The translations under genes were made by a program, and so were the position numbers. From Bacteroidales bacterium (GTDB lineage Bacteria > Bacteroidota > Bacteroidia > Bacteroidales > JACABE01): a stretch of DNA of 64,000 bases. Positions 1 to 64,000 of the stretch are shown one piece after another. How positions within the stretch are numbered: position 1 is the stretch's first letter; each line of letters begins with the position of its first letter. The stretch spans positions 50 through 64,049 of the forward strand of contig JAHEYQ010000019.1 in the NCBI GenBank assembly GCA_023251515.1, in the 5' to 3' direction. The notes below the pieces were generated by a model that made no database searches, was not told the DNA's origin, and saw nothing but the letters and a program-made list of their open reading frames with translations.

Positions 1-80
1 TGCAGAGCACAATTCCCATTTGGGAATAGACCTTAGAAACGTTGCAGAGCACAATTCCCATTTGGGAATAGGCATTAGAA
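1..80. repeat. 42-bp tandem repeat (2 copies visible, probably truncated by the window edge) with internal palindrome
   Basis: TGCAGAGCACAATTCCCATTTGGGAATAG at 1-29 and 43-71; internal ATTCCCA-T-TTGGGAAT near-palindrome. Confidence 0.85.
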
Positions 81-187
81 AGTAGATTTTGTTAACCTAT
101 ATTATGATTATATAATAAAATATTTATTGCAAAAGCAAGCTTAAAAATAATTATAAATGCAAATAATTATAAAGCTTAAAAAGCAAA

Positions 188-216
188 ACCTGACAGGTTT
201 TAAAAACCTGTCAGGT
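188..216. repeat. REP-like palindrome (ACCTGACAGG family), copy 1
   Basis: ACCTGACAGGTTTTAAAAACCTGTCAGGT; related copies at 15516 and 63411. Confidence 0.85.
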
Positions 217-281
217 AATAATCATCTTACTGCTTATCAAAATTAATTATTTATTTCCATTAGTGTCCGACAAAAATATGT

Positions 282-408
282 AGATTCATCGCTTCGCTCT
301 GAATGACATGTCATTAAGTGTATTTTTGTTGGGGTGGGGGTCAGAAAGCGGCTTCGCCGCTTTCTGACCCCCACCCTAAATATAAACAATTGATTGTCAT
401 TTCGAGTA
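282..408. repeat. REPIN/MITE-like nested palindromic element (degenerate outer arms, perfect inner hairpin)
   Basis: AGATTC..GAATGACA at 282-308, TGTCATTTCGAG near 395; perfect 21-bp stem 332-352/356-376 with TTC loop. Confidence 0.7.
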
Positions 409-490
409 CCCACCCAAAAAAATTAGGCAAAATGTGAGTATGACAGTTAGTAATGAAGATTATTTAAAAAAAACAAACCAGCTATTTATA

Positions 491-629
491 AGATTCCTCC
501 CTGCGGTCGGAATGACACTCAATATCGATAGGTAAAGTATAGGAGAAAAAGCAAGCGGCGAAGCCGCCTGCTTTTTCTCCTATACTCACATTTATAATAA
601 GCTGTCATTCCGACCGTAGGGAGGAATCT
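491..629. repeat. REPIN/MITE-like nested palindromic element
   Basis: 27-bp terminal inverted repeats 491-517/603-629 (1 mismatch) around a 24-bp stem 536-559/563-586 (1 mismatch) with GAA loop. Confidence 0.85.
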
Positions 630-760
630 CTTTAGAAGATTAAATAATATTAACTTGTCATTGGTAACGAAGTGAGAAATCCCAATAATATTACTGTAAT
701 AAAAGTTTATCGGACAATAGTGATAGATAATGTTGAACTTTTTCGTGAATATCAATTCCT

Positions 761-1423
761 TCAGAATAATTTAAAATCTTCTTTCCTGAACAAACTTAAT
801 TTAATACCAAGCATAAATTGCCTGCTATAGGTTTTATAATCTTGCAAACAAGTGTTTATTATACCTTGATTATAGCGTGCTTCAATGGCAATAAATTTAT
901 TTAGCTTATACGATATTTGCAAAACACCACTCAAATCATAATCTTTTAAATCGTGATAATCATTTTGAATTAAAGTGTCTTTTTGAAAACTAAATCTATA
1001 ATCTTCACCCTTATTGCTTAATAGAATTGAATATTGAAGCCCCAATCCTATGCTAATCTTTTTGAAATTATACTGATATAAAAGAGGAATACTTATATAT
1101 TCCTGTTTCCTGTTGTTTTTAAGTGCATATGTAGTTGCACCTTCATATGCTTCATCGTATATATTTAATTCCCACAAACAATTTATTTTGTTATAAAGTA
1201 ATCCTGTTTCTATTGATGATTTACCAAAAATATTCATTTTTACATATACACCAGTCATATAACCTAATTTCATTTTGTTATAAAAATGGTCAACATACCT
1301 TCTGGGCTGCCTGTTATCGGATATAGTTCCGAAACCGCCAAAACCATTTACGCCTATCTCTACTTGCGAGTACAAAATTTCTGTACAAAATAATGACAAT
1401 ATTACAATAATGATTTTTTTCAT
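761..1423 (-). CDS. Outer membrane beta-barrel (porin/PorT-like) protein
   Basis: Signal peptide, amphipathic strands (SIETGLLY, YISIPLL, IEARYNQG), C-terminal Phe; ATG at 1423 preferred over TTG at 1429. Confidence 0.75.
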   Translation of the reverse strand: MKKIIIVILSLFCTEILYSQVEIGVNGFGGFGTISDNRQPRRYVDHFYNKMKLGYMTGVYVKMNIFGKSSIETGLLYNKINCLWELNIYDEAYEGATTYALKNNRKQEYISIPLLYQYNFKKISIGLGLQYSILLSNKGEDYRFSFQKDTLIQNDYHDLKDYDLSGVLQISYKLNKFIAIEARYNQGIINTCLQDYKTYSRQFMLGIKLSLFRKEDFKLF

Positions 1424-1444
1424 TTTCAATTGCTTTAAATATGT

Positions 1445-2326
1445 TTATTTTTTCTTTGTAATAATACTTGCTTTAAAATCATTTCCGCTTATTTTGCGGG
1501 TTACTGTTTTATATATATTCTTGTCGAGGTACATTTCAATAAATGCCAGATCGGGTGCATAATAAAAACTACCTCCTTTTTTTAAGGATTGCAGAATAGC
1601 CATATAGGTTTTGGCGTAAGCAATATAGTTTCCGTCGTTGCGCAGATTGTGATGTATAAAATGATTTGAAAATCCCAGATTGCTGATAATGCATCCCCAT
1701 TTATTAATACCATAATCAAATTCGAGCCAATCGGAGTTTGTCAGGTTTGCATCGGCAAAAGTAAAGCGATCTATACCATAAGCTTCTATATCCTGATTAC
1801 TTAAAAACTTAACCAGATTTCCCTGTTTGCCGCATCCTATATCCAAAACGGGTTGCTTTATCTTTTCCAGGTCAATTCCCAGAACCTCTATCTGCAATTC
1901 GGGACTGTATTCCGAACAGGCAATGGCTTCAATCTGATAATTACTGCCCGAATAGATTTTTTCGGCAAACGGATTGCATTTCCTGAGCCAGCTTTGCAAT
2001 TGCTGATAATGATTCTCTGATATTTCTGCTATGGGTATTTTCCCTGCTCTGATTTTATTAAACAAATCTGCATATATTTTCCTCAATTGGCTTTTCGATT
2101 GCTTATTGAACGAATAATACTGATTTACTCTGCAAAACTCTTCGAGCGATTTGGCTAAAGTATAATCTATCAATATGTTTTCGGCATCTTTATCAAGCTG
2201 ATTGATACCCGAAATGGCATCAATTGTTTCTTTAATAAATACAAATAATCCTTCCTTATCGGCAAATATATTCTTGCTTCTGTTAGATTCTATCTGTTTA
2301 TCAATATTCTTTTTTATTTTATCCAT
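1445..2326 (-). CDS. Class I SAM-dependent methyltransferase domain protein
   Basis: VLDIGCGKQG motif I followed by YGID. Confidence 0.75.
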   Translation of the reverse strand: MDKIKKNIDKQIESNRSKNIFADKEGLFVFIKETIDAISGINQLDKDAENILIDYTLAKSLEEFCRVNQYYSFNKQSKSQLRKIYADLFNKIRAGKIPIAEISENHYQQLQSWLRKCNPFAEKIYSGSNYQIEAIACSEYSPELQIEVLGIDLEKIKQPVLDIGCGKQGNLVKFLSNQDIEAYGIDRFTFADANLTNSDWLEFDYGINKWGCIISNLGFSNHFIHHNLRNDGNYIAYAKTYMAILQSLKKGGSFYYAPDLAFIEMYLDKNIYKTVTRKISGNDFKASIITKKK

Positions 2327-2380
2327 TTTTCTATTGCTATTTTTCTGAGCTTTAATTTCGATTTTTTACTATTACTTTTC

Positions 2381-2415
2381 TTCTCTCTGCAAATTTAATT
2401 GTTTTTCTACTCCGG
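2381..2415 (-). repeat. Promoter-containing intergenic repeat copy 1
   Basis: + strand CTGCAAATTTAATTGTTTTTCTACTCCGG (2387-2415), 28/29 identical to 8945-8973; TAAATTTG -7 element on minus strand. Confidence 0.8.
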
Positions 2416-2481
2416 TCTCTCATTATATAAAACTATTGAAATAATGATAATTGTGTATTAGTTATAATTCAATGCAAAATG

Positions 2482-3423
2482 TTATCTCGGTCCCATAAAT
2501 CTATCTCCGTTAAAATGTATCATATGATCAGGTACTTCCATAAGCCAAACCTCTGTTTCCCATGCAATATTATTGGAATGTTTTTTAAACTCTGTCATAT
2601 CAGGAAATGCTGTTACATATACTTTGCCCATTTTACATTCTGTCAAAAATGCTTCAAGTTCTAAAAGTCGCTTTGGAGAAACAGGACCATGCGAAGTTAC
2701 TGCTTCTATCAAAAACAACCAACCTCTGTTTGAATCGAATATAACTACATCCGGCAGTTTACTATGTTGATCTATTGGAATACCTAAATCTTTTAATCCT
2801 TGCTCATCAACATATAAGTCCTTTTTTGCAGTATCGCCCATATAAAGCAATAATCCCCCATTTGCAAATCGAGGAGCAAACTGTTCAATTATTGCTGCCT
2901 GAACTTCATTGTGCTTACCAGCTGAAAGTTTTATTGTTTTTCCATCCTGAAGTTTAACAGGAATTTGGTTTAATTCTCTTTCTTTCAAATATACTTCAGA
3001 TAGTTTTCCAACTTCTGCTAAAAAATGGCTTAGTGCTTTTTTCCATGTTTTTGTTTTATATGATTTTATTACTTCTAAAGCTTCGTCTGTCAATGCATAA
3101 TGTGCTTTTGGGCTGTTGACCGGAAGTTTTATATCATCAGGATTGTAATCAACTATTCTGGCTTGTACAAATTGATGTAAAACCTGTCTTCTGAATGTTT
3201 CTCTTGTATTTGGAGCATACGTTTTTCCGTAATACTCATTTACAAAATTCATAATACCATTTGAAACACCCAAACTATTTTTTGTTGAGTTTATCCATTT
3301 ATCTTTTTCTTTAATATTACATACAGCTAATAATGTTAAAGCTGCCATTTCATTATATTGTGCTGGTGGTAATCCCAGAGCTTTTAAAATCTCCTGTGCT
3401 TCTTCTATTTTACTCATGTTCAT
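2482..3423 (-). CDS. BsuBI/PstI family type II restriction endonuclease
   Basis: YAPNTRETFRRQVLHQF, LSAGKHN, FAPRFA, KLPDVV..LIEAVTSHGPV, IAWETEVW, HMIHFNG motifs typical of the family. Confidence 0.93.
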   Translation of the reverse strand: MNMSKIEEAQEILKALGLPPAQYNEMAALTLLAVCNIKEKDKWINSTKNSLGVSNGIMNFVNEYYGKTYAPNTRETFRRQVLHQFVQARIVDYNPDDIKLPVNSPKAHYALTDEALEVIKSYKTKTWKKALSHFLAEVGKLSEVYLKERELNQIPVKLQDGKTIKLSAGKHNEVQAAIIEQFAPRFANGGLLLYMGDTAKKDLYVDEQGLKDLGIPIDQHSKLPDVVIFDSNRGWLFLIEAVTSHGPVSPKRLLELEAFLTECKMGKVYVTAFPDMTEFKKHSNNIAWETEVWLMEVPDHMIHFNGDRFMGPR

Positions 3424-5017
3424 TTAGTATTAACTCTAGCCCAAACAATTCATTAACCAGATAATTTACATTGCTTACTGAAAAGTCATTTGAGAGTATT
3501 ATTTTGTTTCCTATTTTTTTAAGTTCATTTATTGGAGGAAAAAGCATTTCCCTTAACTCAGTTGCACTTACATTTACATTTCCATTAAATATTCTGAAGT
3601 AAGTATCAAAAAGCTCACTATTTAATAATGCACATAATCCAACTGTTTCGCTTCGGTCCATATGTCCTCTTTTTCTGTACAGATAATTAACCTTGTTTTC
3701 AACACCAATTACGTTTGATTGATAATAGTTACAAAAATATGGAGCTGCTATCAATCTACTTTTATCGTCTTTGGTACTAAATCTTCTTAAAAATATATAG
3801 TTTTTGTTGGGAATCAACAACGATTTTGTACTTTCTTCAATCCTGATATATTGTCCTTTATCCTTAAATTGCTTTGGCCATTCCAGTATCATTTTGTTTA
3901 CATTGTGTAACCAAAACAATGGAGCAAGAAAAACACTTCCATTCTCATAATTGTTTTGTATAAAATTTTCAGCACGAAAAGACACAACTGGTCCAGTGGA
4001 AATAGAAATATCATAATCTATTAATCGGCAATTCCAGGTTGAAATCAGGCTGAGTATTTTTTCTTCTTTTCCGTTTGTTGGCAAATGAAGTATTATTTCT
4101 TTCGATTTCAGACTTATTAATTCCTCGGTTTTAAAACTGTTTATACTTGGATTAAATATATCTTTAATACCCCCGCTTGAAGAAACGATAACCTCTTTTT
4201 GAGAATCTATCTTTTCACGTATAGCTTTGATGATTACTGTTTCCTGAAGTACATTATCGCGGTCGAATGTCTCTTTTCTTGAATTAAATAAATGAATTTT
4301 GTGAACCTGAACTGTATTAAAAAAAAGTTCTCTGAATGCTTTAAAATAATTTCCTGAAGCAAAACTTCTTGGAGTAATAAAAATCATTTCTCCACCTTCG
4401 TATAGCAATTTTGCTGATATACCCATAAATAAAGAATAGATATTTGGTTGTCCGCTAACTAATCTTTGGGCTGCTATTGTTCTTTTGTCGTCTTTTGAAA
4501 GTTTAAAATATGGTGGATTTGATATAATTATATCAAATTTGTTGCTTACAATTTCCTCTGTTTCAAATAGAGATAATTCGCGGCTATCATTCAGCGTATG
4601 GGCATTTTCTAATATAAAATCCTTAGTATGTAAAATATATTCGAAGTTAATTCCTTTACTTTTAAGCCATTTTTTTAAATAAATTAATGATTCCTGAGTA
4701 AAAGTAATAATTTCTGAATCTGTTTCATATACTTCCAGTATTATATTGTCAATACCATCATTCTTTTCAACAATATATTCGATCAACGAACATGATAAAA
4801 TGGCAGTTCCGCATCCTGGATCTAATATTCTGATTGAAGATTTTGTATTGTTACAAAATGATGCCATTAATTTAGCTATTGTAGTTGGGGTAAAGAATTG
4901 TCCATTATCTTTTTTATGCTTTAAACTTACCTGTTTTGCATAAACTATACCCAAGTTATCAGCACATTCGCTTGGCAGTTCAAATTCATTATGAGCAAAA
5001 TGCAATTTATCAATCAT
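3410..5017 (-). CDS. Cognate N6-adenine DNA methyltransferase (BsuBI/PstI-like, gamma-type)
   Basis: GQFFTP, ILDPGCGTAIL (motif I), IISNPPY (motif IV), ITPRSF, VNVSATELR; overlaps REase start by 14 nt. Confidence 0.92.
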   Translation of the reverse strand: MIDKLHFAHNEFELPSECADNLGIVYAKQVSLKHKKDNGQFFTPTTIAKLMASFCNNTKSSIRILDPGCGTAILSCSLIEYIVEKNDGIDNIILEVYETDSEIITFTQESLIYLKKWLKSKGINFEYILHTKDFILENAHTLNDSRELSLFETEEIVSNKFDIIISNPPYFKLSKDDKRTIAAQRLVSGQPNIYSLFMGISAKLLYEGGEMIFITPRSFASGNYFKAFRELFFNTVQVHKIHLFNSRKETFDRDNVLQETVIIKAIREKIDSQKEVIVSSSGGIKDIFNPSINSFKTEELISLKSKEIILHLPTNGKEEKILSLISTWNCRLIDYDISISTGPVVSFRAENFIQNNYENGSVFLAPLFWLHNVNKMILEWPKQFKDKGQYIRIEESTKSLLIPNKNYIFLRRFSTKDDKSRLIAAPYFCNYYQSNVIGVENKVNYLYRKRGHMDRSETVGLCALLNSELFDTYFRIFNGNVNVSATELREMLFPPINELKKIGNKIILSNDFSVSNVNYLVNELFGLELILNEHE

Positions 5018-5125
5018 AAGTACAAAGATAATTAATTATTCGTATTCTTCTATTTCATGCTTTGCAAATTGAAAATAAATTTTGATTTAATCTTCTTTCA
5101 GCCAAAGTTTTTTTTTGTGCTTTCC

Positions 5126-5205
5126 TTTTCCCCTTGGGCTAAAGCTGTGTAACAGTTAATGGAGCAAAATTTAATTATTTATTCTTCTCTTGTAAATCTT
5201 AAGCT
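5126..5205 (-). repeat. Promoter-containing intergenic repeat copy 2 (apparently split by a 28-bp insert at 5137-5164)
   Basis: TTTTCCCCTTG [28 nt] CAAAATTTAATTATTTATTCTTCTC; right part resembles copies at 5861 and 8095. Confidence 0.6.
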
Positions 5206-5223
5206 ATATTAGGATATGATGAT

Positions 5224-5766
5224 TTAATTGATTTTCATGAAAACCGTTAAGGTATTTTCAAGATTCATATTGTCGTTTGTTTTAGTGTTAACTTTAAACG
5301 TATAATCAGTTTCTTCAAATTCTGATAAATTAATAAATTCATTTGTAAACCTGATTTCAACAGCTCCCCATTTCTTTTCAATATGTAGTTTAAGCTCTTC
5401 AAAATCTGAGAAATTTGTACCGGCAGTAATTAGAATTCCATTATATTTAAAATCTTTGTTGCATGAAATAGAAAATCCGGATTCTGAAACTTCATTCTCA
5501 AATGTTTCGGAACAACTTGTAGCATATGTACTTTGTATTAAACCAAAGTTATTATGCAATGACGATGTTTTTTGTTCTAATTGCCAAATTATATAAAATT
5601 CTCCTTTTATGGTATCTGTTTTATTTTTGGGGTTATAGTAGTCAGTATAAGCTCCTATTTCTCCTTTTCCTATTATTTTATAACTTTCATGGCAACAACT
5701 TTGAATAAACAAAGATATCGAAAAAATTGAAAAATATATTATTAATAGTTTCCTGATTATCCTCAT
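5224..5766 (-). CDS. Hypothetical lipoprotein
   Basis: 180-aa ORF; hydrophobic leader ending IQSC (lipobox-like). Confidence 0.65.
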   Translation of the reverse strand: MRIIRKLLIIYFSIFSISLFIQSCCHESYKIIGKGEIGAYTDYYNPKNKTDTIKGEFYIIWQLEQKTSSLHNNFGLIQSTYATSCSETFENEVSESGFSISCNKDFKYNGILITAGTNFSDFEELKLHIEKKWGAVEIRFTNEFINLSEFEETDYTFKVNTKTNDNMNLENTLTVFMKIN

Positions 5767-5851
5767 ATTATAAATATTAGGCTTTTTGTTCTAATTGTTA
5801 TTTAAATTCAATTCCTTAATCAAATATTTGCTTTTTAATAGCCTTTTTTGC

Positions 5852-5896
5852 TTGTTTTCCCCCTGCAAATTTAATTATTTATTCCTCTCCTCCAAA
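5852..5896 (-). repeat. Promoter-containing intergenic repeat copy 3 (TTTG-N19-TAAATTTG)
   Basis: 5852-5880 identical (29/29) to 7413-7441; 5861-5891 is 30/31 identical to 8095-8125. Confidence 0.85.
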
Positions 5897-6828
5897 AAAG
5901 CTTGTATATCATTAATCCATTCGTCTTTATATTTGCACAGGTAGTTTTCGTGTCCTGCTTCCTGATAAATTTTCAATTGTTTCTTAGCTGCCAGATTATT
6001 AAAAATAAGGTCGATTTCTTCTCTGCTTACTTTTTCGTCTTTTGCACCATAAAGTAAAAGGCTGGGACAATTTATTTCTTTAGCATATTCAGTAGGATTG
6101 TGCCCGAATGCCCAAAAGCCGTTTTGAAGTCCGCCCCAGAAAACCAAAAGGCCTGCCATCGGAAATGCGGGTGCATTCATGGTTCTGAATCTTGCACAAA
6201 CAGTCTTATACATCGAGCCAAAAGGACATTCAATAATTATTCCATCTGGATTTATTTTATAGTCGCTTATTGCTTTCATTATTGCAACTGAACCCATCGA
6301 AGTCCCGAATAAGTAAAGTTTCGATTCTCCTTTTTTGCGAAGGTAGTCGTAACAGCTTTTTACCTCTTGGGCTTCCCTGAATCCGATTGTGGTTTGCTTT
6401 CCTTCCGAACCTCCCGAACCCATAAAATCAACCAGAAAGGTATTGTAACCAAGCTTACGAAATACTTCAGATTTATCAAGCATTGAAGCTTTGCTGCCAC
6501 TATAACCGTGAAATATTACAACAGTTCCTTTTGGGTTTTCAGCCTTAATACTCCAGCATTCTATTTCGCGGTTGCTTTTAAGTTTGATTGTTTCAAAATT
6601 CGTTGACGGTAGAATTTTGTTTTCCGGTCTGGGATTACTGACTCCGAATACTAAAGTCTTTATTTTCTGCCCCGTTGATAGTTTTTTAGGATCTTTAGTT
6701 TTTTCTATATTGCTGTCAGTAAAGTGAGTAAACCTATATGAATGGAATATGGCAACAATATTCATAAAAACAAAAATTGCCATTAATGTCCACAAACTGC
6801 GTTTTATATATTTACTTTTTATTGTCAA
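5875..6828 (-). CDS. Alpha/beta hydrolase (membrane-anchored)
   Basis: N-terminal TM, FHGY oxyanion motif, GTSMG nucleophile elbow, GAKDEKV Asp, EAGH His. Confidence 0.9.
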   Translation of the reverse strand: MTIKSKYIKRSLWTLMAIFVFMNIVAIFHSYRFTHFTDSNIEKTKDPKKLSTGQKIKTLVFGVSNPRPENKILPSTNFETIKLKSNREIECWSIKAENPKGTVVIFHGYSGSKASMLDKSEVFRKLGYNTFLVDFMGSGGSEGKQTTIGFREAQEVKSCYDYLRKKGESKLYLFGTSMGSVAIMKAISDYKINPDGIIIECPFGSMYKTVCARFRTMNAPAFPMAGLLVFWGGLQNGFWAFGHNPTEYAKEINCPSLLLYGAKDEKVSREEIDLIFNNLAAKKQLKIYQEAGHENYLCKYKDEWINDIQAFLEERNK

Positions 6829-7334
6829 ATCTTTAATATTAGCTCACCGTTTATAAAATTAAAAACTATTAAATGTTTTTTCTTAATTTTATCAGTTTCT
6901 TGAAGATATTTTTGCCTTCCTCTATAGTCATAATATTCGCAATCAATTAATTTTGCTGTGTACCAATCGGCAAAAATCTTCCCGTTTATCAGCTTTGGCT
7001 TGTATCCGTTCTTTTCAAAATAACTAATAACTGTATTGTAATCAATTTCTGTATCCGTATTACACTTTAGTATCTTTTGTAAGAGTAATTTATTATCTTT
7101 TATTTCCCAGATTGCCTGATAACCTCTCCAGCAATTTGTAGAAACAAACAATCCAGTATCAAATGGATTCATATTTTCCTTGAAATTTAGCTGTTCAATT
7201 GGAAATGATTGTAAATAAAAACTGTCTTTGCCAATTATTAATAAATCAGGAGTTTGTTCTGTGGCAAATAAATCCAGTTTAAATATAACTGTAAATGCAA
7301 TTAAAAGCAGCAATGATAATATCTTTGTTTTCAT
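6825..7334 (-). CDS. Secreted hypothetical protein (STxCWRGY motif)
   Basis: Signal peptide; TEQTPD, STNCWRGYQAIWEI, FADWY motifs; 4-nt overlap with the next gene. Confidence 0.7.
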   Translation of the reverse strand: MKTKILSLLLLIAFTVIFKLDLFATEQTPDLLIIGKDSFYLQSFPIEQLNFKENMNPFDTGLFVSTNCWRGYQAIWEIKDNKLLLQKILKCNTDTEIDYNTVISYFEKNGYKPKLINGKIFADWYTAKLIDCEYYDYRGRQKYLQETDKIKKKHLIVFNFINGELILKI

Positions 7335-7412
7335 TTTTGATTCATTTTTTTGTTATGCCTAGCATTCATTTTGTTTTTATTTCATTCTGATATGATCCTT
7401 TTTTTACAATGT

Positions 7413-7477
7413 TTGTTTTCCCCCTGCAAATTTAATTATTTTTCTACTTTGGCAACTTCTTTCTGAATAGCTGAATA
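7413..7477 (-). repeat. Promoter-containing intergenic repeat copy 4
   Basis: TTGTTTTCCCCCTGCAAATTTAATTATTTTTCTACTTTGGCAACTTCTTTCTGAATAGCTG; TTG-N18-TAAATTTG on minus strand. Confidence 0.85.
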
Positions 7478-7501
7478 TAAATAGGTGAGGATGTCGTTTT
7501 A

Positions 7502-8011
7502 TTAATCTTGCTTTCTCAATATTTTATGGATAGATTTTTTTACATTATCACTCAAATTGCCGGTATAACAGTCGTCAGTCATTAACTTTATTTCGCTTGA
7601 AAGTTCGGGATATTTCTTCGAAATAGCATACATTATCTTAAAGGCATTAAACCGAAGCGATGAGTTTTTATTGATATTTGTCCAGATATTGATGCAAAGG
7701 TCGAATAAACGCCCTTCATATGCTGTGCTTATAGCCATTCGTTGCAATATCATCAGCAGTTCCCGCTGTTGATTATCGTTTCTGTAAGCTAAAATTTCTA
7801 TAATTTTTTTAATGTATTTATGTATTCTCTTATCATTGTTTGCCATACAACTCCACAACAACCATGCCGCCCGCCACGAATAAGGCTGTTTGTCCGAAAC
7901 CGATAATTCAACAAGCTCCTCAAAATCTTCCGGATGCAATTCAATATAAGCTATCAGATCGCTTTTGTAAGAATTCAAAAGTAAATATTCTAAGCTTGTT
8001 TTCTGATGCAT
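7502..8011 (-). CDS. Hypothetical alpha-helical (HEAT/ARM-like) protein
   Basis: 169-aa ORF with WRAAWLL and repeated amphipathic helices. Confidence 0.6.
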   Translation of the reverse strand: MHQKTSLEYLLLNSYKSDLIAYIELHPEDFEELVELSVSDKQPYSWRAAWLLWSCMANNDKRIHKYIKKIIEILAYRNDNQQRELLMILQRMAISTAYEGRLFDLCINIWTNINKNSSLRFNAFKIMYAISKKYPELSSEIKLMTDDCYTGNLSDNVKKSIHKILRKQD

Positions 8012-8092
8012 AGTAATTACTAATATTTTTTTTACTTGACTTTAAACCAAATTATTAATTGATAATAAAGCTTGTAGCTGTTATTTTCATTA

Positions 8093-8138
8093 TTCCCTGC
8101 AAATTTAATTATTTATTCTTCTCCTGCATTCTTTAGCT
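8093..8138 (-). repeat. Promoter-containing intergenic repeat copy 5
   Basis: TTCCCTGCAAATTTAATTATTTATTCTTCTCCTG. Confidence 0.85.
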
Positions 8139-8176
8139 TTCTTTGTTTTTTACAGGAAATATAATGGTTGTGTTTA

Positions 8177-8875
8177 TTAATTATCATAAATTGGTTGATA
8201 AACAAAATTAAGCTTTGTTTTATATGTTATAGGAGGCAATATAACTGTATTGCTGATATTATCAAACTTAATTGTCAGTTTATTTACATCCATTGACCAC
8301 TCGTTAAAATCATAGCTAACTATTAAAGTATCCGCAGGTTTTATTTTATAAAATGAAGGAATTGGAATGTTATTTATCTCATTTCGTTTTGTATTTACGG
8401 TTCTGTCTTGCTTAATATAAGAAAATCTGTGTGGATCAAGCATAGAAAGATTTGAAGGACTTAATACTTTGTGTTTATTTTCAAAGTTTACTTTTGTCAA
8501 ATCAATTAATATTGTATCTGTGCTCATATTTATAAATCTGAAATTTACAAAAAAAAGTATATCACCCTTACTTCCATTATTTAAAAATGGCCAGACTAAT
8601 AACATCGGATTGGGAATTACCGGCACAATAGGTGGCCCGATTAAAATAACCCAGTTGGGTTTAGGACAAGGCCATATTGAAACACTTAAATTATTCTTTT
8701 TTATACCATAAACCGGTGTTTTAGTTCCAATACTCCAATATGGATGTGGTTTTTCTGTTATTTTCCATTCCGATTCTCCTTTTTGTTTTCGTATTCCAAC
8801 ACCTCTAAAGTGTGAACAACTAACAAGTGTTAGAGATAAGATAATTGATAATATAAATTTATAATACCTGAACAT
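8177..8875 (-). CDS. Hypothetical lipoprotein
   Basis: 232-aa ORF, leader ending LVSC. Confidence 0.65.
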   Translation of the reverse strand: MFRYYKFILSIILSLTLVSCSHFRGVGIRKQKGESEWKITEKPHPYWSIGTKTPVYGIKKNNLSVSIWPCPKPNWVILIGPPIVPVIPNPMLLVWPFLNNGSKGDILFFVNFRFINMSTDTILIDLTKVNFENKHKVLSPSNLSMLDPHRFSYIKQDRTVNTKRNEINNIPIPSFYKIKPADTLIVSYDFNEWSMDVNKLTIKFDNISNTVILPPITYKTKLNFVYQPIYDN

Positions 8876-8930
8876 AAATAAAATTTTTACTTTTTCGCTA
8901 ACTACTTTTTTATTAGTTAATTACTTCTTT

Positions 8931-8999
8931 TTGTTTATTTCTCCCTGCAAATTTAATTATTTTTCTACTCCGGCAATTTCTTCCTGCATACTGATTACT
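8931..8999 (-). repeat. Promoter-containing intergenic repeat copy 6
   Basis: CCCTGCAAATTTAATTATTTTTCTACTCCGGCAATTTCTTCCTGCATACTG; TTG-N18-TAAATTTG on minus strand. Confidence 0.85.
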
Positions 9000-9011
9000 A
9001 ACACATATAGT

Positions 9012-9632
9012 TTATTTTTCTAATTCTGCAATTAACTTATCTGTTTTCTTAGAAACTTTGTTCGTAAATTCCTGATCCCCATTAGTAATTATAGCAAGTT
9101 CATTACACAATGTAATAATTTTGTTGATTGCTGTTCCTTTTTCAGGAGACCAGAATTCTGCAATTATTAAATTTCCATTTGAATTTCTTACAACAAACAT
9201 ATATGTTATTCCATCTAATCCAAAACTGGATTTCTCTTTATTAATTTTAGAAATTGCCAACTCAAATAATTTTACTATTTTGTTAGATAAATCTGATGAA
9301 ATGTAAATTGATTTTTCTTCAATATTTACATTTTTCTTATTCGATATAATCTTTTTAAATGAATAACAATGAGTAATTAGTTTGGGTTTATCTAAGGAAT
9401 CTTTTTCGATTGAGACTAAACAGCCACCTTGTCCCATTGTGTAAATCGGGATAAATCGGGCTATGGGTTTTTTACTCAGATTTTTTAATAATGTAGGTGC
9501 TATTGTATCATAAAATCTGTTGAGTGATTTGTTATATTGAAGAAAATCTGATGACAGATTAAAATTCTCTTGCCCATTGATATTGGCAACAAAAAGGAAA
9601 GTATTAATTAGGATTGAAATGATTATTTTCAT
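9012..9632 (-). CDS. Secreted hypothetical protein
   Basis: Signal peptide; GLDGITYMF...WSP motif. Confidence 0.65.
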   Translation of the reverse strand: MKIIISILINTFLFVANINGQENFNLSSDFLQYNKSLNRFYDTIAPTLLKNLSKKPIARFIPIYTMGQGGCLVSIEKDSLDKPKLITHCYSFKKIISNKKNVNIEEKSIYISSDLSNKIVKLFELAISKINKEKSSFGLDGITYMFVVRNSNGNLIIAEFWSPEKGTAINKIITLCNELAIITNGDQEFTNKVSKKTDKLIAELEK

Positions 9633-9685
9633 TTTCTTAGTAAATTTATTGTTTTTGCTTTTGTCTTTTAATTTATTACTTCCAT

Positions 9686-9753
9686 TTATTCCCCTTGCAA
9701 ATTTAATTATTTATTTCAATCCGCCAACCTCTCCCTCTTCATAGCTAATTACT
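9686..9753 (-). repeat. Promoter-containing intergenic repeat copy 7
   Basis: CCCCTTGCAAATTTAATTATTTATTTCAATCCGCCAAC..CATAGCTAATTACT; TTG-N19-TAAATTTG on minus strand. Confidence 0.75.
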
Positions 9754-9889
9754 GGTCGAAAGTTACATTACTGGAAATTGCATTTCAATTGCTTTTCTGC
9801 TTATATTTCCCAATCGTTTGTTTTAAAATACTGATTTATCAAAAGCTATTCCACACTTAATTTATCAGAAATACCTGATAATAGAAGTT

Positions 9890-10366
9890 TTAAATTATAT
9901 TATCAATTTTTAAATTCCTATAATGTTTTGTAGTTATAAATTCTTTTAAAACATTTTCAGAAAGCATATCTATTGTAATTTGTTTACGATAAAGCCAACG
10001 ATAAATATTTGCACTATCTCTAAATTTTAATGGTGTGTTTATTAGTTTTACTAATTTCTGAATTTCAGGAGCTTCTTTAGCAAATTCAATTTCACTATCT
10101 TTATTAATCCGTTCAGCTTGTTCAAGTTTTTCTTCATAAGTTGCTTTTTCCATTAGCATAATTCCAATTTGTCCTTCTTCATTTCTTTGTATATGATATT
10201 CATTTAAACTTGAACTTTTTCTTGATTCAATGCCCTTTTTTCTGATTCTTTCAATCTCAGATATAAACTCTTCTTCAGTAACCATTAGTCTCCAAAGTTC
10301 TCCCCTTTCTTCTAAATCCTTTTTCTTTAGATGATAGTCGTTTAAATATTCTTCATTTGATTTCAT
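9890..10366 (-). CDS. Hypothetical protein
   Basis: 158-aa ATG-initiated ORF, co-oriented with upstream genes. Confidence 0.6.
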   Translation of the reverse strand: MKSNEEYLNDYHLKKKDLEERGELWRLMVTEEEFISEIERIRKKGIESRKSSSLNEYHIQRNEEGQIGIMLMEKATYEEKLEQAERINKDSEIEFAKEAPEIQKLVKLINTPLKFRDSANIYRWLYRKQITIDMLSENVLKEFITTKHYRNLKIDNII

Positions 10367-10412
10367 TTCTATATAATTAAGTTGTAAATACTGAAATTGT
10401 ATTGTAAATTTA

Positions 10413-11261
10413 TTATTGTCTCACCATTGTTTCAAGCATTCTTTCATATCCATTATTCATTAATTCATCCCAAACTTTTTGTAATGATATTATTTGTATT
10501 TCTGGATCTGTTTTCAAGATATTATTACAAAATAGAAGTTTTATATCACTTTTTGAATTCTTAAGTTTTTTTATTTTTAATTCAATTGTTTTTTTGTCTG
10601 ATGTGTCTGTTACTTGTGCAGCAAGACATTTTTCATTTATTGTAATACCGAGTATATCAATATTTGCTAAATTGCCTCCAGTAAGTAATAATTGATATTT
10701 GATTTGATTTTCTTTAGCTAAATCTGAACGCAACCACTCAACACATAACAATTCAACCAATTTTTCAGATATATTGCTAAGTGCTAATTCTAATTTATCT
10801 AAATTACCAAAATGAAAAAGATGTCTAACTACATTAACTCTTTTTCTAATTGGACTTATTGTTACTTGACTGGGTATAATTGAAGAAAAGATAGGATAAT
10901 CTGAAAGATTAATTGATTTTACAGTTTCTTTTTCTAATTGAAATATTTTGTAATTTTCATCTTTTGAAAAGTTAAAAAACGCTGTTCCTTTCTTTATTCT
11001 GCCTACTTTTGCAATAGGATTATTTTTATAAGTTGCAAGAATTAAAACATCATTTTCAATTATATTGTTTTGTAAACTAATCCATCGGTCAATATATTGT
11101 ATTTTTTTCTTTGATTTATTTTCTTTAATATAATTTTCTAAAACTTCTTTTTCATCATCTTGATCAACTAATATTGCAATTTGATTAAGTCTGTTGAAAT
11201 CCTCAATATATGTTTCATCATACTGAAAATTAATTCTTATTAAATAAACTTTTTCTTCCAT
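10413..11261 (-). CDS. Putative Mrr-like PD-(D/E)xK restriction endonuclease domain protein
   Basis: C-terminal ISEKLVELLCVEWL...GGNLANIDILG...AAQV resembles the Mrr catalytic E...D...Q pattern; separate N-terminal domain. Confidence 0.55.
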   Translation of the reverse strand: MEEKVYLIRINFQYDETYIEDFNRLNQIAILVDQDDEKEVLENYIKENKSKKKIQYIDRWISLQNNIIENDVLILATYKNNPIAKVGRIKKGTAFFNFSKDENYKIFQLEKETVKSINLSDYPIFSSIIPSQVTISPIRKRVNVVRHLFHFGNLDKLELALSNISEKLVELLCVEWLRSDLAKENQIKYQLLLTGGNLANIDILGITINEKCLAAQVTDTSDKKTIELKIKKLKNSKSDIKLLFCNNILKTDPEIQIISLQKVWDELMNNGYERMLETMVRQ

Positions 11262-11283
11262 ATTCTTTGTATTTTATACTTGT

Positions 11284-11964
11284 TTATAATGTGTTTGCTA
11301 ACATAATATTTTTCTTTTCAATAGCTTTGTTATTCGCAACTTCAATAAGCAAATTATCAAACTGTCTATTGGTTATTTTGATATTATAATGATTTTCAAT
11401 TTGCATTTTTAAGCTTAAGCATTTACAAAAGAATTTTGCATATTCTGTATCAATGTTATCTTTATTTATAATTTCTTTCATATTTTCAGGTACATCCTTA
11501 ATAAATACTTTTAAAGCTGATAATGCTCGACTGTCATAAATAAAAAACATTTCAGGTAAATGAAAATGAAGGTATTTCGAACTAAATGACCGTTTGGTAA
11601 GTTTAGTTATTTTCTTTATTTCAGAAGTCAAGTAATAATGAGCATTTAATACGCTATTAATGTTTTCGTAATCTATTACAATATGATTATTCAGATTTTC
11701 AAGTATTTCATCAAGTTTTGAATTTCTAAAAGTATTTGTGACTTTTTCTAAATAAAAAATATCATTAATATCTTCTTTATCTGTATTTGGTCTTCTTTCA
11801 ATAGCTGCCGCATAAATTCTCCCAATAAATAAAACCTTTGTCAGGATAATATCATCTTCATTATGTTTAAAGTTATTTCTACATAAATCATAAAGGATTT
11901 TGTTGCTAAAATCCCATGGACTTTTTTCTATTGCTTTATTAAGTTGTTGTTTTGTTGGTATCAT
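11284..11964 (-). CDS. Putative HhH-GPD-like (DNA glycosylase-like) protein
   Basis: RSFSSKYLHFHLPEMFFIYDSRA resembles the helix-hairpin-helix/catalytic Asp segment; YAKF and RQFDNLL downstream. Confidence 0.5.
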   Translation of the reverse strand: MIPTKQQLNKAIEKSPWDFSNKILYDLCRNNFKHNEDDIILTKVLFIGRIYAAAIERRPNTDKEDINDIFYLEKVTNTFRNSKLDEILENLNNHIVIDYENINSVLNAHYYLTSEIKKITKLTKRSFSSKYLHFHLPEMFFIYDSRALSALKVFIKDVPENMKEIINKDNIDTEYAKFFCKCLSLKMQIENHYNIKITNRQFDNLLIEVANNKAIEKKNIMLANTL

Positions 11965-12076
11965 AAAGTATATACTAATTTGTTTCTCACTTCACTTTTG
12001 AAGTCAGCTTTTCAATTTTAAGTTAAATAGCTTAACCTTTTGTTTTTGTTACAAATATACAAATTCCTTTAAACAT

Positions 12077-12115
12077 AAAACCCCGCCACCGGAAAATTTC
12101 CGGCAGCAGGGTTTT
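12077..12115 (-). terminator. Intrinsic terminator of the 12126-12827 gene
   Basis: Hairpin pairs fully (with G-U wobbles) only on the minus strand and ends in a U tract. Confidence 0.7.
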
Positions 12116-12125
12116 GCTTGTCAGC

Positions 12126-12827
12126 TTATACGATAGGATTATTATCAGATGTTGAATCCGTATTTTCTCCATCATCTTTTTTCTTTTTCCAGCCGCCTAT
12201 TTTGCGGGCATTGGTATATTCTATATAAAACTCCGGATATTTTGCTTTGTATTTCAGCATCATTTTATCCAGTTGTTCTTTAAGTATTTTGGTAATTTCG
12301 GCAAATGCCGCTTCCATTTTCTCTTTGCTCGATTTGCTCATACGGCGAGCCCCCTGAGGCTTGTCGAGCAGTTCGAGACAAATGTCAATTACCACTTTGA
12401 TTTCCTCAATTTCTTCTTCAGTAGTAAAATCAGGAATCAGTTTGTCTTTAATTTTTGTCAAATCTGTATAAACTTTCATGCAGTTGTTACAGATTTCTTT
12501 TTCTATACCCCTATTCAACGAAGTTTTGGTATAGTTAAACTGTGTTTTCAACTCATTATCATTAACAGAACTGGCATAAGCCATCCCGTTTCCCGAACCA
12601 ATCAGAGTAGCATCAAGCATTTTTTCTATTGACTGATCCTTTTTGGCAGTAGTACTCTTACCACTACCCTGTTGCTGATCGTGTTCATTTACAACTTTGT
12701 GCTGTTCTTCTAATCTGTTGAAACTCTTTTTGAAAGCTACGGAACCTGTCCATATGTCTTTCCATTTAAGCAACACTTCTTTTACGTTGCTTACCATTTT
12801 GTCTTTGTGGAAATTCTTTTTATCCAT
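12126..12827 (-). CDS. Alpha-helical hypothetical protein with C-terminal FYxxYxxARxI motif
   Basis: 233-aa ORF with its own terminator. Confidence 0.7.
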   Translation of the reverse strand: MDKKNFHKDKMVSNVKEVLLKWKDIWTGSVAFKKSFNRLEEQHKVVNEHDQQQGSGKSTTAKKDQSIEKMLDATLIGSGNGMAYASSVNDNELKTQFNYTKTSLNRGIEKEICNNCMKVYTDLTKIKDKLIPDFTTEEEIEEIKVVIDICLELLDKPQGARRMSKSSKEKMEAAFAEITKILKEQLDKMMLKYKAKYPEFYIEYTNARKIGGWKKKKDDGENTDSTSDNNPIV

Positions 12828-13379
12828 AAGATTACGGTTTTAAAAATTTATAATTATTTATTATTTATCACCTGTTGTGTTTTCTGTTTCAGAATTAATC
12901 ACATGCAGGTTTCTCATTAATTTATACTGATATTTAGCAGATTTGCAAAGCAAAGCTGTCAAATAACATTTATACCGAACCGATTTTTAGTTTGAATAAA
13001 TTCATAAACCTGATTTTTATCCGGTATATCCGTTTGTTTCTTTTTTTACCATTACTTTCACAAGCAAAAAAAGATTGAGGCTGTAAAATTATAAAAAAAT
13101 TTTACACAACAAATAACATTTTAAAATATTTTTAAAAAAAATATTTTTTCTAAATTTTTAGTTTGGAATGCAAATAGAGCAATACATATTTTTAGCCTCA
13201 AAAATTATTTATATCGACTCTTTATTTTACCAAAACAGCTGATTTCAGATACTCATAAGAGCATCGTTATTCATATATGCTTATAATATCCTTATATACT
13301 TTTCTTACAAAATCAAATGGCTTTCGAAGCAAAGCCTCCCCTATTCTGTCTGTTTTCTTCCATTTATCGTCAATATCTG

Positions 13380-13780
13380 GTTTTGCTTTTGCGATATTTA
13401 ACTTTTAATTTACTTTCTTCGGTTTTGCATTTTCCTTTTCCAGTTTGCTATTTACTTTTTATGGTTTGCTGTTTGCTTTCTCTTGTTTTTTATTCTCTTT
13501 ATCCTGTTTTTTATTTACGTTTTCCTGTTTGCTGTTTGCTTTCTTTTGTTTTCTATTTTCTTTTTCTTATTTGCCTTTTGCTATCTCTTGTTTGCTATTT
13601 ACTTTGCATTGTTTTTTATTATCTTTCTTTGGTTTTCTATTTACATTTTTGAGTTCCACATTTACTTTCTTAAATTCTCTGTTTACATTCTTTAGTTCCG
13701 CATTTACCTTTAGCAGATTGCTGTTTACTCGCAATATCATTATATTTACTTTAAGCAAATATATATTTTCACACTGCAAA
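13380..13780 (-). repeat. Degenerate 21-nt periodic tract (heptad-coding; in-frame stops, possible pseudogene)
   Basis: Minus frame reads KVNAELK-NVNREFK-KVNVELK-NVNRKPK, then continues through TAA stops as ENRKQKK-ANSKQEN-VNKKQDK. Confidence 0.7.
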
Positions 13781-13915
13781 TATCAGTTTTAACACAAAAG
13801 AAATCAATTTACATTAAACATCCGGCTATTTTCGATATAATAAACTCATTTAATCTGTAATTCAATTATTCATTTAATCAGTTACTCCTTAAATCAGTTA
13901 TTCAATTAATCTTTT

Positions 13916-14159
13916 AGCCGCATAGCGGCGATATGATGGTAAAAAACACAAAGCAAAATCATTGAAGCCGCATAGCGGCGACATATTTTGTTTTTCTTAC
14001 AGTATAATCTTTATAAACCAGTTTTGCTGTCTGTTTTTATTAGCTTAATCTGCTGTTTTTAAGTAGTACTCAGATATAAATTAGTTTAATTGTCGCCGCT
14101 ATGCGGCTTTATGCTCATCTAACAGCTTTTTATTACCATAATTTCGCCGCCATGCGGCT
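13916..14159. mobile_element. Non-autonomous four-REP nested inverted-repeat element (REPIN/MITE-like)
   Basis: AGCCGCATAGCGGCGA at 13916 and 13966; inverted copies ending 14108 and 14159; no transposase inside. Confidence 0.7.
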
Positions 14160-14386
14160 CTAATTACATCAACTCATCAATTCCCGAATGCTTTGCTTTG
14201 CTATTTTTACTAAAATAACTGAATTACAAATTCAATTATTACTCCAAACTGAATTACAAATTCAGCTTAGCATTATAGGTAGTAATCTATTTAAAGTATC
14301 TCATTTTTACTATTAATCAGTAACTCTGTTAATCTCTTATTCAATTAATCTATTAATCAGTTATTCAATTAATCATTTACTCTTCT

Positions 14387-14932
14387 CTATCTCCTCACAA
14401 ACTGCTTGCGATAAGCTATTCTTTCTTTCATGATTTCGTAATAATCAACAGCTTCTAAATCCAGACGCTCAGCATATTTTTGCAGAAACAACTTTGCCAT
14501 TTCATAATCAGCAAACTCATTCAGGACAATACTTTGTTTGGTCTCCGAAATCAGCAATACATCAAATGATTTGGTAATGTAGTCAGTAGAATTGCATTTG
14601 CTGTTCATAATCTGCGATTCGTAGGTATATTTCAGTATCAGCTTGTTGTAATCAGCCAGCTTATGCCATTTGCCTGTTTTGACAATAAAAAAATCAGTAT
14701 AAGGTTTTAATTGTTTATTCTCAAAATCAATCAGCACTCCCCTTGCCGACAACAGCAAAACAGTTCCGGGAATTACAGAAATTATTCCGCATATTATCAT
14801 CGGCAAAGTATAGCTTTCGCCAATCTGAGCACCCGTAACGATGAGTATAATACCTATGATAATAATCACCAATCCGATAAACGAAAGCGCCCCTTTAAAT
14901 GTAAATCCCTGCGATATTTTTTCTGTATTCAT
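14387..14932 (-). CDS. Hypothetical membrane protein
   Basis: Two N-terminal TM helices followed by a soluble domain. Confidence 0.7.
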   Translation of the reverse strand: MNTEKISQGFTFKGALSFIGLVIIIIGIILIVTGAQIGESYTLPMIICGIISVIPGTVLLLSARGVLIDFENKQLKPYTDFFIVKTGKWHKLADYNKLILKYTYESQIMNSKCNSTDYITKSFDVLLISETKQSIVLNEFADYEMAKLFLQKYAERLDLEAVDYYEIMKERIAYRKQFVRR

Positions 14933-15164
14933 TTTTCTGATGCGAATAAACCTGTTCTGACAGTAACATTACAGCAATATATTCCGCCACAACAACCATT
15001 TAGAACAAACGTTATTTTACCCCGCAAATTTATAAATAATAAATTGAATCATTTCATTTTTCTCTTTAATCAATACTATTATTAGCGTGAGTTATGGATT
15101 AACTTTCCATTTGAAAAAAGCAAACATTAAAAAACGCTTACCGGAACTTAGCTTCGAAGCAATG

Positions 15165-15380
15165 ACTGACCTCAATGAATTTACGCCATAAAACAAGCAA
15201 TTAAAAATAAGCGATGGCATGTGAGCAATCCACGAGTTTCGGCGACAAAAAAATATAAAAAGCACTACTCTTAATTCCGAAACGGCTTGGATTGCAGCAG
15301 GCATTTTTAATTGCGTAGTTTTACAGTAAATTCTTTGCAGTCTTGAACTTTTGGTTCTTTTGGTTCAAGCCAAAAGAACA
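15165..15380. other. Structured intergenic element (long interrupted hairpin plus pseudoknot); candidate ncRNA or repeat element
   Basis: Nested pairings GAATTTAC/GTAAATTC, GCAATTAAAAAT/ATTTTTAATTGC, GCAATCCA/TGGATTGC, GTTTCGG/CCGAAAC; stem 15354-63/15370-79 whose loop is complementary to 15342-48. Confidence 0.6.
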
Positions 15381-15515
15381 ATAAAATAATGCTTTTGAAG
15401 ATTTTACAAAGTTATTTAATCCAAAACTCACGTAAATAAAAGGTGTTTATTAAAGGGATTTAATTTCATACTCTTATAATTCTTATATTCGTATATACTT
15501 CGGTTTATACACCTT

Positions 15516-15548
15516 AAACCTAACAGGTTTTCAAAACCTGTCAGGTTT
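15516..15548. repeat. REP-like palindrome (ACCTGACAGG family), copy 2
   Basis: AAACCTAACAGGTTTTCAAAACCTGTCAGGTTT. Confidence 0.8.
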
Positions 15549-15613
15549 TCCCGATAAATCTTCCTTCGTTCAGTCAATTTTGTTTAGCCTTGTTTGTTTC
15601 ATGTTTCAAAAAC

Positions 15614-15649
15614 AAAAACCCGTTGGATATATTGACATCCAACGGGTTT
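15614..15649 (-). terminator. Intrinsic terminator of sdhCAB
   Basis: AAACCCGTTGGAT...ATCCAACGGGTTT hairpin with A tract on the + strand, downstream of sdhB. Confidence 0.75.
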
Positions 15650-15703
15650 ATTTCGATTAAATAACTTATTAACTTATTAACTCAATAACCAATAACCCAA
15701 TAA

Positions 15704-16444
15704 CTATTTCACATTCGCACACAAAAATTCTCTGTTCATGCGGGCAATATTCGATACCGAAATACCTTTGGGGCATTCGGCTTCGCAGGCATAAGTATTT
15801 GTACAATTGCCAAAACCAAGTTCATCCATCTTGGCTACCATTGCTTTCACTCTGTCTTTGGCTTCAATTTTGCCCTGAGGTAACAAAGCAAACTGCGATA
15901 CTTTTGCAGCTACAAACAACATTGCCGAAGCATTTTTGCAGGCAGCCACACAGGCGCCACAACCAATACATGCAGCCGCATCCATAGCCAGTTCGGCATC
16001 CTCGCGGTTTACAGGTATCGAGTTGGCATCGGGTACACCACCGGTAGTAACCGACACATAGCCACCTGCCTGTATAATCTGATCAAATGCATTGCGGTTG
16101 ATCATCAAATCTTTAATTACCGGAAAAGCTTTCGAACGCCATGGTTCAATGGTAATGGTGTCGCCATCTTTAAACTTACGCATATGCAACTGGCAGGTTG
16201 TTACCTCATCATCGGGTCCGTGCGGACGACCATTGATGTATAAGCTGCACATTCCGCAAATGCCCTCACGGCAATCGTGGTCAAAATTAATTGGCAATTG
16301 CACTTTGTCTATCAACGACTCATTTAATATGTCGAGCATTTCTAAGAATGAACAATCAGCTGATATATTTTGAACTTTATATGTTTCGAATTTTCCTTTT
16401 GCTTTCGGACTTTCCTGTCTCCAGATTTCTAATGTTAAATTCAT
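15704..16444 (-). CDS. sdhB: Succinate dehydrogenase/fumarate reductase iron-sulfur subunit
   Basis: [32 protein letters not shown] Fe-S motifs. Confidence 0.97.
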
Positions 16445-16529
16445 TTTATTCTGTTTTTAATATAATAAAATTTAAAACTCTGCTTAAATACTCTAAGTAC
16501 TTTAAATACTCAAAGTACTTTAAGTACTT

Positions 16530-18476
16530 TTACTTGTAATCCCTTTGTTTAACTTCAATAGCTTCGTATTTCAAAGCTTCTTTATGCAGTTCAGGCGTTT
16601 GATCTTCACCTTTGTATTCCCAAGCACCCACAAACATAAAGTCATTGTCGTTACGCAAAGCTTCACCATCAGGAGTCTGATGCTCTTCTCTGAAATGTCC
16701 TCCGCAAGATTCTTCTCTTTGTAGTGCATCCAGAGCAGTTAGTTCGCCAAGTTCAATAAAGTCGGCAACACGGGTAGCTTTTTCCAGTTCGGTATTCACA
16801 CCATTAATATCACCAGGAATACGTAAATCGCTCCAGAATTCTTTTTTAAGTTCTTTACAAAGTTTTACAGCAGTTTCCAAACCTTCTTTTGTACGACCCA
16901 TTCCAACATACTCCCACATAATATGTCCGAGTTTTTTATGGAAATAATCTACAGATTTGCTTCCCTGTATCTTCATCATCTTTTCCAGACGATTTTTTAC
17001 TTCTTCCAATGTTTTGTTAAACTCAGGTATATCGGTTGACATGCGTGGAGTTTTAATTTCTTTAGCCAGATAATTCTGAATGGTATAAGGCAATACAAAA
17101 TATCCGTCAGATAATCCCTGCATCAAAGCCGAAGCTCCCAAACGGTTAGCACCATGGTCAGAGAAATTGGCTTCACCTGCACAGAATAAACCTTCAATGG
17201 TAGTTTGCAATTCATAGTCAACCCAAACTCCACCCATGGTATAATGTACCGCAGGGTAAATCATCATTGGATTTTCGTAAGGATTTTCATCCACTATCTT
17301 GTCGTACATCTGGAAAAGGTTGCCATAACGTTCTTCAATCACATCTTTTCCCAATCGTTTAATAGCCGAAGCAAAATCGAGATAAACAGCCAGTCCTGTA
17401 TTACCAACACCAAAACCTGCATCGCATCTTTCTTTTGCAGCTCTCGAAGCCACATCACGCGGAACCAGATTACCAAAAGCCGGATATCTTCTTTCTAAGA
17501 AATAATCGCGATCTTCTTCTTTAATATCATTAGCTTTTAATTGCTTATTGCGGATTTTTTCTGCATCTTCCTTGTTTTTCGGAACCCAGATTCTGCCATC
17601 GTTTCTCAGACTTTCACTCATCAGCGTTAGTTTACTCTGATAATCTCCATGCACCGGAATACAGGTTGGATGTATCTGAACATAACTCGGGTTTGCAAAG
17701 AAAGCACCTCTTTTGTAAATCTGCCAGGCTGCACTTGTATTAGAGTTCATTGCATTGGTAGAAAGGAAATAAACATTACTATAACCTCCACTTGCAACCA
17801 CTACTGCATGAGCAAAATATTTTTCCAGTTCGCCGGTTACCAGATTGCGGGCAATAATACCACGGGCTTTTCCGTCAACTATCACAAGATCGAGCATTTC
17901 GCGGCGATTCATCATCTCCACATTGCCCAGATTAATCTGATGACTCAATGCACCATAAGCTCCCAACAGCAATTGTTGTCCGGTTTGTCCGCGTGCATAA
18001 AACGTACGCGATACCTGTGCACCGCCGAAAGAACGATTGTCTAACAAGCCACTATAATCTCTGGCAAAAGGAACACCCTGTGCCACACATTGGTCAATAA
18101 TCAGATTGCTGTTTTCGGCCAGACGATGTACATTGGCTTCCCTTGCTCTGTAATCGCCTCCTTTTATTGTATCGTAAAACAAACGGTAAACACTGTCACC
18201 ATCATTAGGATAGTTTTTGGCAGCATTTATTCCACCCTGTGCAGCAATACTATGTGCACGACGCGGACTATCGGAAATACAGAATATCTTTACATTAAAA
18301 CCCATTGCTCCGAAACTGGCTGCGGCTGAAGCGCCTGCTAATCCGGTTCCAACTACAATGATATCCAACTTACGTTTATTAGATGGATTTACTAAGTTTT
18401 GGTGCGATTTGTAATTGGTCCACTTTTGTGCCAGATCGCCTTGAGGTATTTTTGAATTCAACTTTGTCATAACCAT
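16530..18476 (-). CDS. sdhA: Succinate dehydrogenase/fumarate reductase flavoprotein subunit
   Basis: [48 protein letters not shown]. Confidence 0.98.
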
Positions 18477-18482
18477 TATTTT

Positions 18483-19154
18483 TTAAGCATTACAAAACAG
18501 AAAATAAACCGGAATTATATTAAATCCAACTACAATAAGAATTGAATAAATTGTCGCAAACTTCTTTATTATCGGAGTATAAACAGGATGATTTAAACCC
18601 AAAGATTGAAAAGCTGCCTGAAAAGCATGATTGAGATGGAATCCCAATACGGTAATCAATACAATATATATAATAGAATATAAATTATTTGCAAACAATG
18701 CTTTTGCAACCAGATAAAAATCAGGTTCTTCACCATTCAATGTAAATGTTGGCTCCACCCAACCCATTTTCATAAAATAAAAATTCATGAAATGGATAAT
18801 TAAGAATACAAAAACCACAAATCCTGTATAAATCATATACTTAGATAAGAAAGAAGTTGTAGATTTACTCGCCGACTTGTAAGCAACCGGTCTTGCCATC
18901 CAGTTCTGAATCTGCAATATTACACCCAATAACACGTGAATTAAAATTCCCAGAAACAAAAAGATTTCAAAGAACTTAACTATGTAATTGGTGCCCATAA
19001 AATGCGCAGCAGCATTAAACCACTCGCCGTCATCATTTCTTAGCAAACAAAGATTAATTGCTAAATGTACAACCAAAAATGTCATCAAGAAAATACCGGC
19101 AACTGCCATTACGTACTTTTTTGATAAAGAAGAATAATTTAAAATAGATTTCAT
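18483..19154 (-). CDS. sdhC: Succinate dehydrogenase cytochrome b subunit
   Basis: KKYVMAVAG..FLVVHL..N; multiple TM helices with His ligands; operon position; ATG at 19154. Confidence 0.93.
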   Translation of the reverse strand: MKSILNYSSLSKKYVMAVAGIFLMTFLVVHLAINLCLLRNDDGEWFNAAAHFMGTNYIVKFFEIFLFLGILIHVLLGVILQIQNWMARPVAYKSASKSTTSFLSKYMIYTGFVVFVFLIIHFMNFYFMKMGWVEPTFTLNGEEPDFYLVAKALFANNLYSIIYIVLITVLGFHLNHAFQAAFQSLGLNHPVYTPIIKKFATIYSILIVVGFNIIPVYFLFCNA

Positions 19155-19308
19155 ATACGCTTTGTTTTTTTGCAAAATTTATATTAGTGAAAATATATTA
19201 CAAGACATTTACTTTTTTTATGTAAGTTTGTAATTGAAAACAAATGTAACAATTTTTTTTAGGTATTGGCTTACCTTTTTAGAAATTTAGAATAATTATA
19301 AATAATAT

Positions 19309-20601
19309 ATGATAGCAAACAAGATTTCTAACACCTTATTTATCAAAAACAGAAGCAAGCTTTTATCAAAACTGCCAGCCAATTCGTTAGTCATCATCCA
19401 ATCAAACGATGAAATGCCACGCAATGGCGATCAGGTTTTCAAGTTCAGGCAAAATTCCGATTTATATTATCTTTGCGGCATCAATCAACCAAAAATTATT
19501 GTCTGTATCTGCAATTCGCATCCCAATGCTGCTTACCACGAAATTCTGTTTGCTGTTAAACCAAATCCGAATCATGCCATTTGGTATGGACATCAACCTG
19601 ATAAAGCCGAACTCCAGCAAACATCGGGCATAAAAACCATTTTCTGGCTCGAAGATTTCGAAACAGTTCTCAAAGATTTAATTACAAATACCGAAAACGT
19701 CTTTTTAAGCAGCAACGAATACATTAAGTTCATTCCTGATTTTCATGACCGCAATCATAGATTTTCATTACAAATAAAAGAAAACTATCCGCTTCATCAA
19801 TATCATCGATTATCTCCTTTGATTACTGAATTGAGATTAATTAAAGAGCCCGAAGAAATTGCAATGATAGAAACTGCCTGCGATATTACTGGAAAAGCAT
19901 TTCAAAAAGTATTAAAAACACTTAAGCCCGGCATGATGGAATATGAAGTGGAAGCAGAAATCAATCACGAATTTTTGATTAACAACATCCGCCATCATGC
20001 TTACGAACCCATCATAGCTGCTGGCGAAAACGCCTGTACGCTTCACTATGTCGAAAACTCATCTTCCTGCCAAGAGGGGGAACTTCTCCTTTTGGATTTC
20101 GGTGCCGAATACAGTAATTATGCTTCTGATTGCAGCCGTACAATTCCTGTCAGCGGCAGGTTCAGCATTCGTCAGAAAGAATATTATCAGGCAGTTCTTA
20201 ATGTTTATAATGAAATAGTGAAAGAATTTGTTGTTGGCAACTGCATCGACCATTTAAACAAGAAAACAAGCATTTTAATAGAGAAAGAATTAATCAGACT
20301 AGGGCTGTTTACTGCTGATGAAGTTGAAAAACAAAACAATGAAAGTCCGTTATACATTAAATATTATATGCATGGAGTTTCTCATTTTATGGGATTGGAT
20401 GTTCATGATGTAGGTTCAAAACAAACGGTTCTGCAAGCAGGCATGATACTCACCTGTGAACCTGGGATTTACAATAAAGATGAAAAAATCGGCATCCGAC
20501 TCGAAAATGACATTCTGATAACAGATGACGGACCTGTAAATCTGATGAAAAATATTCCGATAGAGATAGAAGAAATTGAAAAAATTATGATTAATAGATA
20601 A
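19309..20601 (+). CDS. pepP: Xaa-Pro aminopeptidase (M24B)
   Basis: FRQNSDLYYL, LHY, DFGAEY..YASDCSRT, HGVSHFMGLDVHD, TCEPGIY, GIRLEND. Confidence 0.92.
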   Translation: MIANKISNTLFIKNRSKLLSKLPANSLVIIQSNDEMPRNGDQVFKFRQNSDLYYLCGINQPKIIVCICNSHPNAAYHEILFAVKPNPNHAIWYGHQPDKAELQQTSGIKTIFWLEDFETVLKDLITNTENVFLSSNEYIKFIPDFHDRNHRFSLQIKENYPLHQYHRLSPLITELRLIKEPEEIAMIETACDITGKAFQKVLKTLKPGMMEYEVEAEINHEFLINNIRHHAYEPIIAAGENACTLHYVENSSSCQEGELLLLDFGAEYSNYASDCSRTIPVSGRFSIRQKEYYQAVLNVYNEIVKEFVVGNCIDHLNKKTSILIEKELIRLGLFTADEVEKQNNESPLYIKYYMHGVSHFMGLDVHDVGSKQTVLQAGMILTCEPGIYNKDEKIGIRLENDILITDDGPVNLMKNIPIEIEEIEKIMINR

Positions 20602-20649
20602 ATTTCTATTAATTTTGGAAAACGAAAAATAATCTTAAAAAACAAAAAT

Positions 20650-22035
20650 ATGTTTGCAAAAAATACGTATATCAACAGAAGAAATCAGTTGAAAAAAGAT
20701 GTTGCATCGGGTATCATTTTATTCCCAGGCAATAAAGATGTTGCCTTTAATTATCCTGCCAACACTTTTACATTCAGACAAGACAGCAATTTTCTTTATT
20801 TCTTTGGACTCAATCATGCCGATTTAGCAGGAATTATTGACATTGACAACAATAAAGATTATATCTTTGGCAATGATGTGGATATGGACGACATTATATG
20901 GATGGGTAATCTTCCAACAATAAAAGAACAAGCTGCAGAAGTTGGAGTTGAAAACACAGCTCCTCTTACATCAATGTATGATTTTATTACTGATGCCATT
21001 AAAGCGGGAAGAAAAATTCATTTTACTTCTCCTTATCGTGGCGAAATTCAGATGCAATTGGCAGATTTGCTTGGCATTAAATACACCAATGTAAAAAACT
21101 ACACTTCTGTTGAATTAATAAAAGCTGTAATTAAACAACGTTCAATAAAATCTTTGGAAGAGGTTGCTGAAATTGAAAAAGCCATTGCTACAGCTTACGA
21201 TATGCATACTACAGCTATGAAAATGGCAAAACCAGGCATTTACGAACGCGAAATAGCCGGTAAAATGGAAGGAATAGCTCTTTCGGCAGGTGGCCCGGTT
21301 TCATTTCCGGTTATCCTGAGTATCAACGGACAAACCTTACACAATCACTATCATGGAAATTTATTAAGCGAAGGCAGAATGATGGTTGCTGATGCTGGTT
21401 GCGAAACTGAATTGAACTATTGCAGTGATATCACACGCACAGTTCCGGTTGGAGGTAAATTCAATCAACGCCAAAAAGATGTATATGAAATTGTCTTAAA
21501 AGCAAACATGAAAGCCATTGAAGCCATTAAGCCCGGTGTTCCTTATCGCGAAATTCATCTTTTAAGTGCACGCGTTATTGCTGATGGATTAAAAGAAATC
21601 GGTTTAATGAAAGGGAATATGGAAGAAGCTGTAAGCAAAGGAGCACATGCCATGTTCTTCCCTCATGGTCTGGGTCATATGCTAGGACTTGATGTACACG
21701 ATATGGAAGGCTTAGGTGAAAACTTTGTAGGCTATGATGATGAAATCAAACGCAGCAGCCAGTTTGGCACTGCTTTCCTGCGTCTTGGTAAACGTTTGCA
21801 ACAAGGTTATGTACTCACTGTTGAGCCTGGTATATATTTTATTCCTGCCCTGATAGACCAATGGAAAGCCGAAAACAAATTCACTGAATTTATTAATTAC
21901 GATAAAGCTGAAACTTTCAAAGATTTTGGCGGTATTCGTATAGAAGACGATGTTTTGGTAACTGCTGACAGCTATAAAGTTTTGGGAAAACCAATTCCAA
22001 AAACTGTTGCAGAAATTGAAGATACAATGAAATAA
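20650..22035 (+). CDS. Xaa-Pro aminopeptidase (M24B), second paralog
   Basis: FRQDSNFLYFFG, DAG...YCSDITRT, HGLGHMLGLDVHD, TVEPGIYF, GIRIEDD. Confidence 0.93.
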   Translation: MFAKNTYINRRNQLKKDVASGIILFPGNKDVAFNYPANTFTFRQDSNFLYFFGLNHADLAGIIDIDNNKDYIFGNDVDMDDIIWMGNLPTIKEQAAEVGVENTAPLTSMYDFITDAIKAGRKIHFTSPYRGEIQMQLADLLGIKYTNVKNYTSVELIKAVIKQRSIKSLEEVAEIEKAIATAYDMHTTAMKMAKPGIYEREIAGKMEGIALSAGGPVSFPVILSINGQTLHNHYHGNLLSEGRMMVADAGCETELNYCSDITRTVPVGGKFNQRQKDVYEIVLKANMKAIEAIKPGVPYREIHLLSARVIADGLKEIGLMKGNMEEAVSKGAHAMFFPHGLGHMLGLDVHDMEGLGENFVGYDDEIKRSSQFGTAFLRLGKRLQQGYVLTVEPGIYFIPALIDQWKAENKFTEFINYDKAETFKDFGGIRIEDDVLVTADSYKVLGKPIPKTVAEIEDTMK

Positions 22036-22045
22036 AAAACACTTG

Positions 22046-22098
22046 AACAAACCGAGGATAAAACAGCTGATAAAAAGCTGTTTTATCCTCGGTTTGTT
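22046..22098 (+). terminator. Long perfect hairpin / terminator
   Basis: 23-bp perfect stem 22046-22068/22076-22098 with 7-nt loop, right after the stop codon. Confidence 0.75.
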
Positions 22099-22113
22099 AT
22101 TAAAAAAAATTAA

Positions 22114-22641
22114 ATGAAAAAATTATTATTATTCCTATTTTGTACAATTACAATTAATTGCATGGCACAAACATCTATTATGAATGCCATATATACCAGT
22201 CCACAAACAGATAGTCTTCCTTCTTTTACAGATGATCCATATTATTTTAATGAGTTTGTTGTTAGAAATTTCAAAGTAAATTCATTGATGAAAAGCCAGC
22301 CATATTATACTTATGGCACTTTAACTATTAACTTTCAGATTGATACTTTCGGAAATATTTCAGATATTAATTCATTTAGTTCTGAGAATGTTTATATTGA
22401 AAAAGAAATAATAAGAATCATATCTATAATGCCTAATTGGAAACCAGCAATAAATGATGGCGTTTTTGTTACAACAAGAGTTTATATCCCAATTAGTTAC
22501 AAAATTAAAGACAATTTTTTTGAAATTGAAGCAACCTCTTCAAAAACAGTTGCTGTAAGTAAAAAAGCCAATGGTTTTATCAAATTTGCTATTGTTGGAG
22601 TTTGTGTTTTTGCCATGTGGTTTGGTTTTTTTAATAAATAA
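22114..22641 (+). CDS. TonB C-terminal domain-like protein
   Basis: GTLTINFQIDTFGNI, EIIRIISIMPNWKPA..DGVFV..IPISY; signal peptide and C-terminal TM. Confidence 0.75.
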   Translation: MKKLLLFLFCTITINCMAQTSIMNAIYTSPQTDSLPSFTDDPYYFNEFVVRNFKVNSLMKSQPYYTYGTLTINFQIDTFGNISDINSFSSENVYIEKEIIRIISIMPNWKPAINDGVFVTTRVYIPISYKIKDNFFEIEATSSKTVAVSKKANGFIKFAIVGVCVFAMWFGFFNK

Positions 22642-22670
22642 AGCCCTCAAAATTATTGAGAGCTTTATTT
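22636..22670. terminator. Bidirectional terminator
   Basis: AAATAAAGCCCTCAA..TTGAGAGCTTTATTT between convergent genes. Confidence 0.65.
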
Positions 22671-22702
22671 TATAGTAAAAGATAAAATGCAGTAAGATTC
22701 TT

Positions 22703-25700
22703 CTATTTTATTATTACAATCTTACAATTGCTTAAATCTTTATCTGTTTCTAATCGAACAAAATATATTCCTTCTTCCAAACCTTCTGAACTTAATGAAA
22801 ATTCATAATTTCCTGAATAATAATATTGATTTACAATCTCCTTAACTTCGGCACCTTCAATATTAAACACTTTGATTCTTACATTTGAAGCTTCAGATAA
22901 ATTAAATTTCAGATTTGTATTCTTTTTAAACGGATTGGGATAAACTGTCAGATTATTGTTCTCTGCCTTTTCAATTTTATCAATCCCAACATTAATATTT
23001 TCAAACTTAAGATTACTTACCGATAAAGTAAAACTCTGGAAACTCAGTCCATTCCCCTTTTTAACAAAAGTAACTGAAACCACATCATTTGCAACAAAAT
23101 TATGTTGACCCGACTGATTTACCAATTGACTGAAAGGAATATGATAATCGCTTAAATTGTAATTAAGGTTTACGATGGTTTTATATTGTTGATTCCATTG
23201 ATTTATAGATTTTTTACTAACAATAAGCTCATATGTACCGCTTCCTATTGCAGTAAAACTTAAACCGGAATAATTGCTAAGATTTACAGGTTTATTCCCA
23301 ACTTTAAGCACTCTGAATGCTGAAACATAATCTTTTACACTACCTTCCAGATAAATATCTCTTTGTAACAAATATGCATTGCTATCCGAATTAATAACAG
23401 CTGATGAGATTGTATAATCATCTATTGTTGCACCAGCTTGGTCATAATCCAACCCCCATGGACCATCAGCATAATACAATACATCTTTCCCTCCCATTTC
23501 ATTATTAATCAATGTAAAACCTACATCAAACAAATCTTCAACAGGAATAACAACATTACTGATTTTATTTTTATTAATCGTTGAAGTCTTTTTAACTGGG
23601 TAACGATTTCCATCTTCAATTTTTGCATAATTACCATTCAATATCAATGAAGTAGCTTCAGCATTATTTTGAATTTCAAGATACATTTTACTTGTATTAT
23701 AATATCCTTTTCTCACAAAAACTGTAGGGATAGTTGATGGATATTTATTTATAAAATTCAGATTATAAGCATTGAAAACAATTCTGTTGAGAATACTTTC
23801 AACCAATTGAATCGTATATTTTTCGGAAACCGACCAAACCTGAAAATTCAGTACAGCATGGTTTCCAACTGGATGATAAGATTCCAGATCCCATTTATTA
23901 TCAATATTATAAACATTAGCTGATTTGTATGCCACAAAGCTCACTGCATAATCCACATCACCATTATCCTGAACCATTCTTGCTATAATAAAAGGATAAC
24001 CTGCAATATAAACATGTTTAATATCTTCTAATGTTGCACCATCCAAACGATCACATATTAATTTGGTATGTTCATAAACAGTACCTGACGAAGATGCGAT
24101 AGCTAAAATTGCAGCTTTTCTTTCATTTACGTTTTTATAATAATCAACAGCAAAAACCTCTATTGCATTACTGACACCTAGCAAATCTGTAGGTGTAGTA
24201 ATATATGCCTGTGAATTTAAAGGTCCTGATTGTGGAATAAAATTTACAATTTCAGTACTTGTTGATTTTGTAGCTTTTGATGTTCTTATTTCATTTGATT
24301 CCAGTTTTTCATAGGTAAATTCTGCTAAATTTTCGCTCGATGAATATTTGTATAAATTACTTAATTTATGTCGCAAAAAATTTCTGTTTGCTGTTTTGGA
24401 TGCCAGATTACCGTTACTTTCCAATCCACCATTATTCCCACTGGATGAATTTGAAACACTTACAGATGCAAAAGAAAAATTATTAAACGGATTGTTATCG
24501 GGTTGAGATTGACTTGAAACACTCACATTATTCTGAGCACTGGTATCAATGCGTGCTTTTAGAATTAATACAGCTGTATCCATTGCAGCAAGATAATTTA
24601 CAATCCACTTGCCGTTTACATTATTGTAACTTCCTTTAGACGTAACTGATGAAACATAAGTAAATGAGCTACTCAAAGTATCTAAAACTTCAATCTGAGT
24701 GGCTGAAAAATTACTTTTATTTTTCACAACAATCTGAAATACAACAGTGTCATTTTTAAAAACGCTGTCATTTGCAAGCAAATCAGGTAAAATTACTTTT
24801 TTATCAACACTTAAATCAACAGGACATCTGTTTGATGCAGAATTGGCAATTACAGTTTCATTATTTAATTTCCAACTTAAAGAATTTGTGAATTGTACTG
24901 AAAAAACATTTGAATGATACCCTGTAACAAAAACACTTGCTTGTCCAAAATCAGCAAAGTTCTGATCAAAACCATTATTAATTCCTACAGGAATAGAAAC
25001 AAAAGAATTATAAGGATTATTATATCCAAAAACAGCTGTAAAACCATTTGTTTCATTAGGATAAACACAATCTAAAATTGGTATTACAACAGCAATACCA
25101 TTATAAGCATAAACAGCAGGACTAAATTCAGAAGTTCTGTTTGCCAATGTGGCAGTTGCTGTTAGTATTGTACCATTTAAAATACTCTGATTTTTTGGAA
25201 AAAGAAATCTAAACTTTGCTGTTGAATCTGTTCCTTGATTAATTCCATTAAAAGGCATGGGACCATAAACACCGGATGTTTGATCAAAATCGGCTGAACT
25301 TCCTTCAATTGCAGAAAATAAATAATATTTACCCTGAGGGTATTCAGTAGAAGCCAAAGTATCACCAATAAAGAACTCTATTTCAGAATCTGCCGAAGCA
25401 AAACCTTCTATTTCAATTGAATCAGGCATAATTCTTACAGATGAAATTACAGGATAATTCATCAATGCATTTCCTCCAATATCGTAATCGCCTTTGTCAT
25501 TTAATGTAAAAAAAGGGAAACTTCCTTTTGAATGATTTTCTGAAGAAGTTATCAGATTAATACCAATTGCTTTTGTAGCTGCAATTCCTTGACCTGGAAA
25601 AGCACCATTACCCCAAATGGAATTCTTTGTAATGTAATGATAATCTGCACTTGAAGTAATCAAAACACCAGATCCTCTGTTAGAATGTATTATATTTTTT

Positions 25701-26725
25701 CTAATAATATCATTTTCGCCATATACTCTTATTCCTGAATTCTCCCAATTAATTATTCCATTATAATAAATAGAATTATTTTCAATTAAATTATAACCTT
25801 TTGATAAATAAGAATCAAGTCCATTAGCAGCATTATTATATATTTTATTGCATCTGATAATTTGCTTTCCTGAAGATGTTGCATAATCCATACCATCTAA
25901 TACTGAATAACCGAACCCATTGCTGGTACTTTCGTTATATTCAACCAGCCAGGAATCAGCATCAGCAGTAGCATAAATTCCTGCAATACCAGCCCATGCC
26001 AGTAAATTATGTCTCACAATTCCTGAATCAGCCCCATTTAATACCAAATTGCTTCCACCTGTATATATCAAAGAATCAGGACGATTCATTGAATTTGCTG
26101 TAATACCTAAAATGTTATTTTCGATAACTACATGCTTAATATTTCCCTGAACTACTATATTTGCGTGATTTCCAATACTTCCATTTCCAAAACCTAAAAT
26201 TGCAAGTCCTTGTATTTTAACATAAGAAGCAGCTACTTTCAAACCAATAGCCAAATTATTTGCATCAACAATTTCTATTTCCAATCCATCAAATTGAGGA
26301 AAATTTAATGAATCAACACCCACATAACCGCCAACACCCAAAATGCTTGTATTAGTGTTACCAGTAAATCGAGTTTGTGAAAAACCATCAATTACTAGAT
26401 ATTTTCTGGTAATTGGATTAAACTCAAAACCAGTAACATTTATACGAAAAACACCTCTGATATAATCATATCCGGGATCTGAAAGCGGAATATTAAATAA
26501 AATTGAATCTATAGTAGCATTAGCATTAGCATCAACAATCGCTTGCCTCAGAGAACCTTGCCCAGAACTATTTGTATTTGTTACAACTATTGAATTTGAA
26601 TACTGAGCACTCAAATAATCAGAACTTTCAAGATAATTTTCACTCTTGAAATCTGAATTTGAAAATGAATGAACATAAGCAAAAACAAATAATACTAAAA
26701 GTAATATTGATTTTTTTATTTTCAT
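22703..26725 (-). CDS. T9SS type A cargo protein (beta-helix region, DUF11-like domain)
   Basis: Signal peptide; VTNTNSSGQGSLRQAIVDAN; beta-helix-like repeats; DLSVDK..VVFQIVVKN..VLDTL (DUF11-like); C-terminal VYPNPF...GIYFVRL...KIVIIK. Confidence 0.85.
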   Translation of the reverse strand: MKIKKSILLLVLFVFAYVHSFSNSDFKSENYLESSDYLSAQYSNSIVVTNTNSSGQGSLRQAIVDANANATIDSILFNIPLSDPGYDYIRGVFRINVTGFEFNPITRKYLVIDGFSQTRFTGNTNTSILGVGGYVGVDSLNFPQFDGLEIEIVDANNLAIGLKVAASYVKIQGLAILGFGNGSIGNHANIVVQGNIKHVVIENNILGITANSMNRPDSLIYTGGSNLVLNGADSGIVRHNLLAWAGIAGIYATADADSWLVEYNESTSNGFGYSVLDGMDYATSSGKQIIRCNKIYNNAANGLDSYLSKGYNLIENNSIYYNGIINWENSGIRVYGENDIIRKNIIHSNRGSGVLITSSADYHYITKNSIWGNGAFPGQGIAATKAIGINLITSSENHSKGSFPFFTLNDKGDYDIGGNALMNYPVISSVRIMPDSIEIEGFASADSEIEFFIGDTLASTEYPQGKYYLFSAIEGSSADFDQTSGVYGPMPFNGINQGTDSTAKFRFLFPKNQSILNGTILTATATLANRTSEFSPAVYAYNGIAVVIPILDCVYPNETNGFTAVFGYNNPYNSFVSIPVGINNGFDQNFADFGQASVFVTGYHSNVFSVQFTNSLSWKLNNETVIANSASNRCPVDLSVDKKVILPDLLANDSVFKNDTVVFQIVVKNKSNFSATQIEVLDTLSSSFTYVSSVTSKGSYNNVNGKWIVNYLAAMDTAVLILKARIDTSAQNNVSVSSQSQPDNNPFNNFSFASVSVSNSSSGNNGGLESNGNLASKTANRNFLRHKLSNLYKYSSSENLAEFTYEKLESNEIRTSKATKSTSTEIVNFIPQSGPLNSQAYITTPTDLLGVSNAIEVFAVDYYKNVNERKAAILAIASSSGTVYEHTKLICDRLDGATLEDIKHVYIAGYPFIIARMVQDNGDVDYAVSFVAYKSANVYNIDNKWDLESYHPVGNHAVLNFQVWSVSEKYTIQLVESILNRIVFNAYNLNFINKYPSTIPTVFVRKGYYNTSKMYLEIQNNAEATSLILNGNYAKIEDGNRYPVKKTSTINKNKISNVVIPVEDLFDVGFTLINNEMGGKDVLYYADGPWGLDYDQAGATIDDYTISSAVINSDSNAYLLQRDIYLEGSVKDYVSAFRVLKVGNKPVNLSNYSGLSFTAIGSGTYELIVSKKSINQWNQQYKTIVNLNYNLSDYHIPFSQLVNQSGQHNFVANDVVSVTFVKKGNGLSFQSFTLSVSNLKFENINVGIDKIEKAENNNLTVYPNPFKKNTNLKFNLSEASNVRIKVFNIEGAEVKEIVNQYYYSGNYEFSLSSEGLEEGIYFVRLETDKDLSNCKIVIIK

Positions 26726-27057
26726 GATTTATAAATAACTAACAAAACATTATTATCAAAATTCATTCCCTTAATTAAAACATAGTAACAATCACTATAT
26801 TAACTACTGTTTTACAAACAATTACAAAAATAAAAACAAGCAAATTTGAAAAACAAGCAATTAAAATCTGTCCCAAAAAAGGAATTACTTATCATTTTTG
26901 CATATATCAAAAATATTCTTATAACAAACTGATTTAATGGGATATAAATAAGACAATTTATAATTGATTAAAAAAAAATGAAAAATAGAATTGTCAGTTA
27001 AAAAAAAAATTATAATTTTATCAAAAAAACTACATTTAAAAATTAAAATTGATTTTT

Positions 27058-28254
27058 ATGAAAAGGATATGTGATGCAAACTTTAAAGGGAAAAAAGTAT
27101 TAATCAGAGTGGATTTCAATGTTCCATTGAACCACAACAGACAGATAACTGATGATACCCGAATTATAGAATCATTACCAACAATTAAAAAAGTCCTAAG
27201 CGACGGAGCTTCAGTAATATTAATGTCACATTTAGGACGTCCTAAAGGCGGATATGAAGATGATTATTCTTTAACACCAATTGTGCCACATTTATCCAAA
27301 TTACTGAATAAAAACATTATTTTTACAAGAGATTTATTTGGACAAAAAACCATAGATGCAGCCGCAAAATTAAAACCAGGTGAAATAATTTTGATGGAAA
27401 ACCTGCGTTTTTATCCTGAGGAAACCAAAGGTGATGTAGAGTTTGCAAGAAAACTTGCCAGCTTAGGCGATGCTTATATTAATGATGCATTCGGAACTTC
27501 ACACAGAGAACATGCTTCAACGGCAACGATTGCTCAATTTTTTCCAAAAGCCAAATATTTTGGGCTATTGCTTGAAAATGAAATTGAAAATCTCGAAAAA
27601 TTATTAAATCAATCAAAATCACCATTTACTGCAATCATCGGTGGAGCAAAAGTATCAAGTAAAATTGAAATTATCAAAAACTTACTCCCAAAAGTTGATA
27701 ATATGATTATTGGAGGAGGAATGGCATTCACTTTTATCAAAGCATTGGGAGGAAAAGTAGGAGATTCATTGATAGAAGAAGACAAAATAGAAATCGCCAG
27801 AGAAATTGTTCAGGAAATGATGTTAAAAGGTGTAAATCTCTATTTACCAACTGATGCAGTTGTTTCTGATGCATTTTCCAATGAAGCAAACACCAAAGTA
27901 GTTTCTGCTGATGATATTGCACCGGAATGGATGGGATTAGATATTGGGCCCAAAAGTTGCAGACGTTTTGCTGAAATCATAAATAATTCAGAAACAATAT
28001 TATGGAACGGTCCTATGGGCGTTTTTGAAATGGACAAATTTAAACAAGGAACAAAAGCAATTGCCATTGCTACGGCAAGTGCTACTATATCAGGAGCTTT
28101 CTCTGCTGTTGGAGGCGGAGACTCTGTAGCTGCAATAAATCAATATAATATCTCAGACCAAATCAGTTACGTTTCAACTGGAGGAGGAGCAATGCTTGAA
28201 TATCTTGAAGGCAAAGTACTTCCGGGTGTAAGAGCAATATTGAATGGCAAATAA
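27058..28254 (+). CDS. pgk: Phosphoglycerate kinase
   Basis: RVDFNVP, SHLGRP, ENLRF, NDAFGTSHR, GGAKVS, WNGPMGVFE, STGGGA. Confidence 0.98.
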   Translation: MKRICDANFKGKKVLIRVDFNVPLNHNRQITDDTRIIESLPTIKKVLSDGASVILMSHLGRPKGGYEDDYSLTPIVPHLSKLLNKNIIFTRDLFGQKTIDAAAKLKPGEIILMENLRFYPEETKGDVEFARKLASLGDAYINDAFGTSHREHASTATIAQFFPKAKYFGLLLENEIENLEKLLNQSKSPFTAIIGGAKVSSKIEIIKNLLPKVDNMIIGGGMAFTFIKALGGKVGDSLIEEDKIEIAREIVQEMMLKGVNLYLPTDAVVSDAFSNEANTKVVSADDIAPEWMGLDIGPKSCRRFAEIINNSETILWNGPMGVFEMDKFKQGTKAIAIATASATISGAFSAVGGGDSVAAINQYNISDQISYVSTGGGAMLEYLEGKVLPGVRAILNGK

Positions 28255-28258
28255 AAAT

Positions 28259-28297
28259 AAAAAAGAGCTTTTTAAAATTTAAAAAGCTCTTTTTTTT
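28259..28297. terminator. Bidirectional terminator
   Basis: AAAAAAGAGCTTTTTAAA-A-TTTAAAAAGCTCTTTTTT between convergent genes. Confidence 0.8.
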
Positions 28298-28856
28298 ATT
28301 TAATTTTTTCTTTGATATTTATAACATTCACATTTTCAATATATTTAATTATATTGAAATAAGCTTCATGAAAATTATAATCTCCTTTTCGCATTTCATT
28401 TATTGCCTGTTGTTTACTCCATCCTGCATAAATAATTCTGTACATAGCAATTACAACTCCAGTTCGATCTGCACCATGAACACAATGTACCAATAAAGGC
28501 TTGGGAGATAAACGCATAACTTTAAGAGCCTCTATAATTTCTTCATCAGAAAACAATTCTGCTGACATTTTTACATTATATAATTTAAAAGGTAAATTTC
28601 CGACTAATTTCTCATCAACAGCTTTAGAACGCAAACTTAAAATACTTTTAATGCCTATACTATCGAGACTTTTAAATCCCTTTTCATCAGGCTGTTCCGA
28701 GCGATATAAACTATCATTAAGCCTATATAAATTTTTAAATTTACTAATTTTTAATGATTTTGCCCAATTCTCAGGTCTATCGCTTTGTGCAAATAAACTT
28801 AAATTAAAGCCATTGATTATAATAAAAAATCCTAAAATTATTTTTATATTCTTCAT
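28296..28856 (-). CDS. Secreted dual-specificity/tyrosine protein phosphatase family protein
   Basis: LYRSEQP, VHCVHGADRTG (CX5R) motif; signal peptide from ATG 28856. Confidence 0.9.
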   Translation of the reverse strand: MKNIKIILGFFIIINGFNLSLFAQSDRPENWAKSLKISKFKNLYRLNDSLYRSEQPDEKGFKSLDSIGIKSILSLRSKAVDEKLVGNLPFKLYNVKMSAELFSDEEIIEALKVMRLSPKPLLVHCVHGADRTGVVIAMYRIIYAGWSKQQAINEMRKGDYNFHEAYFNIIKYIENVNVINIKEKIK

Positions 28857-28921
28857 ATTATAATTAAAAAAAGCATCGATAAACATCTTTTTACCAATGC
28901 TTTAATAAAAAAAGATTAAAC

Positions 28922-29530
28922 CTATTTCTGTTGATCCAAATAAAGTTGAAGTAATCGGGCAACATATTTGCCAAATACATCAAACTCAATATTTACTGTA
29001 GTTCCCTGTTTAAAATTATGAAAATTAGTTACCTGATAAGTAAAAGGAATAATAGCTACAGAAAACAATCCGGGCTCTGAATCAACAACAGTTAAACTAA
29101 CACCATTAACTGATATCGAACCTTTTGGAACTGTAATATTATTTTTTGTAACATCATAAGTATAAGTAAATTTCCAACTACCATCCATTTCCTCAACTTT
29201 CTGGCAAACAGCCGTCTGATCTACATGACCTTGTACAATATGACCATCAAATCTACCGTCCATTCTCATTGAACGTTCCAAATTTACTTCATACCCAGGA
29301 TACCATGTTCCCAAGTTTGTTTTATCTAAAGTTTCCTGAATTGCTGTTACAACATATTGTTTTTTAGCATGATCAACCTTAACAATAGTTAAACACACTC
29401 CATCATGGCTCATACTCTGATCAATTTTCAATTCATCTGCTATTTCAGTTTCAATTGTAATATTAAAATTTGTCTTGTCGTTTTCAATACTAATTACTTT
29501 TCCTGTTTTTTCTACAATCCCTGTAAACAT
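28922..29530 (-). CDS. ribE: Riboflavin synthase
   Basis: N-terminal MFTGIV, GVCLT, VNLERS, GHIVQGHVD, NGVSLTV, VNIEFD. Confidence 0.97.
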   Translation of the reverse strand: MFTGIVEKTGKVISIENDKTNFNITIETEIADELKIDQSMSHDGVCLTIVKVDHAKKQYVVTAIQETLDKTNLGTWYPGYEVNLERSMRMDGRFDGHIVQGHVDQTAVCQKVEEMDGSWKFTYTYDVTKNNITVPKGSISVNGVSLTVVDSEPGLFSVAIIPFTYQVTNFHNFKQGTTVNIEFDVFGKYVARLLQLYLDQQK

Positions 29531-29551
29531 ATATTATTCTGATTTAATTAA

Positions 29552-32131
29552 TTATCGTAAAATTGTAACACTTCCGTGTATTTGTCGTGATACTTCACCC
29601 TGAAGTCGGATTTCATAAACATCACAAACATAAAAATATACTCCATCGCTACATTCAGCGCCATCATTATTAATTTTCGCATTCCATTTAATATCAGGAT
29701 TTTGAGTTTCAAACACAATTCTTCCCCAACGGTTATAAATTTTCAAATTAATTTTTGAAACAAATTTATAGGGAAAAGGAATAAATAAATCATTTATACC
29801 ATCTCCATTAGGAGTAAATATATTGGGCAACAAATACTTAGAACAACTATCAATATCAATGCAAACTTTATTGCTATACATCCCAGTATTCAGATTTGAA
29901 TCAATAGCATTGATAGCATAACATCCTGCAATTGAATTTATTCCATTATGAATATAAGAGAGTTGAATCGGATTCTCAATAACTTTCAACAATGAAAAAT
30001 CTCCATTAAATGTTGGCGAATACCATAAATTATATTTTAAAATATCATATGCACAACTATCTGTATTGACCCACTCAACTGTATTTGTAACAGTTTGACA
30101 ATCCGGAATTACACTTAAAAAAGGAGGACATGGTGCTTCCAAATCGATTGGAACACCACACAATTCCTGTGAAAAATTAATTATTGGCGAAATAATATTT
30201 GTAATACTGTAATTACCAATGCTTTTAATTTTATAACAATATGAATTGCCATTTATCAAATTCTTGTCAACAAATTGATTTCCAGTTGAAAATCCAATTG
30301 AATCAAAAACCGGAGTTGCAGGATTTTTACGATAAATTACATAATATTGATTTTGCCATGGGACATTAAAAACCCAGTTTAACTTCATTTTTCGGTCGGC
30401 AGGAGTTAGATTAAGGTAAACAGATGACGCCAAATGAGTTGACCCAACTTTATATCGATTATTTATGGAATCATTATAAAAATCAATTCGGTAATTATAC
30501 GGATTAGAAACTGTATTAATCAGAGTATCTGTATAAATAGTATCATTTAAAGAACTTAATGAGTCAATCATAATAAAATTATTACCATTTAAATCAGGTG
30601 ATCTGTAAATTAAATACTTGTAAGGCCCTAATATCTGACTTAATTCAGTAGGTTTCGACCATGCAACATACATACTTCCATTTGTAGAAGAAGTAGAATT
30701 AACACTAATATTTGTAATTATCGGTACATCACGTTTCAATTGTGCACAAGCATTAAGAGAAGCATAACTTTCAGCTCCATCACTATAATATGCTATTACA
30801 ACGTAGGAATAGTCAATACCGTGCAACAAACCATTTCCATTGTTATTATCAACAAAACTTGTATCGTTAATATCAGGCAAAATTGCAATTAATGAATAAC
30901 CCGACAATGGAGAAACGCCTGTTTCGCAATAACCATGAACATAAGAATCACATCCGTTTTTACGATATAATTTATACCCAAAGGCATTTGAACATTTGCT
31001 TTTATTCCAGTTTAAAACAATAGCATTTCCATTTGCCTGAGCTGAAAGATTCTTAGGTGCGGGTCCTATCACTTTAATAGACATATTTTTAAAAGATGTC
31101 AGTTTTACAGGATTTCCATTATCCTGTGCTTTAAACGAAACCTGATATGCTGATTTTCTGACATGTGCACAATTTGTTTTCCAATAAAACAGAGAAGATA
31201 CCTCAGGGCTCCCACTTGTAGTACTAAAAATAGCAGGAGAATTCGACAAAATCAAAGGACCACCTGTTGCAGAAATAGTTACCCAATTTGCATCCGGATC
31301 AACTGCATGAACATCGAACTTAAGCGTATCACCGGCTTCAACACAAGTATCTGGAAGTGGGTCAATTACTGGCGGATGATTGTTACAACTTGCAATTATA
31401 ACCTGCATATCTCTTGTAATATAGCCTATCCTGACTCCATTTCTCCATTCTTCAATCAAAATTGCAATATTGTATTCACCTTGAATAAACGGACTATCCC
31501 AAATTAAATCACCTGAAACGGGATTAATTGATATAGAATTACTTGACTGAGGAAAACTATAACCAGCAATATCCAAACCCTGCGCCCCTCTACACTTCAC
31601 AAGCTTATATGAAATACTATCACCATCAGGATCATAAGCTCCCGGATTATGATAATACGGAACTCCAACACATCCCATGTCAAGCGGAGGATTCAACAAT
31701 TCAGGTGAATTATTTTTAGGATTCACAAACGGACTGATTACCAACATCGTTTCAACAAAAATTGGCACATTCACAGAATTAGGTATATTAATAACACCAT
31801 AATTTCTGTTCGGATCTTCCATTGATATTTTGAAAGTTCCGTCTCCAGGAAATGTATGATTAGTAATATACTCATTTTTAGACACATTTCCAAGTAAATT
31901 TATTTTTGATGTTCGTTGCACCATTGAAGATGTTCCGTCACCCCAAAATAATTCTAACTGAGGTCTGTCGGCAGGACTAGGAGTATAAGTATAAGTAACA
32001 AGCTTAATTTCATATTGCAATGAGTTATTTGAAATCCGTTTATAAGTTATTTCTGCTGCTCGTTCGTGAGTAGCATAAACAACGGATATACTGAATATAA
32101 CAATATTTAATATGAGTAAAATTTTTTTCAC
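29552..32131 (-). CDS. T9SS type B (gliding motility-associated C-terminal domain) protein with FN3-like repeats
   Basis: ATHERAAEITY N-terminus, DPDGDSISY, C-terminal PNIFTPNGDGIND...IYNRWG...DGVYFY. Confidence 0.88.
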   Translation of the reverse strand: MKKILLILNIVIFSISVVYATHERAAEITYKRISNNSLQYEIKLVTYTYTPSPADRPQLELFWGDGTSSMVQRTSKINLLGNVSKNEYITNHTFPGDGTFKISMEDPNRNYGVINIPNSVNVPIFVETMLVISPFVNPKNNSPELLNPPLDMGCVGVPYYHNPGAYDPDGDSISYKLVKCRGAQGLDIAGYSFPQSSNSISINPVSGDLIWDSPFIQGEYNIAILIEEWRNGVRIGYITRDMQVIIASCNNHPPVIDPLPDTCVEAGDTLKFDVHAVDPDANWVTISATGGPLILSNSPAIFSTTSGSPEVSSLFYWKTNCAHVRKSAYQVSFKAQDNGNPVKLTSFKNMSIKVIGPAPKNLSAQANGNAIVLNWNKSKCSNAFGYKLYRKNGCDSYVHGYCETGVSPLSGYSLIAILPDINDTSFVDNNNGNGLLHGIDYSYVVIAYYSDGAESYASLNACAQLKRDVPIITNISVNSTSSTNGSMYVAWSKPTELSQILGPYKYLIYRSPDLNGNNFIMIDSLSSLNDTIYTDTLINTVSNPYNYRIDFYNDSINNRYKVGSTHLASSVYLNLTPADRKMKLNWVFNVPWQNQYYVIYRKNPATPVFDSIGFSTGNQFVDKNLINGNSYCYKIKSIGNYSITNIISPIINFSQELCGVPIDLEAPCPPFLSVIPDCQTVTNTVEWVNTDSCAYDILKYNLWYSPTFNGDFSLLKVIENPIQLSYIHNGINSIAGCYAINAIDSNLNTGMYSNKVCIDIDSCSKYLLPNIFTPNGDGINDLFIPFPYKFVSKINLKIYNRWGRIVFETQNPDIKWNAKINNDGAECSDGVYFYVCDVYEIRLQGEVSRQIHGSVTILR

Positions 32132-32206
32132 TTACAAATATTTTGCTTTAATAACTTACAGATTACAAAATTATTATTTCCTGACTAATTATTTATCTTT
32201 TTTTTA

Positions 32207-33292
32207 TTAAATAAACTCAAATTTCTGATTTCTCTGTACAGGTTCAAAACCAGCTTCTTGAATTGCTTTTTGAATTCCAATTGCATCAAACTTATAATCA
32301 GCACCTGCCACTGAAACAACATTCTCTTCAATCATTATCGATCCAAAATCATTTGCACCTGAATGCAAACAAAGCTGAGCTGTTGGTTTTCCAACAGTTA
32401 ACCAGGAAGCCTGAATGTTTTTTACATTAGGAAGCATTATTCTGCTTATGGCAATCATTCGAATATATTCATCAGATGTAACTTTATTTTTTATACCATG
32501 ATGTTTTGATAATGTGGTGTCTTTATCTTGAAACGGCCATGGAATAAAAGATAAAAATCCATAATTATCTTTTGCTTTCTCTGATTGTACATCACGGATA
32601 AAAATTAAATGCTGAAGCCTTTCTTCTATACTTTCAATATGACCAAACATCATAGTAGCAGAAGTAACCATATTTAATTTATGAGCTTCTCTCATAACAT
32701 CGAGCCAATCAGCAACATTACACTTATTTTTAGAAATAGAAGATCTTACTCTATCTGATAATATTTCAGCACCAGCACCAGGCAAACTATCTAAACCCGA
32801 ATCAATTAATTCTTTTAATGTTGTTTTAAAATCAATGCCTTCCATTTTTGAAATATGAACTATTTCGGGCGGACCCAAAGCATGTAACTTCAAATTAGGA
32901 TAAAAGCTTTTTAATAAACTGAATAAATCTTTATAAAAAGATAAACCTAATTTAGGATGCATACCACCCTGCAAAAGCAATTGATTTCCACCCAAAGAAA
33001 TCATTTCATCAATTTTAGATTTATATTCATCAATACTTGTTATATAAGCCTTTGAAGATTTCTCAGCACAATAAAAATTACAAAACTTACAACCTGATAC
33101 ACAGACGTTTGTATAATTTACATTGCGATCGATTATCCATCCGACTTGTTTATCCGGATGAAGTTGAAAACGCAGATTATTAGCAATCGCCATTAAATCA
33201 GACAAATTCAAGTTATTATAAATTTGCAATCCTTCTTCCATGTTTAGGAATTCAAATCGCAAAATTTTTTCAATTATTTGATTTATAGTCAT
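32207..33292 (-). CDS. mqnC: Cyclic dehypoxanthinyl futalosine synthase (CofH/MqnC radical SAM)
   Basis: IDRNVNYTNVCVSGCKFC, LLQGGMHP, PGAGAEIL, ATMMFGH, QASW, GANDFGSIMIEENVV. Confidence 0.88.
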   Translation of the reverse strand: MTINQIIEKILRFEFLNMEEGLQIYNNLNLSDLMAIANNLRFQLHPDKQVGWIIDRNVNYTNVCVSGCKFCNFYCAEKSSKAYITSIDEYKSKIDEMISLGGNQLLLQGGMHPKLGLSFYKDLFSLLKSFYPNLKLHALGPPEIVHISKMEGIDFKTTLKELIDSGLDSLPGAGAEILSDRVRSSISKNKCNVADWLDVMREAHKLNMVTSATMMFGHIESIEERLQHLIFIRDVQSEKAKDNYGFLSFIPWPFQDKDTTLSKHHGIKNKVTSDEYIRMIAISRIMLPNVKNIQASWLTVGKPTAQLCLHSGANDFGSIMIEENVVSVAGADYKFDAIGIQKAIQEAGFEPVQRNQKFEFI

Positions 33293-33384
33293 TTTACTTG
33301 TTAAAATTTTCAATAAAAAACAAATGTTGATATCGAAAAATTGATTAAATTTGTAATCTTTTTTTATTCAAAAATAATTATAAA

Positions 33385-34815
33385 ATGCATACTATATCAC
33401 AAAAATCAGATAAAATTTCAGATTCATTTGTAGAAGTTTTCTTAATAAATGATACAAAGCAACTTAAAAAAACAATATTTTCAAATGATGAAATAAATTT
33501 TATCAAAACCCAAAAAGAAATTTCAGAAAAGGAAACAATTGTTATTAACAAACTAACTCAAATCAGAATTGTTCATTTTTACAATAAAGATATTGAATTA
33601 CATATACTAAAAGAAAAATGCCGAATTGCAGGTGATAAAATTTGCAATATTACCAATGAGTTTTTATTTGAAAAAGTAATCATAAATGATTTATCTGATA
33701 ACGAAATTGCTACATATGCATTAACAGAAGGTATATCTTTAAGTAATTATCAATTTCAAAAATACAAAACCAAACAAAAGCACAACACTTTAAATGAAAT
33801 TATTATTGAAAAACAAGCAATTACAAACGAAAATTCAGAAGAGATTTTAACAATTACTGATGCCGTTTTCAAATGCAAAGATTTAATAAACGAACCCCTC
33901 ACCTATCTTAATGCTGTAAAATTTGCAGAAATTATGATTGAAATGGGTAAAGATGCGGGTTTTAAAGTTGAAGTTTTTGATAAAAAGAAAATTGAATCAT
34001 TGAAAATGGGTGGACTACTTGCAGTTAACAGAGGTAGCATCGATCCGCCTACATTTTCAATTTTAGAATATAAACCTGAAAATGCAAAAAATAAAAAACC
34101 TTATGTTTTTGTAGGAAAAGGAGTTGTATATGACACAGGTGGAGTTAACATAAAACCTGGTGATTATATGCTTGATATGAAATGCGATATGGGGGGTGCA
34201 GCAGCAGTTGCTTCTGGTATTTATGCTATTGCTAAATCTAAATTACCTATTCATGTTATCGGTTTAATTCCTGCAACTGACAACAGACCTGATGGCAATG
34301 CATATGTCCCTGGTGATGTAATCACCATGTTTACAGGCAAAACAGTTGAAGTAATGAATACCGATGCTGAAGGCAGATTAATCTTAGCAGATGCCTTAGG
34401 TTTTGCTTCAAAATATAAACCTGAATTGGTAATAAACATTGCTACTTTAACCGGTGCAGCAAGCAGAGCTATAGGACCTTATGGAATTGTTGCAATGCAA
34501 GACAAAGCAGAAAAGGAATTTGAATTATTGAAACAAAGTGGAAATAATGTTTATGAAAGACTTGCAGAATTTCCTTTCTGGGATGAATATGGCGAACTTA
34601 TTAAATCTGATGTAGCTGATATAAAAAATCTTGGTGGGCCAGAAGCAGGAATGATAACCGCAGGCAAATTTTTACATGAATTTACTGATTATCCTTTTAT
34701 TCATTTAGATATTGCCGGACCTGTATTTCTCAATAAAAAAGACAGTTATAGAGGAAAAGCAGCTACAGGTTCGGGAGTTCGTTTATTTTTCGATTTTATA
34801 AAAAATAAAATATAA
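33385..34815 (+). CDS. pepA: Leucyl aminopeptidase (M17)
   Basis: VGKGVVYDTGG, MKCDMGGAA, NTDAEGRLILAD, HLDIAG. Confidence 0.95.
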   Translation: MHTISQKSDKISDSFVEVFLINDTKQLKKTIFSNDEINFIKTQKEISEKETIVINKLTQIRIVHFYNKDIELHILKEKCRIAGDKICNITNEFLFEKVIINDLSDNEIATYALTEGISLSNYQFQKYKTKQKHNTLNEIIIEKQAITNENSEEILTITDAVFKCKDLINEPLTYLNAVKFAEIMIEMGKDAGFKVEVFDKKKIESLKMGGLLAVNRGSIDPPTFSILEYKPENAKNKKPYVFVGKGVVYDTGGVNIKPGDYMLDMKCDMGGAAAVASGIYAIAKSKLPIHVIGLIPATDNRPDGNAYVPGDVITMFTGKTVEVMNTDAEGRLILADALGFASKYKPELVINIATLTGAASRAIGPYGIVAMQDKAEKEFELLKQSGNNVYERLAEFPFWDEYGELIKSDVADIKNLGGPEAGMITAGKFLHEFTDYPFIHLDIAGPVFLNKKDSYRGKAATGSGVRLFFDFIKNKI

Positions 34816-34846
34816 TCCATTATTATACACCATTAAAAAAAATAAA

Positions 34847-35920
34847 ATGATTAAAAATACAGACAAAGATCACAGAATCAAATTAGGTATCACTCATGGT
34901 GATATTAATGGAATCAGCTATGAAATTATAATCAAAGCATTGCACGATCAAAGAATTTTAGAACTATGTACTCCAATCGTTTACGGTTCTTCTAAAGTTG
35001 CTTCTTATCATCGCAAACAAATAAATATGAATGATTTTAATCTCAACCTGATTAAATCGGCTGATTTAGCCATTGCTAAACGTGCTAACATTATCAATAT
35101 CAATAATGATGAGATTAAAATTGACCTTGGAAAATCGTCTGAAACAGCTGGAATTCTAGCTGAAAAAGCATTAGAAGCAGCAATTGAAGATTTAAAGAAA
35201 AATCAGATTGATGTTTTGGTAACTGCTCCTATAAATAAAAAAAATATTCAGTCTAAAAACTTCAATTTTCCCGGACATACTGAATATCTTGCAAAAAAAT
35301 TCAATGTGAAAGATGATTTAATGCTAATGATTTGTAATTCAATAAGAATTGGAGTAGCAACTTCACATATGGCAGTGAAAGACATTTCCGAAAATTTAAG
35401 TATCGATTTAATTTTAAGCAAATTAAGAATAATGAATCAATCTCTGATTCAAGATTTTGCCATAACTAAGCCACGCATTGCAGTTTTAGCATTAAATCCC
35501 CATGCTGGTGATGAAGGTTTGCTTGGGAAAGAAGAACAAACAACTATAATTCCTGCAATTGAAAAAGCGATGAATGAAGGCATTCTGGCATTCGGTCCCT
35601 ATCCTGCTGATGGTTTTTTTGGATCAGACAATATGAAAAATTTTGATGGAATTCTGGCAATGTATCATGATCAGGGAATGATTCCGTTTAAAATAATGTC
35701 TTTCAAAGAAGGCGTTAATTATACCGCTGGACTTCCTATAATAAGAACTTCACCTGCCCATGGAACTGCATACGAAATTGCAGGTAAAGATATGGCATCC
35801 CCATCTTCTTTATTACAAGCAATTTATCTGGCCTGTGATATTTACAGAAACAGACAAATGCACGAAGAACTAACCAAAAATCCACTTAGATTCAGCAATA
35901 TAACTGAAAAAGATAATTAA
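34847..35920 (+). CDS. pdxA: 4-hydroxythreonine-4-phosphate dehydrogenase
   Basis: GDINGISYE, TAPINK, GHTEYL, LNPHAGD, MYHDQG, RTSPAHGTA. Confidence 0.96.
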   Translation: MIKNTDKDHRIKLGITHGDINGISYEIIIKALHDQRILELCTPIVYGSSKVASYHRKQINMNDFNLNLIKSADLAIAKRANIININNDEIKIDLGKSSETAGILAEKALEAAIEDLKKNQIDVLVTAPINKKNIQSKNFNFPGHTEYLAKKFNVKDDLMLMICNSIRIGVATSHMAVKDISENLSIDLILSKLRIMNQSLIQDFAITKPRIAVLALNPHAGDEGLLGKEEQTTIIPAIEKAMNEGILAFGPYPADGFFGSDNMKNFDGILAMYHDQGMIPFKIMSFKEGVNYTAGLPIIRTSPAHGTAYEIAGKDMASPSSLLQAIYLACDIYRNRQMHEELTKNPLRFSNITEKDN

Positions 35921-35924
35921 TATC

Positions 35925-38417
35925 ATGCAAAATACTGAAGTTGAATTTACATTTTCTGAAATTTCTGAAATAATCAAAGGTCAATGTATCAACTGTAATA
36001 ATCAAATTATTACAAAAATATTAACTGATAGCCGTAAAGTTGTTTCATTTGAAAACAGTTTATTTTTTGCTTTGGTAAGCAAAAGAAATGATGGTCATAA
36101 ATACATTGCCGATTTATATCAAAAGGGATACAAAAACTTTGTAATTTCCTCGTATCCTGACGATTTCAATCATTACCCTGATGCAAGTTTTATCTTTGTT
36201 AAAGATACACTCAAGGCTTTACAACTTCTTTCGTCTTATAAAAGAAAAAAATTTAATTTTCCGGTTATCGGCATAACAGGAAGTAATGGCAAAACTATTG
36301 TAAAAGAATGGCTTAGCCAATTGCTTTCTGAAGATTTTAATTTGGTTAAAAACCCAAAAAGCTATAATTCTCAAATTGGGGTTCCTCTGAGTGTATGGCA
36401 AATAAACAATGAAAATAATTTTGGAATTTTTGAAGCAGGTATTTCCGAACCTGATGAAATGTCTAATTTACAATTAATAATACAACCAAGTATAGGCATT
36501 TTTACCAATATCGGACACGCTCATGATGAAAATTTCATTCATACTGCACAGAAAATCAGTGAAAAACTTAAACTTTTTACCAAAGTTGACACACTTATTT
36601 ATTGTACAGATTATCTTGAAATTAAAGAAAGAATTTTACAATCTGAAGTTTTTAAAACAATTCCTGTTTTTACATGGAGTAAAAAATCCAAAGCTGATTT
36701 AAGTATAATTTCCATTGAAAAAAATCACAGAAAAACCTATATTTCAGCTGTTTACAAAGACAGTAATATGGATATAGAAATTCCATTTACAGATGATGCA
36801 TCAATAGAGAATGCAATTCATTGCTGGGCTTGCCTGTTGCATTTGGGTTATAATCAAAATATTATATCTGATAGGATGAAACTCTTACATCCAATTGCTA
36901 TGCGGTTGGAATTGAAAGAAGGCATCAACAACTGCTCAATCATTAACGACAGCTATAGCTCTGATTTTAATTCACTTAGTATTGCTATCGATTTTTTAAA
37001 TCAGCAAAAGCAACACAAAAAGAAAACCATAATTCTTTCAGACATATTGCAAAGCGGACGCGATGAAAATGAATTGTATTCAGAAATTGCTGATTTACTA
37101 TCTAAAAAAGAGATAAGTAGAATTATAGGAATTGGCAATGCAATTAAAAAACAGCAAGATAAATTTAAATTTGAAAAAGTTTTTTACGAAACTACCGATG
37201 AATTTTTAAGAGAATTTGCTTTTTCAAGTCTCAACAGAGAAAGCATTTTGCTTAAAGGTGCCCGTATTTTTGAATTTGAAAAAATCAGCCAGATATTACA
37301 ACAAAAAGCCCACGAAACTGTGCTTGAAATCAATCTTAATGCACTGATTCACAATCTAAATTATTATCGATCAAAAATAAAACCAGAAACCAGATTGATG
37401 GCAATGGTTAAAGCCTTTTCGTATGGAAGCGGAAGTTATGAAATTGCCAGTGTTCTTCAATTTCATCATGTTGATTATCTGACAGTAGCATATGCAGATG
37501 AAGGTGTAGAATTGAGAAAAGCAGGAATCAATTTACCTATCATGGTAATGAATCCTGACGAACAGAGTTTCGATTCGATACTAAAAAACAATCTGGAACC
37601 TGAAATATATAGTATGCGGATTTACAAATTGCTTGAAGAAGCTATTAATCAACATATTATTAATGAAGCCCAAACGGTTAAAATTCATATTAAACTTGAC
37701 ACAGGAATGCATCGACTTGGTTTTGAAAAAGAAGACTTAGCTGAATTGATTCATAAAATTAAAAAAAATCAAAATATTGTTGTTGAATCTTGCTTTTCAC
37801 ACTTAGCCGGAGCTGAAAACAACGAACTAAATGATTTTACTCAGAAACAAGTTCATCTCTTTAATGAAATGAGCAATTTTATAAGTGAAAAATTGGATTA
37901 TCCTATTCTGAAACACATTCTAAACTCTGCCGGCATTTTGCGCTATCCTGAAGCTCAATTCGATATGGTTCGTTTAGGAATTGGTTTGTATGGAATTGCA
38001 TCAATTGGCTATGAACAAAAAGACTTGGAAAATGTAGGAACTTTAAGAACCATCATTTCTCAAATTAAGAATATTCCAGAAAATGAATCTGTTGGGTATA
38101 GCAGAAAATGGATTGCATCAAAAGACTCAAAAATAGCAATTATTCCAATTGGATATGCTGATGGCTTAAACAGAAAATTGGGCAATGGAGTTGGGAAAGT
38201 GTTAATAAACAAACAATTTGCTCCGATTATTGGTAATATCTGTATGGATATGTGCATGGTAGATATCACTGAAATAGAAGCAAAAGAAAATGATGAAGTT
38301 ATTATATTTAGTGATAAATATACTGTAACAGAAATTGCTAAAGAATTGGATACGATTCCATATGAAATTCTTACAAGCATTTCAAGAAGAGTTAAACGGG
38401 TTTACTATCAGGAATAA
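35925..38417 (+). CDS. alr: Bifunctional MurF-like ligase / alanine racemase
   Basis: GITGSNGKT, SYNSQIGVP, NDSY; C-half MVKAFSYGSG (PLP Lys), KLDTGMHRLG, IGYADG, CMDM, TIPYEIL. Confidence 0.93.
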   Translation: MQNTEVEFTFSEISEIIKGQCINCNNQIITKILTDSRKVVSFENSLFFALVSKRNDGHKYIADLYQKGYKNFVISSYPDDFNHYPDASFIFVKDTLKALQLLSSYKRKKFNFPVIGITGSNGKTIVKEWLSQLLSEDFNLVKNPKSYNSQIGVPLSVWQINNENNFGIFEAGISEPDEMSNLQLIIQPSIGIFTNIGHAHDENFIHTAQKISEKLKLFTKVDTLIYCTDYLEIKERILQSEVFKTIPVFTWSKKSKADLSIISIEKNHRKTYISAVYKDSNMDIEIPFTDDASIENAIHCWACLLHLGYNQNIISDRMKLLHPIAMRLELKEGINNCSIINDSYSSDFNSLSIAIDFLNQQKQHKKKTIILSDILQSGRDENELYSEIADLLSKKEISRIIGIGNAIKKQQDKFKFEKVFYETTDEFLREFAFSSLNRESILLKGARIFEFEKISQILQQKAHETVLEINLNALIHNLNYYRSKIKPETRLMAMVKAFSYGSGSYEIASVLQFHHVDYLTVAYADEGVELRKAGINLPIMVMNPDEQSFDSILKNNLEPEIYSMRIYKLLEEAINQHIINEAQTVKIHIKLDTGMHRLGFEKEDLAELIHKIKKNQNIVVESCFSHLAGAENNELNDFTQKQVHLFNEMSNFISEKLDYPILKHILNSAGILRYPEAQFDMVRLGIGLYGIASIGYEQKDLENVGTLRTIISQIKNIPENESVGYSRKWIASKDSKIAIIPIGYADGLNRKLGNGVGKVLINKQFAPIIGNICMDMCMVDITEIEAKENDEVIIFSDKYTVTEIAKELDTIPYEILTSISRRVKRVYYQE

Positions 38418-38461
38418 ATACGAAAAAAATAATAAAATAAGAATTAAAATTAAGTTACACA

Positions 38462-39193
38462 ATGAAAATCAGCATTTTAATACCAGCATTTAATGAAGCA
38501 AAAACAATTCATTTAATACTGGATAAAGTAATTGAAACTAAGCTTATTAACGAAATTGAAAAAGAAATAATTATCATAAACGATTGCTCAAATGACAACA
38601 CCAAAGAAGTTGTTGAAAAATATATTGATTTGCACAAAAACAGCAATATCAACTTATACAATCAGCTAAAAAACAAAGGAAAAGGTGCTGCGATTCATAA
38701 AGGAATCGAATTAGCAACTGGAGATTACATAATAATCCAAGATGCTGATTTAGAATACGATCCAAATGAATATAATTTACTTTTAAAACCTGTAATTCAA
38801 GGATTTGCAGATGTAGTTTTTGGATCCAGATTTATGGGAGGAAATCCTCATAGAATTTTATTTTTCTGGCATACTATCGGAAATAAATTTCTCACATTTC
38901 TTTCCAATATGATGACAAATCTGAATCTTACAGATATGGAAACCTGCTATAAACTATTCCGTTCAGATTTCATAAAACAAATAAAATTCAAAGAAAATCG
39001 GTTTGGGTTTGAACCGGAAGTAACCACCAAAATTTCAAGGTTTCCTAAAATCAGAATTTATGAAGTAGGTATTTCATATTACGGAAGAACATACGATGAA
39101 GGTAAAAAAATTGGAGCAAAAGACGGATTCAGAGCAATTTGGTGCATTTTAAAATACAATATTTTTGACAAAAGTTATTTAAAAAAGAGTTGA
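38462..39193 (+). CDS. GT2 glycosyltransferase (polyprenol-phosphate sugar synthase-like)
   Basis: [46 protein letters not shown]. Confidence 0.93.
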
Positions 39194-39194
39194 A

Positions 39195-40961
39195 ATGAAA
39201 ATCAAAAACAGATATAGTTTCTTTTCAATTATTTTAATTATTATTTCTGTTATATGGATTAATCTTAACCATAAACTATGGGAAAACCCCAAAAGTGTTG
39301 TCAAATGGGATGTAATTAATTATTATCAATATTTGCCAGCAACATTTTATTATAATGATTTAAGTTTAAAGTTTATTGATAATGACCCTACTCTGTTGGA
39401 ATGGAAATTCTGGCCTCATAAATCACCGATAAATAAATATACCGGTAAAATGAGTATGGGGCTCTCTATTATGTATTTACCTTTTTATTTGATAGCAGAA
39501 TTCCAATCAAAATTAACTAATAAACCAACGGATGGTTTCACACCTGTTTATGCCTTTTGGCTGTTATTCAGCTCTTTATTTTATGTAAGTATTGGGTTTT
39601 TTGTTCTAAGAAAAATTCTGTTAAATTTTTTTGAAGATAAAATTGTAGCATTGACAATACTTTTGTTGTTTTTCGGAACAAATTTATTGTATTATACAAC
39701 TTTAGAGGCTCCAATGTCACATGCATATTCTTTTTCATTATTTGCTCTTTTTGTTTTTTATACAATCAAATGGTATAAAAACAACAGTTATAGATTATCA
39801 ATAATACTTGGATTTTTGATTGGGCTTATTTCATTAATAAGACCCACTAACATAATCATATGTCTTATATTTATATTTTATAATACTTATTCATGGACAA
39901 TATTTTACAACAGAATCCTTTTTTTATTAAAAAACTGGAATAAACTAGTTGTTATTGTGATTTTCTCTTTATTAGTTTGGATTCCACAAATTGTTTATTG
40001 GAAATATACAACAGGAAATTATCTGTATTTTTCTTATCAAAATGAAGGTTTCTTTTTTAATAACCCGCAGATAATTAAAGGATTGTTTGGCTATCGTAAA
40101 GGATGGTTTCTATATACACCTCTGATGTTTTTTGCAGTTTTAAATATTATATTTTTATTTAAAAAAAGCAAAGAGTTTTTTTTACCCATATTAATATTCA
40201 CAATTTTTAATATTTATATTATTTTATCCTGGTGGTGTTGGTGGTATGGTGGTACTTATGGTCAAAGAGTTTTTATTGAATCGTATGCAATTTATGCAAT
40301 TCCATTAGCTGTAGGGATTTTTATGGGTTTGAAAACCAATAAATTCACTAAAATAATTACATATTTTTTAATTGTTTTTTTGATTTCACATCAAATCTTT
40401 CAGACAATTCAATTTAACTATAACTCAATTCATTATGATTCAATGACAAAACGAGCATATTGGGATTCTTTTTTAAGAATAAGACCTTCATCCAATTTTG
40501 CTTTTTTTATTGAGGCACCAGATTATGATAATGCAATTATTGACAATAATAATGATAATAAACCTGAGGTTATTAAGGAAATACCACTTAATATTAAGTC
40601 TTATGATGATAGATATTTGTCTCTTGATAAAGAAAATGGTGTCCTTTTTTTTGATGTTAATTATAAGTCAGATTCTATAAATAAATTTATTTTGCTTATT
40701 TTAAGTAATGGCAAAATTGGGTTAAAAGCATTGAATAACAAATATTTTACCGCAAATTTAGATAAGAACAATGAAGTGATATGTAAATTTGATAGAATGG
40801 CACCGTGGGAAACATTTAGTATTGAGAAAGTTGAAAAGCAATATGTAGCAATTAAAGGAATTAATAATAAATTTTTATCAATCAATCCAATAAATGGACA
40901 GATTTATTCAAATCGAGACAATTTGGATACGAATGCAAAATTTATTTTTTATAAAAAATAA
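39195..40961 (+). CDS. GT-C-like polytopic membrane protein with C-terminal fascin-like beta-trefoil
   Basis: WDVINYYQYLP, MSHAYSF, LIRPTN, KGWFLYTP, WWCWWYGG..GQR; tail IGLKALNNKYF..WETFSI..VAIKGINNKFLS. Confidence 0.7.
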   Translation: MKIKNRYSFFSIILIIISVIWINLNHKLWENPKSVVKWDVINYYQYLPATFYYNDLSLKFIDNDPTLLEWKFWPHKSPINKYTGKMSMGLSIMYLPFYLIAEFQSKLTNKPTDGFTPVYAFWLLFSSLFYVSIGFFVLRKILLNFFEDKIVALTILLLFFGTNLLYYTTLEAPMSHAYSFSLFALFVFYTIKWYKNNSYRLSIILGFLIGLISLIRPTNIIICLIFIFYNTYSWTIFYNRILFLLKNWNKLVVIVIFSLLVWIPQIVYWKYTTGNYLYFSYQNEGFFFNNPQIIKGLFGYRKGWFLYTPLMFFAVLNIIFLFKKSKEFFLPILIFTIFNIYIILSWWCWWYGGTYGQRVFIESYAIYAIPLAVGIFMGLKTNKFTKIITYFLIVFLISHQIFQTIQFNYNSIHYDSMTKRAYWDSFLRIRPSSNFAFFIEAPDYDNAIIDNNNDNKPEVIKEIPLNIKSYDDRYLSLDKENGVLFFDVNYKSDSINKFILLILSNGKIGLKALNNKYFTANLDKNNEVICKFDRMAPWETFSIEKVEKQYVAIKGINNKFLSINPINGQIYSNRDNLDTNAKFIFYKK

Positions 40962-40965
40962 ATCA

Positions 40966-42981
40966 ATGAAAATTATAATTTCTATTTTATTGTCTTTTAT
41001 AACTTTAACTGGTTTTTCTTCAGAATTTAGCTTGTCTAATGCAATATCTTTTTATAGTTTTTATGGGAATTATATTTCTGCAGACAAAGAAAAAAAAAGT
41101 ATATTAATAGCTGACAGAGCCAAAAGAGGAGAATGGGAAGCTTTTTATATTGAAATTTTAAAAGGCAATAAATGTGCAATTAAAACCTTTGATGCCATTT
41201 ACTTAAGGGTAGATACTTTAAATAGGAATGCATTATTTGCTGATAGAAAAAAAATATCTGAAGAGTGTATTTTTGAAATTGATTATAAAAATGATTTTAA
41301 TAGAATCTCTTTAAAAGCATATAATAATAAATATGTAAGTATTTCAAAAGATCGTATTTTAGTTGCAGATGCAGTTACTCCCCCCTTAATAAACTCACTT
41401 TACTCTGATTTTAATAACAAAAATTTCAATATAGCAAGCTTAAGTAGTTTTCAGCTATTTCTGTTAATTAATTCATTATTAATAATTACATTGAGTGTTT
41501 TTGCTTTTTATTTTAAAAAGAATATAAATTTTAGCCTGATATTACTAATTTTAGGAGGAATTTCACTTAGATTATTAGCAGTTTACCTCGATCCTTTTTT
41601 AAATATTTGGGATGAAAGATTCCATGCTTTGGTTGCTAAAAATATGATAGATAATCCCTTAAAGCCGATGTTGTTTAAAAATCCTGTATTGCCCTATAAT
41701 TACGAAAATTGGACAAGTAATTATATTTGGCTTCATAAACAACCCCTTTTTTTATGGCAAATATCTTTTTTCTTTAAAATATTGGGTGTAAGCGAATTTG
41801 TACTTCGAGTTCCAAGTTTAATAATGAGTAGTATAACAATTATTTTTATTTATAGAATTGGTAAAATTATTGCAAATCAAAATATTGCATATATCTCAGC
41901 TTTATTTTTCACTTCTTCATATTATACTATTGAACTAGTTTCCGGAAAAATGTCAACTGACCATAATGATTTAAGTTTTATGTTTTATATTACAGCTAGT
42001 TTGTGGGCATATTTTGAGTATTTAAAATCAGATAAATTAAAATGGGTGGTTTTAATAGGCCTTTTTGCTGGTTTAGCTATTTTGAACAAATGGTTAGTTG
42101 GACTTTTAGTTTATTCTGCATGGGGGCTTAATTTATTATTAATAAAAGAAAATAGAAAAAGATTAAAGAAATATATTTATTTAATTGTTTCATTATCAAT
42201 ATGTATTATTGTTGTTTTGCCATGGCAATTATATATCAACAAAAGATTTCCAATTGAAAGCAATCACGAACATTTATATAACTTAAGACACTTAACAGAA
42301 CCAATAGAAAAACATTCGGATACATTTATGTTCCATTTAAACCAAACAATCGATATTTATGGCTTGCATTATTTAATAGTTTTGTTATCAATATTGTTGA
42401 TAAATAAATTAATCAAAAAATCAGAATATAAAATCGCTTTTAACACTTACATACTGATCGTATATTTGTTTTATACTCTGGTAGCAACTAAAATGTATTC
42501 TTTTACATTTTGTATATCATCCTTAGTTTATATTTCCATAAGTGGTTTGTTCTTTTATTTAATAGATAACAATAAAGTCTTATCAGCTTATTTGACAAAC
42601 AATAAAGTGTATTTAAATGTCATAAAATCTATTTTTTTAATTATGTTTTCTTTTTATCTGATAAATATTAATCAGATTATCACTAATCACAAAGACAATA
42701 CAATTTTTAGATCTGATTTTAATTCTCAAAATAAAATACATAATCCAATTTATCAAAAATTTGATAAATTAATACCTGGAAATGATTATGTTATTTTCAA
42801 TACTCCATTACTAGAGAACATTAACATCATGTTTTACACAAAATTTACAGCTTATGATTTTCCATTAACGATAGATATTTATAATGAATTGAAAAGCAAA
42901 AAAGTGAAAATGGCAACTTTTGACAATGGTAATTTACCTGATTTTATTAAAAATGACAAAGATGTATTTATTATAAAGTAA
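40966..42981 (+). CDS. ArnT/PMT-like (GT-C) glycosyltransferase with N-terminal fascin-like domain
   Basis: WDERFHALVAKNM, HKQPLFLW, SEFVLRVPS, LNKW; N-terminal GNYISAD..ADR..GEWEAF..ISLKAYNNKYVS; ATG at 40966. Confidence 0.78.
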   Translation: MKIIISILLSFITLTGFSSEFSLSNAISFYSFYGNYISADKEKKSILIADRAKRGEWEAFYIEILKGNKCAIKTFDAIYLRVDTLNRNALFADRKKISEECIFEIDYKNDFNRISLKAYNNKYVSISKDRILVADAVTPPLINSLYSDFNNKNFNIASLSSFQLFLLINSLLIITLSVFAFYFKKNINFSLILLILGGISLRLLAVYLDPFLNIWDERFHALVAKNMIDNPLKPMLFKNPVLPYNYENWTSNYIWLHKQPLFLWQISFFFKILGVSEFVLRVPSLIMSSITIIFIYRIGKIIANQNIAYISALFFTSSYYTIELVSGKMSTDHNDLSFMFYITASLWAYFEYLKSDKLKWVVLIGLFAGLAILNKWLVGLLVYSAWGLNLLLIKENRKRLKKYIYLIVSLSICIIVVLPWQLYINKRFPIESNHEHLYNLRHLTEPIEKHSDTFMFHLNQTIDIYGLHYLIVLLSILLINKLIKKSEYKIAFNTYILIVYLFYTLVATKMYSFTFCISSLVYISISGLFFYLIDNNKVLSAYLTNNKVYLNVIKSIFLIMFSFYLININQIITNHKDNTIFRSDFNSQNKIHNPIYQKFDKLIPGNDYVIFNTPLLENINIMFYTKFTAYDFPLTIDIYNELKSKKVKMATFDNGNLPDFIKNDKDVFIIK

Positions 42982-42988
42982 TTAAGCA

Positions 42989-44605
42989 ATGAATTGGAAA
43001 ACAATATTTTATTTGTCAATTTTCATTATTATTTCAGCTTGTGGTCTGAAAAATGAAAATAAAAAAGATTTATCTGATACTGATTTTATTTATATTAAGG
43101 AGAAATCATTTATGAATAGAGGGAAAATATTTTTTCCTGTAATGCTAAATTATGCAGTAGGTTATAGAAATGTTGGGGATAAATTTTATATTTCGCCAAT
43201 TTTACAATATGAAAATCCCGAAATTTTTGAATCAAATTCAAAAATAAGTATTGAAAATCAAATCAGAGCACACTTTACTTTGATTAATGAAATGGGATTC
43301 AACACAATAAGAATCTGTTTTGATCGAGTTTTTTATGATGATGAAAGTAAAGCCTTTTATTTTCCAGCAGATAAAAAGAAGCTTTTTTTATTAAAAGATT
43401 ATAAATTAATATTTGAAGGTTTAAAATCTTTATTCAAAATTGCAAATGATAATAAACTAAAAATCATACTTTTAATAAAATCTCCTGTTGAAAACGCCGA
43501 ACTTGAAAGTTTTACAAAATTATTGTTACAAGAATTTAATAATGAAACCGCATTGTTTGCATATGATTTTTTTAATGAACCACTTTATTTTGATTTGGTA
43601 AATTCATCAAACAAAAATACTTTTCGTAAGAAAGCTGATGCTTACAAAATTGTAAAAAAATGGAAACAAATGATGTTGGAGTATGCTCCGAATCAATTAT
43701 TTACTATTGGATTTGCTGAGCCATTGGAAGTTTTTGAGTGGGATCCATCAATACTTCCAGTAGATTTTATTGCTTTTCATACATATCACCCTTTGAGAGT
43801 ACCTAATGAGATTTACTGGTATAGCAAATATATTAGCAAACCCTGGATGATTGGTGAAACTTCCTTGCCAGCAGACGGGGATTCAATAAGTTACAATGAA
43901 CAAAAACAATTTTATAAAGAAGTTTTTAAGAGAGTAATTAATTGTGGAGGAAGTGGAATAGGCTGGTGGGAGTTTCAGGAACCTGCAACTGGCAATTTCG
44001 AGGCAAAATATACAGCAGTTTTGAATCATAAAAGTGTTACAAAAACAAAAGATGGAAAATATTCAGTAATAGGAACGGTTAAACCAGTTGTTGATGAGAT
44101 ATTAAAGTTAAAAGATTTCAGGAAAAAAGAAAATTGTGATTGTAATTCAAATTATTATAATATGCTGGGTTATAATAATTTTAAATTGATTGGTAAAGTA
44201 ATTAATGAGAATACAATGCAACCGATAGAAGGTGCAGTTGTTAGAGGTTGGAACATTGATTGGTCAATTGGGCAGAATACATTTACTAATAGAAATGGTG
44301 AATTTACACTTTATAGTAACGATATTTGTACTTATTTTGAAATTTCTGCTCCCAATATGTCAAATTCAAAATTTAGCTTTAATACAAATTATATTGCAAT
44401 TTCAAATTACAATTCTACTTCTGATTTACCTAATCAAAAGCTTGAATATCACAATATTTCATATAAGCCTTTCTTAAAATTGCCTATCGATTCAATTGGG
44501 AATGATAATTATATTTTTAATTTTGATGAAAGCAAATTTAATAAGGCAAAGTTTGTAGGAAACATGGGAATTATAAAACTTGAACACTTAGATTTTGTAA
44601 AATAA
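42989..44605 (+). CDS. Lipoprotein with clan GH-A (GH5/GH2-like) domain plus carboxypeptidase-regulatory-like domain
   Basis: ISAC lipobox; MGFNTIRI, FFNEP acid/base, FHTY, WMIGET nucleophile; GKVINENTMQPIEGAVV. Confidence 0.7.
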   Translation: MNWKTIFYLSIFIIISACGLKNENKKDLSDTDFIYIKEKSFMNRGKIFFPVMLNYAVGYRNVGDKFYISPILQYENPEIFESNSKISIENQIRAHFTLINEMGFNTIRICFDRVFYDDESKAFYFPADKKKLFLLKDYKLIFEGLKSLFKIANDNKLKIILLIKSPVENAELESFTKLLLQEFNNETALFAYDFFNEPLYFDLVNSSNKNTFRKKADAYKIVKKWKQMMLEYAPNQLFTIGFAEPLEVFEWDPSILPVDFIAFHTYHPLRVPNEIYWYSKYISKPWMIGETSLPADGDSISYNEQKQFYKEVFKRVINCGGSGIGWWEFQEPATGNFEAKYTAVLNHKSVTKTKDGKYSVIGTVKPVVDEILKLKDFRKKENCDCNSNYYNMLGYNNFKLIGKVINENTMQPIEGAVVRGWNIDWSIGQNTFTNRNGEFTLYSNDICTYFEISAPNMSNSKFSFNTNYIAISNYNSTSDLPNQKLEYHNISYKPFLKLPIDSIGNDNYIFNFDESKFNKAKFVGNMGIIKLEHLDFVK

Positions 44606-44608
44606 TTT

Positions 44609-46444
44609 TTAATTCTTTCTTTCATAGATTTCTACCTGAAAATCATCAATATAAATCTGGGTTTTTCCTCTGTACCAAACATAGGTTTTTAGATAATTAT
44701 TTTTATTTCTTACTTCAGGTGTAAGATAATAAAAACTAATTGTTTGCCATTGTTTTGCAATTAAGTTCATGTTTTCAGAATCGAAGTTTTTGTATTTAAA
44801 AGCGTATTCTTTTTGATTAAATTGTACAATAAGACTAAATGGATTTTCTGTAAAAGCCTGTTCATTAAATACTTTTATACTTACTTTAATCCATGCATGA
44901 TCCTTTTTCGTAATTTCTTTATATGGAATTTCTATTGTTGGAGAATAAATATTTGTTGAATCTAAAAGAATAGATTTTTTACCGGAAAATGATTTTTCAG
45001 TTGATGACTTATCCTTTTCAAAATCAAGTAATATCGCTGATTTCAGTTTATAATCCTGTTTATTATCGAAACTTTCGCTGCCGTCAAATGATCTGTTTAT
45101 CAATAATAATTTTTTATCTTCTTCATTCACATTTAATTTGCCAAAAGTTTTAATATAATATGGAAAAGTCATCCTATCTCCATGAATTATACCCTTATGA
45201 AACTGAATGCTTTGGAAAATATTGAGAAATACAATTAAAATCAGTAAAATCAGAATAAGATTCCTAAGGACTTTCTTTTGTTCAAAAATCCAACTAATTA
45301 AAAAACCCAATATTATAGTCATTAATGGATACATCTGGATTACTGATCGTTGGCTGAAGCTTTGTGCATACCACCAACACGACCAACTTGATACAATATA
45401 AATATTGGCGATAAAGAATAGAAGGATTGTGAAAAAAATATCCTTTCTCTTTTTGTAAACGATTATAAATCCGAATAATGCCAAAAACATTATTGGTGTA
45501 TAAATAAACCAGCCTTTTCTGAAACTGAAAAGTAGTTCAATAACAAATGGATGGAAAAACTCAAAACCTTCACCTGGGTTGCCTCCATAAGAATTAAATA
45601 AAAATTTCCCGCTTTGAATTTTCCAATAAATAAATTGTAATGAACCAATTAATAATAAAATAATTGAAAAAATGAGTATTTGATTTACTTTTTCTTTTAA
45701 GATTTTAATTTTTATAAAAAAACTTTCCTTATTGTAAATTCCCCAAAGTATGGGGATTCCTAGACAGATAATTTCTGAAGGTCTGCTTAATATTGTAATT
45801 CCACAAGCCAATGCTAATATTATTGCATGTTTTAATTTGTAAGTTTTGTGCCAACGGATACTATACCAAATAATTATTGCATATGTTGTAAACAAATAAT
45901 TATGCGACATTGCATTTTGTCCATACATGGTAATATGTATAATGTAATTTGTGCCAAAAACTAGTAAAATAAGCGAAATTGCAGCAACTTTTCTGTTGAA
46001 AAACGTTAGTAGTATTTTTGATAGGAAGTAAATACCAATAATAGTATAAATAGTGCTACCTATAAATATTGCGTATTGATAAGGTATAGAAAATCCATCT
46101 GTAGGAAAGTTGAAAATATCAGCATAAGCATGCCCAAGAAAAAAGAAAGGAGAATATAAAACAGCCATTCCTGCTGAGTATTTCATAACATAATTTCCAT
46201 CCGGCATTTGTATTCCCTGATAGAAAGTTGCTGTATTGTGATATTTATCAATTATATTGTTTACAATTGAAATATCTTTTAATCCTAAATCATTGTAAAT
46301 AAATTGAAGAGGAAGATATAAATAATACCCGAAAACATCCCATGAAAGAATGTTATGAGGTTTAAAAATCCAGTTATTAATGATAACAAAGCAAATAATG
46401 CTTATAATAACTAATTGATAATATGAAAGTTTAATGTCTTTCAT
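44609..46444 (-). CDS. GT-C-like polytopic membrane protein, paralog of 39195-40961
   Basis: WDVFGYYLYLP, MSHNYLF, LSRPSE, KGWFIYTP, WSCWWYA..QR; C-terminal beta-sandwich-like domain. Confidence 0.7.
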   Translation of the reverse strand: MKDIKLSYYQLVIISIICFVIINNWIFKPHNILSWDVFGYYLYLPLQFIYNDLGLKDISIVNNIIDKYHNTATFYQGIQMPDGNYVMKYSAGMAVLYSPFFFLGHAYADIFNFPTDGFSIPYQYAIFIGSTIYTIIGIYFLSKILLTFFNRKVAAISLILLVFGTNYIIHITMYGQNAMSHNYLFTTYAIIIWYSIRWHKTYKLKHAIILALACGITILSRPSEIICLGIPILWGIYNKESFFIKIKILKEKVNQILIFSIILLLIGSLQFIYWKIQSGKFLFNSYGGNPGEGFEFFHPFVIELLFSFRKGWFIYTPIMFLALFGFIIVYKKRKDIFFTILLFFIANIYIVSSWSCWWYAQSFSQRSVIQMYPLMTIILGFLISWIFEQKKVLRNLILILLILIVFLNIFQSIQFHKGIIHGDRMTFPYYIKTFGKLNVNEEDKKLLLINRSFDGSESFDNKQDYKLKSAILLDFEKDKSSTEKSFSGKKSILLDSTNIYSPTIEIPYKEITKKDHAWIKVSIKVFNEQAFTENPFSLIVQFNQKEYAFKYKNFDSENMNLIAKQWQTISFYYLTPEVRNKNNYLKTYVWYRGKTQIYIDDFQVEIYERKN

Positions 46445-46453
46445 TAAAAATTA

Positions 46454-48721
46454 TTAATACAGATCACTGAAATCGAATTCAGACTCTTCATTTCTGATTT
46501 CCTGTTTAAATTTCTGACAATCTATTCTATCAGACAAATCGATTGCTGGCTTTTCAAAAGCATTTTTAGGTACTTTCAAAGTTTTATCATCCCAAACTTT
46601 TTTCATATACAAAGCCCAGATAGGCAATGCCATATTTGCACCCTGCCCCAAATGTGTACTTCTGAAATGAATTGAACGCAACTCACCTCCTACCCATACG
46701 CCTGTTGTAAGACTTGGTGTTACTCCCATAAACCAACCATCAGAGTTATTCTGAGATGTTCCGGTTTTTCCGGCAATAGGTGCATCCAAACCAAACTTAT
46801 AACGTAATCTGACACCGGTACCACTTTCTACAACACCCTTCATCAATTCAATCATTAAATAAGCAGTTTCTTCACTCATAGCTTCCTGCTGTTTGGGAAT
46901 AAAACTTTCAAGCACATTGCCATTTTTATCCTCAATACGTGTTATAAAAATGGGTTCAACATAAACACCTTTATTTGCAAAAGTACTCATTGCACCAGTC
47001 ATTTCATAAACTGATAAATCCGGCGTTCCCAGACAAATTGCAGGAACTGCATCTATCTGACTGGTTACACCCATTTTACGAGCCATATTTACTACTGCTT
47101 CGGGCGAAAATCTTTTCATTAAATAAGCTGATACATAATTTATAGAATTTGCTAAAGCCCATTTCAAAGTTACCATTTCGCCAACACGCTTATCATCAGC
47201 ATTCTCAGGCGTCCACGAATCTCCATTTCCTAAATCAAAAGAAACCGGCAAGTTTGGAACTTCTGTACAAGGTGAAAATTCGCCTTCCTGCATTGCCAAT
47301 GTATATACAAAAGGCTTAAATGTAGAACCAACCTGACGTTTTCCAACTTTTACATTATCAAACTGAAAATGCCTGTAATTTATACCACCAACATAAGCCC
47401 TCACATAACCAGTTTGAGGTTCCATTGACATTAAACCTGTGTGCAAGAACCATTTATAATATTTTAATGAATCAAATGGAGACATAACAGTATCTTTCTC
47501 GCCCTGCCAGGTAAAAATACGCATGGCAACAGGAGTGTTAAAATCTTTTTGAATTTCTTCTTCAGATGCATTTGCCTCTTTTAGACGTTTATATCTATCA
47601 GAAGTTTTCATTGAATTTTTATAAATTACCTCAATTTCATCATTTGTAAGTTGATAATATGGAGCATTTTTCACACCTTTCCAATGCTTATAAAAAGCTG
47701 GTTGCAAATCTTTTGCCAAATGTTCTCTAACAGCTTCTTCGGCATATTTCTGCATTTTATAATTAATGGTCGTATAAATTTTCAAACCATCTTTATATAA
47801 ATTATAATAGGAACCATCTGGTTTTTTATGTTTGCTACACCAATCATTTAAATACAAACGTAAATATTCTCTGAAATAAGTGCCCAAACCTTCGCTATGA
47901 TCCTGCATCGTATATTTAGACATATCTAAAGGAATAACCCGCAATGAATCATACTGTTCCTGTGTTATATATTTATATCTTTTCATTTGATTTAATACAA
48001 CTTCGCGACGTTTTAAAGCATTTTCCGGATTTTTTACAGGGCTATAATAAGTAGGGGCTTTAAGAATACCAACCAGAAGTGCAGCTTCTTCAATTTTTAA
48101 AGAATCGGGTGTTTTATTAAAATAGGTTCTTGCAGCCGTTTTAATACCAAAAGAATTGCTTCCAAAATCAACAGTATTGAAATACATGGCAATGATTTCC
48201 TCTTTGGAATAATTCCTTTCTAATTTTGCAGCTGTAATCCATTCTTTAAATTTTGTGAGAACCATAAAAATTTTCCATTGATTTTTATCTCTGGGGAATA
48301 AATTCTTGGCCAATTGTTGAGTTATAGTACTTCCGCCTCCAGAACTTTTCTGACGCCCGATAATTGTTTTTCCTAAAACCCTGAAAATACTTCGCATATC
48401 AACTCCAGAATGAGCTTCAAAACGGGCGTCTTCTGTAGCTATCAATGCATCAATCAAATGTGGAGATAATTCATTATAATGAATATTACTTCTGTTTTCG
48501 ATATAATACTTTCCCAAAACCTGCTGATCTGCGGTCAAAACTTCAGAAGCAAGATTGCTTTTCGGATTTTCAAGATCTTCAAAAGAAGGCATAAAGCCAA
48601 GCCAACCTAATGAAAGTAAAATGAATAACAAAAAAATGAAGCCAAAACCTGATACAACAAATATCCAGAATCTTTTGATATATAGGTTATTATTAGATGA
48701 ATTACTTTTTTTTGCCGACAT
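46454..48721 (-). CDS. mrcA: Penicillin-binding protein 1A (transglycosylase/transpeptidase)
   Basis: ATEDARF..HSGVD, GGSTITQQLAKNL, GSTFKP (SxxK), SIN, GKTGT. Confidence 0.93.
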   Translation of the reverse strand: MSAKKSNSSNNNLYIKRFWIFVVSGFGFIFLLFILLSLGWLGFMPSFEDLENPKSNLASEVLTADQQVLGKYYIENRSNIHYNELSPHLIDALIATEDARFEAHSGVDMRSIFRVLGKTIIGRQKSSGGGSTITQQLAKNLFPRDKNQWKIFMVLTKFKEWITAAKLERNYSKEEIIAMYFNTVDFGSNSFGIKTAARTYFNKTPDSLKIEEAALLVGILKAPTYYSPVKNPENALKRREVVLNQMKRYKYITQEQYDSLRVIPLDMSKYTMQDHSEGLGTYFREYLRLYLNDWCSKHKKPDGSYYNLYKDGLKIYTTINYKMQKYAEEAVREHLAKDLQPAFYKHWKGVKNAPYYQLTNDEIEVIYKNSMKTSDRYKRLKEANASEEEIQKDFNTPVAMRIFTWQGEKDTVMSPFDSLKYYKWFLHTGLMSMEPQTGYVRAYVGGINYRHFQFDNVKVGKRQVGSTFKPFVYTLAMQEGEFSPCTEVPNLPVSFDLGNGDSWTPENADDKRVGEMVTLKWALANSINYVSAYLMKRFSPEAVVNMARKMGVTSQIDAVPAICLGTPDLSVYEMTGAMSTFANKGVYVEPIFITRIEDKNGNVLESFIPKQQEAMSEETAYLMIELMKGVVESGTGVRLRYKFGLDAPIAGKTGTSQNNSDGWFMGVTPSLTTGVWVGGELRSIHFRSTHLGQGANMALPIWALYMKKVWDDKTLKVPKNAFEKPAIDLSDRIDCQKFKQEIRNEESEFDFSDLY

Positions 48722-48731
48722 AATAAATGTA

Positions 48732-49220
48732 CTAACGTTTTTTATTTTGTTCAATTGTGATACCAATAGTTTTTATACCTGAAATTATATTTTCACGCAT
48801 AGCATGTTCTATTTCAAACACATATTTGCCTTTCATCGGGAAAATTGCATCTTTTTTAAACATGATTTTATTATCTTTAATTTTAGAATTACCTTTTCCA
48901 AGCCATTTTCCCTGATTATCAGCCAATAAACATTCCAATGTATCAATTGCTATTTTTCCATCAGGAAAAATAGTTTTTATAAACACAAAAAAATTACTAT
49001 TAGCATAATCAGTTGTATTTCTTACATTTATATAAAAATTAAAAGTAGAAAGTGTATCATCAATTACAACTTCTGTTTTAAGCTTTTGTGAAACATCCCA
49101 AGCATTTTCATTCACTTCCATAAAATTATCTACCAAAACAGCTTGTCCACAATTAGTAATTAAAAATAATAAAGTAAAAAACAATAAAATACGAACTGCC
49201 TTTTTTAATAACCTTTTCAT
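48732..49220 (-). CDS. gldH: Gliding motility lipoprotein GldH
   Basis: Lipobox TNC; VRNTTDYANSN, DTL, GKWLGKG, FP..GKY.FEIEHAMR. Confidence 0.88.
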   Translation of the reverse strand: MKRLLKKAVRILLFFTLLFLITNCGQAVLVDNFMEVNENAWDVSQKLKTEVVIDDTLSTFNFYINVRNTTDYANSNFFVFIKTIFPDGKIAIDTLECLLADNQGKWLGKGNSKIKDNKIMFKKDAIFPMKGKYVFEIEHAMRENIISGIKTIGITIEQNKKR

Positions 49221-49370
49221 TTACTTTTTATTAATTTGTAAAGATAACACACTCAAAGATAGGTATTGAACATGTCAATACAATTATCATTTTGCAAAAA
49301 ACATTTAATTAGATTATACCATTTCTGATTTAAAAACATTGTAAAAATAACTAATTAAACCAAAAAATAC

Positions 49371-50486
49371 TTACTTCTTTTTATCAAAGCGAGTTAAATC
49401 GTCTTGCGACATATTATTATCAAAATCCTGTTTTTTCTCTTTCTTTATAGCGTAATCTTCAATCTTTGTGATTTTTTCGCCGTTCTTATTGATTGCTAAG
49501 ATCTCATTTACATTTGCAAGAGTTAATTCATAAAAGTTGGAATAATCATTTTCATAATTATACCAAATAGTTCCTTTAAAAACATCTGTTTTATTAAAAA
49601 CAACATTTCCTTTTGTTGTACGAATTACCTCATCTGTAGAAGGAAAATCCTTTAAAGCATCCGTATAGCAATCATACTCAAAATTTAAACAACATTTTAA
49701 TTTTCCACATTGCCCGGCAAGTTTTTGTGGATTAAGAGATAATTGCTGAACTCGGGCTGCATTGGTACTTACAGATTTGAAACTTGTTAACCAAGAAGAA
49801 CAGCAAAGTTCTCTACCACAAGTTCCTATACCACCTAATCTGCTTGCTTCCTGACGAACACCAATCTGTTTCATTTCAATTCTCACTTTAAACTCTTCTG
49901 CAAGAACTTTTATCAGATTTCTAAAATCTACTCTGTCTTCAGCCGTATAATAGAAAATCGCCTTTGTGTTATCACCCTGATATTCAACATCATTTAACTT
50001 CATTTCTAATTTCTGAGTAGCAGCAATAATCTTGGCTTTTTCCATTGTTTTATCTTCGTTTTCAACAGCAAATATCCATTTTTCAACATCAGTTACTTTT
50101 GCTTTCCGATAAATTTTTTTCAGATTTTCATTACGGGGATCAATCCCTTTTTTTTGCATCTGCATTTTAGCAACATCTCCCATCAAGGAAATTATTCCAA
50201 TATCATGTCCTGGCATTCCTTCCACAGCTACAATATCACCTTCCTCATAATCAGTATTATCAGTAATTTTGTAAAAATCTTTTCTCCCATTCTTAAATCT
50301 GACTTCCAAGCAATCAAACGTTTTTTTTAATTCTGATTGTTCAATATTTTCAAGCCAATTATAAGAATCTAACTTAGTGAAATTATGAGCTTTGTGTTTG
50401 TCGCATTTTGTTAAATGCTTTGGAGAGCCACAACATCCACGTGAATGAAATGGGTTATATATATAGTCGTTATTTTTTTCTTCCAT
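49371..50486 (-). CDS. ricT: PSP1 domain / RicT-like regulatory Fe-S protein
   Basis: DVEYQGD, FYYTAEDRVDFR, GGIGTCGRELCC, LAGQCGKLKCCLNFE. Confidence 0.9.
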   Translation of the reverse strand: MEEKNNDYIYNPFHSRGCCGSPKHLTKCDKHKAHNFTKLDSYNWLENIEQSELKKTFDCLEVRFKNGRKDFYKITDNTDYEEGDIVAVEGMPGHDIGIISLMGDVAKMQMQKKGIDPRNENLKKIYRKAKVTDVEKWIFAVENEDKTMEKAKIIAATQKLEMKLNDVEYQGDNTKAIFYYTAEDRVDFRNLIKVLAEEFKVRIEMKQIGVRQEASRLGGIGTCGRELCCSSWLTSFKSVSTNAARVQQLSLNPQKLAGQCGKLKCCLNFEYDCYTDALKDFPSTDEVIRTTKGNVVFNKTDVFKGTIWYNYENDYSNFYELTLANVNEILAINKNGEKITKIEDYAIKKEKKQDFDNNMSQDDLTRFDKKK

Positions 50487-50608
50487 GTTATTTTTATAAA
50501 CTACAAAATTAGCAATTTTATTTGTAAAAATACCAATCTGTTTTAATGAATTAAAATTTGTAAAAACGTTAATATTAATTTCGGATTTACAATAAGAAAA
50601 CTAAAATT

Positions 50609-51790
50609 TTAATCCTTTCGGTTCAGCAACTTATACATTTTTAAAGACAAATCCATAAATAAAATGGATGCATTTGCATTTCTCTCAATATGATAAATAG
50701 CTGTATTAATTTCTTTCTGAATATCTTCAATATTAAGAGGATTGATATATAAATAAAATTTCTGCAGAAAATTTGCTTCATCTGAACTTAATTTAAGCAA
50801 AGCAGACTGATCATAATGTATTAATATACATGCTCTTGAAATTTTCAAAATATAATTCAAAAATGATTTTTGTTTTTCACGTCCGATTTTTGCCAAAACA
50901 TTAACCAAATCGTTTAATCCTTCAACATTATTTTTAGAATTTTCATTAAGATTTCCTTTAAAACAACTTCTCATCCATTTTATTAAAACTTCAGTATGAA
51001 ATTTATCTTCAGCATTTTGACTAATAAGGCTCATTGCATCCAATAAATTTCCTTCAGAATGTGATGCAATTTCTACTGCTCTATCTGCATCAATTTGATA
51101 TTTATCAATCAGAGTATCAATAATTTCATTATCTTTTATTTTATATAATTTAATTAACTGAGTACGTGACAAAATTGTTGATAAAATCTGGTCATGATTT
51201 TCGGAAATCAGAATAAATAAAGTCTTTTCAGGTGGTTCTTCGAGTATCTTCAAAATTTTTGGAGCAGCAGAATGATATAATTTCTCTACCATCCATATTA
51301 TCATTACTTTATATTCTGCTTCATATGTTTTAAAACTTAAAATGCGATTTATTTCATTACAATCTCTTACGTTTATTGTTCCTTGTTTATTTTCAACACC
51401 AAGTTTTTCAAACCACTGATTAAGTGTAACAATATAATTATTTTCTATCAGAAACTCGCGCCATTCAGTTAGAAAATTTTCGCTAAAATTATTCTTTGTA
51501 ATTTTTTTTGTTGTTGTATTTGGAAACACAAAATGAACATCAGGATGTATCAGTTTTTTAAATTTCAAACATGATTTGCAAACGCCACAAGAATCTGCGA
51601 GTATTCCATTTTGGTTATTATACTGTTTATCAACACAATTAACAAATTGTGCATAAGCTATTGCCAAAGCCAGTTTACCAATACCTTCAGGGCCAAGTAT
51701 AAGCTGAGCATGACTGACTCTGTTATCTTTTACTGTTTGTATAAGCCTGTTTATTATATCTTTATGACCAATAATATCTCTAAATAACAT
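50609..51790 (-). CDS. holB: DNA polymerase III subunit delta'
   Basis: FRDIIGH, GPEGIGK, CGVCKSC, HPDVH, LKILEEPP, TILSRTQ. Confidence 0.93.
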   Translation of the reverse strand: MLFRDIIGHKDIINRLIQTVKDNRVSHAQLILGPEGIGKLALAIAYAQFVNCVDKQYNNQNGILADSCGVCKSCLKFKKLIHPDVHFVFPNTTTKKITKNNFSENFLTEWREFLIENNYIVTLNQWFEKLGVENKQGTINVRDCNEINRILSFKTYEAEYKVMIIWMVEKLYHSAAPKILKILEEPPEKTLFILISENHDQILSTILSRTQLIKLYKIKDNEIIDTLIDKYQIDADRAVEIASHSEGNLLDAMSLISQNAEDKFHTEVLIKWMRSCFKGNLNENSKNNVEGLNDLVNVLAKIGREKQKSFLNYILKISRACILIHYDQSALLKLSSDEANFLQKFYLYINPLNIEDIQKEINTAIYHIERNANASILFMDLSLKMYKLLNRKD

Positions 51791-51860
51791 TGAAAAAATT
51801 TTAGATAACAAAAATACTTAAAAAAAAAGATTTTCAGTTTTTTCTTTTCATAATTTTTAT

Positions 51861-51893
51861 AAAAAAAAGGCTGCCAGAAAACCAGGCAGCCTT
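51861..51893 (-). terminator. Intrinsic terminator
   Basis: AAGGCTGCC..GGCAGCCTT with A8 tract on the + strand. Confidence 0.75.
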
Positions 51894-51916
51894 ATAAACA
51901 AATCTTTAATGATAAA

Positions 51917-54625
51917 TTATCTTAATATTTGTAAACTTCCTTTTTGTTCCATTTCGCGAAGAATACCGCGAGCTTTGAAAATATAAAAGTAAACACCATC
52001 AGATAAGTCTTCGCCACCAAAATCGTTTTGATAGTTTATTTTTGAATACACTTTTTTACCCCATCTGTTGTATATAGCCAGCTCACTATCCGGATAACCT
52101 CCATCCAGCAAACCTTTAATTACAAATTTATCATTCTTTCCATCACCATTAGGTGTGATAATATTAGGAAATTCCAATATATCATTAATAATTTTCACTG
52201 TATGCTCTATGGTATCCATACAACCTTTATCACTTGTAACGGCTAACTGAATAGTATAATCACTTAAAGCTGAGAATAAATGAACAGGATCTTTATCTGA
52301 TGAATTACCATCTGTACCAAAAATCCAATTATAAGTAAAAACGCTATTTGTTGGAGTTGTTAAATTTGTAAAAGTAATCTGAGGATCCTGAATTACACCA
52401 ATCATTGGATTCCAACTAAATTCAGCAACCGGTTGAGGATAACTTTTTACCAAATTATTGTTTACGAATTTATCTGTACAACCTTCTATTGTAGTAGCAG
52501 TAAGAGTAACATTATAAACACCTGCACTATAAATATGACTTGGATTTGTTGCAGTATCAATAGCTCCGTCTCCAAATTCCCATAAATAATCTTTTATTGC
52601 CGGTGAAGTCTCATTAATAAATGAAACCAATAATGGTTCGCAACCTGCACTATTAATCGGCATTACAGAATAACTTATATTAGGCATAGGATTTACTGTT
52701 AGCACTAATGTATCCATATCGCTACAAATAAGGGTGTTTGAAGCATTAGTATATGATGCAGTAACAATATAATTTAATGGCAATACATAAGGTACTATTG
52801 AATCAGAAGTTAACAGGGTTTGTGTTGATAAAGGACCGAATGGAGTATCCCAAACATAGGTTGCACCAGGATTGCCAGCATTAATATTTATTTTTTGTTC
52901 GGAACAAACAGCTGTATCATTTCCTAAATTAACATTTGGCATTTGAATAACTTTTAATGTTGTTAAAGTGTCCCATACACAACCAAAATCATCTACTAAA
53001 GAAATATTATATGTAAAATTACCTCCATTTAGGGGAGAAATTAATGCAGTGGTATCATTTATTGGTGATATAAACGGTCCGGTAAAGCCAACAGAGTCTA
53101 TTTTAACGTTATATGTCCAGTTATTAGGCATTAAATTAGCTGTTAATTCTAAATTCCAACCGAAAATATAACCATTATCGATTGTATAGTCATCTTTTAT
53201 TTGTAGATTCCATACTCCATTTAGTGGACAACCAATTAAACCTGATAAAGGATTTTCTGGTTTAATATACTTAGTGTGATTAGTTTGATTAGTAGAATCA
53301 ATAGTTCTTTTGTTATTAACCATAACTGTTCTTGTAGTAGATATACTTCCATCAAGATTAGCTAAAGTCAGATTATCGTTTGGATAAAATTCCGACCAGC
53401 AATATGTCCAGCCAATTCCAGGAGGGTTCAAAGTTGGATCACAAGCGCCAGGAGCACCACCTGCATCCTGTGAATTACTAATTCCTAAATCATTACCACT
53501 GGAAGTTGTATTTGGATCTAACGTAACCACACTCCCATTCGGACAATAAATTCTGAATCCTAAATCACCTGCAAATGTATGTTCCATATTTACACAAATT
53601 GACAGTATATCGCTTGCACTTTGTATAGTAGCTCCTTGTGGAAAATTATTAAAAGTTACAAAGGTATTGTAAATCCCTCCATTTGGAGTACTTGCACATG
53701 GATTCCCGTCAGGCAAAAACATCGTACTGTCAAATCCTTGTTTAGATGTTTGTGTAAAAGCCATTGGTTCGATAATAATAGAGGAGTTCTGATTATATCC
53801 TACACTTATTAGTTTTGTGTTACCGCCACACATATCATCCAAAGGTTTAATAGTTGTAGTTGGTATTGATGATATTCTAACTCTGGTACCTAATGCATTT
53901 ATACTTCTACAGCCTAATGTGTCAATAATTTTTAACATTATATCATAACCTCTTCTTATTGTATAAGTCTTGTTAACCACTTGTCCGCTATCAATAGTTC
54001 CGTCACCAAAATCCCAATAAAACTTAGAGCTGTTATTACTTTGATGATAAACACTATCGTTTTGTGGAAATAAAGCATTGGCTTTAAAAGTTATAGAAGA
54101 TCCCAAACAAACATCTATATAATTGCTATCGTTGGGTTCTGGGACTGTCAATAGTGAGTCAAGTGTAGCAATAATTTTCTGACAAGGTTTTGCACAAATA
54201 ATTGTTGAATTCCATCCTGAACCCTGATTTGCTGAATTAGTTTTAAATCTAAATGTTAGTCGTCCGGATGAATTACTAACACTTGACTGAACCATATTCT
54301 GTCCTCCTGAAAGAGGATTTGTATTATTAAATTTACCGATAAGAGGAGACGAAATATTTGGCCCATCAAAAACATATAAAGTATCACTTGCATGTATATC
54401 AAAACTGATAAAACTAATACTGATATGGGTATTTGTTGTATTATTTGATGCAAATGTTACAGTAAGATCCTGATTCGCAGCATAGTCACCAGAGGAATTA
54501 TCAGTAAAATAGCCTGTACAGGTATTCACTGTTTGACTATTACTGGAAACAATATTGTAATTTTGTGATTTTAAACTGTTTAAAGCAAATAAGACTAAAA
54601 CAATTAATAGAATATTTTTTTTCAT
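51917..54625 (-). CDS. T9SS type B cargo: CUB-like, PKD and proprotein-convertase P-like domains
   Basis: DTLYVFDGP..LTFRFKTN (CUB-like); WDFGDG/WEFGDG (PKD); HTFAGDL..CPNG..NGVWNLQIKD; PNIITPNGDGKND C-terminal domain. Confidence 0.85.
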   Translation of the reverse strand: MKKNILLIVLVLFALNSLKSQNYNIVSSNSQTVNTCTGYFTDNSSGDYAANQDLTVTFASNNTTNTHISISFISFDIHASDTLYVFDGPNISSPLIGKFNNTNPLSGGQNMVQSSVSNSSGRLTFRFKTNSANQGSGWNSTIICAKPCQKIIATLDSLLTVPEPNDSNYIDVCLGSSITFKANALFPQNDSVYHQSNNSSKFYWDFGDGTIDSGQVVNKTYTIRRGYDIMLKIIDTLGCRSINALGTRVRISSIPTTTIKPLDDMCGGNTKLISVGYNQNSSIIIEPMAFTQTSKQGFDSTMFLPDGNPCASTPNGGIYNTFVTFNNFPQGATIQSASDILSICVNMEHTFAGDLGFRIYCPNGSVVTLDPNTTSSGNDLGISNSQDAGGAPGACDPTLNPPGIGWTYCWSEFYPNDNLTLANLDGSISTTRTVMVNNKRTIDSTNQTNHTKYIKPENPLSGLIGCPLNGVWNLQIKDDYTIDNGYIFGWNLELTANLMPNNWTYNVKIDSVGFTGPFISPINDTTALISPLNGGNFTYNISLVDDFGCVWDTLTTLKVIQMPNVNLGNDTAVCSEQKININAGNPGATYVWDTPFGPLSTQTLLTSDSIVPYVLPLNYIVTASYTNASNTLICSDMDTLVLTVNPMPNISYSVMPINSAGCEPLLVSFINETSPAIKDYLWEFGDGAIDTATNPSHIYSAGVYNVTLTATTIEGCTDKFVNNNLVKSYPQPVAEFSWNPMIGVIQDPQITFTNLTTPTNSVFTYNWIFGTDGNSSDKDPVHLFSALSDYTIQLAVTSDKGCMDTIEHTVKIINDILEFPNIITPNGDGKNDKFVIKGLLDGGYPDSELAIYNRWGKKVYSKINYQNDFGGEDLSDGVYFYIFKARGILREMEQKGSLQILR

Positions 54626-54641
54626 TTTTAAAGAAATAAGT

Positions 54642-55097
54642 TTATTTTTTTGTTTTTAAAATCATATTAAAATCTTCTTTTACATATCTTTCTGGACGTA
54701 ATATTATTGCAATACCAGCTGATTTCCATACGTAAGTATAAGGTATATCGCTGAAAGAAAAATTATATAGCAACACATTAAAAGTACTTTTGTCATATTT
54801 TACTTCTGAAAATTTTAATTTATCAGTATTTTTTTGCAAGGTAGCAATATCAATACCTTCAATAGGTTTTTGAGCGTCTTTCAGGCTTACCGTGTAATAA
54901 GAATTATCTAAAAAATAATTTAGATAACTTATTTGCTCAGGATTGGTTTTTAATAAATTATCAATGTATTGTTTGGAATAACATTGAGACAAGCGAGCAT
55001 CAGGTTTTACATTAACAACCTGTGATTGAACCGAAAAACAAAATAAAAATGAAATGATTAACAAAACATTTCTCATTAAAAATCCATGATTCTTCAT
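54642..55097 (-). CDS. Secreted hypothetical protein
   Basis: Signal peptide; 151 aa; directly upstream of the T9SS cargo gene. Confidence 0.7.
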   Translation of the reverse strand: MKNHGFLMRNVLLIISFLFCFSVQSQVVNVKPDARLSQCYSKQYIDNLLKTNPEQISYLNYFLDNSYYTVSLKDAQKPIEGIDIATLQKNTDKLKFSEVKYDKSTFNVLLYNFSFSDIPYTYVWKSAGIAIILRPERYVKEDFNMILKTKK

Positions 55098-55386
55098 GAT
55101 GTATTAAAAAGTTAGTTTATAATGAACAAAATTACTACTATTTTTTAAATAATAGTCAAAAGGCAGACAATTCATAAAATTCAAAGGTTGTATATTACTT
55201 TAAAAAATTACAAAAATATTAAGTTCCAAAATAAAATATTTTTTATAAACACTTTTTCAAAACGATATAAATACAAAAGCAAAAACAATAACAAACTGAT
55301 AAACAATAAATAAGCAATCAGTAACATTAAAAAAGCCCGGAATGTTATTACAATCCGAGCTTATTTTTAAAATATTGATTGAAAAT

Positions 55387-55956
55387 TTATAAGAAAATTA
55401 AAGCCAGAATTGGTACAATTATGCCAGCCAAAACAAACCAGACACCTCTGTTGCTTAAACTATTTTTGCTTTTTGCTATGATAAACAATCCACTTATTGC
55501 TATTATTATCATACTTACACAAAAAAAGTCTGAAAACCATTGCCACCATTTTCCCGGATTATAGTGTAAAAAATTTAATTCAAAAAACATTGCCCTTTTG
55601 CTTATTTTTTCAAGATATCCTTCTTTACTTGCCATATTTAAAGTTATAGAACCATTGTCAATAAATATTTTCAATGTATTTTCATTCGGGAAAAAATGTT
55701 TTTTATAATGATCTTCTTCATTATAATTCTTTAAAAAAGCCAGAATCCAATCTTTATTAACAGATGCTTTACTAACATCTTCTTTTATTGTAAAATCTTC
55801 ATATTTTATATGATAATTCGGATTCCAATCTTTTTTATGATTGAGAGCAATACCTGAAATACAATATATTATAGTAATTCCAAAGAAGAAATATCCTAAA
55901 TCGCGGTGCAAAATTCTGTTCCATTTACGGAATAATCTGGTAGCATTTGATGACAT
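55387..55956 (-). CDS. PepSY-associated TM helix domain protein
   Basis: RILHRDLGYF..YCISGIALNH, NFLHYN, IIAISGLF. Confidence 0.85.
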   Translation of the reverse strand: MSSNATRLFRKWNRILHRDLGYFFFGITIIYCISGIALNHKKDWNPNYHIKYEDFTIKEDVSKASVNKDWILAFLKNYNEEDHYKKHFFPNENTLKIFIDNGSITLNMASKEGYLEKISKRAMFFELNFLHYNPGKWWQWFSDFFCVSMIIIAISGLFIIAKSKNSLSNRGVWFVLAGIIVPILALIFL

Positions 55957-55977
55957 AAAATCTGATATAATTTTTTA

Positions 55978-56571
55978 TTATTTCGTTTTTTCTTTAATTG
56001 ATTTGCAACTGATTCCCCATATTGAAATATAAGCTTTTCCGCTTTCATCTAATTTTTTTCGGAAATTTTTCACACTTGCATAAGGATCTTCAACTTCTGC
56101 ATTTGTTGTATCTTTTGTTTGTATATTATTCTGACCTGAAATTGCTTTGTTTTCTTCATTACAAACTTTCTGATCTTTGTCTGCCAATGAAGCTTTTATT
56201 TCTGCTTCCCATTCATTCAGATAATTTGCATCAATTTTTTCATCCTCAATAACAGTACCGGTAATTTCAACATCCAAACCTTCATATTTCAAATCAAAGG
56301 TTGAAACATCACCACCTGCATTGATTTTCAATGTTTTTTCAGGATCAGCTCCGAATAAAAACAACTTTTTTCCGCTGTGTTTACATATATGCGAAACAGT
56401 TCCGGAGATTACAACTTCTTTGTTTGCCCAATTTTCAGGATTTGCTAAAAATTCATCAACAGTAATATTTACTTTCGTTGAATCGCTTTCATTGGTAGAT
56501 TTTTGTTTACATCCAGTATTATTTAACAATACAAATGCAGTGATAACTAATAAGAAAAAGAGTTTTTTCAT
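55978..56571 (-). CDS. Lipoprotein with OB-fold-like domain
   Basis: TGC lipobox; KEVVISGTVSHICKHSGKKLFL. Confidence 0.7.
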   Translation of the reverse strand: MKKLFFLLVITAFVLLNNTGCKQKSTNESDSTKVNITVDEFLANPENWANKEVVISGTVSHICKHSGKKLFLFGADPEKTLKINAGGDVSTFDLKYEGLDVEITGTVIEDEKIDANYLNEWEAEIKASLADKDQKVCNEENKAISGQNNIQTKDTTNAEVEDPYASVKNFRKKLDESGKAYISIWGISCKSIKEKTK

Positions 56572-56736
56572 GTTTTTTGTTTTATTTTATGGTTAATATT
56601 TCGCAAAATTAATCAAATATGATAATATTCTATACATAATTTCTAAAGTTTTTTTCTTAAAACAGAAGTTGTTATGTTTCAAAACTAAAAAAGCTGCCTA
56701 AACATAGACAGCTTTTTTAAAAAAAACTTTCGCTTT

Positions 56737-57501
56737 TTATTTAATTATTTTTGCTTCTTCAAGCAAAACTTCATAAAAATATGAATAGCCCAAATCTTTA
56801 TTAAGTGCTATCTTGCCTTCAACTACGATAATATCACCAACTTTTACAGTTTCTTTGGTTGTTATTGTCAAATCAAATTTTCCATTTGCATCGGTTCCAT
56901 CTTGCATATGAATCCAATTTTTTTCCATAATTTCAGGACTGAATTTAGTAACCTGACCTTTTATTTTTACGATTTTACCTTCATATTTGGATTTATTTGC
57001 ATAAAGCTCAGCAATACTGATACCACCTGAAATTTTATCTATTTTCACATTTGCTTTTTCTATTTTAGGTTTCCCAACCATAGCTGTATCAGTTGATTCC
57101 ATTTGTTGATGTGATGGAACTGCAGCTATTTCACGCTTTACAAAATCATCTGTTTTGCTGATATCATCAATAAATAATATTTCATTGAATGTTCGGCTTA
57201 ATTCTTTACTTTGAAATTGTTTCATAGCAAAACCACCTTTATAATAAAGTGTATCACCATTTTTGGCATCTATACTTGTAACAGCACACCATAAAGTATC
57301 CACATCTTTATTAGCAGGATTGCCTATTTCCTGAAAACGAAGATAAGTATATTGACTGGTTTGAATAACTTCTTTTACCAATATTGTATGAATTCCTAAT
57401 TTTAATAATTCATCACGCTTTTTGTCTTCGGTTGATTTACATGAAATTAAAAATAAAACCCCAATCATTAAAAGTATAAAACTGTTTTTTGTTGTTCTCA
57501 T
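56737..57501 (-). CDS. Lipoprotein with tandem OB-fold-like domains
   Basis: ISC lipobox; YTYL..W.A; ISIAELY..GKIVKIKGQVTK..IMEKNWIHMQDGT. Confidence 0.75.
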   Translation of the reverse strand: MRTTKNSFILLMIGVLFLISCKSTEDKKRDELLKLGIHTILVKEVIQTSQYTYLRFQEIGNPANKDVDTLWCAVTSIDAKNGDTLYYKGGFAMKQFQSKELSRTFNEILFIDDISKTDDFVKREIAAVPSHQQMESTDTAMVGKPKIEKANVKIDKISGGISIAELYANKSKYEGKIVKIKGQVTKFSPEIMEKNWIHMQDGTDANGKFDLTITTKETVKVGDIIVVEGKIALNKDLGYSYFYEVLLEEAKIIK

Positions 57502-57571
57502 TATTACTAAATTTTTTAATTATTTTGATGCAAAAATAAATATATAATTTTGATTTTCTATCATATTTTAT

Positions 57572-57646
57572 TTGAAATATATCATCTAATTCATTGATAT
57601 TATTGATATGAGCGATATTTATCAAAATTGATATGATATTTATCAA
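57572..57646. promoter_or_regulatory. Cluster of FNR/Crp-like boxes (TTGAT-N4-ATCAA)
   Basis: TTGAAatatATCAT 57572, GCGATatttATCAA 57612, ATGATatttATCAA 57633 in a divergent promoter region. Confidence 0.5.
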
Positions 57647-57867
57647 ACAATAAAGAATTCGATTTGATTTTCTTTCTTATGTTTTTTTTATATAAACCTG
57701 TTTTACAGATATCTAGTTTTTATGAAATATATTTCAATGAATTATATTTGTATCTATAAAAGCGAAAATTGAAATTTCATTAACAAGTTGTTAACCAAAA
57801 TTACTTTTGTATTTTGTAATATTGCCATTGGTTTAAAAAACCTTATTATAAACAGAATAATTTAAAA

Positions 57868-60800
57868 ATGAAGAGATTTTGGAATTTTATATTTTCGTCT
57901 AGAGCTACAATTATTTTTATGTTTGTCATTGGCACTGCTATGGCTGTAGCTACTTTTATTGAAGACAAATATGACACTGCAACCGCTAACTTATATGTTT
58001 ACAAAACATTATGGTTTGAAATATTATTTATTATTCTTGCTATAAATCTGATTGGGCACATTAAAGTTTACAAATTATTGTCAAGAAAAAAAATTGCAGG
58101 CTTTATTTTTCATATTTCTTTTATCGTAATGATAATTGGTGCGGCTATTACACGCTATATCAGCTACGAAGGCAGTATGCATATCAGAAAAGGCAGCGAA
58201 TCGAATCTTATTTATACAAATGAAACTATACTTGCAATAAAACACAAGGACAAAAAGTTCGAGTTTCCGGTAAACTCAAATGAGATTACATCAAAAAGCC
58301 TGAATCTGAGCATTCCGACTGAAAAAAACGATAATATTGATATCAGGATTAAAGATATTATTCCAAATGCTGTTGAATCTTATGTTGAGAATTCAGAAAA
58401 TGGAAATGATATTATTCATTTGTCAGTTTTAAGCATGTCAGGATTGCAGAATATTTACATTAAAAAAGGTGAAATAAAAGAAGTATCAAACGTTTTAGTT
58501 GCTTTTGACAATAATTCAAATGCCGAAGCTGTAAATATTACTGATAACAATGGTGTTTTAAAAATTAAATCGCCCTTTCCTGTTGAATATTCAACTATGG
58601 CAGAAAACACTTCTGATAGTATAGCCGCAGATTCATCTGCAAACTTTACCGAAAACTTTGTTTATCATATAAATGCTTCTTCTTTTGTATTTTCAAAATT
58701 TATGAAAAAGGCTGAAAAAAAATTAATGAGTTCAGAAAAAGAAGGTAGCGGAAATGATGCCATAGTTTTAGAAGCAAAATATAAAGGCAAGTCTTTTGAT
58801 ATAATTGCAGCAAACACAACTGGTTACGCTTCTGATTTTGAAAACACAAAAATTGAAGACGAGAATATCGAAATTGCATTAGGTTTCAAAACAATCGAAT
58901 TACCTTTTTCTATTTATTTGAAAGATTTTATTTTCGAGAAATATCCGGGTTCAGAAAGTCCATCTTCTTATAAAAGCGAAGTAATCTTAATTGATAAACG
59001 CAATAATTTAAAAGAAGACCACAGTATTTTCATGAATAATGTTTTGGATTATAATCAATATCGCTTTTTCCAATCTTCTTACGACACCGACGAACAAGGA
59101 ACTATTTTGTCTGTAAATCATGACTTTTGGGGCACTATTATTTCATATCTGGGATATTTTTTAATGATAATCGGATTTATCTTTACTCTTTTTAATAAAA
59201 ATTCAAGATTTTTACATTTAAGAAAAGAGATTAAAGAAGTGAGAAATAGCAGAAAATCAATTGTAATAATTCTTATATTATTGTTTGGTTTAAGCAATGT
59301 TACTTTTGCTCAGAATAATAAAGCAGCAGATAAAAAACATGTTGAAAAATTTGGTAATATATTGATACAGACCTATGACGGACGTTTTGCTCCTGTCCAT
59401 ACTTTGGCATTAGATGTTATGCATAAAGTTGCAAAAAAAGAGAGTTTTGAGGTTGAAGGCAAAGGTAAAATGAATACTATGCAGGCATTTATGGATATGA
59501 TGCTTGACCCTGAACTTTGGCAAAAACAAAAAATAATTTATGTTCCACAGAAAGCTATTAGAGATATTATCGGAATTACTACAGAATATGCTTGTTTTCA
59601 TGATTTTTTTGATGAGAGACAGGCTTATAAATTAGATACCTATATAAATGAAGCTTTTCGTAAAAAACAAAATGAAAAGAACAAAACTGATCGTGAAATT
59701 CTGAAGGTTGACGAACGGCTGAATTTGTTTTATATGACTATTAACGGAAGTATTCTGAAAATATTTCCTGAACAGGATTCAAAAAATCACAAATGGATTA
59801 GCTGGGATGATAAATCAGCATCAGTACCTTTATCAGGAAGTATCAATGTTATTAACGAAGAATTAAAACTAAAAACCTTTAATTATGCGAGTTTACTTCA
59901 AGCTTATATGTTTGAAGTAAGTAATTCGATTCAAAGCGGTGACTATACCAAAGCCGATAAAATTCTTGCTTATATTTCTGATATCCAAAGACAATTTACT
60001 GACCCGACTATATTGCCTTCTGACACTAAAATAAGTGCCGAAGTATTTTACAATAAAGCTGATATTTTTGTATTCTTAAAGAATATTTACATGATTTTAA
60101 GTGTATTGCTTTTGGTATTTGCGTTTATCGAAAACATTAAATCAAATAATAGTAAACTTATTTCTTTTATTTTAAATGCCTTGACAATAATTCTTGGATT
60201 GGCCTTTGTATATCATAGTTTTGGGATGGCTTTGCGCTGGTATATTACCGGACATGCACCATGGGCAAATGGTTACGAAGCATTGATACTTGTTGGCTGG
60301 GGCGCATTAATTGCAGGATTTAGTTTTGCAAAACATTCAAAAATAACACTTGCCGCTACTACTTTGCTTGCATTTTTTGTATTGATGACAGCTAGCCACA
60401 GTAGCTACGATCCGCAGTTAACCAATTTGCAACCTGTATTAAAATCATATTGGCTTATTATACATGTTGCTACACTTACCATAAGTTATGGATTTTTAGG
60501 TCTTGGGTTTATTATGGGTATTATGAATCTTTTAATTTATTTATCGAAAAACAAAAGCAACGAAAAACGATTAGATTTATTAATTTCTGAAAATACATAC
60601 ATTATAGAAATGAACCTTATTATTGGCTTAATGCTTGCTACAATAGGTACTTTTTTGGGTGCTGTTTGGGCAAACGAATCATGGGGCAGATATTGGGGAT
60701 GGGATGCAAAAGAAACTTGGGCATTAATTATAGTAATTACTTATACAATAGTTACTCACATGAGATTTATACCCAAACTGAATAATAAATTTACATTTAA

Positions 60801-60996
60801 CGTAGCAAGTGTATTGAGTTTTGCAAGTGTTATTATGACATTTGTTGGTGTAAATTACTATTTATCAAAAGGAATGCATAGCTATGGAGCCGGAGATACA
60901 CCCATTTTTCCATTGTGGGCTTGGGGCACGATTTTTGCTATAATAATATTAATAGTCTCAGCTTCGATTAAAGAGAATAAAAAATTAAACAATTAA
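57868..60996 (+). CDS. ccsA: System II cytochrome c synthase, fused CcsBA
   Basis: ResB-like N-terminus (ATFIE, FHISF..GAAITRY, MNNVLDY..YRFFQSSY); GHAPW, LQPVLKSYWL..HV, WANESWGRYWGWDAKETW, GMHSY. Confidence 0.95.
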   Translation: MKRFWNFIFSSRATIIFMFVIGTAMAVATFIEDKYDTATANLYVYKTLWFEILFIILAINLIGHIKVYKLLSRKKIAGFIFHISFIVMIIGAAITRYISYEGSMHIRKGSESNLIYTNETILAIKHKDKKFEFPVNSNEITSKSLNLSIPTEKNDNIDIRIKDIIPNAVESYVENSENGNDIIHLSVLSMSGLQNIYIKKGEIKEVSNVLVAFDNNSNAEAVNITDNNGVLKIKSPFPVEYSTMAENTSDSIAADSSANFTENFVYHINASSFVFSKFMKKAEKKLMSSEKEGSGNDAIVLEAKYKGKSFDIIAANTTGYASDFENTKIEDENIEIALGFKTIELPFSIYLKDFIFEKYPGSESPSSYKSEVILIDKRNNLKEDHSIFMNNVLDYNQYRFFQSSYDTDEQGTILSVNHDFWGTIISYLGYFLMIIGFIFTLFNKNSRFLHLRKEIKEVRNSRKSIVIILILLFGLSNVTFAQNNKAADKKHVEKFGNILIQTYDGRFAPVHTLALDVMHKVAKKESFEVEGKGKMNTMQAFMDMMLDPELWQKQKIIYVPQKAIRDIIGITTEYACFHDFFDERQAYKLDTYINEAFRKKQNEKNKTDREILKVDERLNLFYMTINGSILKIFPEQDSKNHKWISWDDKSASVPLSGSINVINEELKLKTFNYASLLQAYMFEVSNSIQSGDYTKADKILAYISDIQRQFTDPTILPSDTKISAEVFYNKADIFVFLKNIYMILSVLLLVFAFIENIKSNNSKLISFILNALTIILGLAFVYHSFGMALRWYITGHAPWANGYEALILVGWGALIAGFSFAKHSKITLAATTLLAFFVLMTASHSSYDPQLTNLQPVLKSYWLIIHVATLTISYGFLGLGFIMGIMNLLIYLSKNKSNEKRLDLLISENTYIIEMNLIIGLMLATIGTFLGAVWANESWGRYWGWDAKETWALIIVITYTIVTHMRFIPKLNNKFTFNVASVLSFASVIMTFVGVNYYLSKGMHSYGAGDTPIFPLWAWGTIFAIIILIVSASIKENKKLNN

Positions 60997-61028
60997 ATAA
61001 TTTTAATATTAATCTAAAAAAAACAAAG

Positions 61029-61541
61029 ATGAAAAAACTTTCAATCGTAATGGCAATTATGCTATTTCTATTAAGTACTGCTTTAATGGCTCAAAACAAA
61101 TACGTTGGAGCAAAAAATTGCAAAATGTGTCACATGACAAAAGGTAAAGCTTACCCTGTTTGGGAAGCATCAAAACATGCTAAAGCACTTGAAACATTAA
61201 AAAGTGATGCTGCAAAAAAAATTGGTGCTGCAAAAGGCATTGCTGATCCTTCTACAGATGCAAAATGTCTGAAATGTCATTCAACTGCTGCAGGTGTTGA
61301 TGCCAAATTAATTGCCGGAATAACCAAAGAAGAAGGTGTTTCATGCGAAACTTGCCACGGAGCAGGCAGTGCCTATAAAGCTCCTGCTGTAATGAGAAAT
61401 CATGACGCTTGTGTAACTAATGGCTTAATTACTCCAGACGAAAAAATGTGCTTAAAATGTCACAATTCTGAAAGTCCTACTTTCAAAGGTTTTGACTATG
61501 CAAAATATAGTGCAAAAATTGCTCATAAAAATCCTAAATAA
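61029..61541 (+). CDS. Periplasmic tetraheme cytochrome c (c554-like)
   Basis: Signal peptide; YVGAKNCKMCH, CLKCH, GVSCETCHG, CLKCH. Confidence 0.9.
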   Translation: MKKLSIVMAIMLFLLSTALMAQNKYVGAKNCKMCHMTKGKAYPVWEASKHAKALETLKSDAAKKIGAAKGIADPSTDAKCLKCHSTAAGVDAKLIAGITKEEGVSCETCHGAGSAYKAPAVMRNHDACVTNGLITPDEKMCLKCHNSESPTFKGFDYAKYSAKIAHKNPK

Positions 61542-61577
61542 GGATTTATATAGTATCGTACTATAAAAATCAAACAA

Positions 61578-61622
61578 AAAAAAATCCACATTCTGCCAAG
61601 ATGCGGAATGTGGATTTTTTTA
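61578..61622 (+). terminator. Intrinsic terminator
   Basis: AAAATCCACATTC..GAATGTGGATTTTTTT. Confidence 0.75.
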
Positions 61623-61747
61623 TACATTAAAGATACATATTTATGATATAAACATTTACTATATAACTAACAGTAAACCCAAACAATAAAATTGTTGCTA
61701 AGCTATTTAGAGTGAGCATTTAAGTATTTACATAAACAATTTATTCA

Positions 61748-63244
61748 ATGAAATTACCACGTACATATTACAATAACATTACCTATTTAGGTACAATTAT
61801 TGCCGCAATAGCATGGATAACTCTGATTATTTTTATTTTTCAGATATATGTTTTCCGCATCAACAATGTTTACTTTGATTTATACACATTTATAGTTACT
61901 CCTGCCTTTCTGGTTATCGGACATATTCTTATTCCTTTAGGAATGATCAGAAAAAGAAGAAAAATAAAAAAAGGCATTGTTGATAATGACTCAAAACTTT
62001 TGGTACTTAATCTAAGAGATCCAAAAACCAGAAATGCAGTTATGATATTTTCTGTAGTATCAATATTTTTTGTTATCACTACAATTATTGGAAGTTATAA
62101 AGCTTTTCATTATACCGAATCAGTAGAATTTTGCGGTAAATTATGCCATAAAGTAATGAATCCTGAATATACTGCTTATCAGAATTCGCCACATGCTAAA
62201 GTTAAATGTGCCGAATGTCATGTGGGTGAAGGTGCAGATTTTTACGTTAAATCAAAAATGTCGGGTTTACGACAGGTTTACAAGTATGCTTTAGGAACTT
62301 ATATCAGACCTATTGCAACTCCAATTGAAAACTTACGCCCTGCACGTGAAACCTGCGAAAAATGCCATTGGCCTCAAAAGTTTTACACCAATGCCCTGCG
62401 CAAAGAAAAATATTATCTGGCAGATTCGGCTAATACCGAATGGAATATTACACTTAATATGAAAATTGGTGCCAATCATCAGGCAATGGGTCTTACCGAA
62501 GGAATTCACTGGCATATTAATCCGGACATTAATATCGAATATAAATCGAGTCCGAAACGCGATGTTATTTACTGGATTAAAAAAACAGATAAAAAGACGG
62601 GTGTTGAAACCATTTATAAAGACAACGAAGTTGATATGAAAAACGTTGATTTAAAGAAATCTGAAGCAAGAAGTATGGATTGTATGGATTGTCATAACCG
62701 TCCTTCGCACGAGTATCGTTCACCTTCAAAATATGTAAACGAACTTATGGCTGCCAATAATAAAATTTCGACAATCCCATGGTTTAAAAGTGCTGCTATG
62801 GAAGCCTTGAAAATTAATTACGGGACTTCCGATTCTGCTTCAATGGAAATAAAGAATAAAATCATTAATTTCTACAAGGAATCTTATCCCGATTTTTATA
62901 AAAAATACAATTCTCAAATTATTACTGCTATTAGTGAAGTAAAAAGAGTATTTGCACTTAATACTTTCCCTGAAATGAAAGTAAATTACAGTGTTTATCC
63001 GCGACATATAGGCCATCTTGAATCAAACGGTTGTTTCAGATGTCATAATGATAAGTTTAAATCTCCATCAGGAAAAGTAATTTCAAAAGATTGCAATCTT
63101 TGTCATACCATTGTTGCACAAGGCAAAACCGGCGATATTAAATATACCGGTATTAATGCAACTTTAGAGTTTTCGCATCCTGTAGATATCGGCGATGCAT
63201 GGAAAGAATCAAATTGCATGGATTGTCATAGCCAATTGTATTAA
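61748..63244 (+). CDS. NapC/NirT-domain heptaheme inner-membrane cytochrome c (ImcH-like)
   Basis: 3 N-terminal TM helices; CGKLCH (CX3CH), CAECH, CEKCH, CMDCH, CFRCH, CNLCH, CMDCH; LRPARETCEKCHWP. Confidence 0.85.
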   Translation: MKLPRTYYNNITYLGTIIAAIAWITLIIFIFQIYVFRINNVYFDLYTFIVTPAFLVIGHILIPLGMIRKRRKIKKGIVDNDSKLLVLNLRDPKTRNAVMIFSVVSIFFVITTIIGSYKAFHYTESVEFCGKLCHKVMNPEYTAYQNSPHAKVKCAECHVGEGADFYVKSKMSGLRQVYKYALGTYIRPIATPIENLRPARETCEKCHWPQKFYTNALRKEKYYLADSANTEWNITLNMKIGANHQAMGLTEGIHWHINPDINIEYKSSPKRDVIYWIKKTDKKTGVETIYKDNEVDMKNVDLKKSEARSMDCMDCHNRPSHEYRSPSKYVNELMAANNKISTIPWFKSAAMEALKINYGTSDSASMEIKNKIINFYKESYPDFYKKYNSQIITAISEVKRVFALNTFPEMKVNYSVYPRHIGHLESNGCFRCHNDKFKSPSGKVISKDCNLCHTIVAQGKTGDIKYTGINATLEFSHPVDIGDAWKESNCMDCHSQLY

Positions 63245-63266
63245 TTTCTTATATTATTCAAATATT

Positions 63267-63303
63267 AGCACCGATGATTTTCATAATTCATCGGTGCTTT
63301 TTT
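63267..63303 (+). terminator. Intrinsic terminator
   Basis: AGCACCGATGA..TCATCGGTGCT followed by a T tract. Confidence 0.8.
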
Positions 63304-63410
63304 GTTTTATTATTAATGAGTTTTATTCTGCCAAAATGCAACACCGGCATTAATGGTAAACTTATTCTTTTCATTTGCTTTCTTATTTATATAATTAACC
63401 TGATTTTTTG

Positions 63411-63443
63411 AAACCTGACTGGTTTTTGAAACCTGTTAGGTTT
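63411..63443. repeat. REP-like palindrome (ACCTGACAGG family), copy 3
   Basis: AAACCTGACTGGTTTTTGAAACCTGTTAGGTTT. Confidence 0.75.
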
Positions 63444-63556
63444 TACTGAAATAATCATCTGCCTGTGTGTCAGATTTAGTTTGTCATGAATGTTTTATAA
63501 TGATATCTTCAGCTTTTGTTTTATGCTTTTGTGAAAATTTATCAGTAAAATTAAAA

Positions 63557-63735
63557 AAACTCGAAGAGTTTAATTTACATAACCCCCAATGAAATTGGGG
63601 GAAGTAAATACGGCCACAACCCGTTAGGGTTGAACTGTCAAGTAAATAATTCAACCCTAACGGGTTGTGACTATTAAAAGATATATATAACCCCCAATGA
63701 TATTGGGGGTTATGATTATTCAGTCCTACGGACTG
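63557..63735. mobile_element. Nested palindromic REPIN/MITE-like element
   Basis: Perfect 20-bp inverted repeat 63615-34/63650-69; two CCCCCAATGA.ATTGGGGG hairpins; terminal mini-hairpins AACTCGAAGAGTT and CAGTCCTACGGACTG. Confidence 0.65.
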
Positions 63736-64000
63736 TTTTGTTACAATATTCATTTTCCTGATAGCTATTAAACAAAACTTATTATAAAACTGCTATTAAT
63801 TCGTAAAAGCAGGATAAATCTTTATTCCTTCCTAAAATTAATACAAAAATAAGCTATGAAGAAAACAATTATTTCAGCCCTTTAAACTCTGCTTGTTTTT
63901 TGTCTTTATTATTACCTGACAAAAACCTGCTTATAATTCCTTCATCAACGGATATCATTGTTCTTACTGATTTATCTTTTATTATTTTCCATTCTGTAAT

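Follow-up and report, generated by a model that had tools for sequence, protein, structure and literature searches.

Downstream of the succinate dehydrogenase operon, the 64,000-nucleotide stretch of Bacteroidales DNA analyzed here (the window) carries what we tentatively read as a hypervariable accessory-gene array within a species-specific island, its promoter module copied and recombined by general recombination. We assign this reading, locus and mechanism taken jointly, a probability of about 0.45. The genes behind the modules vary from species to species and from strain to strain, and the module copies form mosaics of one another. The module is confined to this locus and its counterpart in a sister species (genome G012).

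The initial annotation described 13 unrelated, co-oriented minus-strand genes here; all 13 ORFs (761-11964) were confirmed, and no related pair was found among their proteins (all-against-all BLASTP, none with E<0.05). They encode 158-535 aa, and nine of the 13 are no longer than 300 aa. Beyond them lie a head gene, whose superfamily also supplies the gene heading the G012 array, and then sdhB, just past whose stop codon DNA similarity to all 12 same-genus genomes ends. At the opposite side, ORFs 243-413 and 519-755 are dispersed repeat elements rather than genes, and the array reaches the end of its contig, C38, on the side of window position 1. GC content is 0.303 in the array, 0.306 in the rest of the window and 0.316 in the genome; individual cargo genes lie between 0.24 and 0.365, versus 0.41-0.43 for the sdh genes. 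From the sdh side, the locus reads as follows:

15704-16444, minus strand: sdhB/frdB, the conserved flank
12126-12827, minus strand: head gene, a 233-aa all-alpha protein of a multi-copy superfamily
9890-11964, minus strand: three-gene operon (226, 282 and 158 aa; GC 0.24-0.26) upstream of the array
9012-9632, minus strand: P9695 unit, a 206-aa secreted protein without family match
8177-8875, minus strand: P8945 unit, a 232-aa predicted lipoprotein without family match
7502-8011, minus strand: P8097 unit, a 169-aa helical cytoplasmic protein of a widespread unnamed family
5875-7334, minus strand: P7424 unit, a 169-aa secreted protein (6825-7334) and a membrane-anchored alpha/beta hydrolase (5875-6828)
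5224-5766, minus strand: P5863 unit, a 180-aa predicted lipoprotein without family match
2482-5017, minus strand: restriction-modification unit, an Eco57I/N6-type methylase (3410-5017) and a BsuBI/PstI-type endonuclease (2482-3423)
761-2326, minus strand: P2387 unit, a 293-aa methyltransferase-like protein (1445-2326) and an outer-membrane beta-barrel protein (761-1429)

There are seven transcription units, each behind one copy of the module and holding one or two unrelated genes. The family of protein 7502-8011 occurs in 160 of 401 genomes of the order. The hydrolase is the sole one of its kind in the window genome, with homologs (64% at the amino acid level) at other sites in three same-genus genomes. 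Searched with Pfam, NCBIfam and PADLOC, none of the cargo proteins matched an immunity family, and five matched no family at all, so that distant immunity proteins may be among these. The repeat had been said to separate the co-oriented unrelated units; this was confirmed, but it does not extend to genes 9890-11964, an operon without a module that has its own, different promoter near 12040 and a weak PADLOC match to PDC-S02.

The module measures 45-70 nt and recurs on the minus strand between 2387 and 9712 in six near-identical copies and one decayed copy, with a weak copy standing apart. The copies are listed below with E values from a genome scan using a 60-nt nhmmer model built from the six, together with one breakpoint discussed further on:

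9683-9750, minus strand: module copy P9695, one core mismatch, E = 6e-9, 65 nt before the ATG of gene 9012-9632
8933-9000, minus strand: module copy P8945, E = 2e-10, 72 nt before the ATG of gene 8177-8875
8085-8152, minus strand: module copy P8097, E = 6e-7, 88 nt before the ATG of gene 7502-8011
7412-7479, minus strand: module copy P7424, E = 4e-10, 92 nt before the ATG of gene 6825-7334
5851-5918, minus strand: module copy P5863, E = 1e-10
5805, minus strand: breakpoint seen repeatedly where the shared leader ends (…GAATTGAATT), about where the window, G012 module B and metagenome contigs diverge
5150-5215, minus strand: decayed copy P5165, E = 4.7 only, about 150 nt upstream of the methylase gene
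2375-2442, minus strand: module copy P2387, core 2387-2404 with one mismatch, -7 box 2397-2390, E = 3e-8, 63 nt before the ATG of gene 1445-2326
226-275, minus strand: weak module-like sequence (GAAATAAATAATTAATTTTG), no gene behind it, a dispersed hairpin element after it

The core, CTGCAAATTTAATTATTT, is exact at 5863, 7424, 8097 and 8945 and has one mismatch at 2387 and 9695. With up to three mismatches allowed, six matches were found versus 1.50 expected, and none of 100 shuffles reached six. Seven copies had been counted originally; six are indeed near-identical, but the one near 5165 is decayed, its -7 box broken by one extra T (TAAATTTTG). A possible eighth, partial copy near 238-257 corresponds to a weak sequence at 238-260, but this lies among dispersed repeats and has no gene behind it.

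Judged by its sequence, the module is probably an ordinary housekeeping-sigma promoter of the Bacteroidota type, with TTG at -33 and TAAATTTG at -7. Each near-identical copy has TTG about 18-19 nt before TAAATTTG, and a full predicted -33/-7 promoter precedes the ATG of six units by 63-99 nt. We propose that, as the functional result of this layout, each unit may be expressed on its own. In the window genome, TAnnTTTG occurs upstream of long ORFs 905 times in sense versus 420 times in antisense (1362 upstream regions), and the module core is near the genome's general promoter consensus. Conservation also takes in the flanks, from an AGCT some 40 nt upstream as far as roughly 10 nt beyond the start site, and in one lineage a leader stretch of about 60 nt as well (window 5862-5805). 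Because the module has G/C-rich stretches where other promoters have about 10% each of G and C, the copies point to common descent rather than convergence.

The initial annotation's view of the repeat as promoter-like, yet neither a generic promoter nor a genome-wide regulon, was borne out by the model scan. Beyond the six copies (E 1e-10 to 6e-7), which are the only ones in the 4.3-Mb window genome, the next best match there had E=0.065. All four exact matches to the 18-mer core in this genome, and six of the nine with at most one mismatch, fall in this 7.4 kb. An exact 17-mer was found in none of the 12 same-genus genomes, and among 17 genomes of the family only the window genome and G012 have module clusters; searches of genome_contigs (62 stretches), metagenome (13) and viral contigs (44) returned no cluster, only single chance matches.

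The extended similarity could also have been kept by selection, with a local regulator binding the spacer and flanks and with gene turnover being ordinary island flux. Conservation from -33 to +10 and over about 25 nt further upstream falls where regulators bind, and the module is conserved between two species with different cargo. We consider this account very unlikely nonetheless: no DNA-binding regulator was recognized in the island except the endonuclease's own HTH domain, the module has no copy elsewhere in the window genome, its blocks are identical at positions without known contact, and variant breakpoints coincide with module and leader edges. A further argument against it is the mosaic structure of the copies, which is a signature of recombination between them. 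Positions 5852-5880 are identical to 7413-7441 (29/29), whereas the upstream half of P5863 matches P8097 (30/31); P7424 and P8945 share 49 of 60 nt without gaps. The identities reported earlier (29/29, 28/29 and 30/31) were exact on recount. Identical blocks between copies are short: four copies have 18 nt in common, and the longest block, of 29 nt, is limited to one pair.

The G012 counterpart of the locus, bounded by sdhB and the ortholog of gene 1445-2326, carries two module copies, and the genes behind them are other than those in the window. Contigs C6 and C195 of this assembly overlap by exactly 55 nt, so that the gene order can be read across both: sdhB, a gene of the head family, module B and its two genes (104 and 108 aa), module A followed by a shikimate-kinase-like gene, a Na/H exchanger and the ortholog of 1445-2326. 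That gene is the only cargo common to the two genomes (95% nt, 97.5% aa), and the 191-, 108- and 104-aa G012 proteins have no match in the window genome. The leader after P5863 (5862-5805) is homologous to the leader of module B. Together with the strain contigs described below, the other cargo behind the same module in G012 indicates that cargo turns over while the module stays.

This persistence argues against the module itself being mobile, that is, a small promoter-bearing element inserted before pre-existing genes. Also against that account, all copies occupy one locus in one orientation, while true dispersed elements in the window genome are spread over at least 20 contigs, and the copies have no terminal inverted repeats, no inverted repeat in common and no target duplications. 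It would explain why the G012 ortholog of 1445-2326 has no preceding module, with similarity beginning only 11 nt before the ATG, and why the upstream part of P5863 encodes the hydrolase gene's last codons and stop (5877-5875), as if the module had overwritten an end that differs in the homologs. The window genome is also rich in other miniature repeat elements, and promoter reuse before unrelated genes has been described (PMC3575422). On balance, we regard a mobile module as decidedly improbable.

Strain variants were read from short Logan contigs at a likeness threshold of 90%, the shorter side of the key joints being 34 nt. In X3 and X4 (one metagenome contig each), 2385 is joined through a 7424-like module piece, and in X4 and X5 such a piece is joined on to 5805. 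The joints bridge 3.4 kb of the window that holds lipoprotein and restriction-modification genes; the variant has two tandem modules, separated by no more than some 58 nt of leader. Equal depth (8.69) suggests that both X4 joints belong to a single contig. X4 also has loose ends, at the start codon of gene 6825-7334 (position 7334) and at 6801. G012 and the metagenome form both go on with AAGAA after 5805, and their breakpoint may lie about 5 nt further. The unit-sized differences with repeat-bound breakpoints anticipated by the initial annotation were thus partly found: in the sister species, other genes stand at this site behind the same module, and the strain difference ends at a module edge and the leader end, but the breakpoints are otherwise scattered. 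They fall at the upstream edge of the module, close to the transcription start, where the leader ends, and at start codons or near them; three independent ones coincide with a start codon or lie no more than about 12 nt from one.

Under general recombination, module copies would act as short portable homology. Recombination between them could delete, duplicate and reshuffle units and homogenize the promoters, and exchange with other strains of the lineage would import units that already have modules on their flanks. New genes might come to lie behind a resident module through rare illegitimate joins at the borders of genes, and selection would retain those newly joined genes that are expressed; a dedicated recombinase would be unnecessary. 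Several observations count against this reading. Homologous recombination at blocks this short would be inefficient, and the first arrival of foreign genes behind a module, the start-codon breakpoints and the repeated use of the leader end at 5805 are left unexplained. The co-orientation of the copies and their confinement to a single locus would also be expected from a site-directed process, and as the array lies at a contig end, a recombinase could sit just past window position 1.

Such a process was originally proposed, with the promoter itself serving a dedicated capture system as its recombination or target site; we found no single crossover point, and this claim is unsupported. More broadly, an integron- or rAID-like recombinase encoded elsewhere or past the contig end would recognize a site in the module or at its edge, and units would be inserted and excised, each arriving at or with a promoter. 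The hydrolase stop codon lies inside a module, and some integron cassette ORFs likewise end inside attC. Tandem modules separated by the leader resemble an empty slot, the breakpoint after GAATTGAATT recurs, the array stops at the contig break, and the sister species carry different cargo at one fixed position of the chromosome. Unrelated, mostly short genes that share an orientation and have a conserved repeat between them also fit the description of rAID arrays given in 10.1101/471110 and PMC12247911.

The search for machinery nevertheless makes dedicated capture unlikely in our view. As stated initially, no recombinase is nearby: contig C38, which breaks off at the array, has no tyrosine recombinase (PF00589), and none of the eight tyrosine-recombinase loci in the window genome is followed by a co-oriented short-gene array. 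In the window genome and G012 (assembly 89% complete), the best match to the integron integrase model TIGR02249 scored 93.2 bits versus a 265-bit cut-off, and neither has a serine recombinase (Resolvase) or IS110 enzyme; a single IS91-type element is present in the window genome only. An Xer-type enzyme is the only recombinase type found in both array-bearing genomes. Six 81-nt module strands folded as DNA formed no hairpin (z 0.03 to 1.45, like shuffles), in agreement with the earlier expectation that this is not an integron. The scattered breakpoints and the absence of the module from every other species searched also speak against capture. A narrower version has the module or its edges as the attachment site of a system without a cis-encoded integrase, served by a recombinase elsewhere, possibly the housekeeping Xer-type enzyme, with genes inserted directly behind the resident promoter and leader. 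We think this quite doubtful; if true, the locus would stand beside the integron as a version that supplies promoters, and it might be the environmental relative that accounts for the way rAID arrays arise. If any recombinase is involved, the module edges show where to seek its site. If instead general recombination at a portable promoter suffices, it would offer a simple route to immediate, independent expression of acquired genes.

Among known systems, the layout invites comparison with the integron: co-oriented unrelated cassettes at one site, rapid turnover and one ORF end inside the repeat. The differences are that there is no IntI and no attC-like folded site here, that some units have two genes, and that each unit has its own predicted promoter rather than one common Pc. 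Arrays of unrelated genes with conserved repetitive intergenic motifs and strain-variable gene content are also known from gut Bacteroidales as rAID-1 (Ross et al.; 10.1101/471110, PMC12247911); their assembly mechanism is unknown, and their biogenesis is called "an area of active research" in PMC12247911. Our array resembles rAID-1 in these respects, with motifs likened by description rather than by sequence, yet it falls outside rAID-1. A XerD-family tyrosine recombinase, co-oriented with the array, heads rAID-1, whereas here the three-gene operon, the 233-aa all-alpha protein and then sdhB occupy that side; the cargo matches no immunity family, and the host is environmental. The GC content of rAID-1 arrays is lower than in the genome or the recombinase; here the array as a whole appears little skewed against the rest of the window (0.303 versus 0.306), with the spread among single genes given above. 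That host is an uncultured Bacteroidota recovered in groundwater, wastewater and biofilm runs. The same outline thus appears in an environmental Bacteroidota without a recombinase, with a repeat legible as a putative complete promoter plus leader.

Promoter-bearing miniature elements (Correia, ERIC and REPIN; PMC3575422) are likewise short repeats able to supply promoters to neighboring genes, but they are dispersed and have terminal inverted repeats or hairpins. Putative mobile promoters (Nijveen, Matus-Garcia, van Passel; PMC3575422) are highly similar upstream sequences before non-homologous genes in one genome, defined by an identity of 80% or more across 50 nt or more, and their mobilization mechanism is not known. 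P7424 and P8945 reach this level (49/60 nt, 82%), and most other pairs are too short. rAID-1 arrays and putative mobile promoters share the outline seen here, and neither was considered in the initial annotation. Putative mobile promoters mostly form scattered pairs (PMC3575422), whereas this locus, a compact test case for the spread of a promoter to unrelated genes, has six to seven clustered, co-oriented copies within 7.4 kb, with turnover of the genes behind them.

The window spans positions 50-64049 of contig C38 in a genome (G000) of 4.33 Mb in 104 contigs with 31.6% GC, and 13 genes, all on the minus strand, lie between window positions 761 and 11964. All-against-all BLASTP of the 13 genes detected no mutual relationship, which rules out an array formed by tandem duplication of paralogs.

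Genes of the array and the basis of their assignment
761-1429, minus strand: outer-membrane beta-barrel protein (Pfam)
1445-2326, minus strand: methyltransferase-like protein (weak matches)
2482-3423, minus strand: BsuBI/PstI-type endonuclease (Pfam); overlaps the methylase gene
3410-5017, minus strand: Eco57I/N6-type methylase (Pfam)
5224-5766, minus strand: signal or lipoprotein-type N-terminus, no family
5875-6828, minus strand: alpha/beta hydrolase (Pfam)
6825-7334, minus strand: signal or lipoprotein-type N-terminus, no family
7502-8011, minus strand: helical protein; its family is widespread and unnamed, with members in 160 of 401 genomes from the order
8177-8875, minus strand: signal or lipoprotein-type N-terminus, no family
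9012-9632, minus strand: signal or lipoprotein-type N-terminus, no family
9890-11964, minus strand: three-gene operon, no family; very low GC (0.24-0.26)

No minus-strand terminators were found between units from 12081 to 216. Apart from the 9890-11964 operon, the units are headed by a module, a minus-strand promoter-type repeat of 45-70 nt, present as copies P2387, P5863, P7424, P8097, P8945 and P9695 and a decayed copy, P5165. The core given in the initial annotation, which had proposed an integron-like array delimited by this repeat, has six occurrences at ≤3 mismatches, where 1.5 would be expected and none of 100 shuffles gave six, and its repeat-to-repeat identity figures were reproduced exactly on recomputation. 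In minus-strand orientation, the conserved sequence is about TTGCCGGAGTAGAA(T)AAATAATTAAATTTGCAGGGGGAAAA, with weaker similarity reaching an AGCT ~40 nt upstream of the -7 box; the box itself, TAAATTTG, lies 63-99 nt before every start codon. The seventh copy, near 5165, has an extra T within the -7 box, and the eighth, at 238, is a weak match that precedes no gene. The modules match no RNA family, fold no better than shuffles and have no common inverted repeats.

The stop and last five codons of the hydrolase gene are encoded by P5863, and hydrolase homologs in three same-genus genomes (64% identical) have different ends after a common …FL/FI. The 9890-11964 operon is served by a different promoter. 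Its 282-aa protein has a weak match to the PADLOC candidate PDC-S02 (E 3e-4) and its 158-aa protein a weak PUA-like match; the operon, which is kept at ~96% identity in a public biofilm run (X5), could be a defence system.

Bacteroidota promoters take the form TAnnTTTG with TTTG near -33. In this genome TAnnTTTG upstream of long ORFs is enriched in the sense orientation (905 sense against 420 antisense in 1362 regions). The module is in part the organism's promoter consensus: its AT-rich core approximates the average promoter of the genome. Its copies also share G/C-rich stretches where other promoters show about 10% G or C. Genome-wide, all four exact matches to an 18-mer and six of nine one-mismatch matches fall within the array. 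A 60-nt model of the six copies scored E 1e-10 to 6e-7 on the copies themselves and found nothing further in the genome at E<0.05, the next match having E=0.065. When 8605 TAnnTTTG contexts were compared all-against-all, they formed 127 families; on inspection, the 14 largest proved to consist of miniature elements, tandem repeats or the coding ends of paralogs (on contigs C5 and C48), and this comparison of repeated contexts yielded no second array of unrelated genes. On the strength of the six-copy model and the context comparison, we rejected a generic promoter or genome-wide regulon. The initial annotation had said that its reading would be refuted by an equal frequency of the extended motif upstream of housekeeping genes; these scans show no such distribution. 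A purely regulatory role for the repeat fits the locus less well than recombination at the modules, and we consider it improbable. As a separate observation, C5:857-14388 encodes four tandem T9SS-sorted paralogs of ~1100 aa each; in motif scans, their conserved C-terminal coding ends look like a repeated promoter. A T9SS sorting domain is encoded within the window as well and, with the promoter type and the taxa of the ESM Atlas matches, is the basis for assigning the organism to the Bacteroidota.

Outside this genome, an exact 17-mer was absent from all 12 same-genus genomes and occurred once in one of 48 more distant genomes. A 17-mer search of viral contigs gave 44 single matches. A 19-mer had 62 single matches in one-genome-per-species contigs, and a 24-mer had 13 in metagenome contigs, 11 of them being one orthologous promoter of another organism. 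Among 17 genomes of the family, with two mismatches allowed, modules cluster only on C38, the contig holding the window, and on contig C195 of a sister-species genome (G012). That the module is a mobile promoter element likewise fits less well, and we regard this as improbable.

DNA similarity to all 12 same-genus genomes stops just beyond the sdhB stop. In two of these genomes (G008 and G011) sdhB directly precedes genes with G000 orthologs on contig C77, and in a third (G003) orthologs of those C77 genes lie a few kb from sdhB. Judged by this placement in the relatives, this lineage carries an insertion that extends from sdhB at least as far as window position 1. Both arrays, that of G000 and that of G012, occupy the same chromosomal site, beside sdhB. 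In G012, C195 (4.5 kb) and the sdhB contig, C6, have an exact 55-nt overlap, and the order is sdhB (93% nucleotide identity to G000), a 318-aa gene, a hairpin and promoter, module B followed by genes of 104 and 108 aa, module A followed by a shikimate-kinase-like gene, an Na/H exchanger, and an ortholog of 1445-2326 (95% nt, 97.5% aa). The two C195 module copies have E values of 3e-8 and 2e-6, and for the three small proteins of G012 no counterpart was found in G000. The module B leader is homologous to that of P5863, with similarity stopping at …GAATTGAATT, window 5805. The 1445-2326 ortholog has no preceding module, its similarity to the window beginning 11 nt ahead of the ATG. Beyond the G012 hairpin, promoter and leader agree with G000 contig C54 right up to the ATG of a lipoprotein gene that is missing at the corresponding place in G012.

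Parts of the stretch were found in 20 public runs from 11 studies, and we compared the window with Logan contigs of four: X2, X3, X4 (wastewater) and X5 (biofilm). These are short contigs, and the joints described here have a shorter side of 34 nt at a likeness threshold of 90%; and joints with a shorter side of <30 nt (e.g., 7340>14710 and 6822>10919) were left out. In X3 and X4, one contig each carries the 1445-2326 leader (to 2385), seven other letters and a 34-nt P7424-like piece, and in X4 and X5 the far side of that same piece connects to 5805. Because both X4 joints have a depth of 8.69, we infer that they belong to a single contig. In promoter direction, the variant runs from the P5863 leader to GAATTGAATT, directly into another module and then into gene 1445-2326, without the 3.4 kb in which the window has the lipoprotein gene, the restriction-modification pair and the decayed module. 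Further single contigs of X4 follow the window as far down as 7334 (the ATG of 6825-7334) or as far as 6801 and then pass into unlike sequence. The X4 sequence that replaces 6825-7334 includes CAATTAAATTTG on the plus strand (30 letters visible), a -7 box resembling that of the module and pointing the other way. Depth is 0-1.7 over 2601-8450 in X5 and 0-1.6 over 3901-14300 in X2, coverage holes that are not evidence in themselves and fit shorter arrays in those strains.

The module copies are mosaics of each other. The start-site side of P5863 is identical to P7424 (29/29) and its upstream side nearly identical to P8097 (30/31), and G012 module A combines an upstream part of P7424/P8945 type with a spacer of P8097 type. 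The findings at this locus as a whole agree with a hypervariable array that would keep and recombine a single promoter module as the genes behind it are exchanged.

A search for machinery gave no match to PF00589 on C38. The genome has eight recombinase loci (two housekeeping Xer-type genes, an IS91-type pair and, for the remainder, phage- or island-type integrases), none of which heads a co-oriented short-gene array. Serine recombinases, which PMC13552941 treats as defence markers, gave no match: the Resolvase family, like IS110, was absent from G000 and from G012 (89% complete). The IS91 transposase was found in G000 only. The integron integrase model reached at best 93 bits in G000 and G012 against a cut-off of 265, and the modules fold no better than shuffles, bearing out the earlier expectation that this is not an integron. 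Contig C75 (2441 nt) stands alone, with an IS91-type Y2 transposase next to a tyrosine-recombinase-like gene; it probably represents an insertion sequence whose several copies collapsed in assembly, and it was not detected in G012.

Three features would agree with a site-directed system that acts in trans: the module is confined to one site, a variant has tandem modules like an "empty slot", and the leader-end breakpoint recurs. We judge such a system unlikely; the searches revealed neither a dedicated enzyme nor a site structure. Since that lack is accompanied by mosaic copies and by breakpoints at several points, we favor general recombination between module copies, together with rare illegitimate joins that would be filtered by selection for expression, at a probability of roughly 45%. 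The array described in the initial annotation is confirmed as an observation, and its interpretation as a capture system is partly supported.

The gene at the head of the array (12126-12827) belongs to no Pfam family, has an all-alpha AlphaFold model (pLDDT 77.8), gave no PDB match at E≤0.001 among 243, and in the ESM Atlas matches only hypothetical Bacteroidota clusters; these results lend no support to a hidden recombinase. It forms one superfamily with the G012 318-aa gene, linked via a third paralog (E about 1e-13). The superfamily is multi-copy, all-alpha and ~230 aa in length, with G000 members at C23:20062-20754, C69:31595-32287, C89:21529-22986, C67:13790-14725, C54:37049-38005 and C59:31469-32425, and three longer members have a C-terminal CarboxypepD_reg domain. 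Members lead variable or defence-like clusters, including both arrays; the C89 cluster encodes a candidate TIR-like protein (N-terminal call by eye), a nuclease-like protein, an ATPase and a methylase.

[quoted passage not shown] SMI1_KNR4 occurs in 9 of 151 genomes of the order, and the five contexts examined showed no recombinase-headed array. Promoter reuse before unrelated genes is a described phenomenon that matches the locus (PMC3575422), although the clustering and cargo turnover seen here are not described there. Our literature searches brought up no closer precedent than these two.

The island is dense in miniature elements. The ORFs at 243-413 and 519-755 are adjacent miniature repeat elements found on 20 or more contigs (70-98% protein-level identity), and the hairpin at 188-216, another dispersed element, shows very high summed depth across the four runs. 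A 42-nt tandem repeat that contains a palindrome (TTCCCATTTGGGAA) occupies window 1-81 (C38 1-130), where it breaks the assembly, and occurs at four places in the genome, including the C8 end, C67:40251-40840 and C71:34267-34500; C8 holds no recombinase, and its join to C38 is ambiguous. Between the head gene and gene 14387-14932, a 21-nt tandem repeat (13367-13723; ~17 copies, 60-75% alike) is flanked by dispersed short repeats. Downstream of sdhB, the 352-nt element at 15084-15435 is skipped by contigs of all four runs and has many matching places in all 12 same-genus genomes, and is thus a recent miniature-element insertion in G000.
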